Assembly (NCBI GenBank): GCA_030704615.1
Contig: CM060733.1
Coordinates: forward strand, 55,366,001 to 55,430,000
Direction: 5' to 3'
Source of the DNA: Takakia lepidozioides
Taxonomy: Eukaryota > Plantae > Bryophyta
Length of the DNA: 64,000 bases
In this document: positions 1 to 64,000 of the stretch, in pieces
Numbering within the stretch: the first letter of the stretch is position 1
How the letters are laid out: the number at the start of each line of letters is the position of its first letter
Made by a program: the position numbers and the translations under genes
Notes under the pieces: generated by a model
What the model was told of the DNA's origin: nothing
What the model saw: the letters and a program-made list of their open reading frames with translations, nothing else
Databases searched by the model: none

Positions 1-15
1 TCGCCTCAATCAAAG

Positions 16-1088
16 GTGGTCGTCCTGGAGGGCTCCCCTGCTGCTAGCCCTAGTAAGAAACAGAAAGCCCGTGAGAGGGCAAAAGAGAGGGCAAAAGAAC
101 AGACGAGACAGAATGCTAGCCAGGAGGAAAGAGAAAAGGCAGCTGAAGAGGCCAGGGGTGCCCAAATGACAGATGCCAATGTAAGCGAGGGACGCACAGA
201 GACGGTGGATCCCTCCGAGACACCACAGAGAGGCAGTAACACACCGGTTAGACCATCGCGGGCAAGAGCAGCCCCCGCAATTACCCATACGGTGGAGAGT
301 GGAGGAGAGGAAAGAACACCTGAAAGAGCACGGATTGTGCAAGTTCGAGGTGAAGCCAAGGAGAGGGCAGTAGAGACGGGGAGAGTGCTGGAGGTGGTTT
401 CGCAGGTGGCTGACCCTATTGAGGAGGACAACAGGGAGCTTTCTGACCAGGATGACATCCTCCCGGACATCCCCAGGCCCCAAACCCGGAGCATACAGGC
501 TGGATTTGGCGGTCCTGCTGGGCTGCCGGAAAACCCCTCTGCAGCAGACGTCATGTCTGAGGCGGATATGAAGTTGGCCGCTGCCAAGATGTTGGAGGCA
601 ACCCACAGCAACATTGGCAGGGTGCTGGGGGGCATGGTGTACCCGGCCAAGCTTCGAATTCCCCTTTGCCGCTTGGTGTCATTGCAGGTGGTGAGACCTG
701 CCCTCCCAGGCGATATCGACAAGCTGAAATTCTCTTTCCGGGATGGATATCGAATGGGGTCTGCCGCGTTTTACGTTTCCATTGAGAACGACCACGGAGC
801 TTCCCGTGCCCACACTTCCGATGAGGTGGACAAATGGGGTCCCCATTGGCAAACGCGAAATGAGGAGTTCGAGAGATCGATTGCTAGTGATCCTCTTTTC
901 CAGCACTTGTCCGGTAAGATGTTCTACGTGTGGGACGGCAATCATCGCCTCCTGGCATGGATGGAGCACATTGCCCAAGCCCACCCCAACGACCTCGATT
1001 GGCATTTCGCCGTGGATTATGTTGTGCTGAAGGTTGCGGGGCCCAAAGATCGCAGTCTTCTCAAAGCTGCAATGGCCGACATCAACTC
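16..1088 (+). pseudogene. ParB/Srx-domain exon of ParB-MTase gene A
   Basis: Contains RIPLCRLV and the ParB/Srx-like signature YVWDGNHRLLAW. Ends at donor TC|GTAAGC (1089), the same intron position as in copy B. Confidence 0.75.
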
Positions 1089-1151
1089 GTAAGCTACAAC
1101 CCCTCTCGCTTTTGGACTTTGAATTTGGAAGTCATTTCATTGCAAATCCTC

Positions 1152-1339
1152 TGTCGTGCGCATACATATCGCTACACAACTACATCGCTGTCCAAAACCA
1201 CACAACACATGTGCACACCACACACTAGTATACCACTAGTCTACCACTAGTCCAGCCACTAGTTTAACCACTAGGCTACAACTAGTCAGTCACTAGGCTG
1301 CCACTATGCTGCCCACTATGGCAGTCACTAGTCCACACA
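1152..1339 (-). repeat. Terminal repeat Y2 (outer half-LTR, ~188 bp)
   Basis: Near-identical to 1670-1857, 8312-8498 and 8819-9002; contains many CACTAG motifs. Confidence 0.9.
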
Positions 1340-1340
1340 A

Positions 1341-1857
1341 TGATAAAGAAGAAGAATACAAGCACAAGCTCATGCGAGCTCACAAAGCTGAAGCATAAAC
1401 TCATGCATATATAACCTCATCACTCAAATACAAGTCAAGCCAAGTGCACCCCACGCCATGGGGAATCCACACTACGGCGCCATAGCTAGGCGCGGTGAGG
1501 CTCAACTCGAGAAAGATGAGCCTCCCGCGCTTGCCGTGAAGATAACCACTCCAGGGCCTAAATCTGCCTTGACCCCTGGATTGACACTTGGGCCAATCCC
1601 AAATATCAATATGTAAAAGCTAGCTATTTCCTAGCTAGTTTCACACTAGTGGTAAAATAACTTGACAGCTGTCGTGCGCATACATATCGCTACACAACTA
1701 CATCGCTGTCCAAAACCACACAACACATGTGCACACCACACACTAGTATACCACTAGTCTACCACTAGTCCAGCCACTAGTTTAACCACTAGGCTACAAC
1801 TAGTCAGTCACTAGGCTGCCACTACGCTGCCCACTATGGCAGTCACTAGTCCACACA
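1341..1857 (-). repeat. Complete LTR unit (Y1-GC-X2), TG...CA in element orientation
   Basis: Minus strand begins TGTGTGG just after the purine tract and ends TTTATCA. Internal palindrome GACAGCTGTC at 1664-1673. Confidence 0.85.
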
Positions 1858-1859
1858 AT

Positions 1860-1870
1860 CGCCCCCCTAG
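1860..1870 (-). promoter_or_regulatory. Polypurine tract (PPT)
   Basis: Minus strand CTAGGGGGGCG immediately precedes the LTR; the same tract is in copy 2 (~9005-9015). Confidence 0.65.
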
Positions 1871-2117
1871 CTGGTGCTTAGGTCCCTCTAAGTCCAGGTA
1901 GCCACAAGATGTGATAGTGACCATAGCCTCACTAAGTCCTCCACCACTATCCCTACTACACTCAAACTCGATAGATCAAGAGGCCGGGTGCAAGAGTTGC
2001 CCCATCATTAGTCGCCGTCTTGCAACCTATGAACTTGAGCTTGGGATCTCATGTATTGACTCCTATGAGCTTGGCCTCCCATGTCTTGTTAGCTGCCTCC
2101 AGTCATGTCCACTGCCA

Positions 2118-3500
2118 CTATCCCAAGCAGTGTGGACACAACCAATCTCCGTCAGGAACCTTCTCAAGAGGTGGTGTCAAGCATCCCATATGCCAACCCC
2201 TTGAGCATCGATCACACACCAGCATGGTGGCTGCCCCTTTGGCAGACCCACAGAGCATGCACCTCAAACCTGCAGGTACCACTGCCAAGTTTGGGTCAAC
2301 TCTGCCATCGACATTGGGAAGGTGACATGGCGCACAATTACGCACATGGTCCTTCCAAGTCATGTCATCCCGACCCTCCAAGATCAGGACCCCTGAGGGC
2401 AACACCTCTCGAACCCTCAGAATAACACGCCCTGCAGTAACATCCAGAGTCGTAGGAGCAGTCTGCTGCAAATAAACATAGTCACCAAGGCTAAACCTCC
2501 GAACCCCAGGACGATATCCTCCACCACGTATAGTGGCATACCTCAACGTATCACGGTGCTGTGCAATGGCAAGGTTCTCAAAAGCCATGGGCATGACTTT
2601 CTTGAACAACTCTGCACGCTGATCACATGCACGTACCCACACGTCCGGATCGTCAAGGTTAAGGACTTGAGCAGTGTCCCTACGAATGGCTGCAGGCAAA
2701 TCCGGCTCTCGGCCAAAGAGAAGAAATATGGTGAGAAGGAGGCAAGTGATGCTTGTTTGCTGAACCTGTAGCCCATGGCTAACCAAGGAACCTGAAGATC
2801 CCAATCTCCTAGGTGTCCCTTCTGCAAGCCATACTTGCGCAAACCCCTCTTCACCGTCTGAACAACTCTCTCTGCTAAGCCATCGGCCTCAGGATGATCC
2901 CGAGAAGTGGTGCGGTGGTCTATCAAGGCTTTATCACACAAAGCCTGAAACTCCCCCAAGAACTCTCTCCCTTGGTCCGTGAGTACCTCAGCTGGAGCAC
3001 CAAATCGGCTAAGCACACGATCCAAGAATGCATACGCAGCCCCCTCACTAGCCTTGTCAGGCAATGGAACCAACTCAATCCACTTGGAGAAGTGCTCCAC
3101 CATCACCAACACATATCTGTGGTGGCGCATAGTCAGTGGCAACGGTCCTGCGAAGTCAAGACTCCATCTGTAGCCCAATCCCATGATAGGTAAAGGATGC
3201 AACTGTGGTGTAGGGGCGTTAAACGAAGCACGCACCCTGTCACACACCATGCACCTAGCCACAAACTGTTGCACCTCTGTATGCATACCACGCCACCAAT
3301 ACTGCCCCTGTAGTAAACTGTGAGTGCGTCGCACTCCAAAATGCCCCAACTCCTCATGGGCATGCCGCACTAACCGTGCACGCTGTGTGGGGTGAGGCAC
3401 AATCCTCACCCGACCACCCTCCCACACTCGAAGTAGGTGTATCCCCTCCCACTTGAACCTCTTGGCTCGTTGCAGGATCCGATCCCTCTCCCCTGGCAGT
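2118..3500 (-). pseudogene. DDE integrase with C-terminal PHD finger (copy 1)
   Basis: HAHEELGHFG..CMVC zinc finger; WSLDFAGP, VLTDQG and DGLAER catalytic core; CMLC..CDRC..WH..C..WLCPHC PHD. Frameshifted. Confidence 0.93.
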
Positions 3501-5107
3501 CACAATGGCTGTCGTGTCTCCCGTGCGGAGGTAGTCCAACACAGCCGAATCCTCATGTATATCTCTGGCACCACCTAGGTCATCACTAGCCTCAGGGTCC
3601 TCAGACACTCCGTCTACAGTCATCCATGTTGTAGGTCCAATCTGACCTCGCGATGCCAAGATACACAAAAATGCAGATGCGTGCCATCCCGGCACCATCT
3701 CCTCGTCCGTCTCACCATGCCACCGAGCTCCAGTGTCATCCTGCTGGCTCATGCATGGATTGCGACTCAATCCATCCGCATCCCGATTGACCAAACCCGG
3801 TCCATGCACAACTTGAAAGTCATACTCCTGGAGTATAAGTGCCCACCGTGTAAGCTTCCCCGTAAGCTTGTCTGACTCCATCAACCACTTGAGTGGCTGG
3901 TGATCCGTGACAAGGGTGAAAAGATTGCCGTATAGATAGCACCTGAAGTGTGCCACGGCCCACACTGCAGCTAAGCACTCTCCCTCATATGAGCTGTACT
4001 TAGCCTCTGCAGCGTTGTTCGAGCGGCTAGCGTAAGCCACTACGAACTCTCTTCCCTCATCATCCACCTATGTGAGCACCGCTCCAAGCCCCAGCATGCT
4101 CCAATCCGTATGCAGCTGAAAGGGACGCCCCCTGATAGGTCGTCTCAAGATAGGCGCCGAGGTCAACCTCGCCTTGAGCTCTTGAAAAGCTCGTTCCTGC
4201 TCATCTTCCCACTGCCACTCCTGGTCCACCTTGGTCGGCTTGGTTAGAGCCTTTGCAATGGTACTAAATCCCTTGACAAACCGTCTATAATAGTTTGCCA
4301 ACCCATGAAAGCTCGAACTCGGCTCAGATCCGTGGGGCGTGGAATTTGTGCAATGGCCTCTACCTTAGTCTGCTGTACCCCCAATCCTCCAGGATATATC
4401 ATGTGACCCAGATACTCAATCTGGTTGTGGAAAAACTTGCACTTCCCCGGATGCAACTTCAATCCGTGCGCTCTCAAGCGCTCCAATACCACCTGAAGGT
4501 GTCTCTTATGCTCCTCCATCGTAACACTAAAGATGATGATGTCATCTATGTAGCACCGAGCAAAGTCCACCCCTGCTAGAATCCTATCCATGACTCTCTG
4601 AAACTCTGCAGGAGCATTCTTAAGCCCAAATGGTAAGAACCGCCACTGATATAGGCAATCCTTGCCGTGCTCATTGATCCCCCAGAATGTCGTCTTCTGC
4701 TTGTCCGCCTCCTTGATTGGCAACTGGTGATATCCGGATCGTAAATCCAAAGTGCTAAAGGCCTTAGCATGCCCGATGGCATCAAAGATCTCCTCTGGTG
4801 TTGGCATGGCATACTTATCGGACTTGGTCTGACGATTTACAGGCCGGTAATCACCGCACATACGTCTCTCCGTCCAATTGCCATAGACATCCTTCTTGGC
4901 TGGCATCACTGTGGCTGAAGCATACTCTCCACCAGAGAGCTCCACCAAACCTGCCTCCCAGAGATCTTGAGTCCTCATCTGAATCAAAGACCTCTCCATG
5001 TCACTGTATCTATAGGGTCTCCGAAAGATTGGCGTGTCAGTGGCCAACTCAATACGGTCTCTTGACCCTTCAGTGCTCCCAAGTCCTTCAAACTGAAGGC
5101 AAAGCAA
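3354..5107 (-). pseudogene. Reverse transcriptase + RNase H (copy 1)
   Basis: LDLRSGYHQ, PFGLKNAP and YIDDII (RT); TDWS, YSSYEGE and TDHQPL (RNase H). Confidence 0.95.
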
Positions 5108-5250
5108 TTCCTGTAAGCCCTCAGGAACCGCCGTATACGTCGTCTCTCTCCTCCGGTGACAATGGGTCCAATGTCAGGCTCCCAATTGTCCTCCGTAACT
5201 ACAACCTTAAGTCCAGTGGGCTTAGAGGTAGAGGACGCGTCCCGTGGTTG

Positions 5251-6612
5251 CTATGCTGCAACCTCTTGAGCAGTACTCCCTACCTGCTCAGTCAATGACA
5301 AGGCATCATCCTGCCCCATCATCTCATCCTTGAGGACCTCCTCAACTCGAGAAGAATCCCCAACCTCATCCATCACAGCCGCCTTGGCTGCCAACTCCCT
5401 CTGAACCTCGAGCACCTCCCACGTATGCCATGGATGCATGCACCCCGTGGTCCTCATATGCTCGCCCCCACTCACTGCCTGTACCGTCTTGGTAGGCAGA
5501 GAGACCATTGAGGGAAGTGTATTCCGCACTCTGCGTTGCTCAGCTAGAGCCAAGCTGATAATCCAGGTCAAGCAATTGAGATCCATTGCTTGCCCCAACA
5601 CTTGACGACGTGATGCCTCAGAAAGAGACGACACCGCTGTGGTACCAGTGGTAAAACCCATTGCCCGCTCACGCTCGTCAGCATTAGGCTCCACTAACTG
5701 CTGCAACTGAGCATCCCACAGGAGGCCAGGTCCACTATTCCGGAAAGCATGCGATCCTGGGAAGCTGAGCAGTGTAGGTAATGCTGCTCGTGGTTGACCC
5801 ACCTTGTTGACCACTGCCAAAGGCGAACGGTCATCGTGTCTCACACGTTGAGACTGCCTCCCTGTGTCCAGAATGTTATCCACTGTGAGATATGCTGGCC
5901 GTTGCACCCCATCAAATGCACGCTTGAGCAGTGCGGGTGGCATCATGTTAGTCCACCATAGCCGTGGACGATGAGCCCGTGACCCCACTGTAGCTGCATC
6001 TAGCAACACTGCTGACCCAAGCCACGACCGGACTTGATGCACACTGGCCATCACCCTGGCCCGAGAATCGCCCATCAGTGGCACATTCTTCAAGATGTAT
6101 GCTGGAGATACAGCTTGATGAAGCTGCAAGTGGCGCAAAACCCGCACCATCTCCCAAAACAGACCCGACCTCGAGTCTCGCAATCCATTGCCATGCCCGG
6201 CTGATGAATGCCCTTGGCAGGGCCAACCTGCCACTACCAGATCAATGGAGCCAACCCGCTCCAAATCCTGCGCCCCCAGCAACAAAATGTCTGCTGGCAA
6301 GGCCTGCTGATATCCACAAATTGCAGACACCGACAACAACTCAGGGTACCGCTGCACCAACTGAGCAACATGGCGAAGTGAAACGCGTCGTGCAGTCTCA
6401 TCCCTCTCCACATACAGGTAACGCCGAACTCGTACACCTGCCTGTAACACAGCAGCCAATCCGGTGCTAATCCCGCCAAACAAGTCCAGAAGACAAATGC
6501 CTTCATCCGGAGACTGCCACACAATAGGTGTGGTGTCCAATGGAGACAATTGAGGTGGTCCTGGTGCAATCCCCACACTCTCCTCCTCTCCTGACGGTAC
6601 AAAAGCCTCCAC
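5251..6612 (-). pseudogene. C5 cytosine DNA methyltransferase domain in pol (copy 1; ENV changed to KNV)
   Basis: LDLFGG (I), GWPCQG (IV), YILKNV (VI), RPRLWWTN (VIII), ERERAMGF (IX), RQVLGQAM (X). Confidence 0.92.
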
Positions 6613-7451
6613 TTAGGCTTGTTGCACCCGTCGATCAGCATCCCGCTGCAAATCCTTGCTCGTGCCCCACAATGGAGTCTGAGCAACCATGGTAGGCAAC
6701 TCCGCCATACCATACATGTCATCCTGCTCTCCCGGAGGTGGTACATCCTCTGAATGAGCATTGCCCTCAAGCAACTCTCTAGGCCAACTCACTGCCGCTG
6801 TGAATGCTGCTAGTGTCGGCATCTTGCCTCGCTGGGCAACCGCAACTCCTCCTATGAACGTCACAGGGAGCTGCACACGCCGGCCCTCCCCTGACTCCCA
6901 TGCAGGCCTATAGGAAGCTGACTCCTCCCAAAATCCCAGGGTGAAGCCCATGGGGTACAACACTGCCCCACCAACCAGGACATCGTATGAGACTGCGTCT
7001 GTCACAATGGCCTTGGCTCGCATCACTGAGCCATCTGTAGGGTGATCCGGCCGTAGTCTGATAGCCAACTCATGCCGTGTCATGCCCCGAGCCTGCTCCG
7101 ATCCTCCCAGAGACGTCTGTATCTGGAAAGGACAAGGCTCCATATCCGCCTCCGTGAGGCCCAAGCCTGTAATAGCAGCTCTGCCCAGCATCAGTGGCTG
7201 AGCTCCCGAGTCCAACAAGACTCGCAGTGGCCGGTACCTCTTGCCTGCCGGTCCACTCAAACAGAGAATGTCATCCTGGTTGTCTAACATGACAACTCCA
7301 GGTGTCACCATGGCGCGCTCAATGGCTGGCCTAGCTGGCAGCTCCATCAACCTGGCAGCTGCAGCTTGCCATGGCGCCGCTGTGGCAGTCTTGACCCTCA
7401 AATCCGAGGATCCCTCCGGCACTACACCTCCCACTATCTCCGCAGAAGATG
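6613..7451 (-). pseudogene. Retropepsin aspartic protease region (copy 1)
   Basis: VLLDSGAQP active site and YDVLVG. Confidence 0.85.
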
Positions 7452-7608
7452 GGCAAGAGAGGTAAATTTCATACTTTGCAAACATTTGTATTTCATATTT
7501 TTGAAGAGGATGGTTTGCGATCCCAAACGTGACAACTTTGTTCACAAGGCCACTCTGAGTTTCAACGAGGTCGATACTCTATTGCAGCGGGATACAACAC
7601 ATGGGTAG
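7452..7608 (+). pseudogene. C-terminal SWIM-like fragment, probably from a MULE transposase
   Basis: CKHLYFIF..VCDP..NFVH..TLSFNEV resembles the second half of a SWIM finger. Starts exactly at the Gypsy breakpoint. Confidence 0.5.
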
Positions 7609-8311
7609 CATCAACTATGCAATGTGGTATGTGGACGACCATGCTATGAAATGTGAAATTCAAATCAATTCGTTTGCAACATCGTCGGCGGTGCAATGAT
7701 ATGGCCTCCCTTATCCCTCCATTATGCTTCCAACTATACTGAATGAGCTCTGAGTGGCAACTTTTAAAAGCACATGCATCATTGCACCGTTGGAAGTCTA
7801 CATGTCTTCCTGTCGCTATGCACTGCAATCATCTTTTGAAGATGATCCTAACTCTCATTGTTATTTGGGGAGGGAGCAAGATCTTCCTGTGGCAACCTCT
7901 ATGGCGCACACTTTGTGAGGATATTTTCTCGTCCTCGCAATTGTAAAAGTGAAACAAACATTTGTAATTGCACAATGTTGGATGCTACAATTGTAGGCCA
8001 TGGTAGTCTTGATTGTATTCAGCCAAGGATTCCCTGCATTAATCCCACGGTCATAGGACCATCCTCGGTTATAGGCGGCGTATGTTAATGCTGACTTGGC
8101 AGATGATGGCGCAGTGCCACATCATCATTTGCCGCCACATCATCCTGCTGACATCATGCTCACTCCACGTCAGCGTGGGTGCAGGCTCACGCCATGTCAC
8201 TCCTGCGTGAGTGTACGCTCGCGCGCTCACACGCAAGGCTCATGCCATTGCGTCGTTGACGCCATGTCAGCAATGTTTCCCACGTAGAAGACTTAATTCC
8301 GCGGAAGTCGC

Positions 8312-9002
8312 TGTCGTGCGCATACATATCATACACAACTACATCGCTGTCCAAAACCACACAACACATGTGCACACCACACACTAGTATACCACTAGTC
8401 CACCACTAGTCCAGCCACTAGTCCAACCACTAGGCTACAACTAGTCAGTCACTAGGCTGCCACTATGCTGCCCACTATGGCAGTCACTAGTCCACACAAT
8501 GATAAAGAAGAAGAATACAAGCACGAGCTCACAAATCTGAAGCATAAACTCATGCATATATAACCTCATCACTCAAATACAAGTCAAGCCAAGTGCACCC
8601 CACGCCATGGGGAATCCACACTACGGCGCCATAGCTAGGCGCAGTGAGGCTCAACTCGAGAAAGATGAGCCTCCCGCGCTTGCCGTGAAGATAACCACTC
8701 CAGGGCCTAAATCTGCCTTGACCCCTGGATTGACACTTGGGCCAATCCCAAATGTCAATATGTAAAAGCTAGCTATTTCCTAGCTAGTTTCACACTAGTG
8801 GTAAAATAACTTGACAGCTGTCGTGCGCATACATATCGCTACACAACTACATCGCTGTCCAAAACCACACACATGTGCACACCACACACTAGTATACCAC
8901 TAGTCCACCACTAGTCCACCACTAGTCCAACCACTAGGCTACAACTAGTCAGTCACTAGGCTGCCACTATGCTGCCCACTATGGCAGTCACTAGTCCACA
9001 CA
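8312..9002 (-). repeat. Y-X-GC-Y terminal repeat block, copy 2
   Basis: Y 8312-8498, X 8500-8816, GC, Y 8819-9002. Confidence 0.9.
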
Positions 9003-9243
9003 ATCGCCCCCCTAGCTGGTGCTTAGGTCCCTCTAAGTCCAGGTAGCCACAAGATGTGATAGTGACCATAGCCTCACTAAGTCCTCCACCACTATCCCTA
9101 CTACACTCAAACTCGATAGATCAAGAGGCCGGGTGCGTCGCCGTCTTGTAACCTGTGAACTTGAGCTTGGGATCTCATGTATTGACTCCTATGAGCTTGG
9201 CCTCCCATGTCTTGTTAGCTGCCTCCAGTCATGTCCACTGCCA

Positions 9244-10822
9244 CTATCCCAGCAGTGTGGACACAACCAATCTCCGTCAGGAACCTTCTCAAGAGGTGGT
9301 GTCAAGCATCCCATATGCCAACCCCTTGAGCATCGATCACACACCAGCATGGTGGCTGCCCCTTTGGCAGACCCACAGAGCATGCACCTCAAACCTGCAG
9401 GTACCACTGCCAAGTTTGGGTCAACTCTGCCATCGACATTGGGAAGGTGACATGGCGCACAATTACGCACATGGTCCTTCCAAGTCATCCATCCCGACCC
9501 TCCAAGATCAGGACCCCTGAGGGCAACACCTCTCGAACCCTCAGAATAACACGCCCTGCAGTAACATCCAGAGTCGTAGGAGCAGTCTGCTGCAAATAAA
9601 CATAGTCACCAGGGCTAAACCTCCGAACCCCAGGACGATATCCTCCACCACGTATAGTGGCATACCTCAACGTATCACGGTGTTGTGCAATGGCAAGGTT
9701 CTCAAAAGCCATGGGCATGACTTTCTTGAACAACTCTGCACGCTGATCACATGCACGTACCCACACGTCCGGATCGTCAAGGTTAAGGACTTGAGCAGTG
9801 TCCCTACGAATGGCTGCAGGCAAATCCGGCTCTCGGCCAAAGAGAAGGAAATATGGTGAGAAGGAGGCAAGTGATGCTTGTTTGCTGAACCTGTAGCCCA
9901 TGGCTAACCAAGGAACCTGAAGATCCCAATCTCCTAGGTGTCCCTTCTGCAAGCCATACTTGCGCAAACCCCTCTTCACCGTCTGAACAACTCTCTCTGC
10001 TAAGCCATCGGCCTCAGGATGATCCCGAGAAGTGGTGCGGTGGTCTATCAAGGCTTTATCACACAAAGCCTGAAACTCCCCCAAGAACTCTCTCCCTTGG
10101 TCCGTGAGTACCTCAGCTGGAGCACCAAATCGGCTAAGCACACGATCCAAGAATGCATACGCAGCCCCCTCACTAGCCTTGTCAGGCAATGGAACCAACT
10201 CAATCCACTTGGAGAAGTGCTCCACCATCACCAACACATATCTGTGGTGGCGCATAGTCAGTGGCAACGGTCCTGCGAAGTCAAGACTCCACCTGTAGCC
10301 CAATCCCATGATTGGTAAAGGATGCAACTGTGGTGTAGGGGCGTTGAATGAAGCACGCACCCTGTCACACACCATGCACCTAGCCACGAACTGTTGCACC
10401 TCTGTATGCATACCACGCCACCAATACTGCCCCTGCAGTAAACTGTGAGTGCGTCGCACTCCAAAATGCCCCAACTCCTCATGGGCATGCCGCACTAACC
10501 GTGCACGCTGTGTGGGGTGAGGCACAATCCTCACCCGACCATCCTCCCACACTCGAAGTAGGTGTATCCCCTCCCACTTGAACCTCTTGGCTCGTTGCAG
10601 GATCCGATCCCTCTCCCTGGCAGTCACAGTGGCTGCCGTGTCTCCCGTGCGGAGGTAGTCCAACACAGCCGAATCCTCATGTATATCTCTGGCACCACCT
10701 GGCTCATCACTAGCCTCAGGGTCCTCAGACACTCCGTCTACAGTCATCCCTGTTGTAGGTCCAACCTGACCTCCCGATGCCAAGATACACAAAAATGCAG
10801 ATGCGTGCCATCTCGGCACCAT
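9244..10822 (-). pseudogene. Integrase + PHD (copy 2)
   Basis: Same motifs as copy 1; 445-aa open frame covers the integrase core. Confidence 0.92.
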
Positions 10823-12211
10823 CTCCTCGTCCGTCTCACCATGCCACGAGCTCCAGTGTCATCCTGCTGGCTCATGCATGGATTGCGACTCAATCCATCC
10901 GCATCCCGATTGACCAAACCCGGTCGATGCACAACCTGAAAGTCATACTCCTGGAGTATGAGTGCCCACCGTGCAAGCTCCCCGTAAGCTTGTCTGACTC
11001 CATCAACCACTTGAGTGGCTGGTGATCCGTGACAAGGGTGAAAAGATTGCCGTATAGATAGCACCTGAAGTGTGCCACGGCCCCACACAGCTAAGCACTC
11101 TCCCTTATATGAGCTGTACTTAGCCTCTGCAGCGTTGTTCGAGCGGCTAGCATAAGCCACTACAAACTCTCTTCCCTCATCATCCACCTGTGTGAGCACT
11201 GCTCCAAGCCCCAGCATGCTCCAATCCGTATGCAGCTGAAAGGGACCCCCCTGATAGGTCGTCTCAGGATAGGCGCCGAGGTCAACCTCGCCTTGAGCTC
11301 TTGAAAAGCTCGTTCCTGCTCATCTTCCCACTGCCACTCCTGGTCCACCTTGGTCAGCTTGGTTAGAGCCTTTGCAATGGTACTAAATCCCTTGACAAAC
11401 CGTCTATAATAGTTTGTCAACCCCATGAAAGCTCAAACTCGGCTCACATCCGTGGGGCGTGGAATTTGTGCAATGGCCTCTACCTTAGTCTGCTGTACCC
11501 CCAATCCTCCAGGATATATCATGTGACCCAGATACTCAATCTGGTTGTGGAAAAACTTGCACTTCCCCGGATGCAACTTCAATCCGTGCGCTCTCAAGCG
11601 CTCCAATACCACCTGAAGGTGTCTCTCATGCTCCTCCATCGTAACACTAAAGATGATGATGTCATCTATGTAGCACCGAGCAAAGTCCACCCCTGCTAGA
11701 ATCCTATCCATGACTCTCTGAAACTCTGCAGGAGCATTCTTAAGCCCAAATGGTAAGAACCGCCACTGATATAGGCAATCCTTGCCGTGCTCATTGATCC
11801 CCCAGAATGTCGTCTTCTGCTTGTCCGCCTCCTTGATTGGCAACTGGTGATATCCGGATCGTAAATCCAAAGTGCTAAAGCCTTAGCATGCCCGATGGCA
11901 TCAAAGATCTCCTCTGGTGTTGGCATGGCATACTTATCGGACTTGGTCTGACGATTTACAGGCCGGTAATCACCGCACATACGTCTCTCCGTCCAATTGC
12001 CATAGACATCCTTCTTGGCTGGCATCACTGTGGCTGAAGCATACTCTTCACCAGAGAGCTCCACCAAACCTGCCTCCCAGAGATCTTGAGTCCTCATCTG
12101 AATCAAAGACCTCTCCATGTCACTGTATCTATAGGGTCTCCGAAAGATTGGCGTGTCAGTGGCCAACTCAATACGGATCTCTTGACCCTTCAGTGCTCCC
12201 AAGTCCTTCAA
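10744..12211 (-). pseudogene. RT + RNase H (copy 2)
   Basis: YIDDII and neighbouring motifs; 1-bp indels. Confidence 0.93.
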
Positions 12212-12370
12212 ACTGAAGGCAAAGCAATTCCTGTAAGCCCTCAGGAACCGCCGTATACGTCGTCTCTCTCCTCCGGTGACAATGGGTCCAATGTCAGGCT
12301 CCCAATTGTCCTCCGTAACTGCAACCTTAAGTCCAGTGGGCTTAGAGGTAGAGGACGCGTCCAGTGGTTG

Positions 12371-13864
12371 CTATGTTGCAACCTCTTGAGCAGTACTCCC
12401 TGCCTGCTCAGTCAATGACAAGGCCTCATCCTGCCCCATCATCTCATCCTTGAGGACCTCCTCAACCCGAGAAGAATCCCCAACCTCATCCATCACAGCC
12501 GCCTTGGCTGCCAACTCCCTCTGAACCTCGAGCACCTCCCACGTGTGCCATGGATGCATGCACCCCGTGGTCCTCACATGCTCGCCCCCACTCACTGCCT
12601 GTACCGTCTCGGTAGGCAGAGAGACCATCAAGGGAAGTGTACTCCGCACTCTGCGTTGCTCAGCTAGAGCCAAGCTGATAATCCAGGTCAAGCAATTGAG
12701 ATCCATTGCTTGCCCCAACACTTGACGACGTGATGCCTCAGAAAGAGACGACACCGCCGTGGTACCAGTGGTAAAACCCATTGCCCGCTCACGCTCGTCA
12801 GCATTAGGCTCCACTAATTGCTGCAACTGAGCATCCCACAGGAGGCCAGGTCCACTATCCTGGAAAACATGCGATCCTGGGAAGCTGAGCAGTGTAGGTA
12901 ATGCTGCTCGTGGTTGACCCACCTTGTTGACCACTGCCAAAGGCGAACGGTCATCGTGTCTCACACGCTGAGACTGCCTCCCTGTGTCCAGAATGCTATC
13001 CACTGTGAGATGTGCTGGCCGCTGCACCCCATCAAATGCACGCTTGAGCAGTGCGGGTGGCATCAAGTTAGTCCACCATAGCCGTGGACGATGAGCCCGT
13101 GACCCCACTGTAGCTGCATCTAGCAACACTGCTGACCCAAGCCACGACCGGACTTGATGCACACTGGCCATCACCCTGGCCCGAGAATCGCCCATCAGTG
13201 GCACATTCTCCAAGATGTATGCTGGAGATACAGCTTGATGAAGCTGCAAGTGGCGCAAAACCCGCACCATCTCCCAAAACAGACCCGACCTCGAGTCTCG
13301 CAATCCATTGCCATGCCCGGCTGATGAATGCCCTTGGCAGGGCCAACCTGCCACTACCAGATCAATGGAGCCAACCCGCTCCAAATCCTGCGCCCCCAGC
13401 AACGAAATGTCTGCTGGCAAGGCCTGCTGATATCCACGAATTGCAGACACTGACAACAACTCAGGGTACCGCTGCACCAATTGAGCAACATGGCGAAGTG
13501 AAACGCGTCGTGCAGTCTCATCCCTCTCCACATACAGGTAACGCCGAACTCGTACACCTGCCTGTAACACAGCAGCCAATCCGGTGCTGATCCCGCCAAA
13601 CAAGTCCAGAAGACAAATGCCTTCATCCGGATACTGCCACACAATAGGTGTGGTGTCCAATGGAGACAACTGAGGTGGTCCTGGTGCAATCCCCGCACTC
13701 TCCTCCTCTCCTGACGGTACAAAAGCCTCCACCCAGGCTTGTTGCACCCGTCGATCAGCATCCCGCTGCAAATCCTTGCTCGTGCCCCACAATGGAGTCT
13801 GAGCAACCATGGTAGGCAACTCCGCCATACCATACATGTCATCCTGCTCTCCCGGAGGTGGCAC
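12371..13864 (-). CDS. C5 cytosine DNA methyltransferase domain in pol (copy 2; catalytic motifs intact)
   Basis: 497-aa open frame with LDLFGG, GWPCQG, YILENV, RPRLWWTN, ERERAMGF and RQVLGQAM. Confidence 0.93.
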   Translation of the reverse strand: MPPPGEQDDMYGMAELPTMVAQTPLWGTSKDLQRDADRRVQQAWVEAFVPSGEEESAGIAPGPPQLSPLDTTPIVWQYPDEGICLLDLFGGISTGLAAVLQAGVRVRRYLYVERDETARRVSLRHVAQLVQRYPELLSVSAIRGYQQALPADISLLGAQDLERVGSIDLVVAGWPCQGHSSAGHGNGLRDSRSGLFWEMVRVLRHLQLHQAVSPAYILENVPLMGDSRARVMASVHQVRSWLGSAVLLDAATVGSRAHRPRLWWTNLMPPALLKRAFDGVQRPAHLTVDSILDTGRQSQRVRHDDRSPLAVVNKVGQPRAALPTLLSFPGSHVFQDSGPGLLWDAQLQQLVEPNADERERAMGFTTGTTAVSSLSEASRRQVLGQAMDLNCLTWIISLALAEQRRVRSTLPLMVSLPTETVQAVSGGEHVRTTGCMHPWHTWEVLEVQRELAAKAAVMDEVGDSSRVEEVLKDEMMGQDEALSLTEQAGSTAQEVAT

Positions 13865-13869
13865 ATCCT

Positions 13870-16523
13870 CTGAATGAGCTTGCCCTCAAGCAACTCTCTA
13901 GGCCACTCACTGCCGCTGTGAATGCTGCTAGTGTCGGCATCTTGCCTCGCTGGGCAACCGCAACTCTCCTATGAACGTCACAGGGAGCTGCACACGCCGG
14001 CCCTCCCCTGACTGCCATGCAGCCTATAGGAAGCTGACTCCTCCCAAAAATCCCAGGGTGAAGCCCATGGGGTACAACACTGCCCCACCAACCAGGACAT
14101 CGTATGAGACTGCGTCTGTCACAATGGCCTTGGCTCGCATCACTGAGCCATCTGTACGGTGATCCGGCCGTAGTCTGATAGCCAACTCACGCCGTGTCAT
14201 GCCCCGAGCCTGCTCCGATCCTCCCAGAGACGTCTGTATCTGGAAAGGACAAGGCTCTATATCCGCCTCCGTGAGGCCCAAGCCTGCAATAGCAGCTCTG
14301 CCCAGCATCAATGGCTGAGCTCCCGAGTCCAACAAGACCCGCAGTGGCCGGTACCTCTTGCCTGCCGGTCCACTCAAACAGAAAATGCCATCCTGGTTGT
14401 CTAACATGACAACTCCAGGTGTCACCATGGCGCAGCTCCATCAACCTGGCAGCTGCAGCTTGCCATGGCGCCGCCGTGGCAGTCTTGACCCTCAAATCCG
14501 AGGATCCCTCCGCACTACACCTCCCACTATCTCCGCAGAAGATGAATAACCTCCCCACTCTCACAGAGTGTAGTTGCCAGCCTAACACCTCAGCTGGTTT
14601 TACCCCCGGCGTCGCAATCATGGTAGCCGAGAACAATGGAGCCTGGCACACAGATGTGGCCGCTCCTAGCAGCACACTAGCTGCCGTAGCCTTGGCAACA
14701 CTAGGTAGTGGTGCTACCCGTGTAGCTCTCCCCAATGGCATAGTAACCTCCGCCTCGGTAACCGTCGGGCGAGAACTAGGTGCCATGGATGGCGTCGACA
14801 CTGTCTCTGCCAATGTGAATGACTGAGGAAGCCTAGCCTGACGGCTTGCCTCCCACGCTGTGGATCCAACTCCACCTCTGCACCTCGTGGCTCAGGAACT
14901 CGTGCTGCTCCTCGAGTCACGGCTGCAGCAGACTCCACCTGCACTAGTGGTAGTGCTGCTCCACACATGAATCCCATGCCTCCCATATCTCCTCCCTCAG
15001 GAGCAGGAGGTGGACCATCCGGCCTTAGAGCCGGTACCACCTGAGCTGTAGCCATGGCAGCGAGCCTCTGCTCTAGCTGCTGAAGCCGGTTGGCCCCTTG
15101 GTCAACACCCTGACCTCCGCGTCCTTGGCCACGTTGAGCTTGCCCTTGGCCTGCACCTCGTGGCTGGCCACCTCGTCCTCTCTGGCTGCTCCACCTCGCC
15201 CCCGGCCACCATTGTTCCCTTGGAACTGGCCTGGGCGCAACTCAGGATGCAAACCATAACACTGGGCCTCTCCATGCCCGTGCTTGCCACAATGCCCACA
15301 CTGCAACTGTGCAGGCTGTGCATGTGCCGACCCTTTGCCTCCCTCTGGGCAATCCTTCTTGACATGGGGTCCTCCACATGTCCAGCACACCACATCTGCC
15401 CGTTGTTGCCAGCAAATGAAGGGAGAGACCCCTGCATCTGAGGTCCTCTCTGCCCTTCCCTGAGCTTCACCTGAGCCCCCTTGTTGCCTTGAGCACGTTG
15501 AGGTAGTGGTTGGCTAGGAGCACCACTACCCCGTGGTGTCTCCTTAGCAAATCCCACCATGACCACTCGTTCCTCCACCATGTTGAGCTCTATCCGCTCT
15601 GCCAGCAAAAACACATTTGCTAAGGTGGGTTGGGCTGCTTGTAGGAGAGTTGCATCCCGCACCCTTCTCCTCAGCTCCTTGTCCAATATCCCATACCAGA
15701 ATTGGACTGCCTGAGCTTCCGTAACCCTTGGGTTACATTTATCAAGCGCCTCATGCGAGTGAAAGCCTCCCTCAAGCTCTCGGTCGGCTTCCGTTGGAAC
15801 TCTTGCAGCTCCGCAACTTCTCTGTCTCACCCTTGTAGTTCCCTCTCAACTCTTCGAAGAACTCCACAACAGGGTTGAGGCAGTGCACGGGTGCTAGTGC
15901 TGGTGCGGTAGTGGCTTGGGTGGACGTCGTAGCTACTGTACCACCAGTTCCACTAGTCCCACTGCTACTTGCTGAAGCTGCCGGTGCAGCGGCAGGTGTA
16001 GCCACTGCCCTCGTGGCTCTAGTGCCCCTAGTGATGGAGACATAGTCGGGTGACCAGTACATCCTCCACTCCTCGATCTCAACCTCATGCCCCCGCCTGA
16101 ACTCATGGTAATCATCCATAGGCGGCCCCTCAAGGTGCTGAAACAGCCCCTTCCATGCCATGAAAGGCGTAAAATAGTTGTGGATTGCGCATTTGCTGCA
16201 AATCACACCAACTATCAAACTCTTGGATAAAATCATCCAACTCGATGGTGCCCACCGCCCCAGAGTACCTTCGTGGCCCTTGGTAGCTCCATACATCTCC
16301 TCCATTGTGTCCCACAACAATGGCAAGAAACAACTTGCACCGCCGTATGAGTCCTCCTGATTCACAATCCGAATCAGAACCTTCCGTAGAAGACACAGGA
16401 GGTGAAGGTGGCCTAAACCACACACCTCGTCTCATGTACCCACTAGTATCGCTAGTGCTCGAACCGGCACTGTCCTTAGCAACTAGTGGCACCTCCGTGT
16501 TGACACTCAACCGGTCATGAACA
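13870..16523 (-). pseudogene. gag (two CCHC knuckles) + protease (copy 2)
   Basis: CWTCGGPHVKKDC, CGHCGKHGHGEAQC, ELDDFIQEFDSW and VLLDSGAQP; many indels. Confidence 0.82.
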
Positions 16524-17794
16524 TGTCCCTAACCCCCCTCCACAAGGTAACCGGGTAGAGAACTGTTGCGGCTTATGGTTTGGAATACTAAGTTCCTAAC
16601 ATAGCCTACACCTGTACCTGCATCCACCGCAAGCACTCCTATGGTTGGCTGGTCATTACCTCCAACCTCACCACAGAGAGACAATGATGGTCTGGCTGGT
16701 CATCACCCCAATCTCACCATCGACAACATGCTCTAGGACTGGCCGGTGATCAAATCCGGACCAATCACCTATAAAAACAAGCGCCTACACAAAACTAGCA
16801 TGGCGCACAGTCAAGCATGCATGTATGGAGGGGATCCAAAACACAAGAAATCAGGAGCGACAACTCCCCCACACCAAAAACAACTCACCGGTGTTTGCTC
16901 CTGCAATGACATACCCCAGCCAAACCCGGACTGACTCTTGCCTCCACCTACGGAAAGGTCTTGGCCTAATGAGAGGGTGGAAGAGAAGCTAAAGCAATGC
17001 CTAACCCCAACATTGCCCTCATCCCAACACTCTTCCTCTCCTCTCTTCCCTCACTTGCATGACCATGGGAATATCATGAAGATACTCCTCAAACCGCCCT
17101 CCACGAGCTTCAAATTTGGCCTTCAAGACCATGCCAGTCCTTAGGCAGTCCACCAGTGCCTCCACGAGTCAGCACAGGCCGTCCACAGGTCAACACGGGC
17201 CCACAGACCAGCACAGGCCCACACAGCTCACTGGTCACATCCGTCACAGTCCCACTGGCCACTGGGCACAGCCTGTCACAGCCCCTCATAGCCCGTCACA
17301 GCTCGCCACAGCCCTGTCACATCCCGTCACACGCCCGTCCTCATGCTGCTATTCATGAGCCATGAGCCATGAGCGGCATGAGCCATGAGCAGAGTCGTAA
17401 GTGTGGAAAAAAACATGAGCAGCACTATTTTCCATGAGTGTCCGCGGGAATAGGGTTTAGGGTGCCACGGTCATAGGGGGAGAAGGACCTCCCGATGAAG
17501 GAGGTTCGGCAATGTTATTTAGAATTATATATTGAAAGGCAATGTTTCGCGAATGGTAGGGTGGTACTGCTCTGTACAATGGGGGCCCATTTCAGCCTAC
17601 CAGCCATTTGCAAAATCACCCACACTCCCAATCCAAACGAAATGAGCAATGACGCATTCTCGGAACGATGGACACAGAATAGAATAAAAAGAGGGCACAA
17701 TGAGGTTTTTATTGATCCACATGAATTGCATTTGAAGCACGTCTACTGTGCTGATTGTGCCATCAAATTGAGCCCTGTGCCTACTGAATACAAG

Positions 17795-18564
17795 TCACGT
17801 TGTCAATGGGACTTCGACTGCTCTCAGAACTAGCTCATGAGTCATGGGGCTCCTCCATGTAAAGTCGATTGCAGCCGTTGTACCGCCCCTAGTGATGTTC
17901 ACCACAATGTCCTGCCCTTCAATCATACCACCATCGAATATGGAAATCTTCACGTTTTCGTCGTCCACACCAATGCGAATGTCCCCATACAATGGAGAAG
18001 AGGAGCGCACTCCTCGAGGAGAATAGGTCTCTCCGATGGAGTCCACCCACGTCCAGTGGCAGCAGTTCCACCGCAACAGCATAGCAGTGCGCCTTCTTCT
18101 GCATGGGTGACCGTCGTAGCTGGGAAAATCGGAATCGAGGATGCGCAGGAGCCACGGACTCCTCAGACCAAGATCGTCACCCCGCTCGAAGGCGTAGTGG
18201 CTACGATATACTCAAAAGCCACCAATGTTTCCACAATCGAACCAGTATCTTCTGTGTAATCTGTGTACCAGATAACAATGTCTCCCGATGTGGCCGAATA
18301 CATTGCATAATCGATGCCTCCAAAGGGGCAGTCGTCCCGGTTCCGGAAGCACGGCATCCTTGCAAAGGAGGACCTGAGGACGACTTGGATGCCGATGACC
18401 TTGCGGACAGCTACGAAGCCCTTAGATTTTGGAAATGATACGAAGCGGAAGAGCAGTCCGGCCTCCAATAATGGAGCATCTGGGTCACACGTACCCACCG
18501 ACGGAGGTGGAACGTGTTCATCACGCCAGCGGTGGATGAACCCATACATCTTTCTCATCAACAA
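17795..18564 (-). pseudogene. Unknown cargo ORF, paralog 1
   Basis: RWNCCHWT..D..GETY...PLYGDIR...SIFDGGMIEGQDIVV is shared with 19092-19424. Confidence 0.55.
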
Positions 18565-18789
18565 GTTATAGTTTGAGATCTGCCACGAAGTCCATCCCCC
18601 GGATGGAAATTCGGCGCCGCATTTACATCGAAGAGGGGATGGACTTCGTCGTGTCCAGTGGCTATCGGCCCACCTGGCAGTGACTGCCCATAGTTTGCAT
18701 GGCAGGGTAGGAAACTGAAACGGCTACATTCATGCAGCAGCCAATCTTCATCGGTCCAGGATCCTGTAGGGGGGAAATTTAAATGTGCC

Positions 18790-19424
18790 GTGTTTGTGAG
18801 GAATTGCAGCGTTAGCTTGAACTTTTTCCAGCCACCGACATCCGGGAGCTGCTGTCTGAGCGTACTCCGCTACTCTTTTTTCGTGCCGCCGAAATCCAGC
18901 CGACTGCCCTTATCATGGCCACGATTATGCTATGTTCAAACCAGAATCAGACATCATTGTCTGGCTCTCTGTTTTCACAGACGCTGCTGGAATCAAGCAA
19001 GAGTCTTTGCGCGCAATGGAGTATCTGGAGGGCTATTACCGCTTTGAGCGAGGTGAGGGCGAGGGTCAATGCGGTCCGTGGGTCCTGAAAATTGTTGACC
19101 TCGATATACCAAGCAGGGATGCCGGACAGATCACGCACGGCCTCGCTTTGGCGCTGGAACTGCTGCCAGTGGACCAGGGAGGACGGCACCGGGGAAAACT
19201 ATATACGTGCAGATCACTCCGCTCTTCCAGTGTATGGAGACATTCGGCTGAGTTGCGAAGACGAATCGCACGGGCACATGAGGCCCACAGTGACCTTGTC
19301 AATGTATGATGGTGGTATCATTGATGGACATGACATTGTCGTCGGCTCCAGCAAGGGCAGCAGAACGACCGAATTGCAGTTTACCTCGAGGTTCAGTGAT
19401 GAGCTCGAAGTTCCGTCGACGTGA
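18790..19424 (+). pseudogene. Unknown cargo ORF, paralog 2
   Basis: RWNCCQWT..D..GENY...PVYGDIR...SMYDGGIIDGHDIVV. Confidence 0.55.
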
Positions 19425-19665
19425 AGCCCGGGCTTAGTTTTGTCTGCAGTTGGTAAATGTGAGACATCGTGTCCGATCATAAACCCATCGTACCTCACTT
19501 CTGTATGATTGTGTTTCATTGTGTTGAATAACTGTCGGAATTGGCCCACTGTTTACAATTTGATGTCTCATTTCTACAATGTGTCTGTCCGGATGAATAT
19601 AGCAGAGTAACCGGTATGTGAGTCATGTGTCAAGAATATACCAGAGTAACGCCATGTCGGACATT

Positions 19666-20378
19666 GAAATGCGGCACCGCATGTCGGCATCGAAATGCGG
19701 CGCCGCATTTCCATGTCCGAAATTTCCATGTGGGACAAGAAAATGCGGTGCATCATTTCCGTCCAGGTACACGAAATACCAACACGGGTCTATAAATTGT
19801 TTGGCATTGCAAATGCGGCGACGCATTTCCAGCTTGGCAATGGAAACTTCTTTTTGGACAAGGGAATGCGGTGCCGCATTTCCGTCCAACACTTCGAAAA
19901 GTGTGACATTTCCGACCAGCGCGATGGAATGCGTTACCGCATTTCCGAGAGAGGGTCTGCAAATGGACAAATTGCGATGTCCGTTCTGGAAATGCGGCGC
20001 CGCATTTCCATGTCCGTCATCGACTTTTTTTTACAATGGAATGCGGTGCCAATTTTTGCTGATGGGCCTGCAGTTCGAACAACGACCATCCCCATATGGA
20101 AATGCGGCACCGCATTTCAATCCCGCCATCTTCGACCTCCTTGTTCGACCTCTGTAAGCGTGGTGGCATCCATGCAATGAGCGGGAGAGGCCAAAACTGG
20201 CGTGTGGACAAAGGAAATTTTGGAAATGCGGCACCGCATTTCCAATTCAGATTACTTTTTACTATGCCAACATTGAAATGGAAAATTTAGTCCCTCCCCT
20301 GTTTTGGAAATGCGGTGCCGCATTCCAAAAGAGGTTCTTAGAGTTGCCAAAATTTTGGAAATGCGGTGCCCCATTTCT
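19666..20378. repeat. Palindrome cluster 1 (~12 x GGAAATGCGGYRCCGCATTTCC)
   Basis: Read directly; mostly non-repeated spacers; lies downstream of gene B. Confidence 0.9.
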
Positions 20379-20514
20379 GATTTTGGGAGCGTCGTGGTTT
20401 GGGCGATTGTGTGGCTGGAATGCACACTGGAGAGGGGTCACGAATGTCGGGCAGAATTTCCTTTATATACTCTGGAAGAGAATTTACATTTACAGAGACT
20501 TCATTAAAATTCTA

Positions 20515-23500
20515 TTAATCTTGAAAATCATCCGAATCCTCATCCTGTTCTAGACTGTCCTGCTCCTCCTCCACCCCCTCAGTGCCTCTCTCATCTCCAG
20601 CGGACTGCTCGTTGGCCAGGCTTTCGAAAATCCCATCTTCCCCTTGCGGAACTGTCCATCTCACCTCCGTTGGGTCGTCTTCCTCCCTGTCTGCGTCGCT
20701 CTCATCCGCTGAATCACATATGTACTTTCGTACCCGTCTACCTGTCTGAGCTGCTGCCAACTCTTTCCTTATCCTTCTGTCCTCCCTAGCCCTCTCCAAA
20801 ATCTGCTCTACTTTACTGGGATTCTCACTTCTTCTAATCGCTGTATTTGCGAGTTTAGCTGCATAACTAGGAAGGGAGTAGTCCCTCACCGGGCTCGTCA
20901 TGAAGTCGGCCCTCGCAAAGAACGGGACATTCTTCCTGGCAGGAAGTGTAGGCCCTACATGTTTCGACCCGGACCCTGCAATCCTGCACATGACAATCAT
21001 CAACGAGACTAATGAGAACCACAGTCGGGAAATTCGTTTGACATAAATGACCCAGAAGGCTTTGCAAACTTACAATGTTTGCACTCACTCGTATCCGGGT
21101 TCTCCTCCGCATCAATGTCCACTGTGTCTTCCTCGGACTCCGACGAATCCGAGGAGACTTCCGCTCTGTCGGGAGCCTTCACATTCCGTTGCAGCCCTCC
21201 AGATGGGATCCCCACACGGATGAATCTCCTCGTAGGCAAAGAGGTGCCGGTCGGAAAACCGCCCAGCCCACATTGAGGCACCTGTTACAATGCCATCCAC
21301 ACATTACCACATGGCGCTTCAGATGTTGCGAACTACATCCTAACGAGAATTTGCAGAACAGCAGAGATCAAGATTCTGCATACCTGTCCCACAGATGAGG
21401 TCGAGCACTGTGCCCTCCACGTCTGTGCATGTCTCCATAATTGTCTGAATGAAGGCAGGGCTCCGAGTCCGTGAGTACCGCAGGGGTTCCGTTGAGTGAG
21501 GCTATGAGGGAGAGTTCCTTGGGAACGTTGTTGAACAGAACGTCGTAATCGAGTGGGTCGCAGTTCGGGTCAACCTTTCCTCCCTCCTTCCGGAAAGCAA
21601 AGGTGGAGTTCTCCTTCACAAAGCAGTATGCATCGAACTGCTTCGTCTGCATACACAGGGGGAAAACGATTAGAAACCGAATGCGGCACCGCATTTGAAA
21701 AACACCCAAGCAAATGAATGGACGAGTGCCAGTGTCGTAATCACCTTCTTCCCTTCCGACCGAAGGCCCAGTGTGTTGATGCACGTCCACTTCTTTTTCA
21801 GAATCGGGACGGCGCTCTTGCGGGTCCACTTCGCAATTCCTGTCTGAGTGTTTTTTCCTCTGCTCGCCAGGACAACCACACAGCCTCTGTCGTCCAACAC
21901 CATGCGGGCAAGCCCGAATCCTTTCTTCCAAAAGTCCTCCGAGTACCTGTTCCAAGATGGCAAAGCTTGCAGTCCTTCCACAGGCTCTCCGTCCGGAATA
22001 TCCAAGATGATCATATCGCAAGACCACTCGGTGGCATTTCCGCCCCTCCTACAATCCTTGTCTGCACACACCCTCTCAAAGAACGAGACCATATTCTGAA
22101 ATCCTGGGGTGTCGGAAGGCTCTTCGGCAGTCGCCTTCTTCAGTGCTCTGCCCTTCAGACCCTCCATGGTCTTCATGTATGCCAACTTGGCTGCCCGTCC
22201 ATCCAAAGCCGCCACTCTCATTTACACACTGGACTACTGTTTCGGGAGCCTTTCGGCCTCTTCATTTCCACCGGCTCGAAAGGGTGCCCCCCTGGGGGGT
22301 TGAAGAGTGCCTTCTTTGCCGAGCCAGTTCTCGTGCCTCTCGTGACAACGGTGGGCACAGGGGAGGCAGCCTGCGTTTGGGGGGGTGGGCTGGTTGCAAA
22401 GTCTCCATCGGAGTCCTCTTCCTCACCCTCTTCCTGAACAGGCTGTTTCTGCTTCTTCGTTTTGGCGGGTGTCACAACAGCTGCTCCTTGCTGGCGAGTC
22501 CTCTTCTTCGACCCCTTCTGTTGGGCCTGCACAGCTGCATCCACCGTCTTTTGTGCCATCTCAGCTGCCTTTCTGGATTCTTCCAGAGCAGCAGATTCCT
22601 TTGCCGACTTGGGCCCAGCAGGGACACGTCTTTCCTTTCTCTTCTCTTCTGCCAAGGCGTGCAGATCTTTCTCAGACTCGTCAACAATACCGCCAGACAT
22701 GTCCAGGTACCACGGGCATCCAACGAGATGCGCGGGATGCCATTGTTTCTGCATCTCGGGTGTGTAGACACAGCTTGGGCCCGCCACGGTCCAAGCCATG
22801 AAGAACGGGGGCTCTTGAGCCAGGGCCCCTGTCTGAAGGAGCACGTATTTCATATACCTGCAAGGCAGTCAGCATGCGTGAGCAAAAGTTGAGACCAACC
22901 TACTGGCAGAGTGCCACCGAAAACATAAAATGCGAATGCGGTGCCGCATTTCCGAGACAAACCTCGTAACCAGGCTTCGCATACAAGGGCAGCTGTGCTT
23001 CACCTGTAAACAATTCGCATTGCAGCTTTCCCCGCTCCCTCCTGATGTGTAAACTCCACGCTCCTTCTTGCTGTCTGTAGCTCTCTGGCGAAAAGGTTGT
23101 CCTTGTACGCACATCTGAAACGTGTCACGTAGTCTTCCAATGTCTGTGTTCCATCCCATTTGACGTACAAGCCGAACGAATTTGTGTGCATTACGACTTG
23201 CTCCTTCGCATTCGACATTACCTGCGATTCCCAAATGCATTGTCACGTAGCAGTTCAGGGAATTCATGTCAGAAAAGCAAATCTGGGGAAGTACCTTGAA
23301 TTACCTGGAACCACCAAGTCATACGGTTGAGCCACATCCACTGCAGGGTCGGAAACTTCAGTGGAAAAGACCACATTGTCCTTATGCTCTCGGATGCATT
23401 CCAGATCGACAGCCACCGTGTCTGCCATTTCCGATCCAATGTCAGGAGCTGGAAGAGAGTGGCTATTGCTAGGAAGGAACTTCAGTGCATTGAAACCTCA

Positions 23501-25716
23501 CCTTCTTTCGCCTCCACACATGCCGTTGAGAGGTGATGCAGTTTCTCCAATTGCATGGTCGGCTGCATGGCCCGAGAATAGTGTTTTGCAATCTCGGGGA
23601 TGAAGTCCTTTCCAAGTGCCGGATCTGCAATTGCCACCAGCTTCACAAGCTTTGACTTGTATTTGGTTCTGGACTTGACACCGGCTTCCTTCAAGTGCTC
23701 AGTCAATGACTGCAACGTTTTGACCTGCCCCTCACTTTCCATGAAGAAGCGTTTGGCATGGGCCAAATCCAGCTTGATGTTTGACTGCCAACAAAAACAT
23801 GCAGAAGCGTTACATTCGATTCATGTGGAAACATTACTGAAAATTGGGGAAGGATGAGCAGAGGGAAATTGGAGACGACTTACTTCGTATATCACCTCCA
23901 CCATTCCATCCATAGTGAGACGATACCATGTCCGGTCTGTTTTTGCAACGGCTTTCTGAATGAGCTCGGGCTCCAGCATTTCCGCAAACATCTGCGGATC
24001 AGTGAGACCAGTTTTCCTCACCCTGTACAGCATATGTGCCATGTGGGTATGCACGTACGCATTCTCAGTGACCCTGCAAGGCACACTCTCCAGTTCAGTA
24101 CACGGAAGCACGGAAACAAACCAGAATGGAAACCGAAATGCGGCACCGCATTTCGAACGTGCTAGGGAGGGTATGAGTATCTTACGAGTTGAGGTCCGCC
24201 ATGGCATTCTTGAGCAGGGAGGAGTCTGCCGCCTTCACCTTGAGGATGACACACTCCACCATGTAATGCCAGCCAATGTGCTTGGCATGGTTCTGCTTGA
24301 TGTACTCCCACCAGGCGAGAAGTCGGTGATTCCCGTCCCACACAAAGACATTTTACCCGACATATGGCCGAAGTCGGGATCACCCTTCAGCGTCGCCTCG
24401 AATTCGTGGTTGCGAGTGTGCCAGTGGGTATCCCACGTTGACAATTCATCGGCAGTGGGTCCACGAGTTTCGCCGTCCTCATTCTCAATGGAAACGTAAA
24501 ACGCTGCCGATCCCAGACGGTACCCTTCTCGAAATGCGAACTTGAGCTTATCCACATCTCCGGGAAGGGCCTGCCTGACGATGGGAAGGGAGACCATGCG
24601 ACAGAGTGGGATTCGAAGAGTCCGCTGGAATACCCTGCTGCCCAGAACTCTGCCAATGCTACTGTGTGTCTCCTCCAACATTTTATCCGCTGCACTTTTG
24701 AAATCCTCCGGAGACATGTCTGTAGGTGCGTAGTGGCTGAGCAGCTGGAGCATCCTCAACTGGAGCTGCACTCTGGGGCCTGTGCGGGCAATTCTGCCAT
24801 TGCAGAGGCCTCCTCCGGGCCTGCTTGCTCATCGGTGGTGAGGTCTTGCTGCGAACGTTCAGCGGCAGCACCCTCCTCCGGTACCAAATCGAGATCAACG
24901 GTCGATCCCATTGCCTTCGCGCTGCAGCAGAGTCGGCCCCAACATCTGCAGGCGGGAAATCCTCCAGGAACTGAGCTTCAGCTCGTGGAAGCGGTTTTGC
25001 GGAGATTGTTCGCCCGTCGCCCTGATTGCCTTCTGCTTCCTCATCCTTGCAGGTGAAGGTGTCTGCTGCAATTGAATCTGTCTTCTACCCTGCTGCTTCA
25101 TTCGCGTTGGGGGGGGTGAATCGGCCTGAGCCGGTTCAGAAGCCAGTAGAGGGACGGGCTGCTTCTTCTTCGACTTTGCTGGAGAAGGGCCCGACCCCTG
25201 CTGGCGATTCTCCATGACCGAAGAACGCGAGTCGATCTCTGGGACTTTGAACTTGCCCTTCGAAGACGCGTCTTTGAATCGCAGAGGGCTAGGCCCGGCA
25301 GGAATACCCGCGCTCGGGGATCGGGTGGGTGTACGTGCTGCAGCTAGCTCCTCGGACTCTTCCTGCGGCTCTTCGGATTCCTGCGATCCCTCCAGCACGT
25401 CCACCTTTCCTGTTAGGCATGCAAACATGTTCTGCATTCAAGTCTCCTAGCATTCAGTCTAAGAATTACAGAAGCAAAATGGGGGGTTCGGTGCTCGATC
25501 AGCTGCGCGCAGCCCGATCGCATGGAGCTCTCACTGGTGGCTGGGTTGCCTGAGTGGCCTGCTGCTCGGAGATGGCAATCTCCTCCTGTAGACGCATCTG
25601 CTTCCTCCCCTTCGGCATTGGCCTACGTCCGAAGTATAATTTCCGGAGCTTGCGACGAGGTCTCCTGTCTGGTGCACGAACTCCCCCCTCTCAGGTTCGA
25701 GCATAAGAAGAACAGA
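20515..25716 (-). pseudogene. ParB/Srx + N6/N4 MTase-like gene B (multi-exon)
   Basis: VWDGNHRLLAW (~24310-24345, after a frameshift), CDMIILDIPDG (~22000), RSPAFIQTIMETCTDVEGTVLDLICGT|GASMWA..RHLFAYE. Intron positions shared with gene A. Start approximate. Confidence 0.75.
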
Positions 25717-26053
25717 GAGAGGGAAAAGGGGCAAAGAGTGCAGATGGAAAGGGCGCGAGAGGGGTGACTGAGGAGACACGACAAAAGTAGATGAAACGGC
25801 GGTGATGCACCACTTGGGTTCGAAAGGGTTGGACGAAAGTGTCTCCTCGTGGAGTTTGCGTCATTACGAAATTCGAATCGTTGAGGGTACGCCTGCCGTC
25901 CAAAAAACAAACATCATTATCCAACGGTCAGGCCGCGCGCCTCATGCCCCTTCAGTCAGATAGAGTGCCGACATGTGCAGCAATTCCGTTGCTCCACGTG
26001 TTCACATTTCAAGGCATTTCCGTCCCAGCGTCTGATGAGTTGGAGCGAAAATG

Positions 26054-27681
26054 CGAATGCGGCGCCGCATTTCCGTTAAGTACCATCACTGCTACACATC
26101 CGTACTTGTTGGAAGAAAATGCGGCACCGCATTTCGTTCCACCTTCACATACCTTAGTTGTTGAACGGAAATACGGTGCCGCATTTCCGTCCCACAGCTC
26201 CATGTATGAGATTCAAAGGGAAATGCGGCGCCGCATTTCCGTTCTGGAATGTCGAAAGGTGCGATTGGGACGGGAATGAGGCACAACATTTCAGTTCCCG
26301 TGGTTCATGATTTTCAATGTGAACGGAAATGCGGTACCGCATTTCCGTTCCCACTTCACATACGTTAGTTGATGAATGGAAATGCCGTGCCACATTTCCG
26401 TTCGGGAAAGTATAGAGGTCTCACCTGGACAGAAATGCGGTGCCGCATTTCCGGTCTGGAAAGTTGAAGGTCTCACATGGATGGAAATGCGGCAACACAT
26501 TTCCGTAGCACAGCTCCAGGCCCATATACAAAACGGAAATGCGGCGCCGCATTTCCGTTCTAGAATGTCGGAAGGTGCGACTCGAACGGAAATGCGGTGC
26601 CGCATTTCTGTTCCCGTTGCGCACGATTTTCAGTCAGAATGGAAATGCGGTACCGCATTTCCGTTCTGTAGAGTATTAACGTCTGACGCTGCGGAAATGC
26701 GTGCCGCATTTTCGTTCCACAGCTCCATGCCTCACATACAAAACGGAAATGCGGCGCCGCATTTCCGTTTTGGAATGTCGGAAGGTGCGACTCCGACGGA
26801 AATGCACCGCATTTCAGTTCCGATGTTTCTCAGAACGGAAATGCGGTGCCGCATTTCCCTTTGCGTTCTGGAATGTTGGGAGGTGCGACTCGGATGGAAA
26901 TGCGCTGCCGCATTTCAGTTCCGATGGTTCACGATTTTCAGTCAGAACGGAAATGCGGTACCGCATTTCCGTCAGGTGCGACTCGGATGGAAATACGGTG
27001 CCGCATTTCAGTTCAGATGGTTCACGATTTTCAGTCAGAACGGAATGCGGTGCCGCATTTCCGTTCTGGATAGTATGAATGTCTCAAGCGGTCGGAATTG
27101 CGCGAAGCTGTCGGAATCGCACTCGGCTCCATGCATCAGATACAAAATGGAAATGCGGCGCCGCATTTCCGTTCTGGAATGTCGAAAGTGCGACTCGACG
27201 AAATGCGGTGCCGCATTTCCCCATAATTCTCAATCAGAACGGAAATGCGGTACCGCATTTCCGTTCCACTTCACATACCGTGCGAATGAAAATGCGGTAC
27301 CGCATTTCCGTTCTGGAGAGTATGAATGTCTTTTAAGGACGGAAATGTGCTGCAGCATTTCTATCCCTCAGCTCCATGCATCAGATACAAAATGGAAATG
27401 CGGCGCCGCATTTCCGTTCTGGAATGTCGGAAAAGTGCGACTCGGACGGAAATGCGGTGCCGCATTTCTGTTCCCGTTGTTCATAAATCTCAATCAGAAC
27501 GGAAATGCGGTACCGCATTTCCGTTCCACCTTCACATACCGTGCTTGCTGGATGGAAATGCGTTACCGCATTTCCGTTCTGGAGAGTATAAAGGTTTCCC
27601 CCGGACGGAAACTCGGTGCCGCATTTCCGTCGCTCTGGTGCATGACCAAGATGCAATACGGAAATGCGGCGCCGTATTTCC
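26054..27681. repeat. Palindrome array 2 (~32 units, period ~52-53 bp)
   Basis: 22-bp palindrome with ~30-bp spacers falling into ~5 recurring types. Confidence 0.93.
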
Positions 27682-28095
27682 GTCCACCAGCAATCGAAAG
27701 AATCACTCGGGACGGGAAATCTGGAACCTGAATGGGTTGCATTGTTCCGAAACAACACAATTGCGGCCAGTCTTGATGAGCACAACTTGGTTGTCTGACC
27801 GTTTTAACAGCAGTCCTGGCACTTGTCAGTGCGAACGTTCCTGTCTGCACCGAGAATACTGCTGGATCCACCCTCAGGAGAAACTGTCAGGAGATGTTAT
27901 TTCGTCGCCGAATCGGCCATCATTGTCATACTACTGGCTATGGAATCAAACCTCCCACCTTCATGCATGTAGCTTGAAACAATACTTCCACTTCAATGTG
28001 CGACTTCCAATCGTCGATGGACTCCGCAGATCCACTTAGATGGTGCCTGTGAGCCTTGGTCTGTCGCTATACTGAACCTCGCACTTGCCAACTCC

Positions 28096-31022
28096 GTGCG
28101 GTTTTTGGCTCCGAATTCCTACGCTATAGTTTGCTGTCCTCCGCAACTTGGGAGAGCCTGGATCCCAAACGAGGGAGGACTTTGCAGAGTGACTGAAACT
28201 TACCTTTGTTCCAAATTCAAGCTCAAACCGGGCACAGTTTATTTGGAAGAAGAAAGGAAGGATGTTCCTGGACAGGTTGACGAGACCATTGTCGTGCTAG
28301 GTAACGACGGAGGTTGCGGAATCGAATGGCACGTTCCCCCGTCAGACACCATCCTGTACCGAGCTGTGGGAATGCCCATTCCCTTTCCGAATCAGTCGCT
28401 GCCCACACCATCCACAAAGGAGTCCGGAAACCGAGAGGCGGCCACTGCCAACAGAGAGGTATGCAACGATAATCATTCCCGACCTGGACCGTCAAGACCC
28501 TCCATAGCTTCTCGTGTGGACGTATTCGACATTTCCGACGAGGAAGATGATTGCATTGAGGTACCCATGTCCTCCACACGGTCGTTCCCGGCATGGACGT
28601 CTCTGTAGGTGCTACGCATGTGCCCTCGAGCATAACTCCAACCCGGTCCATTGTGCAGCTCCTACGACAACATCACCTCGATGGTTCTCGCTCCGAGCTG
28701 GCTGCTCTCGACTATGCCAAATTCCCAGTCAGAAAGGTAACTTTTCTGCCTCCCGAAGTCGATGGCAATGTCATCTTCGAGTTTCCACCTGTTTCTTCGT
28801 CAAAGAAAGCCTCCGGGATGTTAACAGACATGGATCGAAAGCATGACGGACACCCCTGGTGTGTGACGAAGACCAGTAGCACGAAAATTGCTGATGGTGT
28901 TCGTGTACGATATGTCCTCTGTGCGGGGAAGCTGAGGTGCCTCAATCCCACCTGCTTCCACTTTCTCTCCAAAGGAGGCGAGAAACGAGACGGATTGGAC
29001 TGGCACAACGCATCATCCATTCATTGTCTCCAGCCAAGCTCCTGCGGGTTCTTTCAAGTGTGCACATTGCAAAGAACCACCGACGTGCATGTCCATGTGC
29101 AGAGCCAAGCAATATTACGTTATCCATTTGCTCCCGGACTTGACTAGAGCTTGCATACACGTTGGGGTCCACTGCCACCCCTTGGCGAGAGGCAACATGC
29201 GTGAGGCTGTGCAGGAAGCACACGACATCATAAAAGAGGAGGTGAAATTGAGCCCCGGAGCCAGACCAAAGCAGATTCAGCTGAAGGCAGCCCACAAGAT
29301 TGCTCTTGGCAAAATCATGTCTGAAGATGGTTCCGACCGAGAGCCCTTGACCGAAGACGAGATGCGTGACCTCTTGGAGTCCGTCTCGCACGTTTGTAGT
29401 CCGAATGTGCGGAATCACATCGTATCTTGCAAGCAGGAGTTCGGCAGGGGGTCGGACATGTACTCAATCCTGGAGGTGAAACGAATGACTGGATATGACT
29501 ACATCCAAGGTAGCAGGTTTCCAGGGCAAGGCAGCGAATCCGATCGTTGTTACATTTTCAAAATGTCGACGTGTGGGCCTGGGAGTGGAGTCGACTTGGT
29601 CACTCGCATGACAACTGGAAACTTGTCGAATGCTTGGGTGATGTTTGATCACATCAAGCGAATTACAAACCATCAGTGGGTGACTATGGGTGCGCATGTT
29701 TATGACTATCACTCCAAGAGGCTCATGACGATTGCAATCTGCGAGATGAAAGGGGAGGACACACAGTCCGAGATGCATCTGTGGGAGGGCATAAACGAGC
29801 AGATGGCAAGGGCGGGATTGCCAGAGCCCAATTTCAGGGGATTCATGGCAGACAACGCTCAGGCCAACTGGGCAGCGGTGCGGCGTGGTACGGTGAGGAC
29901 CCCAATGTTCCAATGGAGGGGAAAGAGAGATCCTGTGGATTCCATTGGATGCAGAGTCTATCCCACTACACTACCAAATTTGTTGCTAGCTCATTCCAGG
30001 CTGAACACCGTGTCCTTTGTACGGCGTGGAAGGATGCACCCACATTTGATGACGCGGAGGTTAAGTTTGCTATCATCGAGGCTTGGTGGAACACGTCAGG
30101 TGCAGTGGAGACAACCAATCTGGGAGCATTGCACAGCTGGTTGGGGTGGTGGCATTTTCGGTATCGACAGTTCGGACAGTACATGCGGGGAGGTAGGCTG
30201 CTGTCAATTTCGTTCATTTGTCTTTCTGTTACGGACATTTCGATTGGTCCCTCACATTTTTGTGTCCTTCTAGGAGCGGTGCTTGGATTCCGACACGGAC
30301 ATGCCGAACACGAATATGGCAGAATCGGTCCACTCCTCTGGCGAGCGTCTTCTGCCGCACATCTGGTGGACGTAGTGACGGCCACAACGGAGGACATCGA
30401 CAGAGCAATCATGCAGCAAGCCACGTACTACAAGTTCCTGAGCGGCAAACAATGGGGCTTTGGGCCGGACAGGGAGGAATTGTTGGTACGAACAGCTTCG
30501 AGGTCCAAGAATCCAGTGAAATGGGCGACAGCATTGCGAGAGAAGATCAAAGGGACGCCTCTGGCACCGCAGTAGGTGAACACCTAGAGGGGGACGTCCG
30601 GACTCGCCCTGTCAGGCGGAGGATTGAAGAGGAACCCGGGTGCGAAGAGGATTCCTGGAGATCCGACAGGAACATTCGGACAGCACCTCGAGGTCCCGTC
30701 ATGTTGCCGCACAATGTGTCTTCCAGCAGTGGAAGCCCAAGAAATTCCAGATCGCCGTCGCCTTCAACCGGGGATTTCGTGCAACAAATTCCCACCGCTC
30801 CCTTGCCCCACATTCCGCCCGCTGTTATGCAGTATGGCCAAGCCATTGTGGAGACGACTGTGTCTGCCTCACAGTGGAGAATTGCTCGCACAAAGCCGTC
30901 GTTTCGAGGAAGGTGTTCCGCAATTCGTGTGGATACACGGCAACGTTGTTTAGAGATGATAAGGAGGAATCCAGATGGGGCTGTCCTGCTCCTACTTTAC
31001 AGGAAGATTTGTCCATGCAAAG
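28096..31022 (+). pseudogene. Mutator-like (MULE) DDE transposase with GCM-like N-terminal zinc domain
   Basis: DGHPW..C.GKLRC.N..C / C..KQY / HVGVHCHP (GCM-like); WVMFDH, GFMADNA, CGFHW and NTNMAESVH (D, D, CxxH, E). Frameshifts present. Confidence 0.75.
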
Positions 31023-32996
31023 TCCCCACTCTCACAGAGTGTAGCTGCCAGCCTGAACACCTCAGCTGGTCTTATTCCCGGCGTCGCAATCATGGTAGCC
31101 GAGAACAATGGAGCCTGGCACACAGATGTGGCCGCTCCTAACAGCACACTAGCTGCCGTAGCCTTGGCAACACTAGGTAGTGGTGTTGCCCGTGTAGCTC
31201 TCCCCAATGGCATAGTAACCTCCGCCTCGGTAATAGTCGGGCGAGAACTAGGTGCCATGGATGGCGTCGACACTGTCTCCGCCAATGTGAATGACTGAGG
31301 AAGCCTAGCCTGACGGCTTGCCTCCCCACGCTGTGGATCCAACTCCACCTCTGCACCTCGTGGCTCAGGAACTCGTGCTGCTCCTCGAGTCACGGCTGCA
31401 GCAGACTCCACCTGCACTAGTGGTAGTGCTGCTCCACACATGAATCCCATGCCTCCCATATCTCCTCCTCAGGAACAGGAGGTGGACCATCCGGCCTTAG
31501 AGCCGGTACCACCTGAGCTGTAGCCATGGCAGCGAGCCTCTGCTCTAGCTGCTGAAGCCGGTTGGCCATGCCTTGGTCAACACCCTGACCTCCGCGTCCT
31601 TGGCCACGTTGAGCTTGCCCTTGGCCTGCACCTCGTGGCTGGCCACCTCGTCCTCTCTGGGCTGCTCCACCCTCGCCCCCGGCCACCATTGTTCCCTTGG
31701 AACTGGCCTGGGCGCAACTCAGGATGCAAACTATAACACTGGGCCTCTCATGCCCGTGCTTGCCACAATGCCCACACTGCAACTGTGCAGGCTGTGCATG
31801 TGCCGACCCTTTGCCTCCCTCTGGGCAATCCTTCTTGACATGGGGTCCTCCACATGTCCAGCACACCACATCCGCCCGTTGTTGGCCAGCAAATGAAGGG
31901 AGAGACCCCTGCATCTGAGGTCCTCTCTGCCCTTCCCTAAGCTTCACCTGAGCCCCTTGTTGCCTTGAGCACGTTGAGGTAGTGGTTGGCTAGGAGCACC
32001 ACTACCCCGTGGTGTCTCCTTAGCAAATCCCACCATGACCACTCGTTCCTCCACCATGTTGAGCTCTATCCGCTCTGCCAGCAAAAAACACATTTGTTAA
32101 GGTGGGTTGGGCCGCTTGTAGGAGAGTTGCATCCCGCACCCTTCTCCTCAGTTCCTTGTCCAATATCCCATACCAGAATTGGACTGCCTGAGCTTCCGTA
32201 ACCCCTTGGGTTACATTTATCAAGCGCCTCATGCGAGTGAAAGCCTCCCTCAAGCTCTCGGTCGGCTTCCGTTGGAACTCTTGCAAGCTCCGCAACTTCT
32301 CTGTCCTCACCCCTTGGTAGTTCCCTCTCAACTCTTCGAAGAACTCCACAACAGGGTTGAAGGCAGGCACGGGTGCTAGTGCTGGTGCGTAGTAGTAGCT
32401 TGGGTGGATGTCGTAGCTACTGTACCACCTGTCCCACTGCTACTTGCTGAAGCTGCCGGTGTAGCGGCAGGTGTAGCCATTGCCCTCGTGGCTCTAGTGC
32501 CCCTAGTGATGGAGACATAGTTGGGTGACCAGTACATCCTTCACTCCTCGATCTCAACCTCATGCCCCGCCTGAACTCATGGTAATCATCCATAGGCGGC
32601 CCCTCAAGGTGCTGAAACAGCCCTTTCCATGCCATGAACGGCGTAAATAGTTGTGGATTGCGCATTTGCTGCAAATCACACCAACTATCAAACTCTTGGA
32701 TAAAATCATCCAACTCAATGGTGCCCACCGCCCCAGAGTACCTTCGTGGCCCTTGGTAGCTCCATACATCTCCTCCATTGTGTCCCACAACAATGGCAAA
32801 GAAACAACTTGCACCGCCGGTATGAGCCCTCCTGATTCACAATCCGAATCAGAACCTTCTGTGGAAGACACAGGAGGTGAAGGTGGCCTAAACCGCACAC
32901 CTCGTCGTGTACCCACTAGTATCGCTAGTGCTCGAACCGGCACTGTCCCAGCAACTAGTGGCACCTCCGTGTTGACACTCAACCGGTCATGAACAT
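31023..32996 (-). pseudogene. gag region of Gypsy copy 1
   Basis: Collinear with 14552-16523; zinc knuckles present. Confidence 0.85.
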
Positions 32997-33239
32997 GTCC
33001 CTAACCCCCTCTCCACAAGGTAACCGGGTAGAGAACCTGTTGCGGCTTATGGTTTGGAATACTAAGTTCCTAACATAGCCTACACCTGAACTTGCATGAC
33101 CATGGAATATCATGAAGATACTCCTCAAACCGCCCTCCACGAGCTTCAAAATTCGGCCTTCCAGACCACATGTCAGTCCTTAGTCCACCAGTGCCTCCAC
33201 GAGTCAGCATAGGCCATCCACAGGTCAACACGGGCCACC

Positions 33240-34262
33240 ACAGACCAGCACAGGCCCACACAGCTCACTGGTCACAGCCGTCACAGTCCCACAGGCCACT
33301 GGGCACATCCTGTCACAGCCCCTCACAACTCGTCACAGCCTCAAAGGCCTCAGGCACAGCCTGTCACAGCCCCTCACAGCCCGTCAAGGCCTCAGCACGA
33401 CCTGTCACAGCAGCCGTCACAGCCTCAAAGGCCTCAAGCACGGCTGTCACAGCCCCTCATAGCCCATCACAGCCCCAAAGGCCTCAGGCACGGCTGTCAC
33501 AGCCCTCACAGCCCGTCACAGCCCCAAAGGCTCAGGCACGGCCTGTCAAAGCCCCTCACAGCCCATCACAGCCCAAAGGCTCAGGCACGGCCTGTCACAG
33601 CCCTCTCAGCCCGTCACAGCCCCAAAGGCCATGGGCACGGCCTGTCACAGCCCTCACAGCCCGCAGCCCAAAGGCCATGGGCACGGCCTGTCACAGCCCC
33701 TCACAGCCCGTCACAGCCTCAAAGGCCTCAGGCACGGCCTGTCACAGCCCCTCACAGCCCGTCACAGCCCCAAAGGCCATGGGCACGGCCTGTCACAGCC
33801 TCACAGCCCGTCACAGCCTCAAAGGCCTCAGGCACGGCCTGTCACAGCCCTCACAGCCCCAAAGGCCATGGGCACAGCCTGTCACAGCCCGTCACAGCCC
33901 CACAGGCTCAGGGCACAGCCTGTCACAGCCCCGCACAGCCCGTCACAGCCCCAAAGGCCACTGGGCACAGCCTGTCACAGCCTGACACAGCCCGTCACAG
34001 CCCCACAGGGCACAGGGCACAGCCTGTCACAGCCCATCACACCCCCACACAACAGCCTGTCACGCTTGCCACAGCCTGTCACAGCCCGTCACAGCCCGTC
34101 ACAGCTGTCACGTGCCACAGCCCGTCACAGCCCGTCACAGCCGTCACCTGTCACAGCCCGTCACAGCCCCCAGGCCACGGGCACAGCCGTCACAGCCCCA
34201 CAGGGCACAGGGCACAGCCTGTCACAGCCCATCACAGCTTGCCACAGCCTGTCACAGCCCCA
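33240..34262. repeat. GTCACAGCC-based minisatellite in the Gypsy 5' leader
   Basis: Dozens of tandem variants; a short version occurs in copy 2 (17230-17339). Confidence 0.9.
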
Positions 34263-34789
34263 CACATGGCCGCTATGGCAGTTTAGCCATTTCTCCAAGG
34301 GGTTTAGCCACGCCAAGCTAGGGTTTGTGTCTCTTGGACTCTAGGCTTCTTCCACCGAGCTATGGTGGCTGTGAGGAAATCAGCAAGGTATCCTTGCTCT
34401 TTCGGCTCCCCACACCACCATAGTAGCCCTAAGCCATGAGGTGGTTGCCAACAACCAAGCCTTCTTTCTCACTTAGCCTCCCCAAACACGCCACTAAACT
34501 CAATGGAAACAACCAAGCACTGCCACTAAACTCAATGGCAAACACCAAGCCCTGCTGGTTCCAGCCTTGTGAGCACTCATTCAAGCACTTCCCTCATTGG
34601 CCATAGCATCTGTCTTAGAGCCTATTCCAGCCCTCTACACCTGTTGCTTCAAGAGTTGCGCTCCCTTCAAGCTTGAAGTTGAAACCCCAACTCACATAGG
34701 CCCTACAAGTGCTGTTCTTTCACTCTAAGTGGAAACCAGCCCTAGACCTTCCGTTCTAGCTCTCTAAGGCTTGAAAACAAGAGCCTCAA

Positions 34790-35115
34790 TGGGCTGAAGG
34801 CATGCTCCACACATGCCCCACTCTCACCATAAGAGAATCAGCTCCTTTGCTTCATTTCTTGCACCCACAAACCTGATAATACAAGCTTCAGCAGGCTGAA
34901 AGCATGCTCTACATGCCCTACAGGGAAACCAGCCCCTTCCTTCCTTTCTTGCACTCCCACACCTAAAAGTGCAAGCCTTCACGAGGCTGAGAGCATGCTC
35001 CACACATACATTGCCCTCACATAAGGGAAGTCAGCCCTTCCCTCTTCCTTGCTTGCCCTCCAAGCTGGATGAATACATTCTCCACACATGCAACCTCTTC
35101 ACACAGATATCAGCC
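34790..35115. repeat. Degenerate ~100-bp tandem repeats in the Gypsy leader
   Basis: Recurring GCTGAA.GCATGCTC..CACATG...CAGCCC units (3-4 copies). Confidence 0.55.
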
Positions 35116-35786
35116 CCCTATCTTGGCTCCTTGGCTCCTTGATGCTCTCTATGACAAGACTAAGCACTCCATAGCCTTTGCCAAGCTCCTGAAACCCTAA
35201 GGCTTACATTTCCAGCCACAAGACACTTCTCTTGTGGTGCAAGAACTCTTCTTCCAAGCTCTGAAACCCTAGGTGCACATTCCATGGCCTTGCCGCACCT
35301 CTTAGCTCCTGTTCCAGCCCTGTTCTTGCCATGACAAGAGCCCTCCTCTCAATGCTGAAGCTCGAGATTGAAACCCAATCTCACCATACTCCACAAAGTG
35401 CACTGATTTGCCCCAAGCAAAATCAGCCCTTTCGCTTGGTCTTGCAATCCTTCACACAATGAAAGCTCGCATTCCAAGTCCAGTTCTCAGCTTTGCCACC
35501 AAAGCCACTATAACCTGCTCTTGACTGGTCCTCTTCCCAATCGTGCTTGCTCATGCATGTACACAATCTGGAACCATCAAGGTGCTCTGGAATTACCTGC
35601 AGCATGGTGCTTTCTCTCTGAAGCTGAAGATCGAATGCCAAGGTCTACCACCTCGTAACCCACATCGCCTCCGCTTCTAATAACTAAGAGCTCCACGGTG
35701 CTCCTTGCATAACAACTTGGTTTCTCTCATTCTCAAGCAAAAACCACAAGTGCTACAACTAACTCGTATGGCACTTACAGATACGA

Positions 35787-35802
35787 GCTGATCTTTCTCG
35801 AG
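35787..35802 (-). promoter_or_regulatory. Self-priming primer-binding site
   Basis: Abuts X1; complementary at 15 of 16 nt to LTR positions 35973-35988; no tRNA-type TGG start. Confidence 0.7.
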
Positions 35803-36131
35803 TGATAAAGAAGAAGAAGAATACGAGCACAAGCTCATGCGAGCTCACAAAGCTGAAGCATAAACTCATGCATATATAACCTCATCACTCAAATACAAGT
35901 CAAGCCAAGTGCACCCCACGCCATGGGGGGAATCCACACTACGGCGCCATAGCTAGGCGCGGTGAGGCTCAACTCGAGAAAGATGAGCCTCCCCGCTTGC
36001 CGTGAAGAAACCACTCCAGGGCCTAAATCTGCCTTGACCCCTGGATTGACACTTGGGCCAATCCCAAATATCAATATGTAAAAGCTAGCTATTTCCTAGC
36101 TAGTTTCACACTAGTGGTAAAATAACTTGAC
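35803..36131 (-). repeat. Terminal repeat X1 (5' half-LTR, ~329 bp)
   Basis: Near-identical to 1341-1667 and 8500-8816; no Y segment on either side. Confidence 0.9.
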
Positions 36132-36190
36132 CCTCATATATGATGGAAATTCCCATTTCAGTATTGTTTGATGGAAATGTGGCACTGCAG

Positions 36191-39100
36191 GGTAACTGAG
36201 AATGCCTTCATGCCACCAACTTGTCCCATATGCTCTTCCGAGTGAAGGATGTCGGGAAGCAGGGGTGCAAGAGTTTGCCAATTCCCTCAGTGCCGACCTC
36301 CTGCGCAAGTCGGAGGCAAAGGCAGACAGAACCTGGTATAGGCTGAGCGTCGACGCCATGGTGGACTACATATTTCGGGTAAAGCTCCTGATAGTTTTGT
36401 TGAGCTAATCTGTCTCTCCTCCCCCAATAGAAGAAATTGTGTTGAGCATGATCTTTAATCTTATGTGCGCATTCTTGACAGACGAAAATACAGCAGGATT
36501 TGGCACATGCGCGGAGGTTCTACATGGAGTCAGAGGAGAAGAATCCAACCCTCCCGGAACTCGAATCGTATGTCAAAGCTGCGGAGGGAGAGGGCCCACA
36601 TAAAGTACAAGTCGCGGATGGTAAAGTACGTGGCCATAGCTGATCCCGCCCTTGGTGCCGACTTTCTGGTGGAGGTGGGGAAGCACTACTCTCGCGCTCT
36701 GAAGCCCACGATGACATTGGAGAAGCTCCATCGTCTAGCCACATCCTGTGTGGATGCAACAGAAAAGGTGATACATTCTTAACCAAATTGTGGTGGCAAC
36801 AACTCCTTTTTGTGGTGTTTGGCGCTTACGAATATGCTGGGTGGTTGGACAGACCCGGTGGCTCCAAATCTGGAATGGTTCCCAAAGTACCAGGGACATG
36901 TGGAGTTTCCCAAACCGGACAAACTCTCTGACCCCACATTCGACATGTGGATGAACCGCATGACATGGTGGTTTCAGGTACTTCCCTACGCTTCGTTTGG
37001 GGCTTCTACTCTAGTAGGGGTGGATTCATTGTATTTTTTCAGGAAAGCGATCTGATGGAGAATCTCCACAGGTGACGATGAATGCGCAAAGAGCAGCTGG
37101 ACACAACAAGCACATCAGTTCAAGATGGAGATATCTCCTGCGCAGCAGAGAGCCTACGTGACTATGTGACGAGGACTTTATGCTCTACAAAACCAACCTA
37201 TTCTTTCGGTGGGAGATAGCAGATGCTCGCCGGAGCCACGAGTTCACCGACCAGCCGAACGCGGACAAAGCAGCAATGCACCTTCTGTACATGTACATAC
37301 GCGCTGCCTTTCTTTCAAGTCCTTGCATTTCAGGATGTTAGAGGCCTCAAGTGGTGTTAGGGAAAATGGCGCCGAATTTCCAGTCAGGGCCGAAAATGGC
37401 TAAGTCCCTAGACAGGCTGGCCCGGAACTGGAAATTCGGCGCCATTTTCCAGTTCCAGGCCCTATTGCCGTTCAGGGACTTAGCCATTTTCGGGCTAAGT
37501 CCCTAGGGTTGCTGGCCCTGAACTGGAAATCGGCCCTTTCCAGTTCTAGGCCCTATTGCCGTCCAGGGACTTAGCCATTTTCGGGCTAAGTCCCTAGGGT
37601 GGCTGGCCCGGAACTGGAAATTCGGCGCCGTTTTCCAGTTCCAGGCCCTATTGCCGTTCAGGGACTTAGCCATTTTCGGCTAAGTCCCTAGACTGGCTGG
37701 CCCTGAAGTGGAAATTCGGCGCCATTTTCCAGTTGTAGGCCCTATTGCCGTTCAGGGACTTAGCCATTTTCGGGCTAAGTCCCTAGGGTGGCTGGCCCGG
37801 AACTGGAAATTCGGCGCCATTTTCCAGTTGTAGGCCCTATTGCCGTTCAGGGACTTAGCCATTTTCGGGCTAAGTCCCTAGGGTGGCTGGACCTGAACTG
37901 GAAATTCGGCGCCATTTTTCCAGTTCTAGGCCCTATTGCGGTTCTGGGACTTAGCCATCTTCGGCCCAAACCGGGAAAAATGGCACCGAATTTCCATTTC
38001 AGGGCTTCCAAGATGGCTAAGTCCCTAGGGTGGCACTCACCGAAAACCGAAATTCGGCGCCATTTTTCCATTTCTAGGCCCACTCACATCCGCCCCAACC
38101 TGGGAAAATGGTGCCGAATATGCATTTCAGGGACCTCATTGTGTTTTTCATGAATGCAGGTACTGCAAGTTCTCCCTTTTGGAGAAAGGTCATCTGTCTT
38201 TCGAGCCACCATTCTTCCTGGCATGGAGGAACCTTGGGGCTGACTCCATGTACACTGACGATATTGTGAAGGAGTGGCATCTGGAACATTTGCGTGATTG
38301 CCGAGTTTCAATTGAAGCTGGATGCTGAATTCCGACGAAACCGGGCTCCGCTGCCTCCGTTGGGTGCAAAAGAGGCAAAAGCGCTTGCGAACTCCAGGAA
38401 AGCGGCAGAGCTTGCTCAGACAGGAATTCTGGAGAAATTGCATGAGAAGAGTAAAGGCCAAAGGAAAAGGACAAGGAAACAGGTGAGTGCAGTACACCCC
38501 AAAAAGAAGAAAACCATCGGGGCATCGGAGGAGGCGCAGGAGGGGACCCAAGAGAGTGACTCGGACGACGACTTTGTTCAAGGTCCTGCGATTGCTGTTG
38601 CTCCTACCTAGTCACCGGTCGTCCGGGTTCCCAAGTCAGTTCGGAATGGGACTGGCTCTGCCAGAAGTTGGCATTTGAGGGCGAGCCTACACGGCGGTAT
38701 TCGGCGGTGACGTTTACGCACAGGCCAAAGCTAGAACCTCCAACCATCATCCAATGCGTCAATGAGAGCTTCCTTGACGCTCTCGCTGCCAGGGCGAAGA
38801 AGGTGGCACACAACAAGTCTCTGGCGGAGCAGAAGGGGAAAGCCAAGAAGAGGGCTGGCGGTACAGAGCCTAAAGACACCCCTGGTTTTGAAGCCATGAT
38901 GGAATTCTTCACGGCTGTGAGCACGAATTGCAAGAGCACTCGGGGGGGGGGGTTGAGGTGGAGAGAGCTTGCGACATGATTCTCCTCGACATTCTAGATG
39001 GGGAGCTGCTGGAGGGCCTGGATGGTGTGCCCACCTGGAACAGGTTTACTGAGGACTACTGGAAAGCCGGGTTTGGGCTGGCAGGGATGCTTCTGGATGA

Positions 39101-40468
39101 CGGTGGATGTGTGGTTGCCCTTGCCACGAGAGGGAAGACCACAGAGAATGCGGTGGCAAGGTGGACACCGAAAAGTGTCACCCCGGTCCTCCTCAGAAAA
39201 TGGTTCTACATCAGTACACAGGGGTTGCGAACAGAGGGCCAAAGTGTAAGTTATCAATCTTTTGCATTCACCTCATATTGTGGTGTATGTTAAGTAGACC
39301 CTGGAGTTGATCCCTTCTTTGTTGGATGTGCAGACATTGGTGTTTGAGGCATATTGCTTTGTGAAGAGAGGGTCTACGTTCAAATTCCGCAACGACGGTC
39401 GTCTTGTTGATGCCGCTGTGGACCCTGTAACCTACGATGTCCTCTACAACTATGTGCCCCACTCCAGTATGCCGAAGGACACAAAGACAGGCAAACCGTG
39501 GCGGTACAGCCGGACCCGGAGCCCTGCTTTCATCCAAACCCTCATGGAGACGTGCTCGGATGTCCAAGGGCGGATTCTGGACCTCACATGCGGCACGGGT
39601 AAGCCTTCACGTGCTCAGTTTGTCCCCTGGCCCGATTGCAATTGCATGCCGCAAGCTATTAACCGCCCGCTTTGTTCCTCAGGTGCTTCAATGTGGGCAG
39701 GGACGTTGTCCGACAGGCATGTGTTCGCCTTCGAGCCAGATACTGCCCTCCACAACTCGGAACTTACAGCGGCTGAACGTCTGCCGAAAGAGGAAGAGGC
39801 ATCCTCGGAGGATGAGGAAAAATCTGAGAAGGAGCAGGGGGAGGAAGTTGGGATCGAGGCCGAGGAGCCCCCGGTTTACGAGTGAGTGGTGGCATTGTAA
39901 GTTGCCTCCAGATTTTGTGAGGCACCTCCCTCCGCTCTCTTATTTCATTGAAAACCCTTTGTGGTTGTGCTGGTATTGACATTCTTGAAGTGGATTTGTT
40001 CTTACTGTAGGATGCCAAGTACTGCCGGAGGGACGTCTACACCGGAGTTCATGGGCAGGAGGAACGTGCCTTTTTTTGCCAGGGGGGATTTCATGCCTAG
40101 TCCAGAAAGGGAGTAGATCCTTCCTACTTATGCTGCCCGGCTTGCTTCGGTGTCCATTAGGAGGTGTTCCGAACGTAGTCGTGTACAGCAGATTTTAGAC
40201 GAGGCAAGCCTCAAGAAAATGAAGATGAGGGAGGAGGCAGCAGCTATTAGAGCCCGTCGGGCTCGTAGATTTGTGTTGGATTCTGCTAAGGAAAGTGGGG
40301 GAGAAGACGCAGAAGATTCCCAGGAGGTGAGGTGGACAGTCCCCCAAGAAGAGGACGGGATTTTTTAGAGGCATAGTGGAACTGATGCATCACAGAGCTC
40401 GAGACGAGGGGGATGAGGGGGATGAGGAAGAAGGTGGGGCAAGTTCCTCGGAGGGTGTAGGAGAGTAG
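36191..40468 (+). pseudogene. Remaining exons of ParB-MTase gene A, including beta-class N6/N4 DNA methyltransferase-like domain (~38970-39740)
   Basis: CAG|G GTA ACT GAG AAT joins exon 1 in frame (INS-VTEN). CDMILLDILDG (motif IV position), WN..YW..LLDDGG, RSPAFIQTLMETCSDVQGRILDLTCGT|GASMWA..RHVFAFE (motifs X/I). Several GT-AG introns, frameshifts and stops. Confidence 0.72.
37361..38128. repeat. Intronic array of ~95-bp units, each with GGAAATTCGGCGCCATTTTCC and an AGGGACTTAGCC/GGCTAAGTCCCT inverted repeat
   Basis: Motif starts at 37430, ~37526, 37616, 37710, 37805 and 37900, with inverted copies at the edges; lies before acceptor CAG|G (38160). Confidence 0.9.
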
Positions 40469-41149
40469 TGCCCATTCCGGCTATGACAGTTAGAACACAC
40501 TTGTATAGACGTGGCTTGCCACAAAATTTGCAAAAAAATGTTGCATTTCAAGTCCACTGGTGCCACATTCCAACTTCACATGACCCTATTTCCGTGCCTC
40601 CTAACCCTATTTCCGTGGACTCACAATGGTCTGCTCATGCTTTTTTTTTTCCGCTCATGCTCATGCCGCTCATGAAATAGCAGCCCCCACTAAAGTACCA
40701 AGCAATAGATTTAGGGACTCAACTACAAAAGTCAAACCCAACGAGATGAACCAAACTTCTTTACTTTGTGCTACATGTCCCTTAGGTCAAAAATTCAATC
40801 ATGACAACAATATCAGGTGCCCTAAACTTTGCATGACCCTAACTATAGATGCATCGGGCAACTGTGAAGGCAACTTAACCCCATGTAACACATAAAAGTT
40901 TGCTGAACATCTACTGTGAGCTAGCTTCAGTGCAACACTCGTGTTTTTTCCCACGAGTGTGGGAAAAAACAAGAGGTTCACATTGGTGTGAACCCCAACT
41001 ATGGAGCCTGTTATGGACCAGATATGATCATTTGCTGAAGAATGGATGCAGCCAAATAATACATTCCAGCATTCAACACTGTTGACAGTCAAATTTTCTT
41101 TCAAACTTCGTCCTGGATGATACAAAACAGTTATTTTCAGACCACATAC

Positions 41150-42600
41150 CTTGTTTCAAGTCCCACCAAGCCACATACTCGTGCTGCTATTCCCACACCA
41201 CCATGGGAAATTGAAACAATGTCATTGGCATCCGGACCAGGCTGCAATCCCTCAACAGGAAATCTCACTGTCAACACTCACACCATATAAGGGAAATAAC
41301 CCACAGGTAAAACCCACCTCCCCATTGTTGCTACTACTTGTCTCAGTCAAGATGGGTGGAAAGTTGTTGAAATGATTCAGGAGTGAAGAATGCATGACCC
41401 TAACGTCTGTTGAGTATTGATTACTTGTTCACTTCCATTGATGTACATTCAAAAACCATCACAGCACAATTAGGTAAATAGAATGTTCTGATGAGATCCC
41501 TGAAACCGTTCACTTGCCATAGCCTTATCATCCTTGCCGGAAACTAATCCTCCTGAGGTTTGCACCCAAATCGAACAAGCCCAGATGCTGGCAGGGCATG
41601 GGAGGAAGAGTAGGAAACATGTATATTCATACCAGGTGACTGGATCCAGTCCGCCGCAGTTCCAGTGGCTTTCTCCAAAAAGACTATCAAAGTCTCTTCT
41701 GCAATAACCAACAATCTGCCAACATACCTTCATCAGTATTGTCTGACCATACAGGAGCTTGTCGCAATTGTAACTTGATATGGATGCCTTATTGACTCTG
41801 GGTAAGAATGAACATTTGCACATGAGAAAGTGGGATATGTTTTGGAGACAAGTCAAAGACAAGGTGGTTGTGAAGACCTTCCCCCGCGTTTTCCACTCAT
41901 TAAGTGCCGTAGACAAAAAAAATTCCTTGAGCATGAAGAAGTCAAGAGCTAATAGACTAGGACAGACAATGTCAGTAGGGAATGCTGGGGAGTTGCATGT
42001 GGAGGAGGCCACCGGTGATTACTGAGTCGAAGCTGGTGTCTGTGGAGGCCAAGCCAGCCTGTCCATGCACCAGCATGCTAAGACCCCCATGCGTTGAACT
42101 CTCGTCCCCTCCATGATGCCCACCCACCAGAACAATAGGCGCCTTTTTCTTTGGAAGTCAGAAGCCTGAGGAAACCAACTTACACAACCTCACCTTTGAT
42201 AAGCAAGCTGATCTTTGCAAGTGTGTTGAGAAGTAATGTGATTGTAAACCAAAGGAGACATTTGTTCTCTTGGAGAAAAGAATGCAATGGGTAGCTACAA
42301 AAGGAAACCAACCTGTTCCACAGGACGGCATTTGCCAGGAGAAGGGAATGCAGCAAGATCCTGCAGCTGCTGGCGCAAGAACTGGTTCTCCAGGGTTAGT
42401 TGGGACGTATGCTTTGCAAGGCGCTCATTTTCCTCCATCAGTAGCTTATTCAGCGCTGTCAACTTCGCATTGACACTCACTAGCCTTGTCAATTCCTTTC
42501 TTTGCTTCTCCCGACAGTTGTAGCATTCAGCAGCGTCATATATTTTTGTTTCTCTCTATGTGCATGTAATATGGTGCTATCGATCCAGAACCAAACCTTC
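41150..42600 (-). pseudogene. Class III HD-ZIP gene fragment (homeodomain end, leucine zipper, START N-terminus)
   Basis: KVWF; CREKQRKELTRLVSVNAKLTALNKLLMEENERL; ASTDTSFDSVITG; IAEETL..FLEKATGTAADWIQSPGM; PGPD..IVSISHG..GIAAR.CGLVGLE. Splice sites mutated. Confidence 0.85.
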
Positions 42601-43266
42601 AAGCAATCTCTGGACATTGTCATACAATCCACGACTAACATGAGCCAATAAGGACTTCACTGCACCAACTAGAATGGAATTAAAAAGGTTACTAGCTGTA
42701 ATAATCCACCCAATAGAGACATCTTGTGCACAACATGGCAGGGGTTTCACTCTACATCCTCACTACTAGTCAAGACCTGAAACCAGGATCCAGTGCAATA
42801 AATGTCCTACCCTAAATGCCACAACACGTGCAATGTATGGAATAAAAAAGTTGGAGCAGTTGGTTGCGGCGAAAGACTGCCTACAGCAACCCAAACACCT
42901 TCTACTCACTCTTTCAGAAGTGGGCAAAGATTTCAAAGAATTACTCATGGTACAAATTTGTTCAAAAGAATTGTACATTGTTCATTGTACAATATAGTTT
43001 CATATTTTTCAACTACAAAATCAATCTTACCAATGTGCTGACCCCTCATCCAAGGGAGGAGAAGGGTCAAGGATGATCAATTGGGTGAGATGTGGCAGTG
43101 CTTCCAAAAGCAGGTCTTCCTCCTTCTCCATGGCACGTTGATGTAACCGTGCGTCTCCATGGGTCAGGTTCTCGTCCTTCATGGCAAGGTTGAGCTGCCA
43201 ATTCAATTTCAATGTTAAGAATGCATTTCAATACCAAACAAAGAATTCAACTTCAATGTTAAGAGG

Positions 43267-44093
43267 CTAGTTACTGCAGACCCTTACCACATGTGCAAAG
43301 AATGCAGCTTGCTCCAAAGTTAGTTCAACTGGTTTATCTGGGTCATAGTTGCCTCCGAACATGACCTTCGCAATAGCACCGTGAAATGCAGGTGAACCAT
43401 ATGGATCTTCACGACCATCCTCAAGCCTCTGCATGCGCAATTTACCTGAAAAACAAATCCAATGTTCAAGTAGGTGAAGAAACAACTGTGACAGTCCATC
43501 ACACATGATTCAAAGATAGATGGTCAAACAAGGACTGGATCTTCCTTTATTGATCTCCATCACTAAGAAAGAACAAGAACATTCCGAAAAGGCCACCTGA
43601 ATACCACAGCCTCCACTGCCACTTCTGAGAGAGAATTCTTTTGACAAGAATCCGTTGGTTTGCAGATTTTCCAAATCGCACAGAAGATGATCGTGGCTGA
43701 TAAATAGCACAGTAATAATAGGTTTACAATAGGTTTACCTTCACCCAAGAATGCAAGCCTTCCTTTCCATGCCTCTTTCTCCCTCACAGATGCATTCAGA
43801 GGAGGCTTTGGTATTCCTAAAATCCAATACAACTCCTCTTTGGCCAGGCGCGTATAATGCCCCCTGGTCATCCGAATGTGTGCCATTGCATGACGTCGCA
43901 AGCCAGCTTCATTTCTATCTTGTGGCCCCCATTCTCGGTCCATCAACTGTCGCATTGCAGTGTCCCCCTCATCTACACCATGTGCAGTCATGATGGCTTC
44001 TTTTACCGCTCCTTCATCCGGGTAGAGTGTGCTTACAGAACTATCCTTTCCTAGGAGGAGTTCTCTTGTGATCATTGGCATCTTCACCTGCAA
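43267..44093 (-). other. Unknown spliced ORF, probably a TE accessory gene
   Basis: Coding-like exons with GT/AG borders; no recognisable family. Confidence 0.35.
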
Positions 44094-45149
44094 TTATGGT
44101 TGCGAAAATTGTCATATATTATACAGGAAAAGCTAGCTAGGAGAATTCCGGAAAGAGAAGAAGCAGAGAACAGAGCATGGTCTAGGAAATAGATAATCAA
44201 ACAATTATTCAGTCTCCCCCTGGAAAGAATTACTATACAATTATGCTTGTGGAAATTGATAAGAATTATACTGGAAGCAAGCTAGGAGAATGATGGAAGG
44301 TGAAAAACAGAGGAAAGGGATAGCCAAACATTTTCTCACTCTTCTCTTGCAATTGATACAAACTATACCGGAAGCCAGTGAGGAAGGATAAGCAGCAGAG
44401 GATAGGGCATGGAGAAAACAGTGAAACAGCTAGAAGTATACCTTGACAGAATCCCATTTGACACAGGCAGCTTTCTCGGCCCCCTTCCTTAACGCTAGGT
44501 GAAGGCTGTCTGTCAGACTTCCTATCTACTTCTTGAATGTTGCATTGTCACTTCGAAATTTTTTCAGGAGGAGGCGCTCATGCGCGTTTGGACCGTTTTC
44601 TTGTTGACTCCTAATCCTAATTCCCTCTCCCATTGATGGTTGACTTTCTCCAGTTGGTTGTTGATTCTCTCCCAATGGATGTCCCGTTGGTTGTTGATTT
44701 TCTCCCAATGGTTGTCGGCTCGCTCCTCCTTCAGACTGAAGTCGGCTTCCACTGCTCGCTTCCGCTCACGATGGTTGACGAACATTTCCTCTACCACGGT
44801 AAGCAATTCCACCACGGTAAACCTGAACAGCAGGGCATGAAGGAGCTCTGTGATCACCTGCATGTGCATGATGTCCCTCAATTTGTGCATTCAATCTATC
44901 TCCAACATATGGAGGTGTTACTCTATGCCTTCTCGATCGATACAACGCTCGGTCCCTCATGTCCCTCGGTCGCTCGGTACGTAGCAAAATCTCTCTCAAA
45001 CAGAAACACGATGGCTTCCATGTCAATTCAAGATCCACTGCACCACCATTGCTCCAGAAGCTTCCAAAGCACAGCGCGTAGCGAGAAAAAGAAAAGTGCA
45101 AAGCGGGAGCCTCCAGGAGTCCTTCCATTTCGTCGTCTACACTCTTCCC

Positions 45150-46961
45150 CGCCCATGGGATGGATGGATTGCAAAACAATAACCTGCATGTGCTCTTTCT
45201 TGTAGTTTGGGGAGAGGTGAGACTGAGGTATGAGCAAGTGAGGAAGATTAGGAGATTCCATTTGCAATGCTGGATGTGCAATATACTTGCAAAGAATATG
45301 CCTCCCTTGGGGATCGAGACCCGGTAGGATTCATGCTCTCCTCAACAGCAAAGTGCTCCCATGCCTGATTGATGGGCCTTAGAATGAAGGAGTGTTGTTC
45401 TCCCACCCTGTCAAAATCTCCACTCCAATTGGTATTCTGAGATGAAAGATAAGTATGACAAGAGAACAAAAAACCACAAACAATTCTGACATTGCTAGGT
45501 TGCATGAATGGAGGAACATTTAATTGAAGCCCAAGAAAACTGATAGAGAAGGTATAAAGGCTAGTCAGTTGTTGCAAGTGCATGAATGTACAAAAGAGAG
45601 CGAAAAGAGGGAGAGAGTGGGAAAACTAACCTGAGAGCAAGACCTGGCAAACTGTGATCCTCTCCAACCTCAACACAAGCAATAGGAGCAGACAAAGGTG
45701 GGCTGCCAGGGGCTGCAGACTGGCACACAATGCTGACAGAATCCACGTGCATGACTACATTTGCTGTTACACCTGTAGCTGGAAGTATATTCTGCTCTCA
45801 GTCACAGGTCCCACAAAAATCTAGGTTGCTTAGTAACTTTACAAGGGACTGCAAGGAAGAGAGCAGTACTTGTTAAGCTTGGCTTGGGGTACCCTAGAGA
45901 CAGGGAGTGAGGGAGAGACGACAACAGTAGACATGTAGGGCAAATGGAAATATACAGCAAACAACAGACAAGAGGGAGACCAGATAAGGAAGAGAGGCAC
46001 CTCAACAAGGACACATATGAGATCCTGGGTGTTGCAATTTGCAAAATAAGATTCCAATCTAATGGGTTGCAGGATGGCCAACTTGCGCTTCCATCGCTTC
46101 CCAGGAACATAGGGCCATTGCAGCCCACAGTGAGCAGAGAATCGCTGGGGCTCTAGGACAGCCCCCCTGAAGGAGAGAAGCCCCTCACTTCCATGCCATT
46201 GTCAAGACCTATGATGACCTGCCCAATGAAGAAGCGCATCCACCATGATTTCTTATGGGATGCTTCAATAAATTACAAGTGAACTGGCAATACACAAGTG
46301 CCTAGCTTCTAACCATGGTAGCTCCTATACAGAAATCAGGGAATTACTACACAGCCTTCATTCCAAACCTGTACCAACATGCATTGGATACACCGTGTCT
46401 GAACAGTTTACTCTGACAGTCACCCTTCATTACTTTTCAATATGACATATCACACAAACAACAGCCTTCCATTTGTTTTACCCAAAAATGAAGGAAAGCA
46501 ACATAGTGAGGATGTACCGCAACATCTCCATTTCCCAAAGAACGACATGCTATGGCTGCCCTAGCAACACCACCTGCAGCCGCTGGGTCAAACTGCCCAT
46601 GTTCCATCACAACAGGCTTGCAACCATGAGCCCCTGCATTCCTCTCACCATCTGATTCATCTTCGTCTGAGGACCCAATGTGTGTCAGTCCCTCCCAGCT
46701 CCGCTGCCTCCCAGAATGCTCAACCCCCTTACTTCCAATACGAACCAAAAAGTGAGAGTTCTTGAAGCTCTCTAGCAGCATTAAATTTCTCTTTCTGTGG
46801 CCCTTAGATTGAACAAGCTGCTCATTTGATGACAACCCTGCAGTTGTTGCAACCAGATTTCCTCCCTGTGTTGTGGTAAATCCCTTCCCTTTCAGATACT
46901 GTGGGAATCTGGCCCCTCCATCTGCTGACTGAGCCAACTCAAAGTCAAATCGTTTCCTCAC
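45150..46961 (-). pseudogene. Fragment of a conserved plant gene, TRIPP/At3g17900-like (from memory)
   Basis: FKNSHFLVRI, GQFDP...GGVAR..C.SLGNGD, WKRKLAILQPI...ANCNTQDLICV, PIACVEVGEDHSLPGLALR|RVGEQHSFILRP. Confidence 0.55.
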
Positions 46962-47298
46962 CTATGTTGTGTCATCCCACCTGCCAGCTGCGGCATATTG
47001 AGAGGCTTTACTGTAGACATAGACACTGAAAGCACACAAACACAAACAGACATACACACACAGACACAACCAAACAAAGAAGGGGCTGGAGGAACAAATG
47101 AAGAAGACAGATAATGAGGTTGGGGGCCAGAAGAGCAAAACTGCAAATCCCTTGTGGATCTCTTGCTCCTTGTGCAAGGTGGAAATAAAATATAGGTGAA
47201 GCCGGCGACCTTGAACTCTGGTGCAAGATCTATCATTCTTTCATAAAACGTTCTCCCATCGACTTGGAGGTGGGATTTCAATCCTCGTACTTCCAATC

Positions 47299-50200
47299 TC
47301 AAAACTTGAATGTATTGACAAAAAAATGTCCATCTTTCAGAAAATTTGGCACCAAGTGGACAGCCCGTAGGATGTGACTTGTGCCCATGACCGTGTAGAT
47401 AACTGTGCTCGGCCATTGCAACTCTGGACATTGTACTAATTGATTGGTAGCATTTGCAGAAACATTTCGATACATGCGCAAGAAAGCAAGGTCTTTAGAA
47501 ACTATCGCATTGTTGAGTGTCACAAAGCTTGCTTGAAAGAAAAGGCGTACTTGCCCATAGTGTGTTCTCTCTTCTTCCCCTGCTGTTTCCATTTGCAATG
47601 CAACATTGCTGAACCATGCCCCACCATGAAAGTTAGAAGTAGCCCTCCCATACATAGGCCAGTCCGCAAACCGTTCAGTTGCTCCCATAGGTATGGCTAG
47701 AGAATTGTAAATCTTGAGAACCTGCTCTTCAACAGCAACAAAGACTCACTATGATTTACTTTTAACGTGCATGGATTGAAGCCAAAAAAGGCTAGCATTA
47801 TACCTCACAAATCCTCGTGAAATCTGTCTGGGAAACATAGCTCTCAAGAGCATCCAAAAGCCTCTGCATGATCGCTGGTTGTTGTGAGAGAATCTCTTGC
47901 CACCGTTTGGGATAGCAAACATTTGAATGTGATCCAGTCTCTGATTCGGAAGAAGACAGCTAGGACAATCGTAGGTTGGCCTTAGCTCCTACTAGTACAT
48001 TCATTCCGCTTTGCACTGCCTGCAAATACCACCATTATACTACCTCATCAATCAACAAGAAGCGATGTCCAACTGACTTAGAACCTTCATCCACAAAATT
48101 TGAAATTTGAGTGTGGGACACAAGAAACCAAAAATAAAACTTGAAAGCATAAGGTTCAAATTGTACCATATCTAGTGCTGTGACCTTCTCAAAGGAAGGA
48201 GGAGACCCTTCCAAATCTTTAGCACCCTCACGAAGAGCTTGAAGTCGTTGGTTATGTTTGACAATGTAACTTGAAAAATCTTTGCGGTTGCTTCCTCTGT
48301 ACGCAGTCTTCATGAGCACTATGTGCAGATGCTCGTCCATGTTTGAGCTGTACTCAAAAGGTGCCCCGGATCTTCGGATGGCATCGGCAAAATGCATCAT
48401 TGCATGCACTTTGACCAGGTTAAAGTCGGATTTCTGCCACGTTGAGAAAGTAACCTTGAATGTATTGATTGCTCTGACTCCACATACAACATCCAACACG
48501 AGTTCAGTGAGGCACATGATATATACGACTTGCTTACCAGTAAAAGTTCAATTCAATGTTTGCTCAAGAAGGATGTCCCAGTGTATAGTTATGAGATTCT
48601 TACTCCAGCATCAACGAATCCATTCGTGCAAGTGACTCATCATGATGTTCTTTGGTGCGACAAACAGCCTCATACTACCGCAAATATTTCACAACCGCTC
48701 CCACAATGTCCGGAGAAAAGAGACCCACCATAGAAAGTACAATAACCTGCAATTTTGAGGTCACAATGTCATGAGGAATTTCTTATGCACTTCAGGTACT
48801 TGAGTCACTTGCAAACATGAAATGAGAAATTACCTGCATAACAGAGCGATGTTCGAACGCAACAAAATTTGCATTTGAGGAGAAGTATCCTCCTTTGTCA
48901 GTGCCTGACACTCTGAATTCTGAAAATCTAGATACATGCTTGATTGCCAAAAGCCGTTGATCCAACTCCAAGAGGATCTTTTGTTGTGGCATGGACATTG
49001 CAATGTTCCGTAGAATGTCCACTAAAGTTTGGAAAACCCCCAAGTCCGATTGGTGGAGCATGTCCACATTGACTGCTCTGTAGGGATTCCCGAACTTTGT
49101 GTCGCCCCCATTAAAACCCCACAGAGCACACTGCAGACAACATACCATAACTAATAGTCAAAGATTATGTCAGCAAGTACTTGCACGTATGCGCCCACTG
49201 TCAAGAAGACAAACAAAATATCAATATATTTGAATTCAGTAATGCTTACCATGTGTTAGTAAGCAATTCAAAGGTAATTTAAGAGTGAGTTACCAACCTT
49301 GACAGGATGCAACGAATGTTTTCTGGACAAGTCCTTGGCAGCTTGCTTTGATGCTTTGAGCATCCGTTCCACAACCCTTTTCATTCCAACTTCAGTTCGA
49401 TATGGGAACTTCTCTCCAACTTCCCTTAGCATTTCCTTAGGGCAAAGGCACATACTGCAAGGTAGTTGACACTGGTTCGTGTCGTAAGTTGCAGTGACCT
49501 GTCCAAAACAAGATACTCATTAGACAAGAATGTTGCAAGAAACCTCCCAAAACCTAATTAGGTCATATGTTTATATCATTTCACCTTGCATCCTTCGGGA
49601 TGATCGCAAATGTACGCATAAAGAAGTGGAAATACCCACTGCTCATTGCCGAAAGGGTCTGATAAAGCTATGCCACTGCAAACAAAGGCAAAAAGTTAGA
49701 AATGGAGTTTCTTAATTGATTAATGCTCATACAAACATTCAACATTTAGTGGAAATGAAAGATTGGTGATGATTTAACCTATAACTAGCTTTTTTCAGTG
49801 GCTCCAAGATGTGGCTGAGGCAGTCATGAAAAATCTGTAGCCTTCGTTCATGTGACACCTCAGATGACAAAAAAATAGGTAGAACTGCAAGTAACAAATG
49901 TCCCTCGTCCATATATCTATTTTCGCATGCAATGTTTCCAATCGTCATAACAAGTGGATAGCCAGACATCCTTCCATCGTTGGATAAAGTTGTTTGATCA
50001 CTATACAAGATCAATGGTGCTACCACTGCTCCATCACATTTAATGTGTTCCTGCATTATGGACAAAACAGATGTGAAGATCTAGCTCACAAGGTATTGGT
50101 GAAGAACTAAGGGGAGTTTGTCATCATACAAGAAGAGTGGCTGGTCTTCAAGCAACAAGTTGGATTCAGAATGAGTCAAACAATCTCCATTAAGCTAGGG

Positions 50201-50395
50201 GATTGGACAATTTATGTGATATACCACTCCCATTGACAAACATACCTGCATTGTTTGCCACCATCGGCCAGTGTCGGGTGTAGAGAATCCCGAGTCATGG
50301 CGTACTATCCTTGGAGCCATTTGAAAGCCCTCTGCAACTTGTGGGGACGAGAAAAGAGACGCTAGAGCCTCAAGAGGATCTCGGTAGTATATTCA
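47299..50395 (-). pseudogene. Plavaka-type (CMC/EnSpm-related) transposase, multi-exon
   Basis: YRDPLEAL..TGRWWQ, PLILYSDQT..GYPLVMTIGNI, DMLHQ.DLG, FNLVKVHAMMHF..I..GAP..YS..EHLHI, ILRAVHLVPNF..FFVN. Confidence 0.85.
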
Positions 50396-53300
50396 GCACC
50401 TTGGTTCACTGGAGCTCAGACTAATATATTACAAAGACGTGCAGTGTGTTAGTCAGAAAAGGGTGAAGGAAGGAGGGTTAGTATGTACAGACGGAGCCAA
50501 TTGAATGGAGTGATCAAAATCTCCCAGTGCCTGCAGTGCTCCAATCTGCCTTGCGAGCAAGGGGGGTGCTACATGGTAAGCTGGCATTCAGACTTAAAGA
50601 GACTTCAATCAGATCTTCTTTTCCTGGGATAGTAGACATGTAAAGAGGCTCCCTGCTCTGAATACAAATATGTCACTGTAAAAGGTCTGGTGGAAAATTA
50701 TTAAATTGTTCCAAAATTGAGATCCACCCCTTTCGGTAGGTGTCAAAAGGAACTCACAGCAGAGGACTTTCCCTGCCTGGATCTCTTCCTGTGCATACTC
50801 ATGTGCGAGGGAGTTCGACTTCCAACGAACAGTTCACTAAAAATCCGCTATGAATTCGAATTTAAGCTCGTCACAACGTGATCAACACTGCCAGCCTGAG
50901 TGGGAACGAGCGACCAGGCGCTGTAGGGACGTCTCTACTGCATTATCTCGTCCAAAAACTGTCCATTCAATGCTAATCGATGTTAGTGGAAAGTGATGTT
51001 GAATCTGACGTAACAACATAGGCTTAGTTTAGTATCTACACATTGCATTGATTCAATCAAGAATTAGTAACTATCCATTTTAAACTGCTACAATACATAT
51101 GATATTCTAATTTAATTGTTAGGTTGATTTTACATTGTGCCACTCTTGAATTGGCTATGTTGTAGGTGAAATGTTGAAACTAGATTGAATTAGTGTTGAT
51201 CTTATAATCAAGGATCCCTTGCTTTGTTAGCATTGCATCATCAATAATTGAAAATACATAAATACGACGACATTAAAATAAATATTTAATTTTGTTTTCC
51301 ATAATGATTGAGACTACGTAGCTTTAACTACGATTCAAGTAGCCAGCAAGTTTCAGATGTTAGCCTTCTCGCTTAAAAAAAGAATCAAGCGGTACGCGTC
51401 TTAAGTTCTCTCTCTTCACTACAACACGCAAAGATCCATCAGGCGCGGTCAGTAAGTACTGCCCCCTAGTCCCGCAAGCATATTACTTTGAAAACACCAT
51501 GGGTCACCGCTGAAACATGATGGGTTACAAGTTACAAGTCCAGATTACATATCTGTTGTTGACAAAGCTGCAAACTATCATCTATCTCAAGAAATTCCTT
51601 AGAGATCTGAGATACTTCTCAGAATTGTAATGCCGTGCGACCAGCCGAGTGGTCAAACGTAGTTTGCAGACAACATTGATCAATATATTCTCACGTGTGG
51701 CTCAAAGTCTGACCAAGATTAATTTTAACCCAGCGCTCAAAATGCTCATATTATATAGATTCACCAAATTTAACCCCTTGAAGATCTAGGACTGGTCCTA
51801 ACGGCACGTACAGTGTTGCGGCGGTGGTATATGTTAAGCTGCAGCTTGATTCTGCAGCTTGCATTTTCACATCACTGCAGTGCTGAGCCGCCTCAACGAC
51901 AACGATAACGCTGATAACGAGCATGAGCGTAATAATACAAAGCTACATACCCTCCCCGACAGGAACCTTCGTGTCCTCGTTCCGTCAGACGGAAGCCGCC
52001 GGCCGTCGGGCGGCCGGCCATTCCATCCTCACAATCCTCCGTCGCCATGTTTGCAGGCATCTACGCCACCTTCACCGCCATCCCGACAGTCAAACAGCAC
52101 AAGGTTCTTGAGACACGGTGGTGGCTCACAAGCAAACGCTCACAAATGCTTGCCTTCGCTTTACTAACCCCGTCACTCTCCGGAGTCTACAGGTGACACC
52201 TGGCAAGATCAGAATTTTGTCCACGTGGACAGTCGTCGGTTTTTCGCGGTCAAAGTCAATGGATGGATTAATTCACAAAATTATTATTTTTTGGTTTATG
52301 TTTATTTATTTATCGTGTTTTTCTTTTTTTTTGGTTAACAGGGGAGGTCCCTGGTATTGTTTTCTTCTTCACCAATTCTGATTGAAATATAAGAAAATAA
52401 AGAAAATAAACAAATTGTTTCTCCGTTTCATGTCTGGGAAAATATTAATTAATATCTCAAAAACAAATCTCAATAACATAAAGTGAAAATTTGCACCAAA
52501 CCTTTCAGATAGATAAAGCTCCATACTAGGAACCCCCATAATTAGCAAAAGTAAAATTTCGTACCGATCAAAATTTTCTGAAATAATTTATTTTCCTCCT
52601 CCCTTTTATAAGCAGTAAATATTTTCAAAAACAGATATTGTAATATTCTTTATTTAAGTTTTATTTTTAGAACTATTGTCTAAAATTAGGGTGGAAGTGG
52701 TTGAGGGTGTGGGCCTACTAGTTCCTTTTCCGGGGAATGGTGTAAATAATTGTTTTTCCTAAAGTCTCTTTCCTGCTCTTTGGACCCTCTTTTTGTGCCC
52801 TTTACTGTGGACCCAATGGAGCCATAAATAACTGGGCTACATAGGGAGTCATACCGATGACCCCACCTCCACTATTACTAATCAAGCTTCCGGCAGTAAT
52901 AAAATTTTAATGCCTTAAAGTATTACATTCCACACCAAATTTACATCCACTGAATCTAAGCTTCGTTCCCGAATACGTCGGCCACATTCCTTCCCTATTC
53001 ACACTTATTGGACAAACAGTCGGCGCCGTTGTTGCCATGTTGCCCGGCCGGGCATCACTCAGTGGGGCGCAACTTCCCACCCCATGTCGCCACAAATTAC
53101 AAATCAAACATGCCACTTTGAATTTTATGTTCCTTTCCCTCCGTTATTTTGACGCAATGCACCACTTTCCTTCCAAGAGGAACCTCGGTGGAGATAATTC
53201 CTCACCTGGAGGAGAATATCGGTTTCGGACATAATCGCCATGGGGTGTAAGTTGGTAATGTGTGTGACGATCGTGAATGTAGCCGGATTGGTTGCATGTG

Positions 53301-53708
53301 ACGACGTGCGGAATCCCGAAGGGGAAATTACAGACATGTTGACAATTGTTCAAATGCAATGGACAAAGGGAGACAAAGTTGGAAAGAAAAGAAAAAGAGA
53401 AGGAAACTGCTCCCTTGGATTTTATATTCATGTATTTTCATCCATGTTACAGAAATTTCGTGGATGTGGATGGATGACATCCATGCTCTGGCCATGCCTT
53501 TCCCTCCTTTAACTTAGCTGCAAAAAAGCGACGGAGGAGAGAGAGAGATTATTGTGCAGCGAGTGCTGGTTGCATGGGACACGGAGGCGCTATCATTGCT
53601 GCTTCCACATCCTTCTTCCTTTTCTCCTTGCTTGTAGCTGAGCAGATTGAGCTCAACAATTCTGCGAATTGGCTGCATGCCCACAGACAGCAGTTTCTAG
53701 TTCCTGAG

Positions 53709-53778
53709 GAGAGAGAGAGAGAGAGAGAGACTGATTGTTGATAAGAGATTGATTGTTAGAAAAGAGAGAGAGAGAGAG
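53709..53778. repeat. (GA)n tracts upstream of the SCR start codon
   Basis: Read directly. Confidence 0.8.
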
Positions 53779-53951
53779 GGATGGGAGACGTGGTGAAACA
53801 GAAAGATCCGGGTTGGGTTGATTTGCAAAGGTTCAATATGAGGTAGAAGGGGTGAGTGCATCCCGAGAGAGAGAGATGGATGTTTGATTTGAAGTGTAGC
53901 TGAATTTTTGGAAAGGAAGGGGGGTGATATTGGGGAAGAGAGGAATTGGGC

Positions 53952-56405
53952 ATGGCCGCTTTGTGTGTGAATCAGAGAGACCGATTGGTTCCGCTGCAGT
54001 TGAAGCAGCGGGTGCTGGATTCCAGTGCGTACAAGAGGGGGTCAGTGCGTGAGGGAGGAGAGCCGGGTGTGGTTGATAACAGCTCGGGTGGCTCCAGCCC
54101 TTGTAATAGCTGCTCAGCCTTGGGGAAAGGAGATGGAGAGGGTGGAGGGGATGTGACGGGGCCACTGAAGAAACAGACAGGGCCTGTCTCTGTGCTGGAT
54201 TTTGGAAGCCCGAAGTGGGCAATCAATGGCGTTGTGAGCCCAGTGTTCTCTCCTGGTGGGCCAAGCTATGGTTCCAGCCCCACCTTGCTGTCCTCGAACA
54301 GCGGTGGGGCGTGGCCGGTTATGCCCCACTCAAATGTCACGTCGAATCTCCAGTTCCCATCCGTGGGTGGATTTTCGACTTCATCTTGTAATTCGGGCGG
54401 CACTGTCTCTCTCCATGGTCAAGTTGTCACATGTCAAAAGCTTTCACCTTCCACTCTCTATCAAAGCCCGTCTGGGCAAGAGAATTCGGGCAAGTCTACT
54501 GCTGTGTGGGGCAAGATTGAAGAACCTCCCACGCAGCAGGAGCTGTCTGTGCAGGAAAATGCGCTGGGCACCGTTGGCTATGGGGGAGGCGAGAGAGAAA
54601 ATTTGGCACCTGGACAGCACACGATGGACGAGGCAACTGCTGCTGCGTGGCTTGACGGGATGGTGATAGAGTTGATGGAGGCCATGCCTGGCATACCCGT
54701 AGATCAGCTCTTGAGGAGTTTGTCTGAGGCATCCAACAACCAACTGGGGGTGGCCATAGATGCACGCCTCCGGTCCCTTTCGAGTTTGGGTGGGGGCCAC
54801 CAGCTCTACAACCTGCCACCCCCAGCAGCCATGACCAACACAGACAGTCGACCGGGCAAACGCATGCGGCCAACCTTTGAAAGTGGGCCGGGTGAAGTCC
54901 ACGATGAGTTGATGTTGCAAAGAGCCCGGGGTTTGCCTCCACGTTCACCTCTCAAACAATCCCATCAGACGGGGCCCTCATTGTGGCAACCTGACCGTGA
55001 ACAATGGTTGGGATCTCAAAAAGGGCCCCAGAATTCTCTTAAGCTTTCTCTTCAGCCGCTCATGGATGGAGGAGAAGGGGGGCAGAATACGCAGTTCACA
55101 ATCATGGAAGAGTTTCATGATATGCGTGTTAGAGATCTCGGTTTGTCACCATGTCAGCCTTCCCCTACTACGTCCTTTCCGATGCAGCAGTTTTCTCCCG
55201 GCCCTCTATCCCAAGTCTCAAGCCACCAAACGACTGAGACTCAGACAGGCGGGTGCGATTCAGGAGTGACTAATTCCAGTATCGAACAGATCACTGCCTC
55301 CAATGAAGAAGGGCTACAGCTCCTTGCCCTCCTCCTCCAGTGTGCTGAGGCTGTATCCGCGGACAATTTCGAGGAAGCTAATTTGATTCTTCCCCAATTG
55401 AACGAGCTGGCATCCCCATACGGATCTTCCATACACCGGGTGGCTGCCTATTTCGGTGAAGGTATGGCTGCTCGGCTAGTGAGTGCTTGCCTGGGTATGT
55501 TCGCACCGTTGCCAGGAATGCAGCTGGTAAGCAACCAAATTATTGTCTCCGCCTTCCAAGTCTTCAATGAGATCTGCCCTTTTGTGAAGTTTTCGCATTT
55601 TACTGCGAATCAGGTGATCCTGGACGCCTTTGAGGGAGAAGACTGTGTTCACATTATTGATATCGATATCATGCAAGGCTTACAGTGGCCTGCTCTCTTC
55701 CACATTCTTGCCTCAAGACCAGGAGGCCCACCACATATTCGAATCACTGGTCTTGGGACCTCTATGGAATCTCTGGAAGCAACGGGTAGAAGGTTGGCAG
55801 ATTTTGCACATAGTCTGGGACTTCCCTTTGAATACAACCCTGTGGCTGATAGAGTGGGCAATGTAAACCCGTCAATTCTTAAAGTGAGAGGAGGAGATGC
55901 TCTTGCTGTACACTGGATGCACCATTCTCTCTACGACATAACAGGGTCTGATCAACGGACGCTAAGCATACTTCGAGAGCTCTCACCCAAAGTGGTGACC
56001 ATGGTGGAACAAGATCTCAGCCACCGGGGCAGTTTTCTGAACCGATTTGTTGAGGCTCTCCACTACTACTCTGCCTTGTTTGATTCTCTGGGGGCTAGCT
56101 ACCCAGATGAAAGTCCAGAGCGACACATGGTTGAGCAACAGCTCCTCTCATGTGAGATTAAGAACATCTTGGCTGTTGGGGGGCCTGCGCGCACTGGGGA
56201 AGTGAAATTTGAGTACTGGAAAGATCATCTACAACAGGTTGGATTCAAGCCTGTCTCACTTAGTGGGAAACCCGCGACCCAGGCAGCTCTTCTTTTAGGG
56301 ATGTTCCCATGCGAAGGCTACACACTGGTGCAGCAAGAGGGGACATTGAAGCTTGGATGGAAAGATCTTTCTCTCTTCACTGCCTCTGCCTGGCGTTCCA
56401 GCTAG
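53952..56405 (+). CDS. SCR: SCARECROW-type GRAS transcription factor, single exon
   Basis: [43 protein letters not shown] and [14 protein letters not shown]. Confidence 0.92.
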
Positions 56406-57881
56406 TACCACTTGTACTACAAAACGTGAAATTTGGTGGGTGGGAGAGCAAGAGAGAGACACGTGAGGGGGAAAGAGCTCTAGACTGTAGCTATGAGGTC
56501 CCTTTATGTCTGTTCTGCTTGCTGCCCACTTGGATGCAGTGAGCAAGAGAGAGGGATACTTCATTAGTCACAAGATGCTTCCGGACCGCACTTTGGTAGG
56601 CACTCCGATGGGGCCCACACCCAGAATGGAGGAGATGTCAATATGACCTCCGGGACGATTGGACCAGTTTCTGGACTGGAGGGTTTAGGCATTCCTTCCA
56701 GAAGGTGGGAGAGGAGTAAAACTCTTAGAAGAGAAGGGCCACTGCTATGGCATCTCAGAACTTCCACTGCCTGTAAACAAGAGGGGAGACAAATGGAGTG
56801 GTGCACATTTCGCAGCTCACATCTCAACACATCACCATTCAAGCCAGGCTATTACCATAAACCTTAGAAAGCAGCATAAAACATGCCTTGGGTTGAAATT
56901 TTCACAAAGCATGCGCAGGCCAAAAATTGTTCATGTTGTTGTTTGATGCATTGGCACCCAACAATGAACTTGCCACACAGTCACCCCCAAGTTCTCCCAG
57001 GTATCATTGTGGATGAGAGTCTCCAATCCATAGAATTTTCATTAGCAGTACATATCAGGTAATTGTACAGGACACCAATCAATCTGGATGCAGATCGGCA
57101 TAGGTCACATGCATGCCTTGGTAGTTCTCTTCACGGAGTATTTCTTTGGAATATGTAGTTTACCAATGTTATACATGAAAACTTGTGGAGTGAGTACTGG
57201 CAATAGCAAGCTATCCACAATAATTGAACAATTTTCTATCTAGCTGCTTGAGGGAATGGAGTGAACATGACACATTTATGTGACTGAAGACCAATCTTTA
57301 AGACAGTGGGTAGATTTTGGAAAGTGGAAGAGAATGTACTCACAATGGGTAGAGGAGAGCAAGAAACAGTGAGAATAAATGTACTCATGCTGTTCCCTGC
57401 AAATGCCATTGCGCAAGAGAGGGAGAGAGAGAGAGAGAGAGCTTTCCACATTTGGTTGCAGTGCCAGGAAGAGGCAAAAGGACACATATCACCTCTCAAC
57501 TTCAAGCCTACAGCAATGCATCACAGGACCAGCACATGCCAAGACATACTAAGTTAACATACGACTCGCAAGCTGATTTGTTGTACTTTATTAAATTTTC
57601 CACCTTGGCTTAAGTCCTGGATTACATTGAAGATATTTCTCTCATCTGAACAAAATTACTTTTTTCTTAAAAATAAGATCCTGCATTTTGAGACTCCAAG
57701 GAAACACAAAAACACATTCCAGTTCCACCCCATGTTCTTGCTGACCAAGGTGAATGAATTTAAGAGTCCCAAAAAACCTCCCTCCTAAGTTCATAAACAT
57801 TTGATCTTGCAACACCAAAACTGGCACTGTTAACAAGAGAGAGTGGGAGAGATGCTATCAGTGGCTTCATGAGCCAGACAC

Positions 57882-60332
57882 CTACTTCTTTGCATACGAA
57901 ACCTGCATGGCATGACTGGGTGTGATCTTGAAGTTTTGCAGGGCAGAAAGGGCAACCGACGACTGCATATCCTCCCCAAACTCAACAAATGCAATCCCAG
58001 GTTTTGCCTCTATCATGCGAACCTCCTTGAAGCCCGGAAACTGCTGGAAGAGCATCTGGATTGCCAAGTTGGTAGCCTCATGTGGCAGATTCTGCACAAA
58101 GAGGATGCTATTCGGAGGGGCTGGTGCCTCTGGCACTACTGGCCTGGGTGGCTGATATTGCTGTGGCTGAGAAGCCTGCACATTGCAAGCATTCAGTTGG
58201 CATGCCTAGGACAAACTTTACAGAAACAGAAACCACTGATAATGGATTTTTGTGAAACAATGGGGAAGCTAACTGATATTTCACCTGAGAGGAAACAGCA
58301 ACAATATAATATGATTCATGATGTTCGAGGTGCAGTTGTCAAAGAACATAGGAGTGCAATTACTCACAGGAGGAACTACACCATATGGTGGTGGGTAGGC
58401 GGCCGCAGGAGCTGTCGTGGCTGGTGCATCAGCTTGCTGCTCCCGCCGTTTTCTCTCAGCTGCCAGGCATGGACACGCACATACAGACACATATCAGAAG
58501 TTATGGTTGTAGAGAAAAACCAAAAAGCTAGGACAAAGTCTCCTAGTTAGATTTAAAGTCTCCTACCAAGACCAGGTAGACTTTGGCGAGGAACTGCACA
58601 ATCGAGCTTAACTTCCTTGAAGGCTTTATCAGTGTCAACAGTAAGGGCTCCCTCCGTAGGCATGTAGACACATCCCACAAAGAGATAACTTCAAGAAGGG
58701 CTTGTTACCTTTCTCTTCTTGCTTCTTCCGTTTTTCTTTGGGGACATAGGTTCCATCTGCTTTGGTTATTGCGTCAGACACCGTCTTGGCATATTGTATT
58801 CTCTGTTCACAATACCAGCCACAGTCGTCAATCCACATCCTTGCTTAAACATTGCTGAGATACTCATTGTCTGTGGTTTTCACGTGTTTACAGCAGACAG
58901 GAAATGAAATTGATGTGACCTGAAATCCATATCTGGAACCTACAAAATGCCTACAAAAGACAATTCACATGGCCCCACTCACCATGACAATACATACCAT
59001 CCACAGGAACTGACACTTCATCCACAAGCAGATATCTTATCTATTTTGAGATGAGGCCAAAAGTTCATCACAAGTACCCACCATGGATTTGTCATAGAAA
59101 GGAAAACCCTGCATTTGACGGAGCGCATTTGTAGCCGCAGTGACATCATCAAATACCACCCATGCCTGTCCCCGAAGCTTCAAAGTCTTACAGGCCACAA
59201 TGTCCAAAATCTTGCCAAACTGGGAGAATACTGCATAGAGTGATTTCTTCAGCTCTGCCCATACAAAACCACAACCAATAAATTATAGAGATATTTGAGA
59301 GAAGGCAGCAAGCAATGACATCTTCTTGTTCAGCTTGACCTGGCAGGGTTTTACAGAATCATGTTGAAAATGTCAAAACCAACCCCTTCACTCTCACCTT
59401 TATTTCATTTTTATAGCTGAGCCAAGGATTGGGGTACTACAAAGGTCAAACAAGACTCCCTGCCCTGACATCCCTGCCCTGTCAAGTTGCTGTATACCTG
59501 TCACTGACTGTCTTCAACAATTAGGGCAAATATGCCATCATGCTGAGAGAGGCAGATAATGCTCTAATCTTTCCTAGAAGGAAAGACCTCACACTCATCC
59601 TTTCAGAAGAGCAAGAGAATGACTAACACGCTCAGAATATACCCACGCCACACACAATATCAGACAAGCCTAAAGTTCAGTACACTTCAAGTCGCCTGCA
59701 CCAGGACACTTAAGTGCATGTGCTATGTGCAGAACTCTAGGGTTCTCCTTGCTTCATGGAAATTTAATAATTACAGCTTTCCATTCCTCACTTACACGAC
59801 AGCATATGCGGGAATGGAGGTTTCTTGTCTTGGGGAAGATACCCTTGACATCCTCTTACTCTTTTCTTCTGTGTATTTGTAATCCTTCATTTGTGTTCAA
59901 AACAATCTTCTAAAAGGAACAACGGCAATAACATTTACTCACGAACACATTGAAACCACACTACTTGTTTTTGAGGTTTAATGTTTTCATCCTCGACATA
60001 CACTACAACAGCAGCTCAATAACTGAAGCCAAGCCACCTTTTCATGATCGCAATGATTCTCGGAGTGAAAAAGGCACCAGTGACATTTCAAGTGCTACTT
60101 GTAACCTAATCAACGCAGCTGCAGAGCTTCCAAGGAACCAGAAAGAGCAGCGCAGTTCAAGACTTTTAAAACCCCACATACACGTAACTAGGTCCAAGAG
60201 GCGTTGTTCCAGCAGTAAGTAGCAAGGACAAGGAGCCACATAAATGCAGAAACACATACCTTCCTTCTTGATTTTTTCATTGAGATTATTGATGTAGATG
60301 GTCCGGTTCGGTGGCGTGTCCGCATGCATCAT
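57882..60332 (-). CDS. U1A/U2B'' family spliceosomal RRM protein (5 exons), U2B''-like
   Basis: [41 protein letters not shown]; RIQYAK; second [22 protein letters not shown]. Confidence 0.93.
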
Positions 60333-60818
60333 CGTGCCCATGCCTTCCGCCTTCTTCCCCTCCTTATTGCAACCACCCACTCTCTATATCGTCCTCCCTC
60401 GTCTCTCTCGCTCGCTGGGCCGCGCTCCGCTTGCCTGCCAAGGAGGCTGCCCTGCAAGACTTGCTCTCACACAAACTAAGCACGGAACTCTCAAACTAAA
60501 GGCTAAGTTTAGAACTTAGCCTCTAAACTTAGCCTCTATTGGACGAAGAGAAACGTACGTCCATTTTTCGTTGGACAAATTCTTCAGACAAACTATCTCG
60601 ACGACTTACACCGACGAGATATTTGGACGAGGCTGTGCTGGACGACAAGATGTGGACGTAGAGTGGGTTCTGCGTTCGGTAAGCAGCTGCTCCCAGCATT
60701 CTGCGAGGACGAGAAAGAGAAGGGGATTGCTAAGTAAGAGCTTTTAGAGCTTTTAGAGCTTTTTGTTGTTGGCAGCTCAGTGTTTGTGTGTGTGTGTGAG
60801 GGAGAGAGAGGAGCACAC

Positions 60819-62985
60819 ATGCAGGCAAAAATTGGTGGGTCGTTGCGGTCCTGGTTATCCATGGCACCGAACCTTTCGCTTTCCTCGCAGTCCTTCGGTT
60901 GTCCTTATTACAGAATTTGCTTCAGTAGTGGGCGGGTAGCAGGGATTTCTAGAACTCATATTACCTGTTGTTACGGCGACATCAGATGGAGGGGCCTCCA
61001 AGAGGAAAGGGCGGAGAAATACGGATTTAGAAGACACAAATTATGGCGGAATAGAGAGGGAGGGAGTGATTTAGGTATTGGGAGCGAGAGAGGAGCGAGG
61101 AGGGAGCTAACTACTGTGGCGGCAAAGCGTGGGTTTCTTACAGAGCTCCAGAGCCTCAAAGACGAAGCGAATGCTGGTGCGTTTCATTAGTTTGAGTTGT
61201 AGCTTGCTGATTAGATGGTAAGATTGTGTTCATATTTGTTACAGGGATTCAATGCTGTGAGGTACAAGGGCAGGTTCCAAGTCTGGTTTGAGCTGGAGGG
61301 GTGAGAAATCTAATCTCAAAACGAGAATGCCTGGTGAGGGTTGCTTAGCGGAGTGGGCTGTGCCTCTACAGCTGAAATGTCTGTTTACCTTCTTGCAGAA
61401 AAAATTGACGGAAGGTTCTTATCAATTTATTTGTTGTGGCGTCGAATTGGTATTAATCAGAGAAAGAGCTAAATGTTGTATGCTTTTGCACTGTGTAGCT
61501 GGTCCTCTTGAGTTTGAATCGCCGCTGCAGATAGTGTTGTATCCTGATCCAAGGTTGCGGGCTAAGAACAAGAGTATCAATGTTTTTGATCAGAAACTCC
61601 AGCAGCTTGTTCAAGAGATGTTTGATCTTATGTATAAGTAAGTGTCGCCCCACATTTGTCTTTTGAACCTTCCCGACCGTTTAGGAGGAACCTGTAAGGG
61701 TATTCCAGATGTGTCAATGTTTTTCATTAGTATGCGGTTTGGAGGTATCTTCACTCGTGTAATTTATGGACTGCATTCCCAAACATTTGTTCCACACATA
61801 GGTGGTATTGTGGTATGAATGGGGGCTGGCGATTTTGGTTTGGTTGGTGCAGGACAGATGGAGTGGGGTTATCGGCTCCACAAGTAGGAGTTAATGTGAG
61901 GCTTATGGTCTACAACCCAGTCGGAGAAAGGGGAAAAGGAGAAGAATTTGTCCTAGTAAACCCTCGCATTGTTAAGTATGGAAAAAATCGAGATGTGTTC
62001 ACAGAAGGTTGCCTGTCATTCCCCAGGATTGAAGCAGATGTTGAGGTGCGCTTCGCCATTTCTACATTTGGTCGCCTGTTCCTTGGGTTTGGTCAGTTCC
62101 ATAGGCAAAGTTCTTACTGGACAGTCTTTTCTGAACATCACCTGGATATTTACCCCAGGTCGTTCCTGAGCCTGCTAGCTGTATAGAGATGTCTGATGAA
62201 TGAGTGTGGTGGATTCCTATTCACAGAGGCCGCTATCAGTGAGGGTGGATGCGCAAGACATCAAGGGAAAGAAGTTCAGCATAAACTTGAAGGAGTGGCA
62301 AGCCAGGATCTTCCAGCATGAGTATGACCATCTTGAGGTATGGTCCTCATTTGCTCAGTGCTTCTGATTTGCAGGGCATGGTTTTCATAGCAGTTTTAGG
62401 CTTTTGCATTTGTTCTCAAGTCAGGAGCTATTCTCATGCCTATGTGATGGCAGGGCACATTGTATTTTGATCGGATGACCCCTGAAGTTCTGGACACCAT
62501 TTGTGCTGACCTTCAAGTAATTCTTCCGATCCATCCTTACTGCATATGTTATACGAAGACTCTGGTGTTCACTGAGCTGTCGATTTGAGGTGATTGAGGG
62601 TTAATCTCGGTTGACTGGTACTTGGAAGTCTCTTCTCCAGAGTGACTGCCAGTGGGGCTGTGCCAGTAGGAAGGGTCGGGAAGGGTCAGCGGGTGACAGT
62701 GGATACATTAGGAGAGAAAAACACAAATGCAAGTAGGTTACCTGTTTTTGTACCGAAACAGGGTTGCCAACCACAGAGTTTTGATTAGGTTGTCTACAAG
62801 AAAGAAATTTTACATGTATTTCCGGCATTTGAGTTTTCTTCTCTGGTACTTTCGTTCTGGAAGATGTGAATAATAACAAGGTCCTTTGTGGATGCGTTGC
62901 TTTTCAGAAGCTGGAAGATGCATATGAACAACATACTGGCCTTCCTGCCCCCGAGAAAATCAACAACAAACAAAATCAAATCTGA
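60819..62985 (+). CDS. PDF1B: Peptide deformylase 1B, organellar (6 exons)
   Basis: YPDPRLR, GVGLSAPQVG, EGCLS and QHEYDHL, with a transit-like first exon; start codon uncertain. Confidence 0.92.
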
Positions 62986-64000
62986 TATGTTCTCCCTCAC
63001 AACTACAAATCTATTTAGAGTTTGAGGGGGGATTGATTAGTTCTAAAAGAAGCAGTTCATATGCCATGTAGCTATGGCTACTCCCTGGCTTGCAGGGCTT
63101 TTGGTGAGTTTGGTAAGCTTCTGTTTCTCATTAGTTAACTTCACAGTTTGAGTATTTCTAGGTGTGATGTGTTGGCATGGAAAAAACTCTTTTGACTTGG
63201 TCTCATCTAATAAACCTTCAGTTTGAGGGTTTCTGTTCAGTGATGCTAGAAGCTGCATCTTGGAAGCCTGTGGGACAGTTGCCATTGTCATCCAATGCCC
63301 CAGCATCGCGGTAGTTACATCTTTGACAGGCAATTTGTCACAAAAATTCAACAAAGATCTTGACAAATCACAATCCTTCACATTGGCCTAACATTTTGTG
63401 TAAAAATCAGTGTACATTGTCCTATTAGACTCCAGATCATGGGGGTGAATCTTCATCACTGATCACATTCCCTACTCTTGGTCTGCTTTCCTCACAACTG
63501 CACTACAGTGAGAAGTTCAAAAGTCCGAGAGTTCATCCATTCTTACCAAATAACCAAATACTCGCAGCTTTTTGGTTTTTGAACTATGGCTAGTGGCAAT
63601 AGAAGGTTGTAGTCCGTCCCCTTCTTAAAGAAAAAGAAAGAAATTTTGCAGTCATCATTCTGATTGTATCTGGGGTCTGTGGTAGTGGTCTTATTCCAGT
63701 AAGGTCCCAGCCGATAGACTAATAATAAGATTACATGGCTGGAAGATGAGGACAAGCAGACCTTGTCTTCCACACACGTTTTCAGGTTTAGCAAGAACAT
63801 ACCCCAGAAAAACAACTTGCAATAAGAAATATGGACCAGAAAGATGAGAGGTGGGGAACCCAGCCGAGGAGTGGCTATGGTGGGCCCCGGTTCCTCGGCC
63901 AGACACCACAAAACACAGACAGAAGAATTACGCTTTTACAGAGATTAGAGTCAGATAGTGTTCCATTCTTCGAAACTGCAACTGAAGTCCTCTCTCACAA

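Follow-up and report, generated by a model that had tools for sequence, protein, structure and literature searches.

Self-comparison of the 64-kb stretch of DNA analysed here (hereafter the window) revealed two copies of one element, both on the minus strand (Table 1). The element belongs to a Gypsy family whose end repeat consists of two parts, X and Y. Copy 1 spans 1152-7451 and 31023-36131, measures 11.4 kb without its insert, and has the order X-PBS-ORFs-PPT-Y-GC-X-Y. In full this reads X1, PBS, leader, gag, protease, cytosine methylase, reverse transcriptase (RT), RNase H, integrase, PHD finger, polypurine tract (PPT), Y1, GC, X2 and Y2, and all of the pieces that the initial annotation of this DNA had named (X1, PBS, ORFs, PPT and Y-GC-X-Y) lie where it had placed them. 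The ends of copy 1 are 35 kb apart because the interval 7452-31022 interrupts the element. X1 and X2 are 98.5% identical, and Y1 and Y2 are 99.5% identical. Copy 2 matches copy 1 at 97.4% identity, with 92 mismatches and 24 gap openings, and shows the Y-X-Y block only, since its 5′ end is lost.

Table 1. Features of the element copies in the 64-kb window, in order of position.
Feature	Position	Strand	Evidence or remark
Target-site duplication (TSD) CCTC, 3′ side of copy 1	1148..1151		single CCTC in empty-site contigs
Y2, terminal repeat; element 3′ end ...CACGACA at 1152	1152..1340	minus	diverse flanks at equivalent place 1670
X/Y join of copy 1	1341/1340	minus	X2 meets Y2
X2 (TGTCAAG...TTTATCA), predicted distal U3-R-U5	1341..1667	minus	U3-R-U5 labels are predictions
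Palindrome GACA-GC-TGTC at the Y1-X2 boundary, putative integrase attachment site	1664..1673		same site in 24/24 related Y-X-Y insertions, with decay
GC between Y1 and X2	1669-1668	minus	centre of palindrome
Y1, predicted proximal U3, directly after PPT	1670..1858	minus	repeat comparison
Polypurine tract AGGGGGGCGA	1859..1868	minus	relatives: G-run before Y1
Integrase (H2C2 + rve, D-D(34)-E) and C-terminal PHD finger, frameshifted in copy 1	2121..3499	minus	domain search
RT and RNase H, in pieces	3357..5173	minus	domain search
Dnmt3-like C5 cytosine methyltransferase domain; ENV motif is KNV in copy 1, ENV in copy 2	5254..6612	minus	
Protease region up to break by large insert	6616..7451	minus	copy 2 equivalent: weak Asp_protease_2 match, E 0.003
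Foreign insert, 23.6 kb, splits copy 1 and contains copy 2; 7 element bases missing at break	7452..31022		
Copy 2: Y2 8312-8499, X2 to 8816, palindrome 8813-8822, Y1 8819-9003, pol and gag ORFs	8312..17339	minus	5′ end lost
Copy 1 5′ part: long leader with GTCACA-rich repeats, gag	31023..35790	minus	weak Retrotrans_gag match, E 5e-4
PBS CTCGAGAAAGAT, directly after X1	35791..35802	minus	complementary to site inside X; putative self-priming
X1, element 5′ end; begins GTCAAG, first T missing; no Y before	35803..36131	minus	
ATCTTTCTCGAG, predicted RNA 5′ end and self-primer	35973..35984	minus	also at 1506-1517 and 8655-8666; fold z -4.9
TSD CCTC, 5′ side of copy 1	36132..36135		

Several other features surround the two copies. 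The insert that splits copy 1 has no TSD and no terminal inverted repeat that could be seen, and it holds a 53-bp repeat array at about 26.0-27.7 kb, transposase-like ORFs at 27973-30575 without a Pfam match, and a possibly GCM-like stretch at 28560-29147. The host gene interrupted by copy 1 (552-1151 and 36132-40500, minus strand) is high-copy and has a DGNHR motif, for which ParB-like is presumably the right label; it is probably part of another large mobile element. Its paralog, at 67%, lies inside the insert at 20.6-24.7 kb on the minus strand, and an array of self-complementary units of about 95 bp occupies 37351-38130 in the right flank of copy 1. Further along, a SCARECROW-type GRAS gene runs as one open frame at 53928-56405 on the plus strand, its protein being 79% identical to that of Sphagnum and at most 70% to those of seed plants among the named matches. 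An exon at 61731-62186 (plus strand), judged by eye, is presumably peptide-deformylase-like. No tRNA gene was found in the window.

The coding content of the element is that of a Gypsy Pol. The order gag-PR-RT-RH-IN with a DDE integrase is as in Ty3/Gypsy, with weak gag and protease matches, and the best solved-structure match is Ty3 Gag-Pol (E 3e-20). Also as in Ty3/Gypsy, the PBS follows the 5′ repeat, the PPT precedes the 3′ repeat and the TSD falls within 4-5 bp. The catalytic spacing of the integrase is D-D(34)-E in 86 of 89 parsed sequences (121 examined), which leaves a one-residue gap relative to Ty3 and PFV and departs from the D-D(35)-E of Ty3/Gypsy. The copy 2 integrase lies at 9488-10858 (minus strand), and D-D(34)-E may serve as a clade marker. 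The claim of the initial annotation that this is a DDE Gypsy element is borne out, the integrase being present and no tyrosine recombinase being found in the 67 + 19 frames of at least 80 amino acids that were scanned (E 0.01). Nor was there a chromodomain match after the integrase in the frames scanned; a PHD finger is present instead. The methylase is Dnmt3-like, with DNMT3A as its best match (E 1.5e-11), and sits inside the Gypsy Pol, as in the KnitGypsy-Dnmt3 clade. Found in the window at 5254-6612 and 12374-13885 (minus strand), it is a Dnmt3-like enzyme in a land-plant retrotransposon; methylase-encoding transposons are described, in the relevant passage of one earlier paper, as absent from land plants such as tracheophytes (PMC6338049).

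A first line of evidence on how the element inserts comes from its ends in the host. The sequence GACAGCTGTC occurs twice in the window, each time at the boundary of Y and X, where the chance mean is 0.17 and none of 100 shuffles reaches two. CCTC stands on both sides of copy 1, as the initial annotation had supposed in proposing it as a TSD, and contigs with the empty site carry a single CCTC. These contigs come from runs X5 and X6 and from run X1 (9 contigs), and they probably represent paralogous sites because the flank itself is high-copy. In the paralog at 23.8-24.4 kb the outer flanks of copy 1 are contiguous (scores of 138 and 112, with at most 33 in 100 shuffles of the right flank), and copy 1 therefore sits in one intron. 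X1 lacks its terminal base, which is likely an assembly error or a mutation, given that X1 has four small indels relative to family contigs.

Contigs in the host's own runs show the same ends with many unlike flanks. Among the matches listed, 18 contigs in run X2 with unlike flanks end before 1670 and 21 in run X4 end behind 1667 (agreement 0.40), the two runs being one sample, possibly the one from which the window derives. These two breaks are the two halves of GACA-GC-TGTC, just as had been proposed from copy 1, where the ends were matched to the palindrome halves with the central GC lost. One further new flank was found in each of runs X6 and X12, from other studies, and that in run X12 has the terminal base intact. 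Among the matches listed for the loose ends of host-run contigs, diverse flanks at the Y start or the X end were absent. The host runs also contain, at window position 1854, subfamilies with the same PPT and Y start followed by a different Y sequence.

A second line of evidence comes from related loci in metagenomes. A scan with an integrase alignment yielded at least 600 stretches and at least 447 relatives, of which the best 80 loci were taken; viral contigs gave one weak locus (L001, left out of the counts) and then none. In this best-80 set of at least 447 relatives, 53 loci could be classed. The PPT-Y-X-Y end was seen in 34 of the 80, amounting to 24 distinct insertions in three families by repeat sequence, and a PPT-Y end, with Y only, in 19 of the 80 (17 insertions). 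The 27 unclassed loci had too little downstream DNA, truncated repeats or no match, and they include L051 and L049 (both cut by contig ends), L045, L071, L079 and L020. In most of the longer related loci, the methylase, RT, RNase H and PHD finger occur in the same order. Nearly all classed insertions of the best-80 set end in GACA or a decayed form of it, and the palindrome is found in all 24 Y-X-Y insertions, its centre always two bases long (GC in 7, AC in 10, GT in 3, AT in 3 and AA in 1). This centre is GC or its C-to-T decay product on either strand in 23 of the 24. Comparison of the window's X and Y with the related loci by blastn gave no match among the matches listed, so the site is conserved and the repeats are not.

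Both ends are visible in 12 loci of the best-80 set, seven of the form X...YXY and five of the form X...Y. L005 was left out for having the same 5′ flank as L009, and L012 and L013 for contigs that start inside X1. None of the 12 has Y before X1, the test giving only two matches of 12-17 bases and covering, in L042, only 158 bases of upstream DNA. Complete LTRs at both ends, delimited by PPT and PBS, occur neither in the window nor in any of the 12 relatives. A 4-bp TSD is exact in six of the loci, agrees at three of four bases in another four and is absent from two, whereas mismatched flank pairs gave 0/132 exact duplications and 7/132 that were one base off. It is thus confirmed that inserted copies start and end at the palindrome halves, lack GC at both ends and carry a 4-bp TSD throughout the family; the prediction that copies would end at TGTC/GACA with TSDs of their own holds in 10 of the 12 two-ended relatives at three or four matching bases. 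A TSD of 3 or 5 bp would fit the window alone and is contradicted by the relatives. Retention of GC at the element end was likewise rejected, one of 41 distinct 3′ flanks of relatives starting with GC, and the GC beside the copy 2 flank, to which the initial annotation had drawn attention, is probably there by chance.

Some of the related loci have peculiarities of their own. A PPT-Y-X-PBS arrangement in L020 (8540-9000) represents a fifth family, which has GACAGTTGTC and a self-priming pair of its own; because this contig starts and ends in leader repeats, repeat collapse is its likely origin, the other candidates being a 1-LTR circle and a tandem copy. L057 carries a solo XY (TGTC...AACA) at 7019-7346 with an exact AACA duplication, and similar XY pieces occur in L024 and L025. 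Since recombination yields both X...Y copies and solo XY too, neither was counted as proof of circles. One family, represented by L070 (9306-9335) and L075 (11640-11660), has a doubled CGTCACGACA unit at the Y end; Y2 in L070 and Y1 in L075 each lack one of the two units, through either a subsequent deletion or cutting at the first unit.

A third line of evidence concerns priming and the predicted ends of the cDNA. The 12 bases after X1 in the window are complementary at all 12 positions to a site in mid-X, a match that suggests a self-priming PBS in this family. Of 13 elements compared, 10 have such a PBS complement inside X, matching at 11-12 of 12 bases, and its sequence differs among three families; in 8 of the 13 a TATA match lies 31-36 bases upstream of it; in three old copies the complement reaches 9-10 bases and is not above shuffles. 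A G-rich tract adjoins Y1 and the PBS adjoins X1. Under the standard LTR scheme the cDNA would likely be YX...YX, and because of these PBS and PPT positions its predicted ends are the two sides of the X/Y join. The initial annotation had read this place in copy 1 as X-T-Y. An LTR-LTR-type junction it does appear to be; the extra T is better abandoned, the X end TTTATCA being directly joined to the Y start TTGTG. The further claim that Y plus X forms a canonical TG...CA LTR fails across the clade, as the Y start has no conserved TG and reads ATACATG in one related family.

The join itself varies. Among 15 insertions of one family it is exact in five, has AT added in six, and has A, T, AG or another form in one each, the extra letters agreeing with bases at the beginning of the PBS or with the final base of the PPT. 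Most joins in a second related family are exact. On a tree built without the join, the join types require 8 changes against a shuffled mean of 8.0 (as low in 147 of 200), a test of little power because the tree is star-like and good support is confined to 1 of its 12 inner branches. Three copies that group together (support 92/94) have three different join types. Within copy 1, Y1 and Y2 share a rare TT at 1264-5, where the family has about 100% CC, and X1 and X2 share a rare A at 1605/36070, where it has 98% G. Duplication from one template would give such sharing, and gene conversion or assembly polishing could be another source of it. In old relatives, X1 is nearest its own X2 in 4 of 6 (5 of 6 for the R-U5 part) and Y1 nearest its own Y2 in 6 of 13, with two ties. 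The view that X/Y behaves like a join of two predicted cDNA ends is supported, and the join is probably made anew from those ends, with possible AT slippage after insertion as another route between the exact and AT-bearing forms.

Very probably, then, the attachment site of the integrase is the internal palindrome. The best explanation of the whole, for and against which the scales hang level, is that a two-LTR cDNA has its ends joined into a circle and is cut at the palindrome of its 5′ LTR. In a first step, the RNA would start in mid-X1, at the site complementary to the PBS, and fold onto the PBS to prime itself. Second, the PPT and PBS, from their observed positions, would fix the cDNA ends at the start of Y and the end of X. 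Third, host end-joining would link these ends, giving X/Y with the 0-2 extra or missing bases that are seen there, and the linear YX...YX cDNA would thus become a circle whose 5′-LTR palindrome the integrase could then cut. Fourth, as the loss of GC and the genomic ends suggest, the integrase would nick after CA on both strands and leave 2-base 5′ GC overhangs, like processed retroviral ends. Fifth, strand transfer with a 4-bp stagger would produce X...YXY. Such a product keeps the promoter, PBS, PPT and both copies of R and would replicate again, and the X...Y copies could be dead ends that arise from 1-LTR circles, double cuts or subsequent Y-Y recombination.

The circle is the part of this scheme most exposed to doubt, and whether it closes before the cut could fall out either way. 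Two-LTR circles are usually regarded as dead ends. Two equal palindromes in a closed 2-LTR circle predict XYX...Y as often as X...YXY, whereas the 12 loci and the window together contain eight X...YXY copies and no XYX...Y (one-sided p about 0.004). Thus, of what the initial annotation had proposed, the internal palindromic attachment site agrees with ends at the palindrome halves, and the closed circle, if symmetric, is at odds with these counts. Selection would favour X...YXY, as only this form keeps both R copies, and collapse of XYX to X by recombination could hide some XYX...Y copies. The mostly exact join in the second family, the PPT-Y-X-PBS contig L020 and the partial own-copy pairing in old relatives also count against the scheme.

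In the strongest alternative, cutting comes first and joining later: the integrase would cut linear YX...YX cDNA at the palindrome of the left LTR, keep the two new ends together and insert them, and host repair would join the leftover X end and Y start within the chromosome, with no free circle. This predicts the same ends, TSD and variable X/Y join; the different contexts of the two LTRs in a linear molecule could account for the eight X...YXY copies against no XYX...Y, and pairing of the left X start with the right Y end would give X...Y directly, as in 5 of the 12 loci. Every insertion would then involve a break in the chromosome that has to be repaired, yet the joins are mostly within 0-2 bases of exact, and the scheme leaves the preference for the left LTR without explanation. 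We regard it as unlikely, though worth serious thought. A doubtful alternative has the RT make the join by jumping from the right end to the left end and recopying Y up to the palindrome, after which the integrase would finish the ends. It would account for the use of the 5′ palindrome only, and the joins can be read with an overlap of 1-2 bases (A in the window, AT in one family), but +AT and +AG joins occur without overlap, and end jumps of this kind are not known as usual behaviour for an LTR-type RT.

Somewhat less credible still is templated copying in the manner of Ngaro/PAT, in which the whole of X...YXY, X/Y included, would be transcribed and inherited and the ends rebuilt from the internal Y-X boundary. 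The A...B-A-B layout is indeed that of Ngaro/PAT, the joins of one family are mostly exact and own-copy pairing of Y1 with Y2 reaches only 6 of 13; against this, the PBS adjoins X1 and the PPT adjoins Y1 as in standard LTR priming, the join keeps PBS- or PPT-like letters and differs between sister copies, and the element has a 4-bp TSD and no tyrosine recombinase in the frames scanned. Finally, it is scarcely credible that an ordinary YX...YX or XY...XY element was rearranged once or misassembled, as the indel errors of the assembly, the missing terminal base of X1 and the large insert in copy 1 might suggest, given the same layout in 24 independent insertions of three other families in the best-80 set, exact TSDs, no Y before X1 in 12 of 12 loci, the empty site, and the many flanks that meet the palindrome halves in runs of the host itself.

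Beyond the single locus, it is conceivable, at a little under even likelihood, that an old Gypsy clade of green algae, liverworts and mosses has moved its attachment site to a palindrome of the LTR, has the 2-LTR circle as an obligate precursor and tells the 5′ palindrome from its identical 3′ twin. It has long been asked whether DDE integrases can accept circles as precursors of integration, and the debate has hitherto drawn on side reactions of HIV and foamy virus; here a whole clade has genomic ends unlike its predicted cDNA ends and a defined 10-bp site. The preferred circle scheme would explain a layout noted without explanation in Klebsormidium, would mean that no tyrosine recombinase is needed for split direct repeats to arise, and would correct element boundaries in bryophyte genomes. 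The initial annotation had expected standard LTR finders to miss the family; wrong boundaries seem as likely as a miss, because both X1 and X2 have the form TG...CA. Close relatives of both the methylase (61-76%, with one more in Sphagnum fallax) and the integrase occur in the laboratory model Marchantia polymorpha.

Among known systems, the nearest is KnitGypsy-Dnmt3 of Klebsormidium nitens, for which the legend of Fig. 4 describes Gypsy domains with DIRS-type repeats, A-coding-B-A-B (de Mendoza et al. 2018, PMC5890265). That legend overturns the initial annotation's premise that split repeats are foreign to DDE Gypsy elements. Both elements combine a Gypsy Pol with a Dnmt3-like methylase and these repeats, and matches to K. 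nitens proteins stand at 50-56% for the integrase and 46% for the methylase, the latter in a DNMT-RT-RH-IN polyprotein. As the methylase is Dnmt3-like and the K. nitens proteins are clear homologs, the two probably belong to the same clade. The Takakia copy differs in residing in a land plant rather than an alga, and the legend's account (PMC5890265) does not give end sequences, palindrome, TSD, PBS/PPT or mechanism. Ngaro and PAT-like elements share the split direct repeats, described as A1...B1-A2-B2, and a methylase domain is noted in PAT and DIRS in the portion of the literature concerned (PMC7192593); the present family differs in its DDE integrase, 4-bp TSD, PBS and PPT, in the absence of a tyrosine recombinase from the frames scanned, and in a methylase of the C5 Dnmt3-like kind.

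A PBS complementary to the LTR instead of a tRNA is described for Tf1/Sushi and Tcn1, the latter also in mosses, with plant-lineage TSDs of 4 or 5 bp, in the sections of PMC6317226 that deal with them. The putative self-priming here resembles theirs by complementarity of sequence, and the family departs from them in its PHD finger and methylase, its lack of a chromodomain match, its split repeats and its internal attachment site. According to a figure legend (PMC9940879, Fig. 6), the Gypsy-7a_cRei element, which is active in laboratory strains of Chlamydomonas, combines a PHD finger with a left LTR that is short of the last 8 bp of the right LTR; its PHD stands before the integrase in the domain list, and the likeness is one of description. 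Foamy virus and HIV-1 integrases are reported, in the relevant parts of two papers, to cleave palindromic 2-LTR junctions (PMC1180852, PMC4372172), and the cut proposed here would likewise be made by a DDE integrase at an internal palindrome to yield processed ends. In those viruses the palindrome coincides with the LTR-LTR junction, provirus and cDNA are collinear and the cut restores ordinary ends, whereas in the present family the palindrome is internal to the LTR, the true junction shows no conservation and copies in the genome normally have the permuted form. Within the open-access literature, no description of a retrotransposon with an internal attachment site was found. What was already known is the layout, given in one legend sentence without a mechanism; what is new is the moved attachment site, which is well supported.

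Follow-up and report, generated by a model that had tools for sequence, protein, structure and literature searches.

The closest described relative of the element reported here is KnitGypsy-Dnmt3 of Klebsormidium nitens, a Gypsy retrotransposon with DIRS-like repeats and a DNMT inside its Pol open reading frame (de Mendoza et al. 2018, PMC5890265). Its enzyme left DNA unmethylated when produced in yeast, a result that the authors call inconclusive, and another element-borne enzyme in the same paper, SymbioDIRS-Dnmt3, methylates CG de novo (PMC5890265). SymbioDIRS-Dnmt3, SymbioLINE-Dnmt and the EpiLTRs are likewise retrotransposons that carry a C5 methyltransferase, but as described they have DIRS or LINE backbones or a DNMT4-related domain with DAM and a chromodomain, and they do not combine a DDE integrase with split repeats as our element does (PMC5890265; bioRxiv 10.64898/2026.05.21.726589). 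According to PMC6338049, land plants such as tracheophytes lack transposons that carry a methyltransferase. The available parts of PMC12344493 and bioRxiv 10.64898/2026.05.21.726589 refer only to 'streptophytes', and their supplementary trees might include land-plant copies; the family is not mentioned in the available parts of PMC10952607, PMC9516144, PMC11982613, PMC12859917 and bioRxiv 2022.10.24.513474, and neither 'Marchantia' nor 'Sphagnum' occurs in the main text and supplement of PMC5890265 as searched. The question of what retrotransposon DNMTs do was raised on algae that lack genetics. A search of the literature outside subscription journals and Repbase found neither this family in land plants nor an intra-LTR attachment site. 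Yamato et al. 2007 reportedly dealt with retroelements of the Marchantia Y chromosome, and an earlier description of the family there is possible.

Within a 64,000-nucleotide stretch of Takakia lepidozioides DNA (the window), self-comparison resolved two copies, alpha and beta, of a land-plant counterpart of the KnitGypsy-Dnmt3 kind, for which we found no land-plant or mechanistic report. As in the available description of KnitGypsy-Dnmt3, Gypsy domains accompany an unrearranged, intronless DNMT3-like domain under purifying selection in a streptophyte host, and the DIRS-like split repeats follow the order A-coding-B-A-B, a likeness of description rather than of sequence; unlike it, our element has a land-plant host and a DNMT that closes the Gag-PR frame before a stop codon. 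The text of PMC5890265 gives no primer site, palindrome, target duplication, PHD finger or integration model for KnitGypsy-Dnmt3, and no Klebsormidium-named protein was returned among the matches listed in our relative searches. With moderate confidence, we propose that the copies belong to a multi-copy Gypsy family of seed-free plants that would place a DNMT3-like domain at the end of Gag-PR, make its RT by readthrough, prime itself, integrate from circles at a palindrome inside its LTR and methylate its own cDNA. A bolder version, which we hold only tentatively, would be an unrecognised LTR lineage of green plants with its attachment site in mid-LTR, obligatory circles, a Gag-level DNMT3 that methylates those circles, perhaps for shielding of a restriction-modification kind, inheritance from before land plants, and intact-looking Gag-PR-DNMT genes in Marchantia.

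The initial annotation had read a C5-methyltransferase domain in both copies, and Pfam searches confirmed it: the 504-residue, stop-to-stop frame of beta (12371-13885, minus strand) matched PF00145 at E 6.8e-13 (49 bits; cut-off 22) and the alpha frame (5251-6612, minus strand) at E 7.7e-11. In beta the domain (12650-13639, minus strand) is intronless and retains motifs I (LDLFGG), II (YVERD), IV (WPCQG), VI (ILENV), VIII (RAHRPRLWW), IX (ERERAMGF) and X (QVLGQAMD) in the normal, unrearranged order. The full motif set had also been credited to alpha (5530-6519, minus strand), where it fails, because the motif VI glutamate is lost (ENV to KNV, 6088-6090) and a premature stop lies upstream (6613-6615). 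Among 45 PDB sequences that matched the 330-residue core of the domain at E ≤0.001, DNMT3A was the best (E 9e-12), followed by DNMT3B (1.5e-8), DRM (4e-6) and M.HhaI (3e-4). An AlphaFold model built from 26 aligned sequences (pLDDT 78.6, pTM 0.83; residues 102-108 and 226-263 poorly predicted) was also most similar in structure to DNMT3A (E 1.2e-16), in agreement with the annotated DNMT3 affinity. The element-borne domain is thus DNMT3-like and a predicted C5 methyltransferase.

Both copies read, on the minus strand, in the order gag (zinc knuckle), protease, DNMT, RT, RNase H, integrase and PHD finger, with the DNMT between protease (LLDSGA) and RT as annotated. Copy alpha (36131 to 1152) is interrupted at 31023/7451 by an insert of 23.6 kb, within which copy beta lies (8312-17339) without its 5' R1 repeat and most of its 5' leader. 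Translation of beta located gag with a CCHC zinc knuckle (15100-16431; homologous to the N terminus of Marchantia Mp4g09160), the LLDSGA aspartic protease (13990-14400; Pfam Asp_protease in the intact relative L056) and RT with RNase H (10744-12370; Pfam), all frameshifted as assembled, and a DDE integrase (H2C2, rve) with a C-terminal PHD finger (9250-10560; Pfam and PHD structure matches). The 5' half of alpha (31023-35790) consists of a leader with a tandem array of about 51-bp units (33240-34260) and gag, and its 3' half (1859-7451) of protease, DNMT, RT, RNase H, integrase, PHD (2121-2300) and polypurine tract. Alpha is a single insertion, because CCTC flanks it on both sides (1148-1151 and 36132-36135, plus strand) and a paralogue at 23000-24730 shows the interrupted gene to run on at 36132-36135 beyond it; it is also young, given that its two R1 copies differ by only 1 substitution in 318. 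Over 6.2 kb, the two copies are separated from each other by 91 substitutions and by 24 indel events, and both are broken as assembled. Contigs of public sequencing runs contradict at least 12 single-base indels of beta, so that many frameshifts are assembly errors or private changes. The 93,927 contigs that one run (X1) placed on beta, spread over all 30 bins, indicate an abundant family, contig depth not being a copy number, and none of the 15 joints listed from that run skips the DNMT.

The family is widespread in bryophytes. Searches with the DNMT, each scoring about 8,000 candidates, found it in Marchantia polymorpha, M. paleacea, Riccia, Calypogeia and Sphagnum (best 120 of 187 matches listed; 75 of 75 in a second search, 18 of them from M. 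polymorpha), with no vascular plant among the named matches listed. Identities ranged from 41 to 76% and were mostly 60-76%, and Marchantia, Calypogeia, Riccia and Sphagnum all have matches at 65-76%. Closterium proteins are more distant, share the PR-DNMT-RT order and form a separate group in the DNMT tree. The DNMT trees, quick searches rooted at the midpoint without a host DNMT3 outgroup, placed the window just outside a liverwort-plus-Sphagnum group (SH-aLRT 98 and 95), and the RT tree comprised family members only; the pattern fits long vertical inheritance, with transfer also possible. A profile search gave 474 clusters at E ≤1e-30, and in the best 150 the DNMT lay between protease and RT in 15, between RNase H and integrase in 82 and alone in 53. 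The RNase H-DNMT-integrase order marks a clade of its own that includes a Chromochloris-labelled protein, and in the wider clade motif IV reads ECQ rather than PCQ in 71 of 117 matches. Among 20 viral-contig candidates, one gave a distant 36% match devoid of retro domains.

These relatives bear on whether the DNMT is a mere passenger, that is, a captured host gene fragment or an assembly artefact without a role. The broken state of both window copies and the missing motif VI glutamate of alpha would suit such an origin, but the DNMT occupies the same place in 80 of 80 metagenome loci whose flanks allow the comparison, the named liverwort, moss and Closterium proteins exclude a single contaminant source, and contigs of four runs cover the domain, three of them without a gap. 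Purifying selection argues in the same direction, with DNMT dN/dS values between lineages of 0.14 (L056-L058) and 0.12 (L056-L062), the latter beside 0.04 for RT. We therefore consider a passenger very improbable, and the annotated view of a heritable part of the element rather than a secondary insertion is borne out. Comparison of the window with locus L002 gave pN 0.17 and pS 0.74 over 328 codons, and in 75 close decayed copies (pairs with dS <0.05 dropped) the median dN/dS was 0.57 for DNMT, 0.59 for protease, 0.46 for integrase and 0.42 for RT. The catalytic cysteine is kept in 79 of 80 loci, the motif VI glutamate in 75 and the asparagine in 79; the motif VIII arginines survive in 48 and 57 of the 80, their losses being mostly CpG-type changes. 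Some of the loci represent one insertion recovered from more than one data set, so these counts are not independent.

DNMT and RT do not share one open reading frame. In each window copy, an in-frame TAG followed by CAA CCA lies between them on the minus strand (a predicted readthrough site at 12365-12373 in beta; 5245-5253 in alpha), with RT continuing in frame beyond it. We surveyed the best 80 of 179 metagenome loci, of which 62 have a visible RT start. A stop separates DNMT from RT in 58 of these 62, as TAR-CAR-YY in frame at the same site in 54 and with an adjacent C>T change in 4 more, and the remaining 4 differ. The strict CARYYA context is present in only 5 of the 62 loci and in both window copies, 49 loci reading CAR-YY-C/T, and in a distant clade the context is TAG CAG TTA or TAG CAA TCA. 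The intact locus L056 encodes, all in one frame, 1369 codons of Gag-PR-DNMT, TAG CAG TTA and 1047 codons of RT-RH-INT-PHD. Proteins from Closterium and three further proteins run from DNMT to RT without a stop. A Marchantia cluster has 18 members, and among the 15 listed, 5 are Gag-PR-DNMT proteins of 1278-1281 residues.

CAR-YYA after a stop is the readthrough context of the tobacco mosaic virus (TMV) type, and SIRE and MLV read through a stop between gag and pol. The family resembles these leaky stops in having UAG or UAA followed by CAR-YY(A) and a continuous downstream frame, and differs in that its stop follows protease and DNMT rather than gag. Because the DNMT closes the Gag-PR-DNMT frame at this stop, RT and integrase are likely to be made by readthrough and the DNMT at the level of Gag. 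This revises the earlier placement of the enzyme 'inside pol', to be processed from Pol: it forms the C-terminal part of a Gag-PR-DNMT frame with a conserved stop before RT. We think it highly probable that most ribosomes would stop after Gag-PR-DNMT and a minority read through, which would give particles with many DNMTs per RT. A Marchantia family with several full-length Gag-PR-DNMT gene models makes the question of the DNMT's role testable; the same gene models push DNMT counts upwards and may have an effect on the methylome.

The elements also differ from ordinary Gypsy retrotransposons in their ends. One identical LTR at each end was not what we found: one end is a repeat R1 and the other a repeat R2, arranged in the sense order R1-body-R2-GC-R1-R2 in alpha. 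Its 5' R1 (35803-36131, with the first base missing as assembled) begins the element, as located by self-comparison and free ends, and its 3' repeats (1152-1858) are R2 (1670-1858), GC, R1 (1341-1667) and R2 (1152-1340), all on the minus strand. In beta, the polypurine tract AGGGGGGCGA (9004-9015), conserved in relatives, is followed on the minus strand by an internal R2 (8819-9003), a 3' R1 (8500-8816) and a terminal R2 ending in GACA (8312-8499). Contigs with unrelated flanks leave the element, among the matches listed, exactly at 8816 (16, 18 and 1 in three runs) and at 8819 (33 and 27), which establishes that elements start with TGTC and finish with GACA; an alternative reading of the ends as CTGTCG...TTGAC with a 3-bp duplication is ruled out by the same free ends. 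The internal join GACA-GC-TGTC is thus a 10-bp palindrome, GACAGCTGTC, made of both element ends, with the TG...CA termini two bases apart (beta 8813-8822, unstranded, alpha 1664-1673), and is a predicted integrase cut site. It is kept in the Sphagnum-type loci L005, L016 and L080 and in the distant L062, and L051 and L056 have transitions in its centre.

A primer-binding site directly follows the 5' R1 (alpha 35791-35803, minus strand) and a polypurine tract precedes the inner R2, which together define a hidden LTR, R2-GC-R1, with the palindrome inside it. Ordinary LTR-type reverse transcription would yield a cDNA with this R2-GC-R1 LTR, bounded by polypurine tract and primer site, a step that we hold with high confidence. 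TG...CA ends with 4-bp target duplications are as expected for Ty3/Gypsy elements (4-6 bp), as are the gag-PR-RT-RH-INT order and DDE integrase of the window copies and relatives. Troyka elements, which have CG...CG ends, 3-bp duplications and animal hosts, are excluded by ends, duplication length and host range as given in the available text of PMC12440569.

The family occurs as a long form, R1-body-R2-GC-R1-R2, and a short form, R1-body-R2. The 3' ends visible in 27 loci represent 23 distinct insertions, of which 6 have the long R2-R1(-R2) structure, 16 end at R2 and 1 is unclear; 4-bp target duplications were exact in 3 of 3 long forms and, in seven short forms, exact in 4, with one mismatch in 2 and absent in 1. 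The R1-to-R2 join is flush in four cases (alpha, beta, L016 and L080), retains a primer-site remnant in L067/L068 and holds a polypurine remnant and filler in L051, and these varied joins behave as end-joined 2-LTR junctions would. The short form matches what a 1-LTR circle opened at the palindrome would leave, and the long form what a 2-LTR circle opened there would leave, so that integration from DNA circles is likely and our best reading. Cutting of 1-LTR and end-joined 2-LTR circles at the palindrome with a 2-bp stagger after CA would give normal processed CA-3' ends, and insertion of the short and long forms by this route seems to us probable. DNA circles are usually treated in textbooks as integration dead ends, and the anatomy implies an LTR element that would go against that view.

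Circle opening has viral precedents: foamy-virus integrase cuts palindromic circle junctions (PMC1180852), and both foamy-virus and HIV-1 integrases can open circles by cutting a CA-nn-TG palindrome, which yields processed ends (PMC1180852; PMC1905944). As described there, the viral palindrome forms at the LTR-LTR junction and serves a minor route; in our elements the palindrome sits within the LTR and is where every observed insertion ends. The A1-B1-A2-B2 layout also recalls PAT, Ngaro and VIPER, tyrosine-recombinase retrotransposons with split direct repeats (PMC4157794). Our element shares the split repeats and differs from that description in having a DDE integrase, a protease, TG...CA ends, 4-bp duplications and a polypurine tract and in lacking a tyrosine recombinase; Pfam scans of the window frames and both L056 frames returned none. 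For PAT, Ngaro and VIPER, a circle is the presumed integration substrate.

The whole A-body-B-A-B unit might be copied from RNA by template switches into one circle in the manner of PAT and Ngaro, with the R1-R2 join inherited and a DDE integrase replacing the tyrosine recombinase. The shared layout (PMC4157794; PMC5890265) and a join that is flush and identical in alpha and beta speak for such copying, as does the missing mirror form: R2-GC before the 5' R1, expected because a 2-LTR circle has two palindromes, was found at none of the 20 distinct 5' ends, which come from 22 loci and do not include L038, whose start is unclear. We nevertheless judge it unlikely, since an ordinary LTR is delimited by the primer site after R1 and the polypurine tract ahead of R2, 2 of 6 joins carry primer-site or polypurine remnants that point to fresh end joining, and the insertions have 4-bp duplications and TG...CA ends. 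If circles are opened at the palindrome, as we prefer, mirror forms might be missing because the left LTR is the first to become double-stranded or because the other site is shielded by methylation.

Another alternative concerns the short form alone, which might derive from an already inserted long form whose two R2 copies recombined, instead of from a 1-LTR circle. The two R2 copies are nearly identical, with about 340 bp between them, such recombination would preserve the target duplications, and old decayed copies are mostly short, both young window copies being long; recombination between R1 copies should then more often yield solo R1-R2 units, yet none appeared in 81 loci (picked by their DNMT). 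We regard this as a possible but less probable origin of the short form than opening of a 1-LTR circle. Only the long form has the 3' R1 needed for strand transfer. The permuted-LTR anatomy explains the odd combination of 'DIRS-like repeats on a Gypsy', and programs that depend on a pair of terminal LTRs would overlook such elements or annotate them wrongly.

Priming is likely to be tRNA-free and to use the element's own RNA. In the window, a 13-nt stretch starting at the last base of R1 can pair with R1 positions 148-160 (predicted self-primer at 35972-35984 in the alpha 5' R1, minus strand), and the pairing extends to 17 nt in L070, L073 and L080 and 16 nt in L056, with maxima of 8-10 in 500 shuffles. 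The paired sequences differ between lineages, and the pairing covaries in three of them. When the RNA is folded from a start at R1 position 140-150, its 5' end pairs with the primer site. L056 and L070 have a TATA box 26-27 nt upstream, and no clear TATA occurs at the corresponding position in the window. An exact test of Sphagnum-type 5' repeats, all from decayed copies, found a match of at least 10 nt in 9 of 20, 6-7 nt in 2 and none of 6 nt or more in 9. Priming by tRNA was rejected, as no TGG-type site follows R1. Transcription would very probably start in mid-R1, and the 5' end of the RNA would pair with the site that follows R1. Tf1/Sushi and plant Tcn1 elements, which are self-priming Gypsy elements, similarly have a primer site complementary to the 5' end of their own predicted RNA; those described combine ordinary terminal LTRs with a chromodomain, and ours has a PHD finger, a DNMT and permuted LTRs (PMC6317226). 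Phygy and Selgy are set apart by their description in the available text of the same paper, which does not mention PHD, methyltransferase or Marchantia for them (PMC6317226). The sequences give good support to the predicted readthrough, to self-priming and to the permuted-LTR anatomy.

After the integrase, Pfam found no chromodomain in the window frames or in the intact L056; a PHD finger takes its place, and its closest solved counterparts are those of CHD4, KDM5B, PHF12, KDM5A and ATXR5. Most PHD fingers of these types read unmodified H3 tails. The finger may steer the integrase to nucleosomes with unmodified H3 tails, a step for which we see an even balance.

The annotation had proposed that the enzyme is packaged and methylates cDNA or insertion sites; in our reading, the likeliest target of the predicted methyltransferase activity would be the element's own cDNA. 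That the DNMT methylates cDNA or circle, and so makes new copies look like host DNA, is a step we rate a little below even, and the further notion that methylation might shield the retained palindrome from the element's own integrase is quite improbable. The DNMT could instead act in trans on host chromatin or other elements, or bind nucleic acid without methylating, leaving its own cDNA unmarked. Its place before the stop, which implies far more DNMT than RT, would accord with such a role, and so would the lack of observed activity of the Klebsormidium domain in yeast (PMC5890265), the ECQ variants of the wider clade and the movement of the domain between the PR-RT and RH-INT positions (15 against 82 in the best 150 of 474 clusters). 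Nevertheless, no residues in this clade are better kept than the catalytic cysteine, the glutamate and FxGxG, the element is intact in hosts whose methylomes differ, and fusion to Gag would favour packaging. We consider action in trans, or binding alone, rather unlikely and methylation of the element's own cDNA the better reading. CG enrichment was rejected as a sign of DNMT targeting, the element not being CG-rich (observed/expected 0.44-0.62, compared with 0.50 in the SCARECROW gene).

The annotation had taken SCARECROW (SCR) and C3HDZ sequences as marks of a land-plant host. The C3HDZ part reduces to two exon-like remnants near 41630-42555, which we take to be C3HDZ by their motifs and for which Pfam returned only bZIP_1 (E 0.003). 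The SCR part stands: an intronless SCR gene lies at 53952-56405 (plus strand; GRAS E 4e-125) and groups with sequences of seed-free land plants, supporting an embryophyte host. The ESM Atlas gave no more than 'Streptophyta' for it. In a tree of 24 rows, 23 of them chosen from 120 listed matches, it was separate from the moss group and distant from Calypogeia, with support of only 93/86 for a position beside the mosses. Its GRAS domain is 75.8-76.6% identical to those of Ceratodon, Selaginella, Calypogeia and Ginkgo alike.

The alpha copy of the DNMT3-carrying Gypsy retrotransposon is divided by a 23.6-kb insert (7452-31022) that contains the second copy, beta. Alpha is short of 7 bp at the insertion site, and neither a target duplication nor a terminal inverted repeat was seen for the insert. 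Within it we found arrays of a palindromic unit of approximately 53 bp (19600-20300 and 26100-27700) as well as transposase-like frames at 27973-30575, which had no Pfam matches. The 5′ leader of alpha carries a tandem array of approximately 51-bp units (33240-34260), and beta is truncated within this array, at 17339. The leader of beta contains 437 bp (16615-17053) that are missing from alpha, with one contig of the public sequencing run X1 having the joined form across this segment.

Alpha itself sits in an intron of a plus-strand gene with a VWDGNHR motif (1-1092 with 36190-37330). This gene gave zero Pfam matches and is presumably ParB/Srx-like. A paralogue with 65% identity lies inside the 23.6-kb insert on the minus strand (23000-24730), and the gene is probably one of a mobile element. 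Two mutually related frames were found at 39100-39900 (plus strand) and 21368-22048 (minus strand), one of which has an LDLTCGTG motif resembling a SAM-binding loop. A Pfam scan of both frames returned no match; they possibly represent another methyltransferase of a mobile element.

Elsewhere in the window, an array of at least six repeats of approximately 95 bp occupies 37350-38100, and minus-strand exons at 47300-50400 may resemble a Plavaka-like transposase. Two minus-strand exon-like remnants lacking the homeodomain start (41630-42555), which we assign by motifs to a class III HD-Zip gene, are likely a captured fragment or pseudogene. Two host genes with short introns follow, one U1A/U2B″-like with an RRM (57884-60380, minus strand) and one peptide deformylase-like (61000-62950, plus strand).

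Beyond Takakia, the male V chromosome of Marchantia carries several copies of the element (Mp_Vg gene models P0351, P0352, P0353 and P0356). The same DNMT also occurs between RNase H and integrase, together with a PHD, in a large clade of Gypsy polyproteins. P0160, P0168 and P0172 belong to this clade, as do 82 among the top 150 rows from the profile search (474 clusters at E up to 1e-30). Many members have ECQ instead of PCQ in motif IV, and one protein is labelled Chromochloris; we found no published description of this clade in the literature searched. In L056, an intact relative of the element among metagenome loci, the predicted primer-binding site and leader directly follow the split repeats R2-R1 (L056:8600-9317), an arrangement that reflects either a tandem copy or a circle or repeat collapsed in assembly.

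Follow-up and report, generated by a model that had tools for sequence, protein, structure and literature searches.

In the bryophyte Takakia lepidozioides, a member of a many-copy DNA transposon family carries a spliced gene whose predicted product joins a ParB/Srx-fold domain to an amino-methyltransferase-like domain (the ParB-MTase gene), and short palindromes lie within three of its introns. The question raised by this locus, a 64,000-nt stretch of contig CM060733.1 (GCA_030704615.1, positions 55,366,001 to 55,430,000; the window), is whether these sites are selected for binding by a protein, as the first-pass annotation proposed, or have only survived where they do not disturb the coding sequence.

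Palindromes in and around the ParB-MTase gene

The palindrome has the 16-nt consensus AATGCGG-YR-CCGCATT, and its reference 16-mer, AATGCGGYRCCGCATT, occurs in the window as 28 exact, 10 one-mismatch, 4 two-mismatch and 4 three-mismatch copies, compared with 0, 0, 0.02 and 0.56 copies expected from 50 shuffles. All but one of these 46 copies lie within 18608–27678; the remaining copy, at 37619, is the variant of a sister element, P2, and the motif is otherwise absent from the 50 kb of the window outside the element under study, P1. Two arrays, with 41 copies in total, flank the ParB-MTase gene on both sides: array 1 (19668–20375), downstream of the gene, contains 12 palindromes with dissimilar spacers, and array 2 (26056–27678), between the divergent ParB-MTase and transposase genes, contains 29 palindromes at a spacing of ~53 nt. 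Array identity is 0.84–0.87 in the palindrome core and 0.28–0.33, near random, in the spacers, values that are biased in that the units were chosen by the motif and the copies are not independent. The arm CpGs are retained in 80 of 90 cases, whereas the central dinucleotide is CG in only 11 of 45. A 20-mer of P1 had no exact match among viral contigs. Palindrome-to-palindrome joints seen in some contigs reflect array contigs aligned to the single sites and not deletions.

The gene itself, P1 (20515–25630, minus strand), has several frameshifts in this copy, and its start and first intron are uncertain. Its predicted product comprises, in order, an acidic N-terminus, the ParB/Srx-fold domain (DGNHR), a helical middle, a linker and a beta-class amino-methyltransferase-like domain with the motifs DIPD ... 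DLICGTG. Exact palindromes, one per intron, are present in i1 (24137–24152; intron 24185–24074, 112 nt, directly after the ParB/Srx-fold exon), i5 (22935–22950; intron 23003–22858, 146 nt) and i6 (21680–21695; intron 21744–21647, 98 nt, within the methyltransferase-like region), each at least 33 nt from the splice sites. Single copies in three short introns and none in exons had been described in the first-pass annotation, and this holds: three of the nine predicted introns are occupied, the other six contain no copy, and the probability of all three sites being intronic by chance is 0.004. The further copy that had been noticed between the cargo ORFs was recovered as a one-mismatch site (18608–18623), one half of which matches the motif of the sister element and which falls between the first ATGs (18558 minus, 18932 plus) of two related, head-to-head ORFs without Pfam match (17795–18558 minus, 18932–19424 plus). 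Placement along the whole element, as then envisaged, was too broad, since the transposase gene (27700–31022) and the element end near 17346 contain no palindromes.

The three occupied introns are of the GT–AG type, and none has a length that is a multiple of three. The protein likeness of P1 to the sister gene in P2 also breaks off at their borders, and across the spliced i1 and i5 junctions the alignment to a full-length homologue, P0207, is continuous. Two homologues have continuous coding sequence at the i1 position, and 18 of 23 others stop one residue beyond it; the prediction of i6 is based on the sister gene, an in-frame stop and an intron at the same place in three relatives (L012, L014 and L019). 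Introns i3 and i4 are spliced in one contig from a run guessed to be RNA, and no listed run containing the sequence is recorded as RNA. Of the read pieces listed, none spans the junction of i1, i5 or i6; in one X11 contig 49 nt of i6 are retained unspliced before unlike sequence begins. The flanks of the site at 22935 are identical to those of the first copy of array 2 at 16 of 24 bases (median 8.5), and none of 17 variable intron places among copies falls in the 16-mer (p=0.12).

The predicted protein and its transposon

For the N-terminal domain, a ParB/Srx fold is predicted from the modelled structure (VIA), which matches KorB (Z 8.2, rmsd 2.5, 93 aligned) and PadC (Z 7.4), the top eight rows all being ParB/Srx folds. 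The fold fits sulfiredoxin and SerK kinases too and hence does not by itself imply clamp behaviour. The motif G-N-H-R is kept in 42 of the 54 homologues in which it was located. Pfam searches gave no match to ParBc, none for any P1 exon and none that passed for 23 homologues of the ParB exon, while a sequence search of solved structures with the ParB and transposase alignments returned chance rows only, with no GCM or ParB entry. Among prokaryote genomes (one per species), the ParB pattern yielded 76 candidate stretches and no confirmed relative. In the model of P0207 the structural matches end near residue 389, with no HTH seen beyond; the N-domain is followed by a small helical motif and a 64-residue helix, the remainder being mostly of low confidence, and the methyltransferase part came out unfolded.

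Residues 903–1119 of P0207 match PF01555 (N6_N4_Mtase; E 4.9e-07, above the cut-off), which is the only Pfam family found for this protein at E up to 1, and weak matches connect it with DpnA and CcrM (E 0.05–1.4). Motif IV precedes motif I in both P0207 and P1, which is the beta-class order. The canonical catalytic motif of amino-methyltransferases is (D/N/S)PP(Y/F/W); the motif found here is non-canonical, being DIPD in P1, DILD in P2, DIPE in L001, DIPW in L019 and DTPF in P0207. When the methyltransferase exon alone was compared with longer proteins, none of 1032 candidates was homologous.

The transposase body (28100–31022, plus strand) carries FDH, FMAD, CxxH and AES motifs, a CGFHW motif and a Cys/His-rich N-terminal part. 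It is broken, retroelement sequence cutting in at 31023, and a displaced C-terminal tail of the same family (SWIM region) lies at 7452–7605 (plus strand). Among 23 homologues D1 is present in 15, D2 in 21, CxxH in 16 and E in 2, most being cut before E, and a SWIM finger was found in the homologue P0016. By these motifs, the DDE residues and CxxH together with the C-terminal SWIM finger of its family, the window's transposase is Mutator-like; Pfam MULE gave no match. In six distinct loci the transposase lies divergently upstream of the ParB-MTase gene. The likely element end (17346–17480) contains CATGAG repeats and is 70% like the end of the sister element (40584–40674); P1 and P2 share this end repeat while having different palindromes. 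Mutator-like elements typically have terminal inverted repeats and a target duplication of 9–11 nt; between the end at 17346 and the stretch ending at 8310 no match was found, and both ends abut retroelement sequence. The CpG observed/expected ratio is 0.72–0.84 in the P1 genes, compared with 0.40–0.55 in retroelements and 0.45 in flanking host DNA, for which youth of the element alone may be the cause.

The motif in the sister element and in distant relatives

The gene of the sister element is present as a 5' part (1–1151, plus strand), which holds the ParB exon up to the start of intron i1 at 1089 and is cut by an LTR, and a 3' part (36132–40400, plus strand) with the exon–intron layout of P1. 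Its intron i5 (37293–38159, plus strand), the equivalent of P1 intron 23003–22858, is expanded to 867 nt and contains the P2 version of the site, AAATT-CGG-YR-CCA-TTTT, nine times, in units of 95 nt, together with a second repeated motif. One and the same intron, i5, holds a single site in P1 and an array of a differing variant in P2.

Enrichment of the motif in introns relative to exons across the family, which had been suggested as a check, was assessed with a site matrix trained on upstream arrays only and then applied to gene bodies, the search being seeded with the core. This held-out matrix identified 20 sites in 42 distant gene bodies (13 loci), none of them in mapped coding sequence (44% of the length; 1.6 expected) and 11 in the intron equivalent to P1 i5, in agreement with the suggestion. 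The pooled matrix was built without L012, L031 and L054, which had settled on a different palindrome within the repeat unit, and without L005 and P1; the tree comprised 27 rows, 85%-clusters with <150 mapped residues being excluded. In an AT-rich group with exon 6 mapped, nine of 14 loci have one site between the i5 donor and acceptor and five have no i5 site, while two further loci have one site at an equal distance from exon 4. The i5 junction corresponds to the identical P0207 residue in all loci compared. The i5 sites of this group are partly inherited, so that few of them arose independently (P=0.05 when taken as five events), and in close relatives the flanks of the site are kept along with it.

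The core YGG-YR-CCR is common to the subfamilies, and in each subfamily the arms resemble those of its own array: when the arms of intron sites were compared with upstream arrays, their own array was the best or second best in seven of eight cases (ranks 1, 1, 1, 1, 1, 2, 2 and 5). Intron i5 holds the respective element's own motif in three separate lineages, one intron of eight or nine being reused, and the introns of these lineages otherwise do not align. In L004, i5 holds an array of an unrelated, non-palindromic unit that is also present upstream. No site lies inside the gene in L001, L018, L022 and L037, a palindromic upstream array was not found in 17 of 35 loci, and P1's own motif has no copy in 735 kb of loci. 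Upstream stretches totalling 73 kb (training stretches included) contain 144 sites, compared with one in 114 kb of far flanks. Two unseeded searches with upstream motifs, from which L022, L052 and L064 were excluded as simple repeats, gave 11 in-gene matches in four of 18 loci and 10 in three of 20 loci; one L014 match lies in the exon-6 linker, so that a position outside mapped coding sequence is not always intronic in these tests. Two in-gene matches in L008 were dropped as part of a separate inserted repeat.

Candidate recognition sites and competing readings

We see an even chance that the palindromes are selected recognition sites for an element-encoded protein, most likely a ParB-MTase dimer, which would counter host silencing. 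A Mutator-like transposon family would in this way tag its DNA for recognition by a protein that it encodes: a dimer of the ParB-fold, methyltransferase-like product would be loaded at arrays and intron sites alike and would protect both the shared promoter region and its own gene from host silencing, and single intron sites could grow into arrays in place. Introns would be used because they are the only places within the gene where a site costs no coding change, and the presence of distant relatives' own motif version in the same intron makes it likely that a transposon protein docks at these sites. The ParB-MTase protein is favoured over the transposase as the binder because the sites surround and enter its gene and because the element end has a different repeat, common to the subfamilies, while anti-silencing is favoured over self-repression on account of the VANC analogy and the higher CpG retention in the element. 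The earlier proposal of selection for binding sites is supported by the reuse of i5 in three lineages, the match of arms to arrays and the kept cores. Its use of dispersed placement as an argument against tandem slippage is weak alone, because coding constraint excludes any inserted sequence from exons; moreover, tandem growth does occur inside these introns in the sister element, L004 and L014.

Binding by the transposase, whose Cys/His-rich N-terminal domain would activate its own copies while the ParB-MTase gene merely supplied introns, appears unlikely, although the accessible text of 10.64898/2026.08.24.746577 reports sequence-specific activation of cognate copies by AtMu1 transposase on its own. 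The biggest array also sits directly upstream of the transposase. The N-terminal part appears to resemble a GCM-type zinc finger, whose site, ATGCGGGY, is similar to the P1 half-site; however, the transposase alignment has no sequence match to a solved GCM domain or Pfam GCM, the half-sites of the AT-rich group have nothing in common with ATGCGG, and the mapped end carries the shared repeat instead of palindromes. Neutral seeding, in which array units were copied by conversion or repair and survived only in introns, the i5 copy being merely inherited, is considered improbable. The absence from exons is explicable by coding constraint alone, and the bases shared between the 22935 site and array 2, the conserved i5 flanks of close relatives and the non-significant among-copy test are all in its favour, but it accounts poorly for cores kept between near-random spacers, for arm CpGs that survive while the central CpG varies and for an i5 intron reused across lineages with arms updated to each array. 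The perfect or near-perfect dyad, the position of array 2 in a divergent promoter region and the change of partner at the palindrome in some contigs could point to a host transcription or chromatin factor, or to RNA or cruciform hairpins acting in splicing, small-RNA production or recombination. Such roles seem distinctly improbable, given that the arms differ between sister subfamilies within one genome, a difference more readily explained by a co-evolving protein of the element than by a host factor, that a fixed 2-nt centre makes a poor hairpin loop and that the L004 unit is non-palindromic.

Recognition by a protein of the element itself has parallels. VANC binds to repeated motifs located in intergenic sequence and introns of its own family (PMC5735166), and, in the accessible parts of PMC5735166 and PMC10398659, VANDAL elements likewise combine a transposase with an accessory gene and have family-specific motif repeats in introns and intergenic regions, none in exons, with a motif that differs between related families. 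Family-specific motif repeats confined to non-coding regions were also found here. The VANC motifs given in these parts are 8–9 nt long and non-palindromic, whereas P1-type sites form a 16–22-nt dyad whose core is kept across distant plants, and the accessory protein, with its predicted ParB/Srx fold and N6_N4_Mtase domain, appears by Pfam and predicted fold to be distinct from VANC. In Spm/TnpA and AtMu1, too, cognate copies are activated by an element-encoded protein that binds clusters of family-specific motifs (10.64898/2026.08.24.746577, accessible text), but TnpA sites are at the termini, while the P1 palindromes are internal, around the accessory gene, with none at the mapped end.

With ParB/parS, KorB and VirB/virS, the ParB-MTase protein shares the predicted fold of the N-domain, a GxxR motif and a dyad as its candidate site. 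The layout of parS is 7-2-7, equal to that of the P1 palindrome. Unlike bacterial ParB clamps, the product is encoded by a eukaryotic, spliced transposon gene, has a methyltransferase-like fusion and shows no HTH next to the N-domain. The accessible text of the respective papers describes ParB-type VirB as anti-silencing from a loading site at inverted repeats (PMC10770331) and KorB as silencing at long range (PMC11790492). It is conceivable, albeit rather unlikely, that a land-plant transposon family took over a bacterial ParB-type clamp, a nucleotide-gated ring that would load at parS-like palindromes of the arrays and introns and slide along the element, with the methyltransferase-like domain writing or reading a self-mark and each subfamily keeping a private, co-evolving anti-silencing code. 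The methyltransferase domains of Marchantia DN4MT1, rotifer N4CMT and DIRS1 share, in the available descriptions, the beta-class motif order and PF01555 seen in P0207. Transposon-borne methyltransferase domains are known, those of DIRS1 being thought inactive (PMC4738411, accessible text), and DN4MT1 has TSPPY (10.1101/2021.02.12.428880, in part), in contrast to the D-[IT]-P-x found here. Neither a ParB/Srx fusion nor palindrome arrays were found in the accessible literature on eukaryotic amino-methyltransferases, and a search of the openly available literature brought up no account of this element.

A few transposon families of Arabidopsis and maize are known to target their own copies by sequence; the present element, if the favoured reading is true, would add a separate case from elsewhere among land plants, assembled from bacterial parts (ParB/Srx and amino-methyltransferase folds). 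With one common core, subfamily-specific arms and two subfamilies adjacent in one genome, it presents a testable code and offers a direct test of the joint change of a protein and many scattered sites. It also bears on the way in which a few sites can exert an effect that extends along an element, a question raised by VANC as well. In annotation, genes of this kind risk being labelled as hypothetical proteins and their arrays as satellites.

Palindromes in and around the P1 gene

The P1 palindrome, AATGCGG-YR-CCGCATT, frequently extended to a longer GGAA...TTCC form, is present in the window in 28 exact and 10 one-mismatch copies, versus none in shuffled sequence, and 45 of the 46 copies with up to three mismatches are confined to 18608-27678. 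Array 1 (19668-20375, 12 palindromes) and array 2 (26056-27678, 29 palindromes) lie on either side of the minus-strand ParB-MTase gene P1 (20515-25630; the name also covers the element carrying it). The first-pass annotation had proposed single intronic palindromes at three sites of this gene and a further copy between the cargo ORFs. Both placements are confirmed, with solitary copies at 21680, 22935 and 24137 in the GT-AG introns i6 (21744-21647), i5 (23003-22858) and i1 (24185-24074), and a variant at 18608 in the gap that separates the first ATGs of the two divergently oriented cargo ORFs. Introns make up 950 of the gene's 5116 bases, which gives a probability of 0.004 that all three solitary sites are intronic by chance; six predicted P1 introns contain no palindrome. 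The cargo ORFs (17795-19424) are related, share a ...YGDIR...DGG.I.G.DIVV stretch, have no match in Pfam and are absent at the end of the element carrying the sister gene P2.

The introns themselves are supported by several comparisons. The protein likeness between P1 and P2 (1-1151 and 36132-40400, broken by a large insertion within the window) ends at identical exon borders, and the spliced i1, i5 and i7 junctions run uninterrupted in alignment to P0207, a 1147-residue moss protein (Ceratodon purpureus according to its source name). Intron i1 is missing from two homologs, which are intronless there, while 18 of 23 predicted homolog fragments stop one residue past it. Support for intron i6 comes from the P2 borders, from an in-frame stop codon and from three loci that have an intron at the equivalent place; part of i6 is retained in one contig. 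The direction of P1 splicing is seen because i3 and i4 are spliced out in one contig of a presumed RNA run; none of the listed pieces crosses the i1, i5 or i6 junctions.

Identity among the P1 array units is 0.84-0.87 in the 16-mer versus 0.28-0.33 in distal spacers, and arm CpGs are intact at 80 of 90 positions, both values being biased by the choice of copies on the motif. The centre reads TG in 18 copies, CG in 11, CA in 8 and TA in 8, as if it were free to decay and the arms were not. Across the copies of intron i5 in four DNA runs, 17 places vary and all of them lie outside the 16-mer (p 0.12; 0.05 for 22 bases), which weakly favours constraint. The end of P2 intron i1 (36173-36190), overlapping the acceptor, resembles a P1 palindrome whose arm CpGs have both undergone deamination, which may be chance.

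Conservation of the sites among related loci

A scan of metagenome contigs provided 80 related loci, 43 of them distinct, in which exon order is conserved; a divergent transposase lies upstream of the ParB-MTase gene in six distinct loci. An upstream palindromic array was detected in 18 of the 35 stretches with upstream sequence (P1 counted) by a search seeded with the core YGG-YR-CCR, which found at most two sites in shuffles of the 18 positive stretches. The core is common to 15 of the 18 arrays and the arms are locus-specific (GGAAATG in P1, and CATT, CAACTTT, CTACTTT and CTTCTCT in loci L005, L014, L019 and L021, respectively). The P2 site, GGAAATT-CGG-YR-CCA-TTTTCC, has nine copies, every one within P2 intron i5, and in locus L004 an unrelated non-palindromic upstream unit is repeated as an array in i5. 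Within the P2 intron array (37398-38028), a second motif, GGCTAAGTCCCTAG, and its reverse occur 13 times, alternating with the P2 palindrome.

A matrix built from 111 upstream sites of 13 loci of the AT-rich group, a distant clade with its own arm variants, identified 20 sites (1.6 expected) in 42 gene bodies and none in mapped coding sequence, which makes up 44 % of their 83,410 bases. The suggested non-coding placement is thereby borne out across relatives, and non-coding palindromes are a real trait of the whole family. Eleven of the 20 are single sites at i5 (nine between donor and acceptor, two by distance only), and nine lie in an intron preceding methyltransferase motif IV (seven in L016, two in L077); of the 14 loci whose exon 6 is mapped, 5 are missing the i5 site. 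The i5 junction corresponds to P0207 residue 664 in all. In the tree, P1 and P2 are sisters (100/99), distant from a 20-row AT-rich clade (99/99), and L004 is separate; the motif proper to each element therefore occupies one and the same intron in three lineages. When the arms of intron sites were matched to the upstream arrays, the array of the same locus ranked 1, 1, 1, 1, 1, 2, 2 and 5 of 8, the nominal P of 1e-4 being overstated because relatives have arms in common. Far flanks contain one site in 114 kb. Two sites shortly downstream of the gene in L039 (+4522/+4672 from the ParB exon) and L048 (+4625/+4767) correspond in place to array 1. L077 (5388-6842) combines an upstream array of 26 ATGGTT-N5-AACCAT copies with an intron bearing two CAACTTT-type sites, possibly a motif switch in progress.

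Candidate readers of the palindromes

Dyads of this kind, fixed in length and with two unconstrained central bases, are read by protein dimers on double-stranded DNA. Since the sites differ between sister subfamilies of one genome, their reader is probably an element-encoded protein, for which there are two candidates. The transposase gene is divergent from the ParB-MTase gene, with array 2 between them, and its product has 23 longer homologs (35-44 % identity); a full-length homolog includes a SWIM finger. Its D, D, CxxH and E motifs form a set that we take to define the Mutator type, to which the enzyme belongs as judged from sequence. The first domain of the accessory ParB-MTase protein has 195 homolog clusters and a predicted ParB/Srx fold (Z scores: KorB 8.2, PadC 7.4, sulfiredoxin 6.8, SerK 6.2), and no HTH was seen in the P0207 model, which is mostly of low confidence beyond that domain. 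The last domain matches PF01555 in P0207, but its catalytic motif is DIPD, DIPE, DIPW or DTPF. This methyltransferase-like domain may serve solely for binding.

The palindromes could instead be read by the transposase, as for AtMu1 (10.64898/2026.08.24.746577); against this, the palindromes flank and enter the ParB-MTase gene and are absent from both the transposase gene and the mapped element end, which points to the accessory protein. That end, likely near 17346 from its sequence, carries a different repeat, CATGAG, common to P1 and P2 (70 % match to P2's end); terminal inverted repeats were sought at the P1 element and not found. In the preferred reading, a ParB-MTase dimer would bind the palindromes and lift silencing of its own element, while the transposase would act at the element ends. 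This reading was chosen on the precedents of VANC and VirB and on the CpG retention of the element, which exceeds that of neighbouring sequence. VANC proteins bind repeats of a motif particular to their family, located in introns and between genes, and lift silencing along their element (PMC5735166, PMC10398659), and the ParB-type VirB loads at inverted repeats, slides and relieves silencing (PMC10770331). The present element would resemble VANDAL/VANC in its way of working, but is not a member because its accessory protein is of a different kind; a ParB N-domain is predicted in it, and clamp behaviour is only a candidate property. We consider self-targeted anti-silencing by the putative dimer evenly balanced, the identity of the binder and the outcome being its weak links. 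The accessible text of a review of eukaryotic adenine methyltransferases covers ParB-HTH fusions in algae and fungi and DIRS1-borne domains, and not the present layout (PMC4738411), nor is it mentioned in the accessible text of a Marchantia 4mC preprint (10.1101/2021.02.12.428880). No published description of the element was found in the open-access articles and preprint main texts covered.

Surrounding DNA and copy history

Gypsy-type retroelement copies (1152-17336 and 31023-36131, Pfam) encode a C5 cytosine methylase domain ahead of the RT and a PHD finger past the integrase, and are similar to the methyltransferase-bearing retrotransposons reportedly described by de Mendoza and colleagues. 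Together with the P1 element they form a 35-kb block entirely within P2 intron i1 (1089-1151/36132-36190), and the P2 halves have CCTC in common at the insertion junctions. The transposase tail (7452-7605, within the stretch 7452-8310) is found 23 kb leftwards of the transposase body, which ends at 31022, and the block 7452-31022 is placed at one retroelement breakpoint (14544/14552); this layout reflects either permutation or recombination of the DNA or an error in the assembly. Several P1 frameshifts (20450-25950) are absent from many contigs of the same organism, and one run has 41,203 contigs on this region, most 95-100 % alike. Such numerous, near-identical and less frameshifted contigs indicate that the family is large and young. 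An intronless GRAS-family gene (53928-56405) and a peptide deformylase exon (61731-62186) identify, by their predicted products, the DNA flanking the elements as host sequence of a land-plant-like kind.

Follow-up and report, generated by a model that had tools for sequence, protein, structure and literature searches.

Variant palindromic motifs, one of them amplified as an intronic array, in two families of ParB-like accessory genes of probable Mutator-like transposons in Takakia lepidozioides

We describe two elements, A and B, in a stretch of 64,000 nucleotides from the moss Takakia lepidozioides (hereafter the window, to which all coordinates refer), whose paralogous accessory genes are accompanied by palindromic motifs that are variants of one another and are almost mutually exclusive between the two elements, the motif of family A being amplified as an array within the fifth intron of its gene. 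These family palindromes are candidate sites for a dimeric, element-encoded protein, most likely the accessory protein with its predicted ParB fold, a reading which we favour with moderate confidence on the strength of the motifs and of predicted folds.

Genes A and B are accessory genes that belong to two families of a DNA transposon, probably a Mutator-like one. The relevant parts of the two elements lie in the window as follows.

1..1088, forward strand: exon 1 of gene A, open to the window edge, with the predicted ParB/Srx-fold domain at about 550-1088.
1151..36131, unstranded: a nested insertion of 35 kb made up of LTR retroelements and element B, which splits intron 1 of gene A and has CCTC on both sides.
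36191..40370, forward strand: exons 2-9 of gene A, with small indels relative to other copies and a methyltransferase-like part at about 38900-39780.
40530..40688, unstranded: right end of element A.
17345..17500, unstranded: left end of element B, which carries CATGAGC repeats; it and the right end of element A are homologous.
20500..25437, reverse strand: gene B, a paralogue of gene A lying inside the 35-kb insertion and having the same eight introns.
27973..30575, forward strand: frameshifted gene for the probable Mutator-like transposase of element B, oriented divergently from gene B.

At the protein level A and B are 64% identical over the ParB-fold part and 69% identical over a piece of exon 3. 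The right end of A and the left end of B, which have the CATGAGC repeats in common, align with a score of 109 against 34 for two control pairs, and in runs X5, X7 and X8 the contigs give out at about 40688, beyond which their flanks differ. The window includes a single end of each element, the right end of element B being truncated and matching neither. Over 1.3 kb of gene A, run X1 contains 8,348 small contigs among which variants are numerous, the pattern that a family of many copies should give. Mutator elements are characterised by terminal inverted repeats and a target-site duplication of 9-11 bp. The transposase of element B is probably Mutator-like: its Atlas neighbours are of the MULE/ZSWIM type (PF10551/PF21056) with scores of 0.78-0.81, which, being below 0.9, serve as a lead only, and it has neither a Pfam match nor a PDB sequence match. 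Homologues of this transposase are also divergent to the ParB-like gene in two related loci, L013 and L019, and the arrangement of an accessory gene carried in a transposon opposite the transposase is thereby seen in element B, L013 and L019. Between the left end of B and the array downstream of gene B, at 17477-19424, there are two related open reading frames in opposite orientation.

17795-18211, reverse strand, and 18860-19424, forward strand: the related reading frames of element B, with no Pfam match, in a region that is absent from element A.

On either side of element B lies a copy, in direct orientation, of about 2.4-2.8 kb of retroelement sequence (14552-17339 and 31023-33385, 88-96% identical); this duplication and the missing right end of B may be a feature of rearrangement or of the assembly.

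The array and the corresponding intron of gene B have the following structure.

37293..38159, forward strand: intron 5 of gene A, 867 nt with GT..AG boundaries, which houses the array.
22858..23003, reverse strand: the corresponding 146-nt intron of gene B, holding a single B-type site of 22 nt at 22932-22953.
37361..38123: copies of motif A, six on the forward and three on the reverse strand, plus a decayed copy near 37525.
37398..37964, forward strand: six tandem units of 91-97 bp, with 91% matches.
37390..37493, unstranded: the first unit, a 104-bp imperfect palindrome with motif A at its centre and outer arms in which 20 of 20 positions pair.

Motif A, a 21-nt sequence (GGAAATTCGGCGCCATTTTCC), has nine matches with three or fewer mismatches in the 64-kb window, all of them at 37361-38123 and none in the rest of the 64 kb, and the same search on shuffled sequence gave a match in none of 100 shuffles. 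The preliminary description had placed the motif in a palindrome of about 41 bp within units of 94-95 bp; the array itself is confirmed, while the imperfect palindrome measures 43 bp, with 34 of 43 positions paired, and the units measure 95, 91, 94, 95, 95 and 97 bp. The figure of about nine helical turns per unit is arithmetic only (from 94.5 bp). What had been described as a separate second inverted repeat in the units turns out to be the 20-bp outer arms of the 104-bp palindrome, seen across unit junctions. Motif A is present in five of the six tandem units, the remaining one having a decayed core between flanks that are kept, and since the array is young and homogenised it should be counted as about four independent sites.

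That the array occupies the same intron which holds a single site in gene B, as had been claimed, holds at the level of the codon: the peptides at the intron 5 junction align without gaps (A ...MHLLYM/YCKF..., B ...MRIVYR/YMKY..., where '/' is the intron), with the same codon and the same phase in both genes. Single B-type sites are also found in introns 1 and 6 of gene B and, because a total of three of its eight introns thus carry a site, the sharing of an intron, which has a chance of roughly 3 in 8, says little by itself. Beyond the motif, the two versions of intron 5 show no significant likeness, their alignment score falling within the shuffle range.

The contigs that overlap the intron bear on whether the array belongs to gene A or came into its intron as an independent MITE or satellite. 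A MITE would account for the long palindromic unit with its 20-bp terminal inverted arms, and one X5 contig, among the loose ends listed, sets a motif copy beside unplaced sequence before 37974. Against such an origin, the window has no copy of the array elsewhere, the core of the array is a variant of the B motif and other contigs bridge exon and array: one from X5 spans exon 5 and the first motif site (37274-37390), one from X7 spans a unit and exon 6 (38015-38302), and a loose end in X6 has a standard unit directly before 38131, adjoining the end of the intron. Among the 22 loose ends listed there is no unspliced copy with a different intron start. X5, X6 and X7 are runs of three studies, and their contigs imply that the build of the array varies between copies while its placement in the intron is constant. 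The contigs tie the array to gene A, and we regard its arrival as an independent MITE or satellite as very improbable.

A contig of 1,179 nt in run X8 joins exon 5 to exon 6, with the array absent, and in a second X8 contig introns 6 and 7 are removed at GT..AG boundaries. X8 and X10 are taken to be RNA, which is a guess; with X8 so regarded, the array intron is removed by splicing in a sister copy. Contigs of X6 and X8 carry 39 nt in exon 6 (at 38302) that are missing from gene A of the window. Other contigs, of X8 and X10, match gene A only at 36942-36979 and then continue into coding sequence that is related yet distinct, which hints at a third and more divergent family of accessory genes.

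The B-type sites are more widely distributed and, besides that of intron 5, comprise the following.

24134..24155: one site in intron 1 of gene B.
About 21677..21698: one site in intron 6 of gene B.
19665..20378: eleven dispersed sites downstream of gene B.
26053..27681: 29 sites between gene B and the transposase, with 18 of the 28 intervals measuring 52-54 bp.

On a matrix built from 44 B sites, eight of the A sites score 12-18 bits and the ninth 3.5, where the B sites themselves score 19-39 bits and the highest of 44,459 background positions reaches -1.9. On this comparison of sequences motif A is a true variant of the B motif, the relatedness being far above chance. Motif A departs from B at arm positions 7 and 15-17, which B keeps in 39-44 of its 44 sites, and the half-sites sort by element. 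The B-type half-site AAATGCGG occurs 65 times in element B and not at all in A or elsewhere; the right half-site of A, AAAATGGY, occurs 15 times in A and is absent from B and elsewhere; the left half-site of A, AAATTCGG, occurs eight times in A, once in B and once elsewhere. Motifs A and B are almost mutually exclusive between the elements, and the matrix scores and the sorting of half-sites bear out the earlier proposal that the sister family has a variant motif. Element B also contains a solitary hybrid site at 18605-18626, whose left arm is of A type and whose right arm is of B type, one base from B. A B-like remnant picked out by eye in intron 1 of gene A, near 36176, scored 0 or less on the B matrix and was rejected.

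Two properties of family A count against the sites being those of a dimeric protein matched to its family. Motif A is asymmetric, where a symmetric change would be expected of a homodimer; and family A, unlike B, has no motif from the end of the gene to the end of the element or in its other seven introns, a comparison that covers the part of element A inside the window, its intergenic region and transposase lying beyond the window edge. The decayed core in one unit weighs in the same direction.

The pattern of CpG retention, by contrast with these points, favours a bound protein. The two arm CpGs of the B sites are kept in 41 and 38 of 44 sites and the central CpG in 11 of 44, all 33 changed central CpGs having become TG, CA or TA. 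Among the 15 B sites outside the periodic array, whose flanks are unconserved, arm CpGs are kept in 28 of 30 cases against 4 of 15 for the centre (Fisher p = 8e-6). Retention of the arm CpGs would mark constraint or protection of the arms, and the loss of the centre beside kept arms points, for sites that are not fully independent, to a protein that contacts the arms.

These observations may be set against a different account of the array, in which the B sites are functional and the A array arose neutrally, an inherited and mutated site having grown into a hairpin unit that slippage or unequal exchange multiplied and that spread along with a successful family, the specificity of the protein undergoing no matching change. 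Such an expansion would suit a unit that is a 104-bp palindrome, an intron that folds strongly (z = -24 for intron 5 of gene A against 20 shuffles) and an array whose structure differs between copies, as in the X6 loose end, and it would require neither symmetry of motif A, nor a core in every unit, nor motifs in the other visible parts of A. It fits less well with the four further copies of motif A that flank the tandem units, three of them inverted, which keep the core while their flanks differ; with the two of these that have an altered centre, where the central CpG change is the same as in the B sites; with the CpG of the left arm, kept in nine of nine copies; and with the presence of the array in copies from several studies. 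We consider neutral expansion unlikely, and the binding of a family-specific protein to the palindromes remains our preferred reading.

More distant relatives of the gene allow the association of array and protein to be examined at greater depth. One metagenome scan yielded 23 related loci, amounting to 13 distinct sequences, in which neither motif A (four or fewer mismatches) nor motif B (five or fewer) is present. Other palindrome arrays lie directly upstream of the ParB-like gene in relatives, 0.05-1.3 kb from the match: the M1 motif (AACYCAAGCTTGRGTT type) at L003/L004, L012/L013, L018 and L019, and the M2 motif (GGGARCT-3-ARCTCCC type) at L007/L008 and L009. The M1 matrix was trained on L018/L019 and that of M2 on L009, and the results for those loci are circular. 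In a de novo scan covering 19 of the 23 loci, the best of 15 shuffles was exceeded by at least 2 in six of the 19 upstream windows and was exceeded in none of 15 control windows; near-copies inflate this shuffle test. The M2 array of L007 was missed by the de novo scan and was found by eye and then with the matrix. Counts of 11-mers in the relatives did not reveal the arrays, and clustering of palindromes gave hints only; among viral contigs neither a relative nor a motif was found. A second palindrome and a 95-bp period proposed for the M1 arrays were unsupported on checking.

M1 is confined to one side of a 93/89 branch of the protein tree and M2 to one side of a 79/75 branch; the motif type therefore follows protein clade among the distant relatives, as the preliminary description had anticipated. 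The result for M1 draws on three lineages and that for M2 on a single one. Between L013 and L019, alignment succeeds for the gene (global score +502) and for the far flank (+428) and fails for the array (-376), and both loci retain 10-12 M1 sites though the spacers are unalignable. L020 and L021, within the M1 clade, have no M1 in the 523 and 1163 bp that lie upstream, and L022/L023 have neither M1 nor M2; these loci and the small number of lineages tell against the preferred reading. At L014-L017 the upstream DNA is too short, and five loci close to L009 by protein, in which no M2 was found, are uninformative because the likeness ends about 500 bp upstream, before the array. Furthermore, a motif and a gene that are inherited together are expected to track one another even without binding, and this linkage, which suffices to explain the agreement with clade, must also be held against our reading. 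The earlier idea that protein and target motif diverge together as a specificity code is supported in part: the motifs sort by family, and their reading by the A and B proteins is a proposal.

The palindromes might alternatively be family-specific but bound by the transposase, as sites of a subterminal type or as promoter sites, with the ParB-like gene a mere neighbour. The transposase has the largest B array immediately upstream of it, the two genes travel together in L013 and L019, and the AtMu1 transposase is described in a 2026 preprint as activating its cognate copies in a sequence-specific manner (10.64898/2026.08.24.746577). The sites, however, cluster in and around the accessory gene and not at the element end, which has CATGAGC repeats of its own, and in Plavaka elements the arrays adjoin ParB-like genes in the company of another kind of transposase. 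Binding by the transposase seems to us improbable, and we return to the accessory protein as the more likely ligand.

The exon 1 product of gene A has a confidently predicted fold (pLDDT 94.7), which in a VIA comparison matches KorB (Z 7.9, rmsd 2.4, 90 aligned), PadC (Z 7.6) and Srx (Z 6.6). The eight VIA matches with Z of at least 5 are all of ParB/Srx type, a membership which for some of them we assume, and there is a clear gap below rank 8. The top rows of a Foldseek search are Noc, PadC, Srx and ParB, with a probability of 0.99 and E of 0.03 or weaker, and the Atlas score for a ParB/Srx-type fold is 0.95. The N-terminus is best described as a predicted ParB/Srx fold with middling scores (Z below 8, Foldseek E 0.03 at best), and it is these scores that temper the assignment of the palindromes to this protein. 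It contains a GNHRLLA stretch, which presumably corresponds to the GxxRxxA-type motif of ParB, and G130, N131 and H132 are conserved in at least 90% of 67 sequences. ParB reads DNA through a helix-turn-helix domain, and Srx, which has a ParB-like fold, is not known to bind DNA; it counts against our reading that a Pfam scan of B exon 2 and of exon 3 from both genes matched no helix-turn-helix family.

The C-terminus is weakly methyltransferase-like. PF01555 was found in five of five Riccia homologues scanned, with E from 5e-4 to 0.29, all short of the cut-off; those exons of the window that were scanned have no such match, and for the methyltransferase domain of a Riccia homologue the prediction gave no reliable fold (pLDDT 31.6). 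The available text on N4C/N6A DNA methyltransferases gives their catalytic motif as [DNSH]PP[YFW] (PMC4738411). At this position, located by reading the alignment, B has DIPD, A has DILD and the homologues have DLPS, DLPT or DMPS, and with the DPPY/SPPY motif missing the domain would more likely bind DNA than methylate it. The named homologues are hypothetical proteins of Riccia sorocarpa, and the accessory protein family comprises 1,105 clusters at E 0.001.

The window also contains features outside the two elements or within the intervening retroelements. Two copies of the LTR retroelement that interrupts gene A stand in tandem, with 97% identity.

5254-6612 and 12374-13885, reverse strand: one C5 cytosine methyltransferase domain per copy (PF00145, E 8e-11 and 7e-13), situated upstream of the reverse transcriptase region.

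The capture of methyltransferases by retroelements is reported for charophytes and dinoflagellates in the part of the literature source available (PMC5890265). A satellite of CACAGCCCGT type occupies about 1.1 kb of a retroelement (33116-34260), with a short copy at 17200-17340. Further downstream there are two host-type genes, a leucine-zipper fragment with a weak bZIP_1 match (42298-42555, reverse strand), which we take to resemble class III HD-ZIP, and an 825-residue frame of the GRAS family (53928-56402, forward strand), the latter of plant type.

The combination of a ParB-like gene with inverted-repeat arrays is known as a hypothesis of 2025 in red and brown algae. In the available parts of the two papers, self-binding of ParB-like proteins is proposed and no binding test is reported (PMC12477816; bioRxiv 10.1101/2025.02.11.637652). 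The Ectocarpus element Sola1-1_Ec32 has an accessory protein of about 1,100 residues with ParB-like and N4C/N6A methyltransferase-like domains, encoded on the strand opposite the transposase and proposed to bind and modify its own element (PMC12477816). The present elements are likened to it by description, and differ in belonging to a plant-type genome, in the probable Mutator-like transposase and in the degenerate-looking catalytic motif; the available description of Sola1-1_Ec32 includes neither palindromes nor family-specific motifs (PMC12477816). PAG3, of red-algal Plavaka elements, has a ParB-like N-terminus, with tandem inverted-repeat arrays beside the gene across families and self-binding proposed, but it has a 2OG-oxygenase domain, its methylase is in a separate gene and its arrays are adjacent, where that of family A is intronic; the portion of the report available contains no analysis of motif against clade (bioRxiv 10.1101/2025.02.11.637652). 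Of the traits of transposon accessory genes of the PAG3 and Sola1-1_Ec32 kind, A and B show the predicted N-terminal ParB/Srx fold, carriage by a DNA transposon and inverted-repeat arrays at the gene. No land-plant report of a ParB-like element, and no family-by-family comparison of motifs, was found in a literature search to which supplements and subscription papers were outside the scope. Bacterial ParB-parS, Noc-NBS and KorB-operator systems have the ParB/Srx fold and clustered palindromes in common with the present case, which differs from them in having a eukaryotic, spliced gene, no ParA and no recognised helix-turn-helix or dimerisation domain.

A second comparison is with VANC, the anti-silencing product of an accessory gene of VANDAL elements, which are also Mutator-like. 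As described in the available part of the report, a short motif is dense in the introns and in the intergenic and terminal non-coding DNA of these elements, the motifs are amplified as tandem repeats and differ between related families, and both binding and demethylation have been demonstrated for VANC (PMC5735166). A family-specific motif that is dense in non-coding DNA and amplified in tandem is likewise found here, although the VANC motifs are non-palindromic sequences of 8-9 nt in one orientation and those of A and B are palindromes of 21-22 nt (PMC5735166). The pieces of A and B exons that were scanned match no Pfam family and so contain no VANC domain (DUF1985, PMC5735166); the A and B proteins do not appear to be VANC homologues, and the likeness to the VANC layout is one of analogy.

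The history we propose is that an ancestor had a single site in intron 5, that in family A arm positions changed and a 104-bp hairpin unit formed around the site, and that duplication of this unit, both tandem and inverted, then multiplied it. The clustered sites would be where the protein loads, perhaps in the form of a CTP-dependent clamp like that of bacterial ParB, and its own family would be marked or protected against host methylation, much as VANDAL elements are by VANC. In its most specific form, the proposal would amount to a private address code of ParB/parS style in plant Mutator-like transposons, in which the ParB-fold protein of each family loads on its own array, spreads as a clamp and shields it from methylation, and in which A and B represent a specificity switch, four base changes in the arms being matched by changes in the protein. 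We offer this extension, which draws on analogy with the bacterial systems, only tentatively and think it doubtful as a whole.

The two families nonetheless form an attractive pair for such questions, since sister proteins that are 64-69% identical in the parts compared, with mutually exclusive palindromes, provide a built-in cross-control. If the specificity is confirmed, these elements would represent a second, independent route to self-recognition of the VANC kind and would offer orthogonal DNA-targeting pairs for plant epigenome work.
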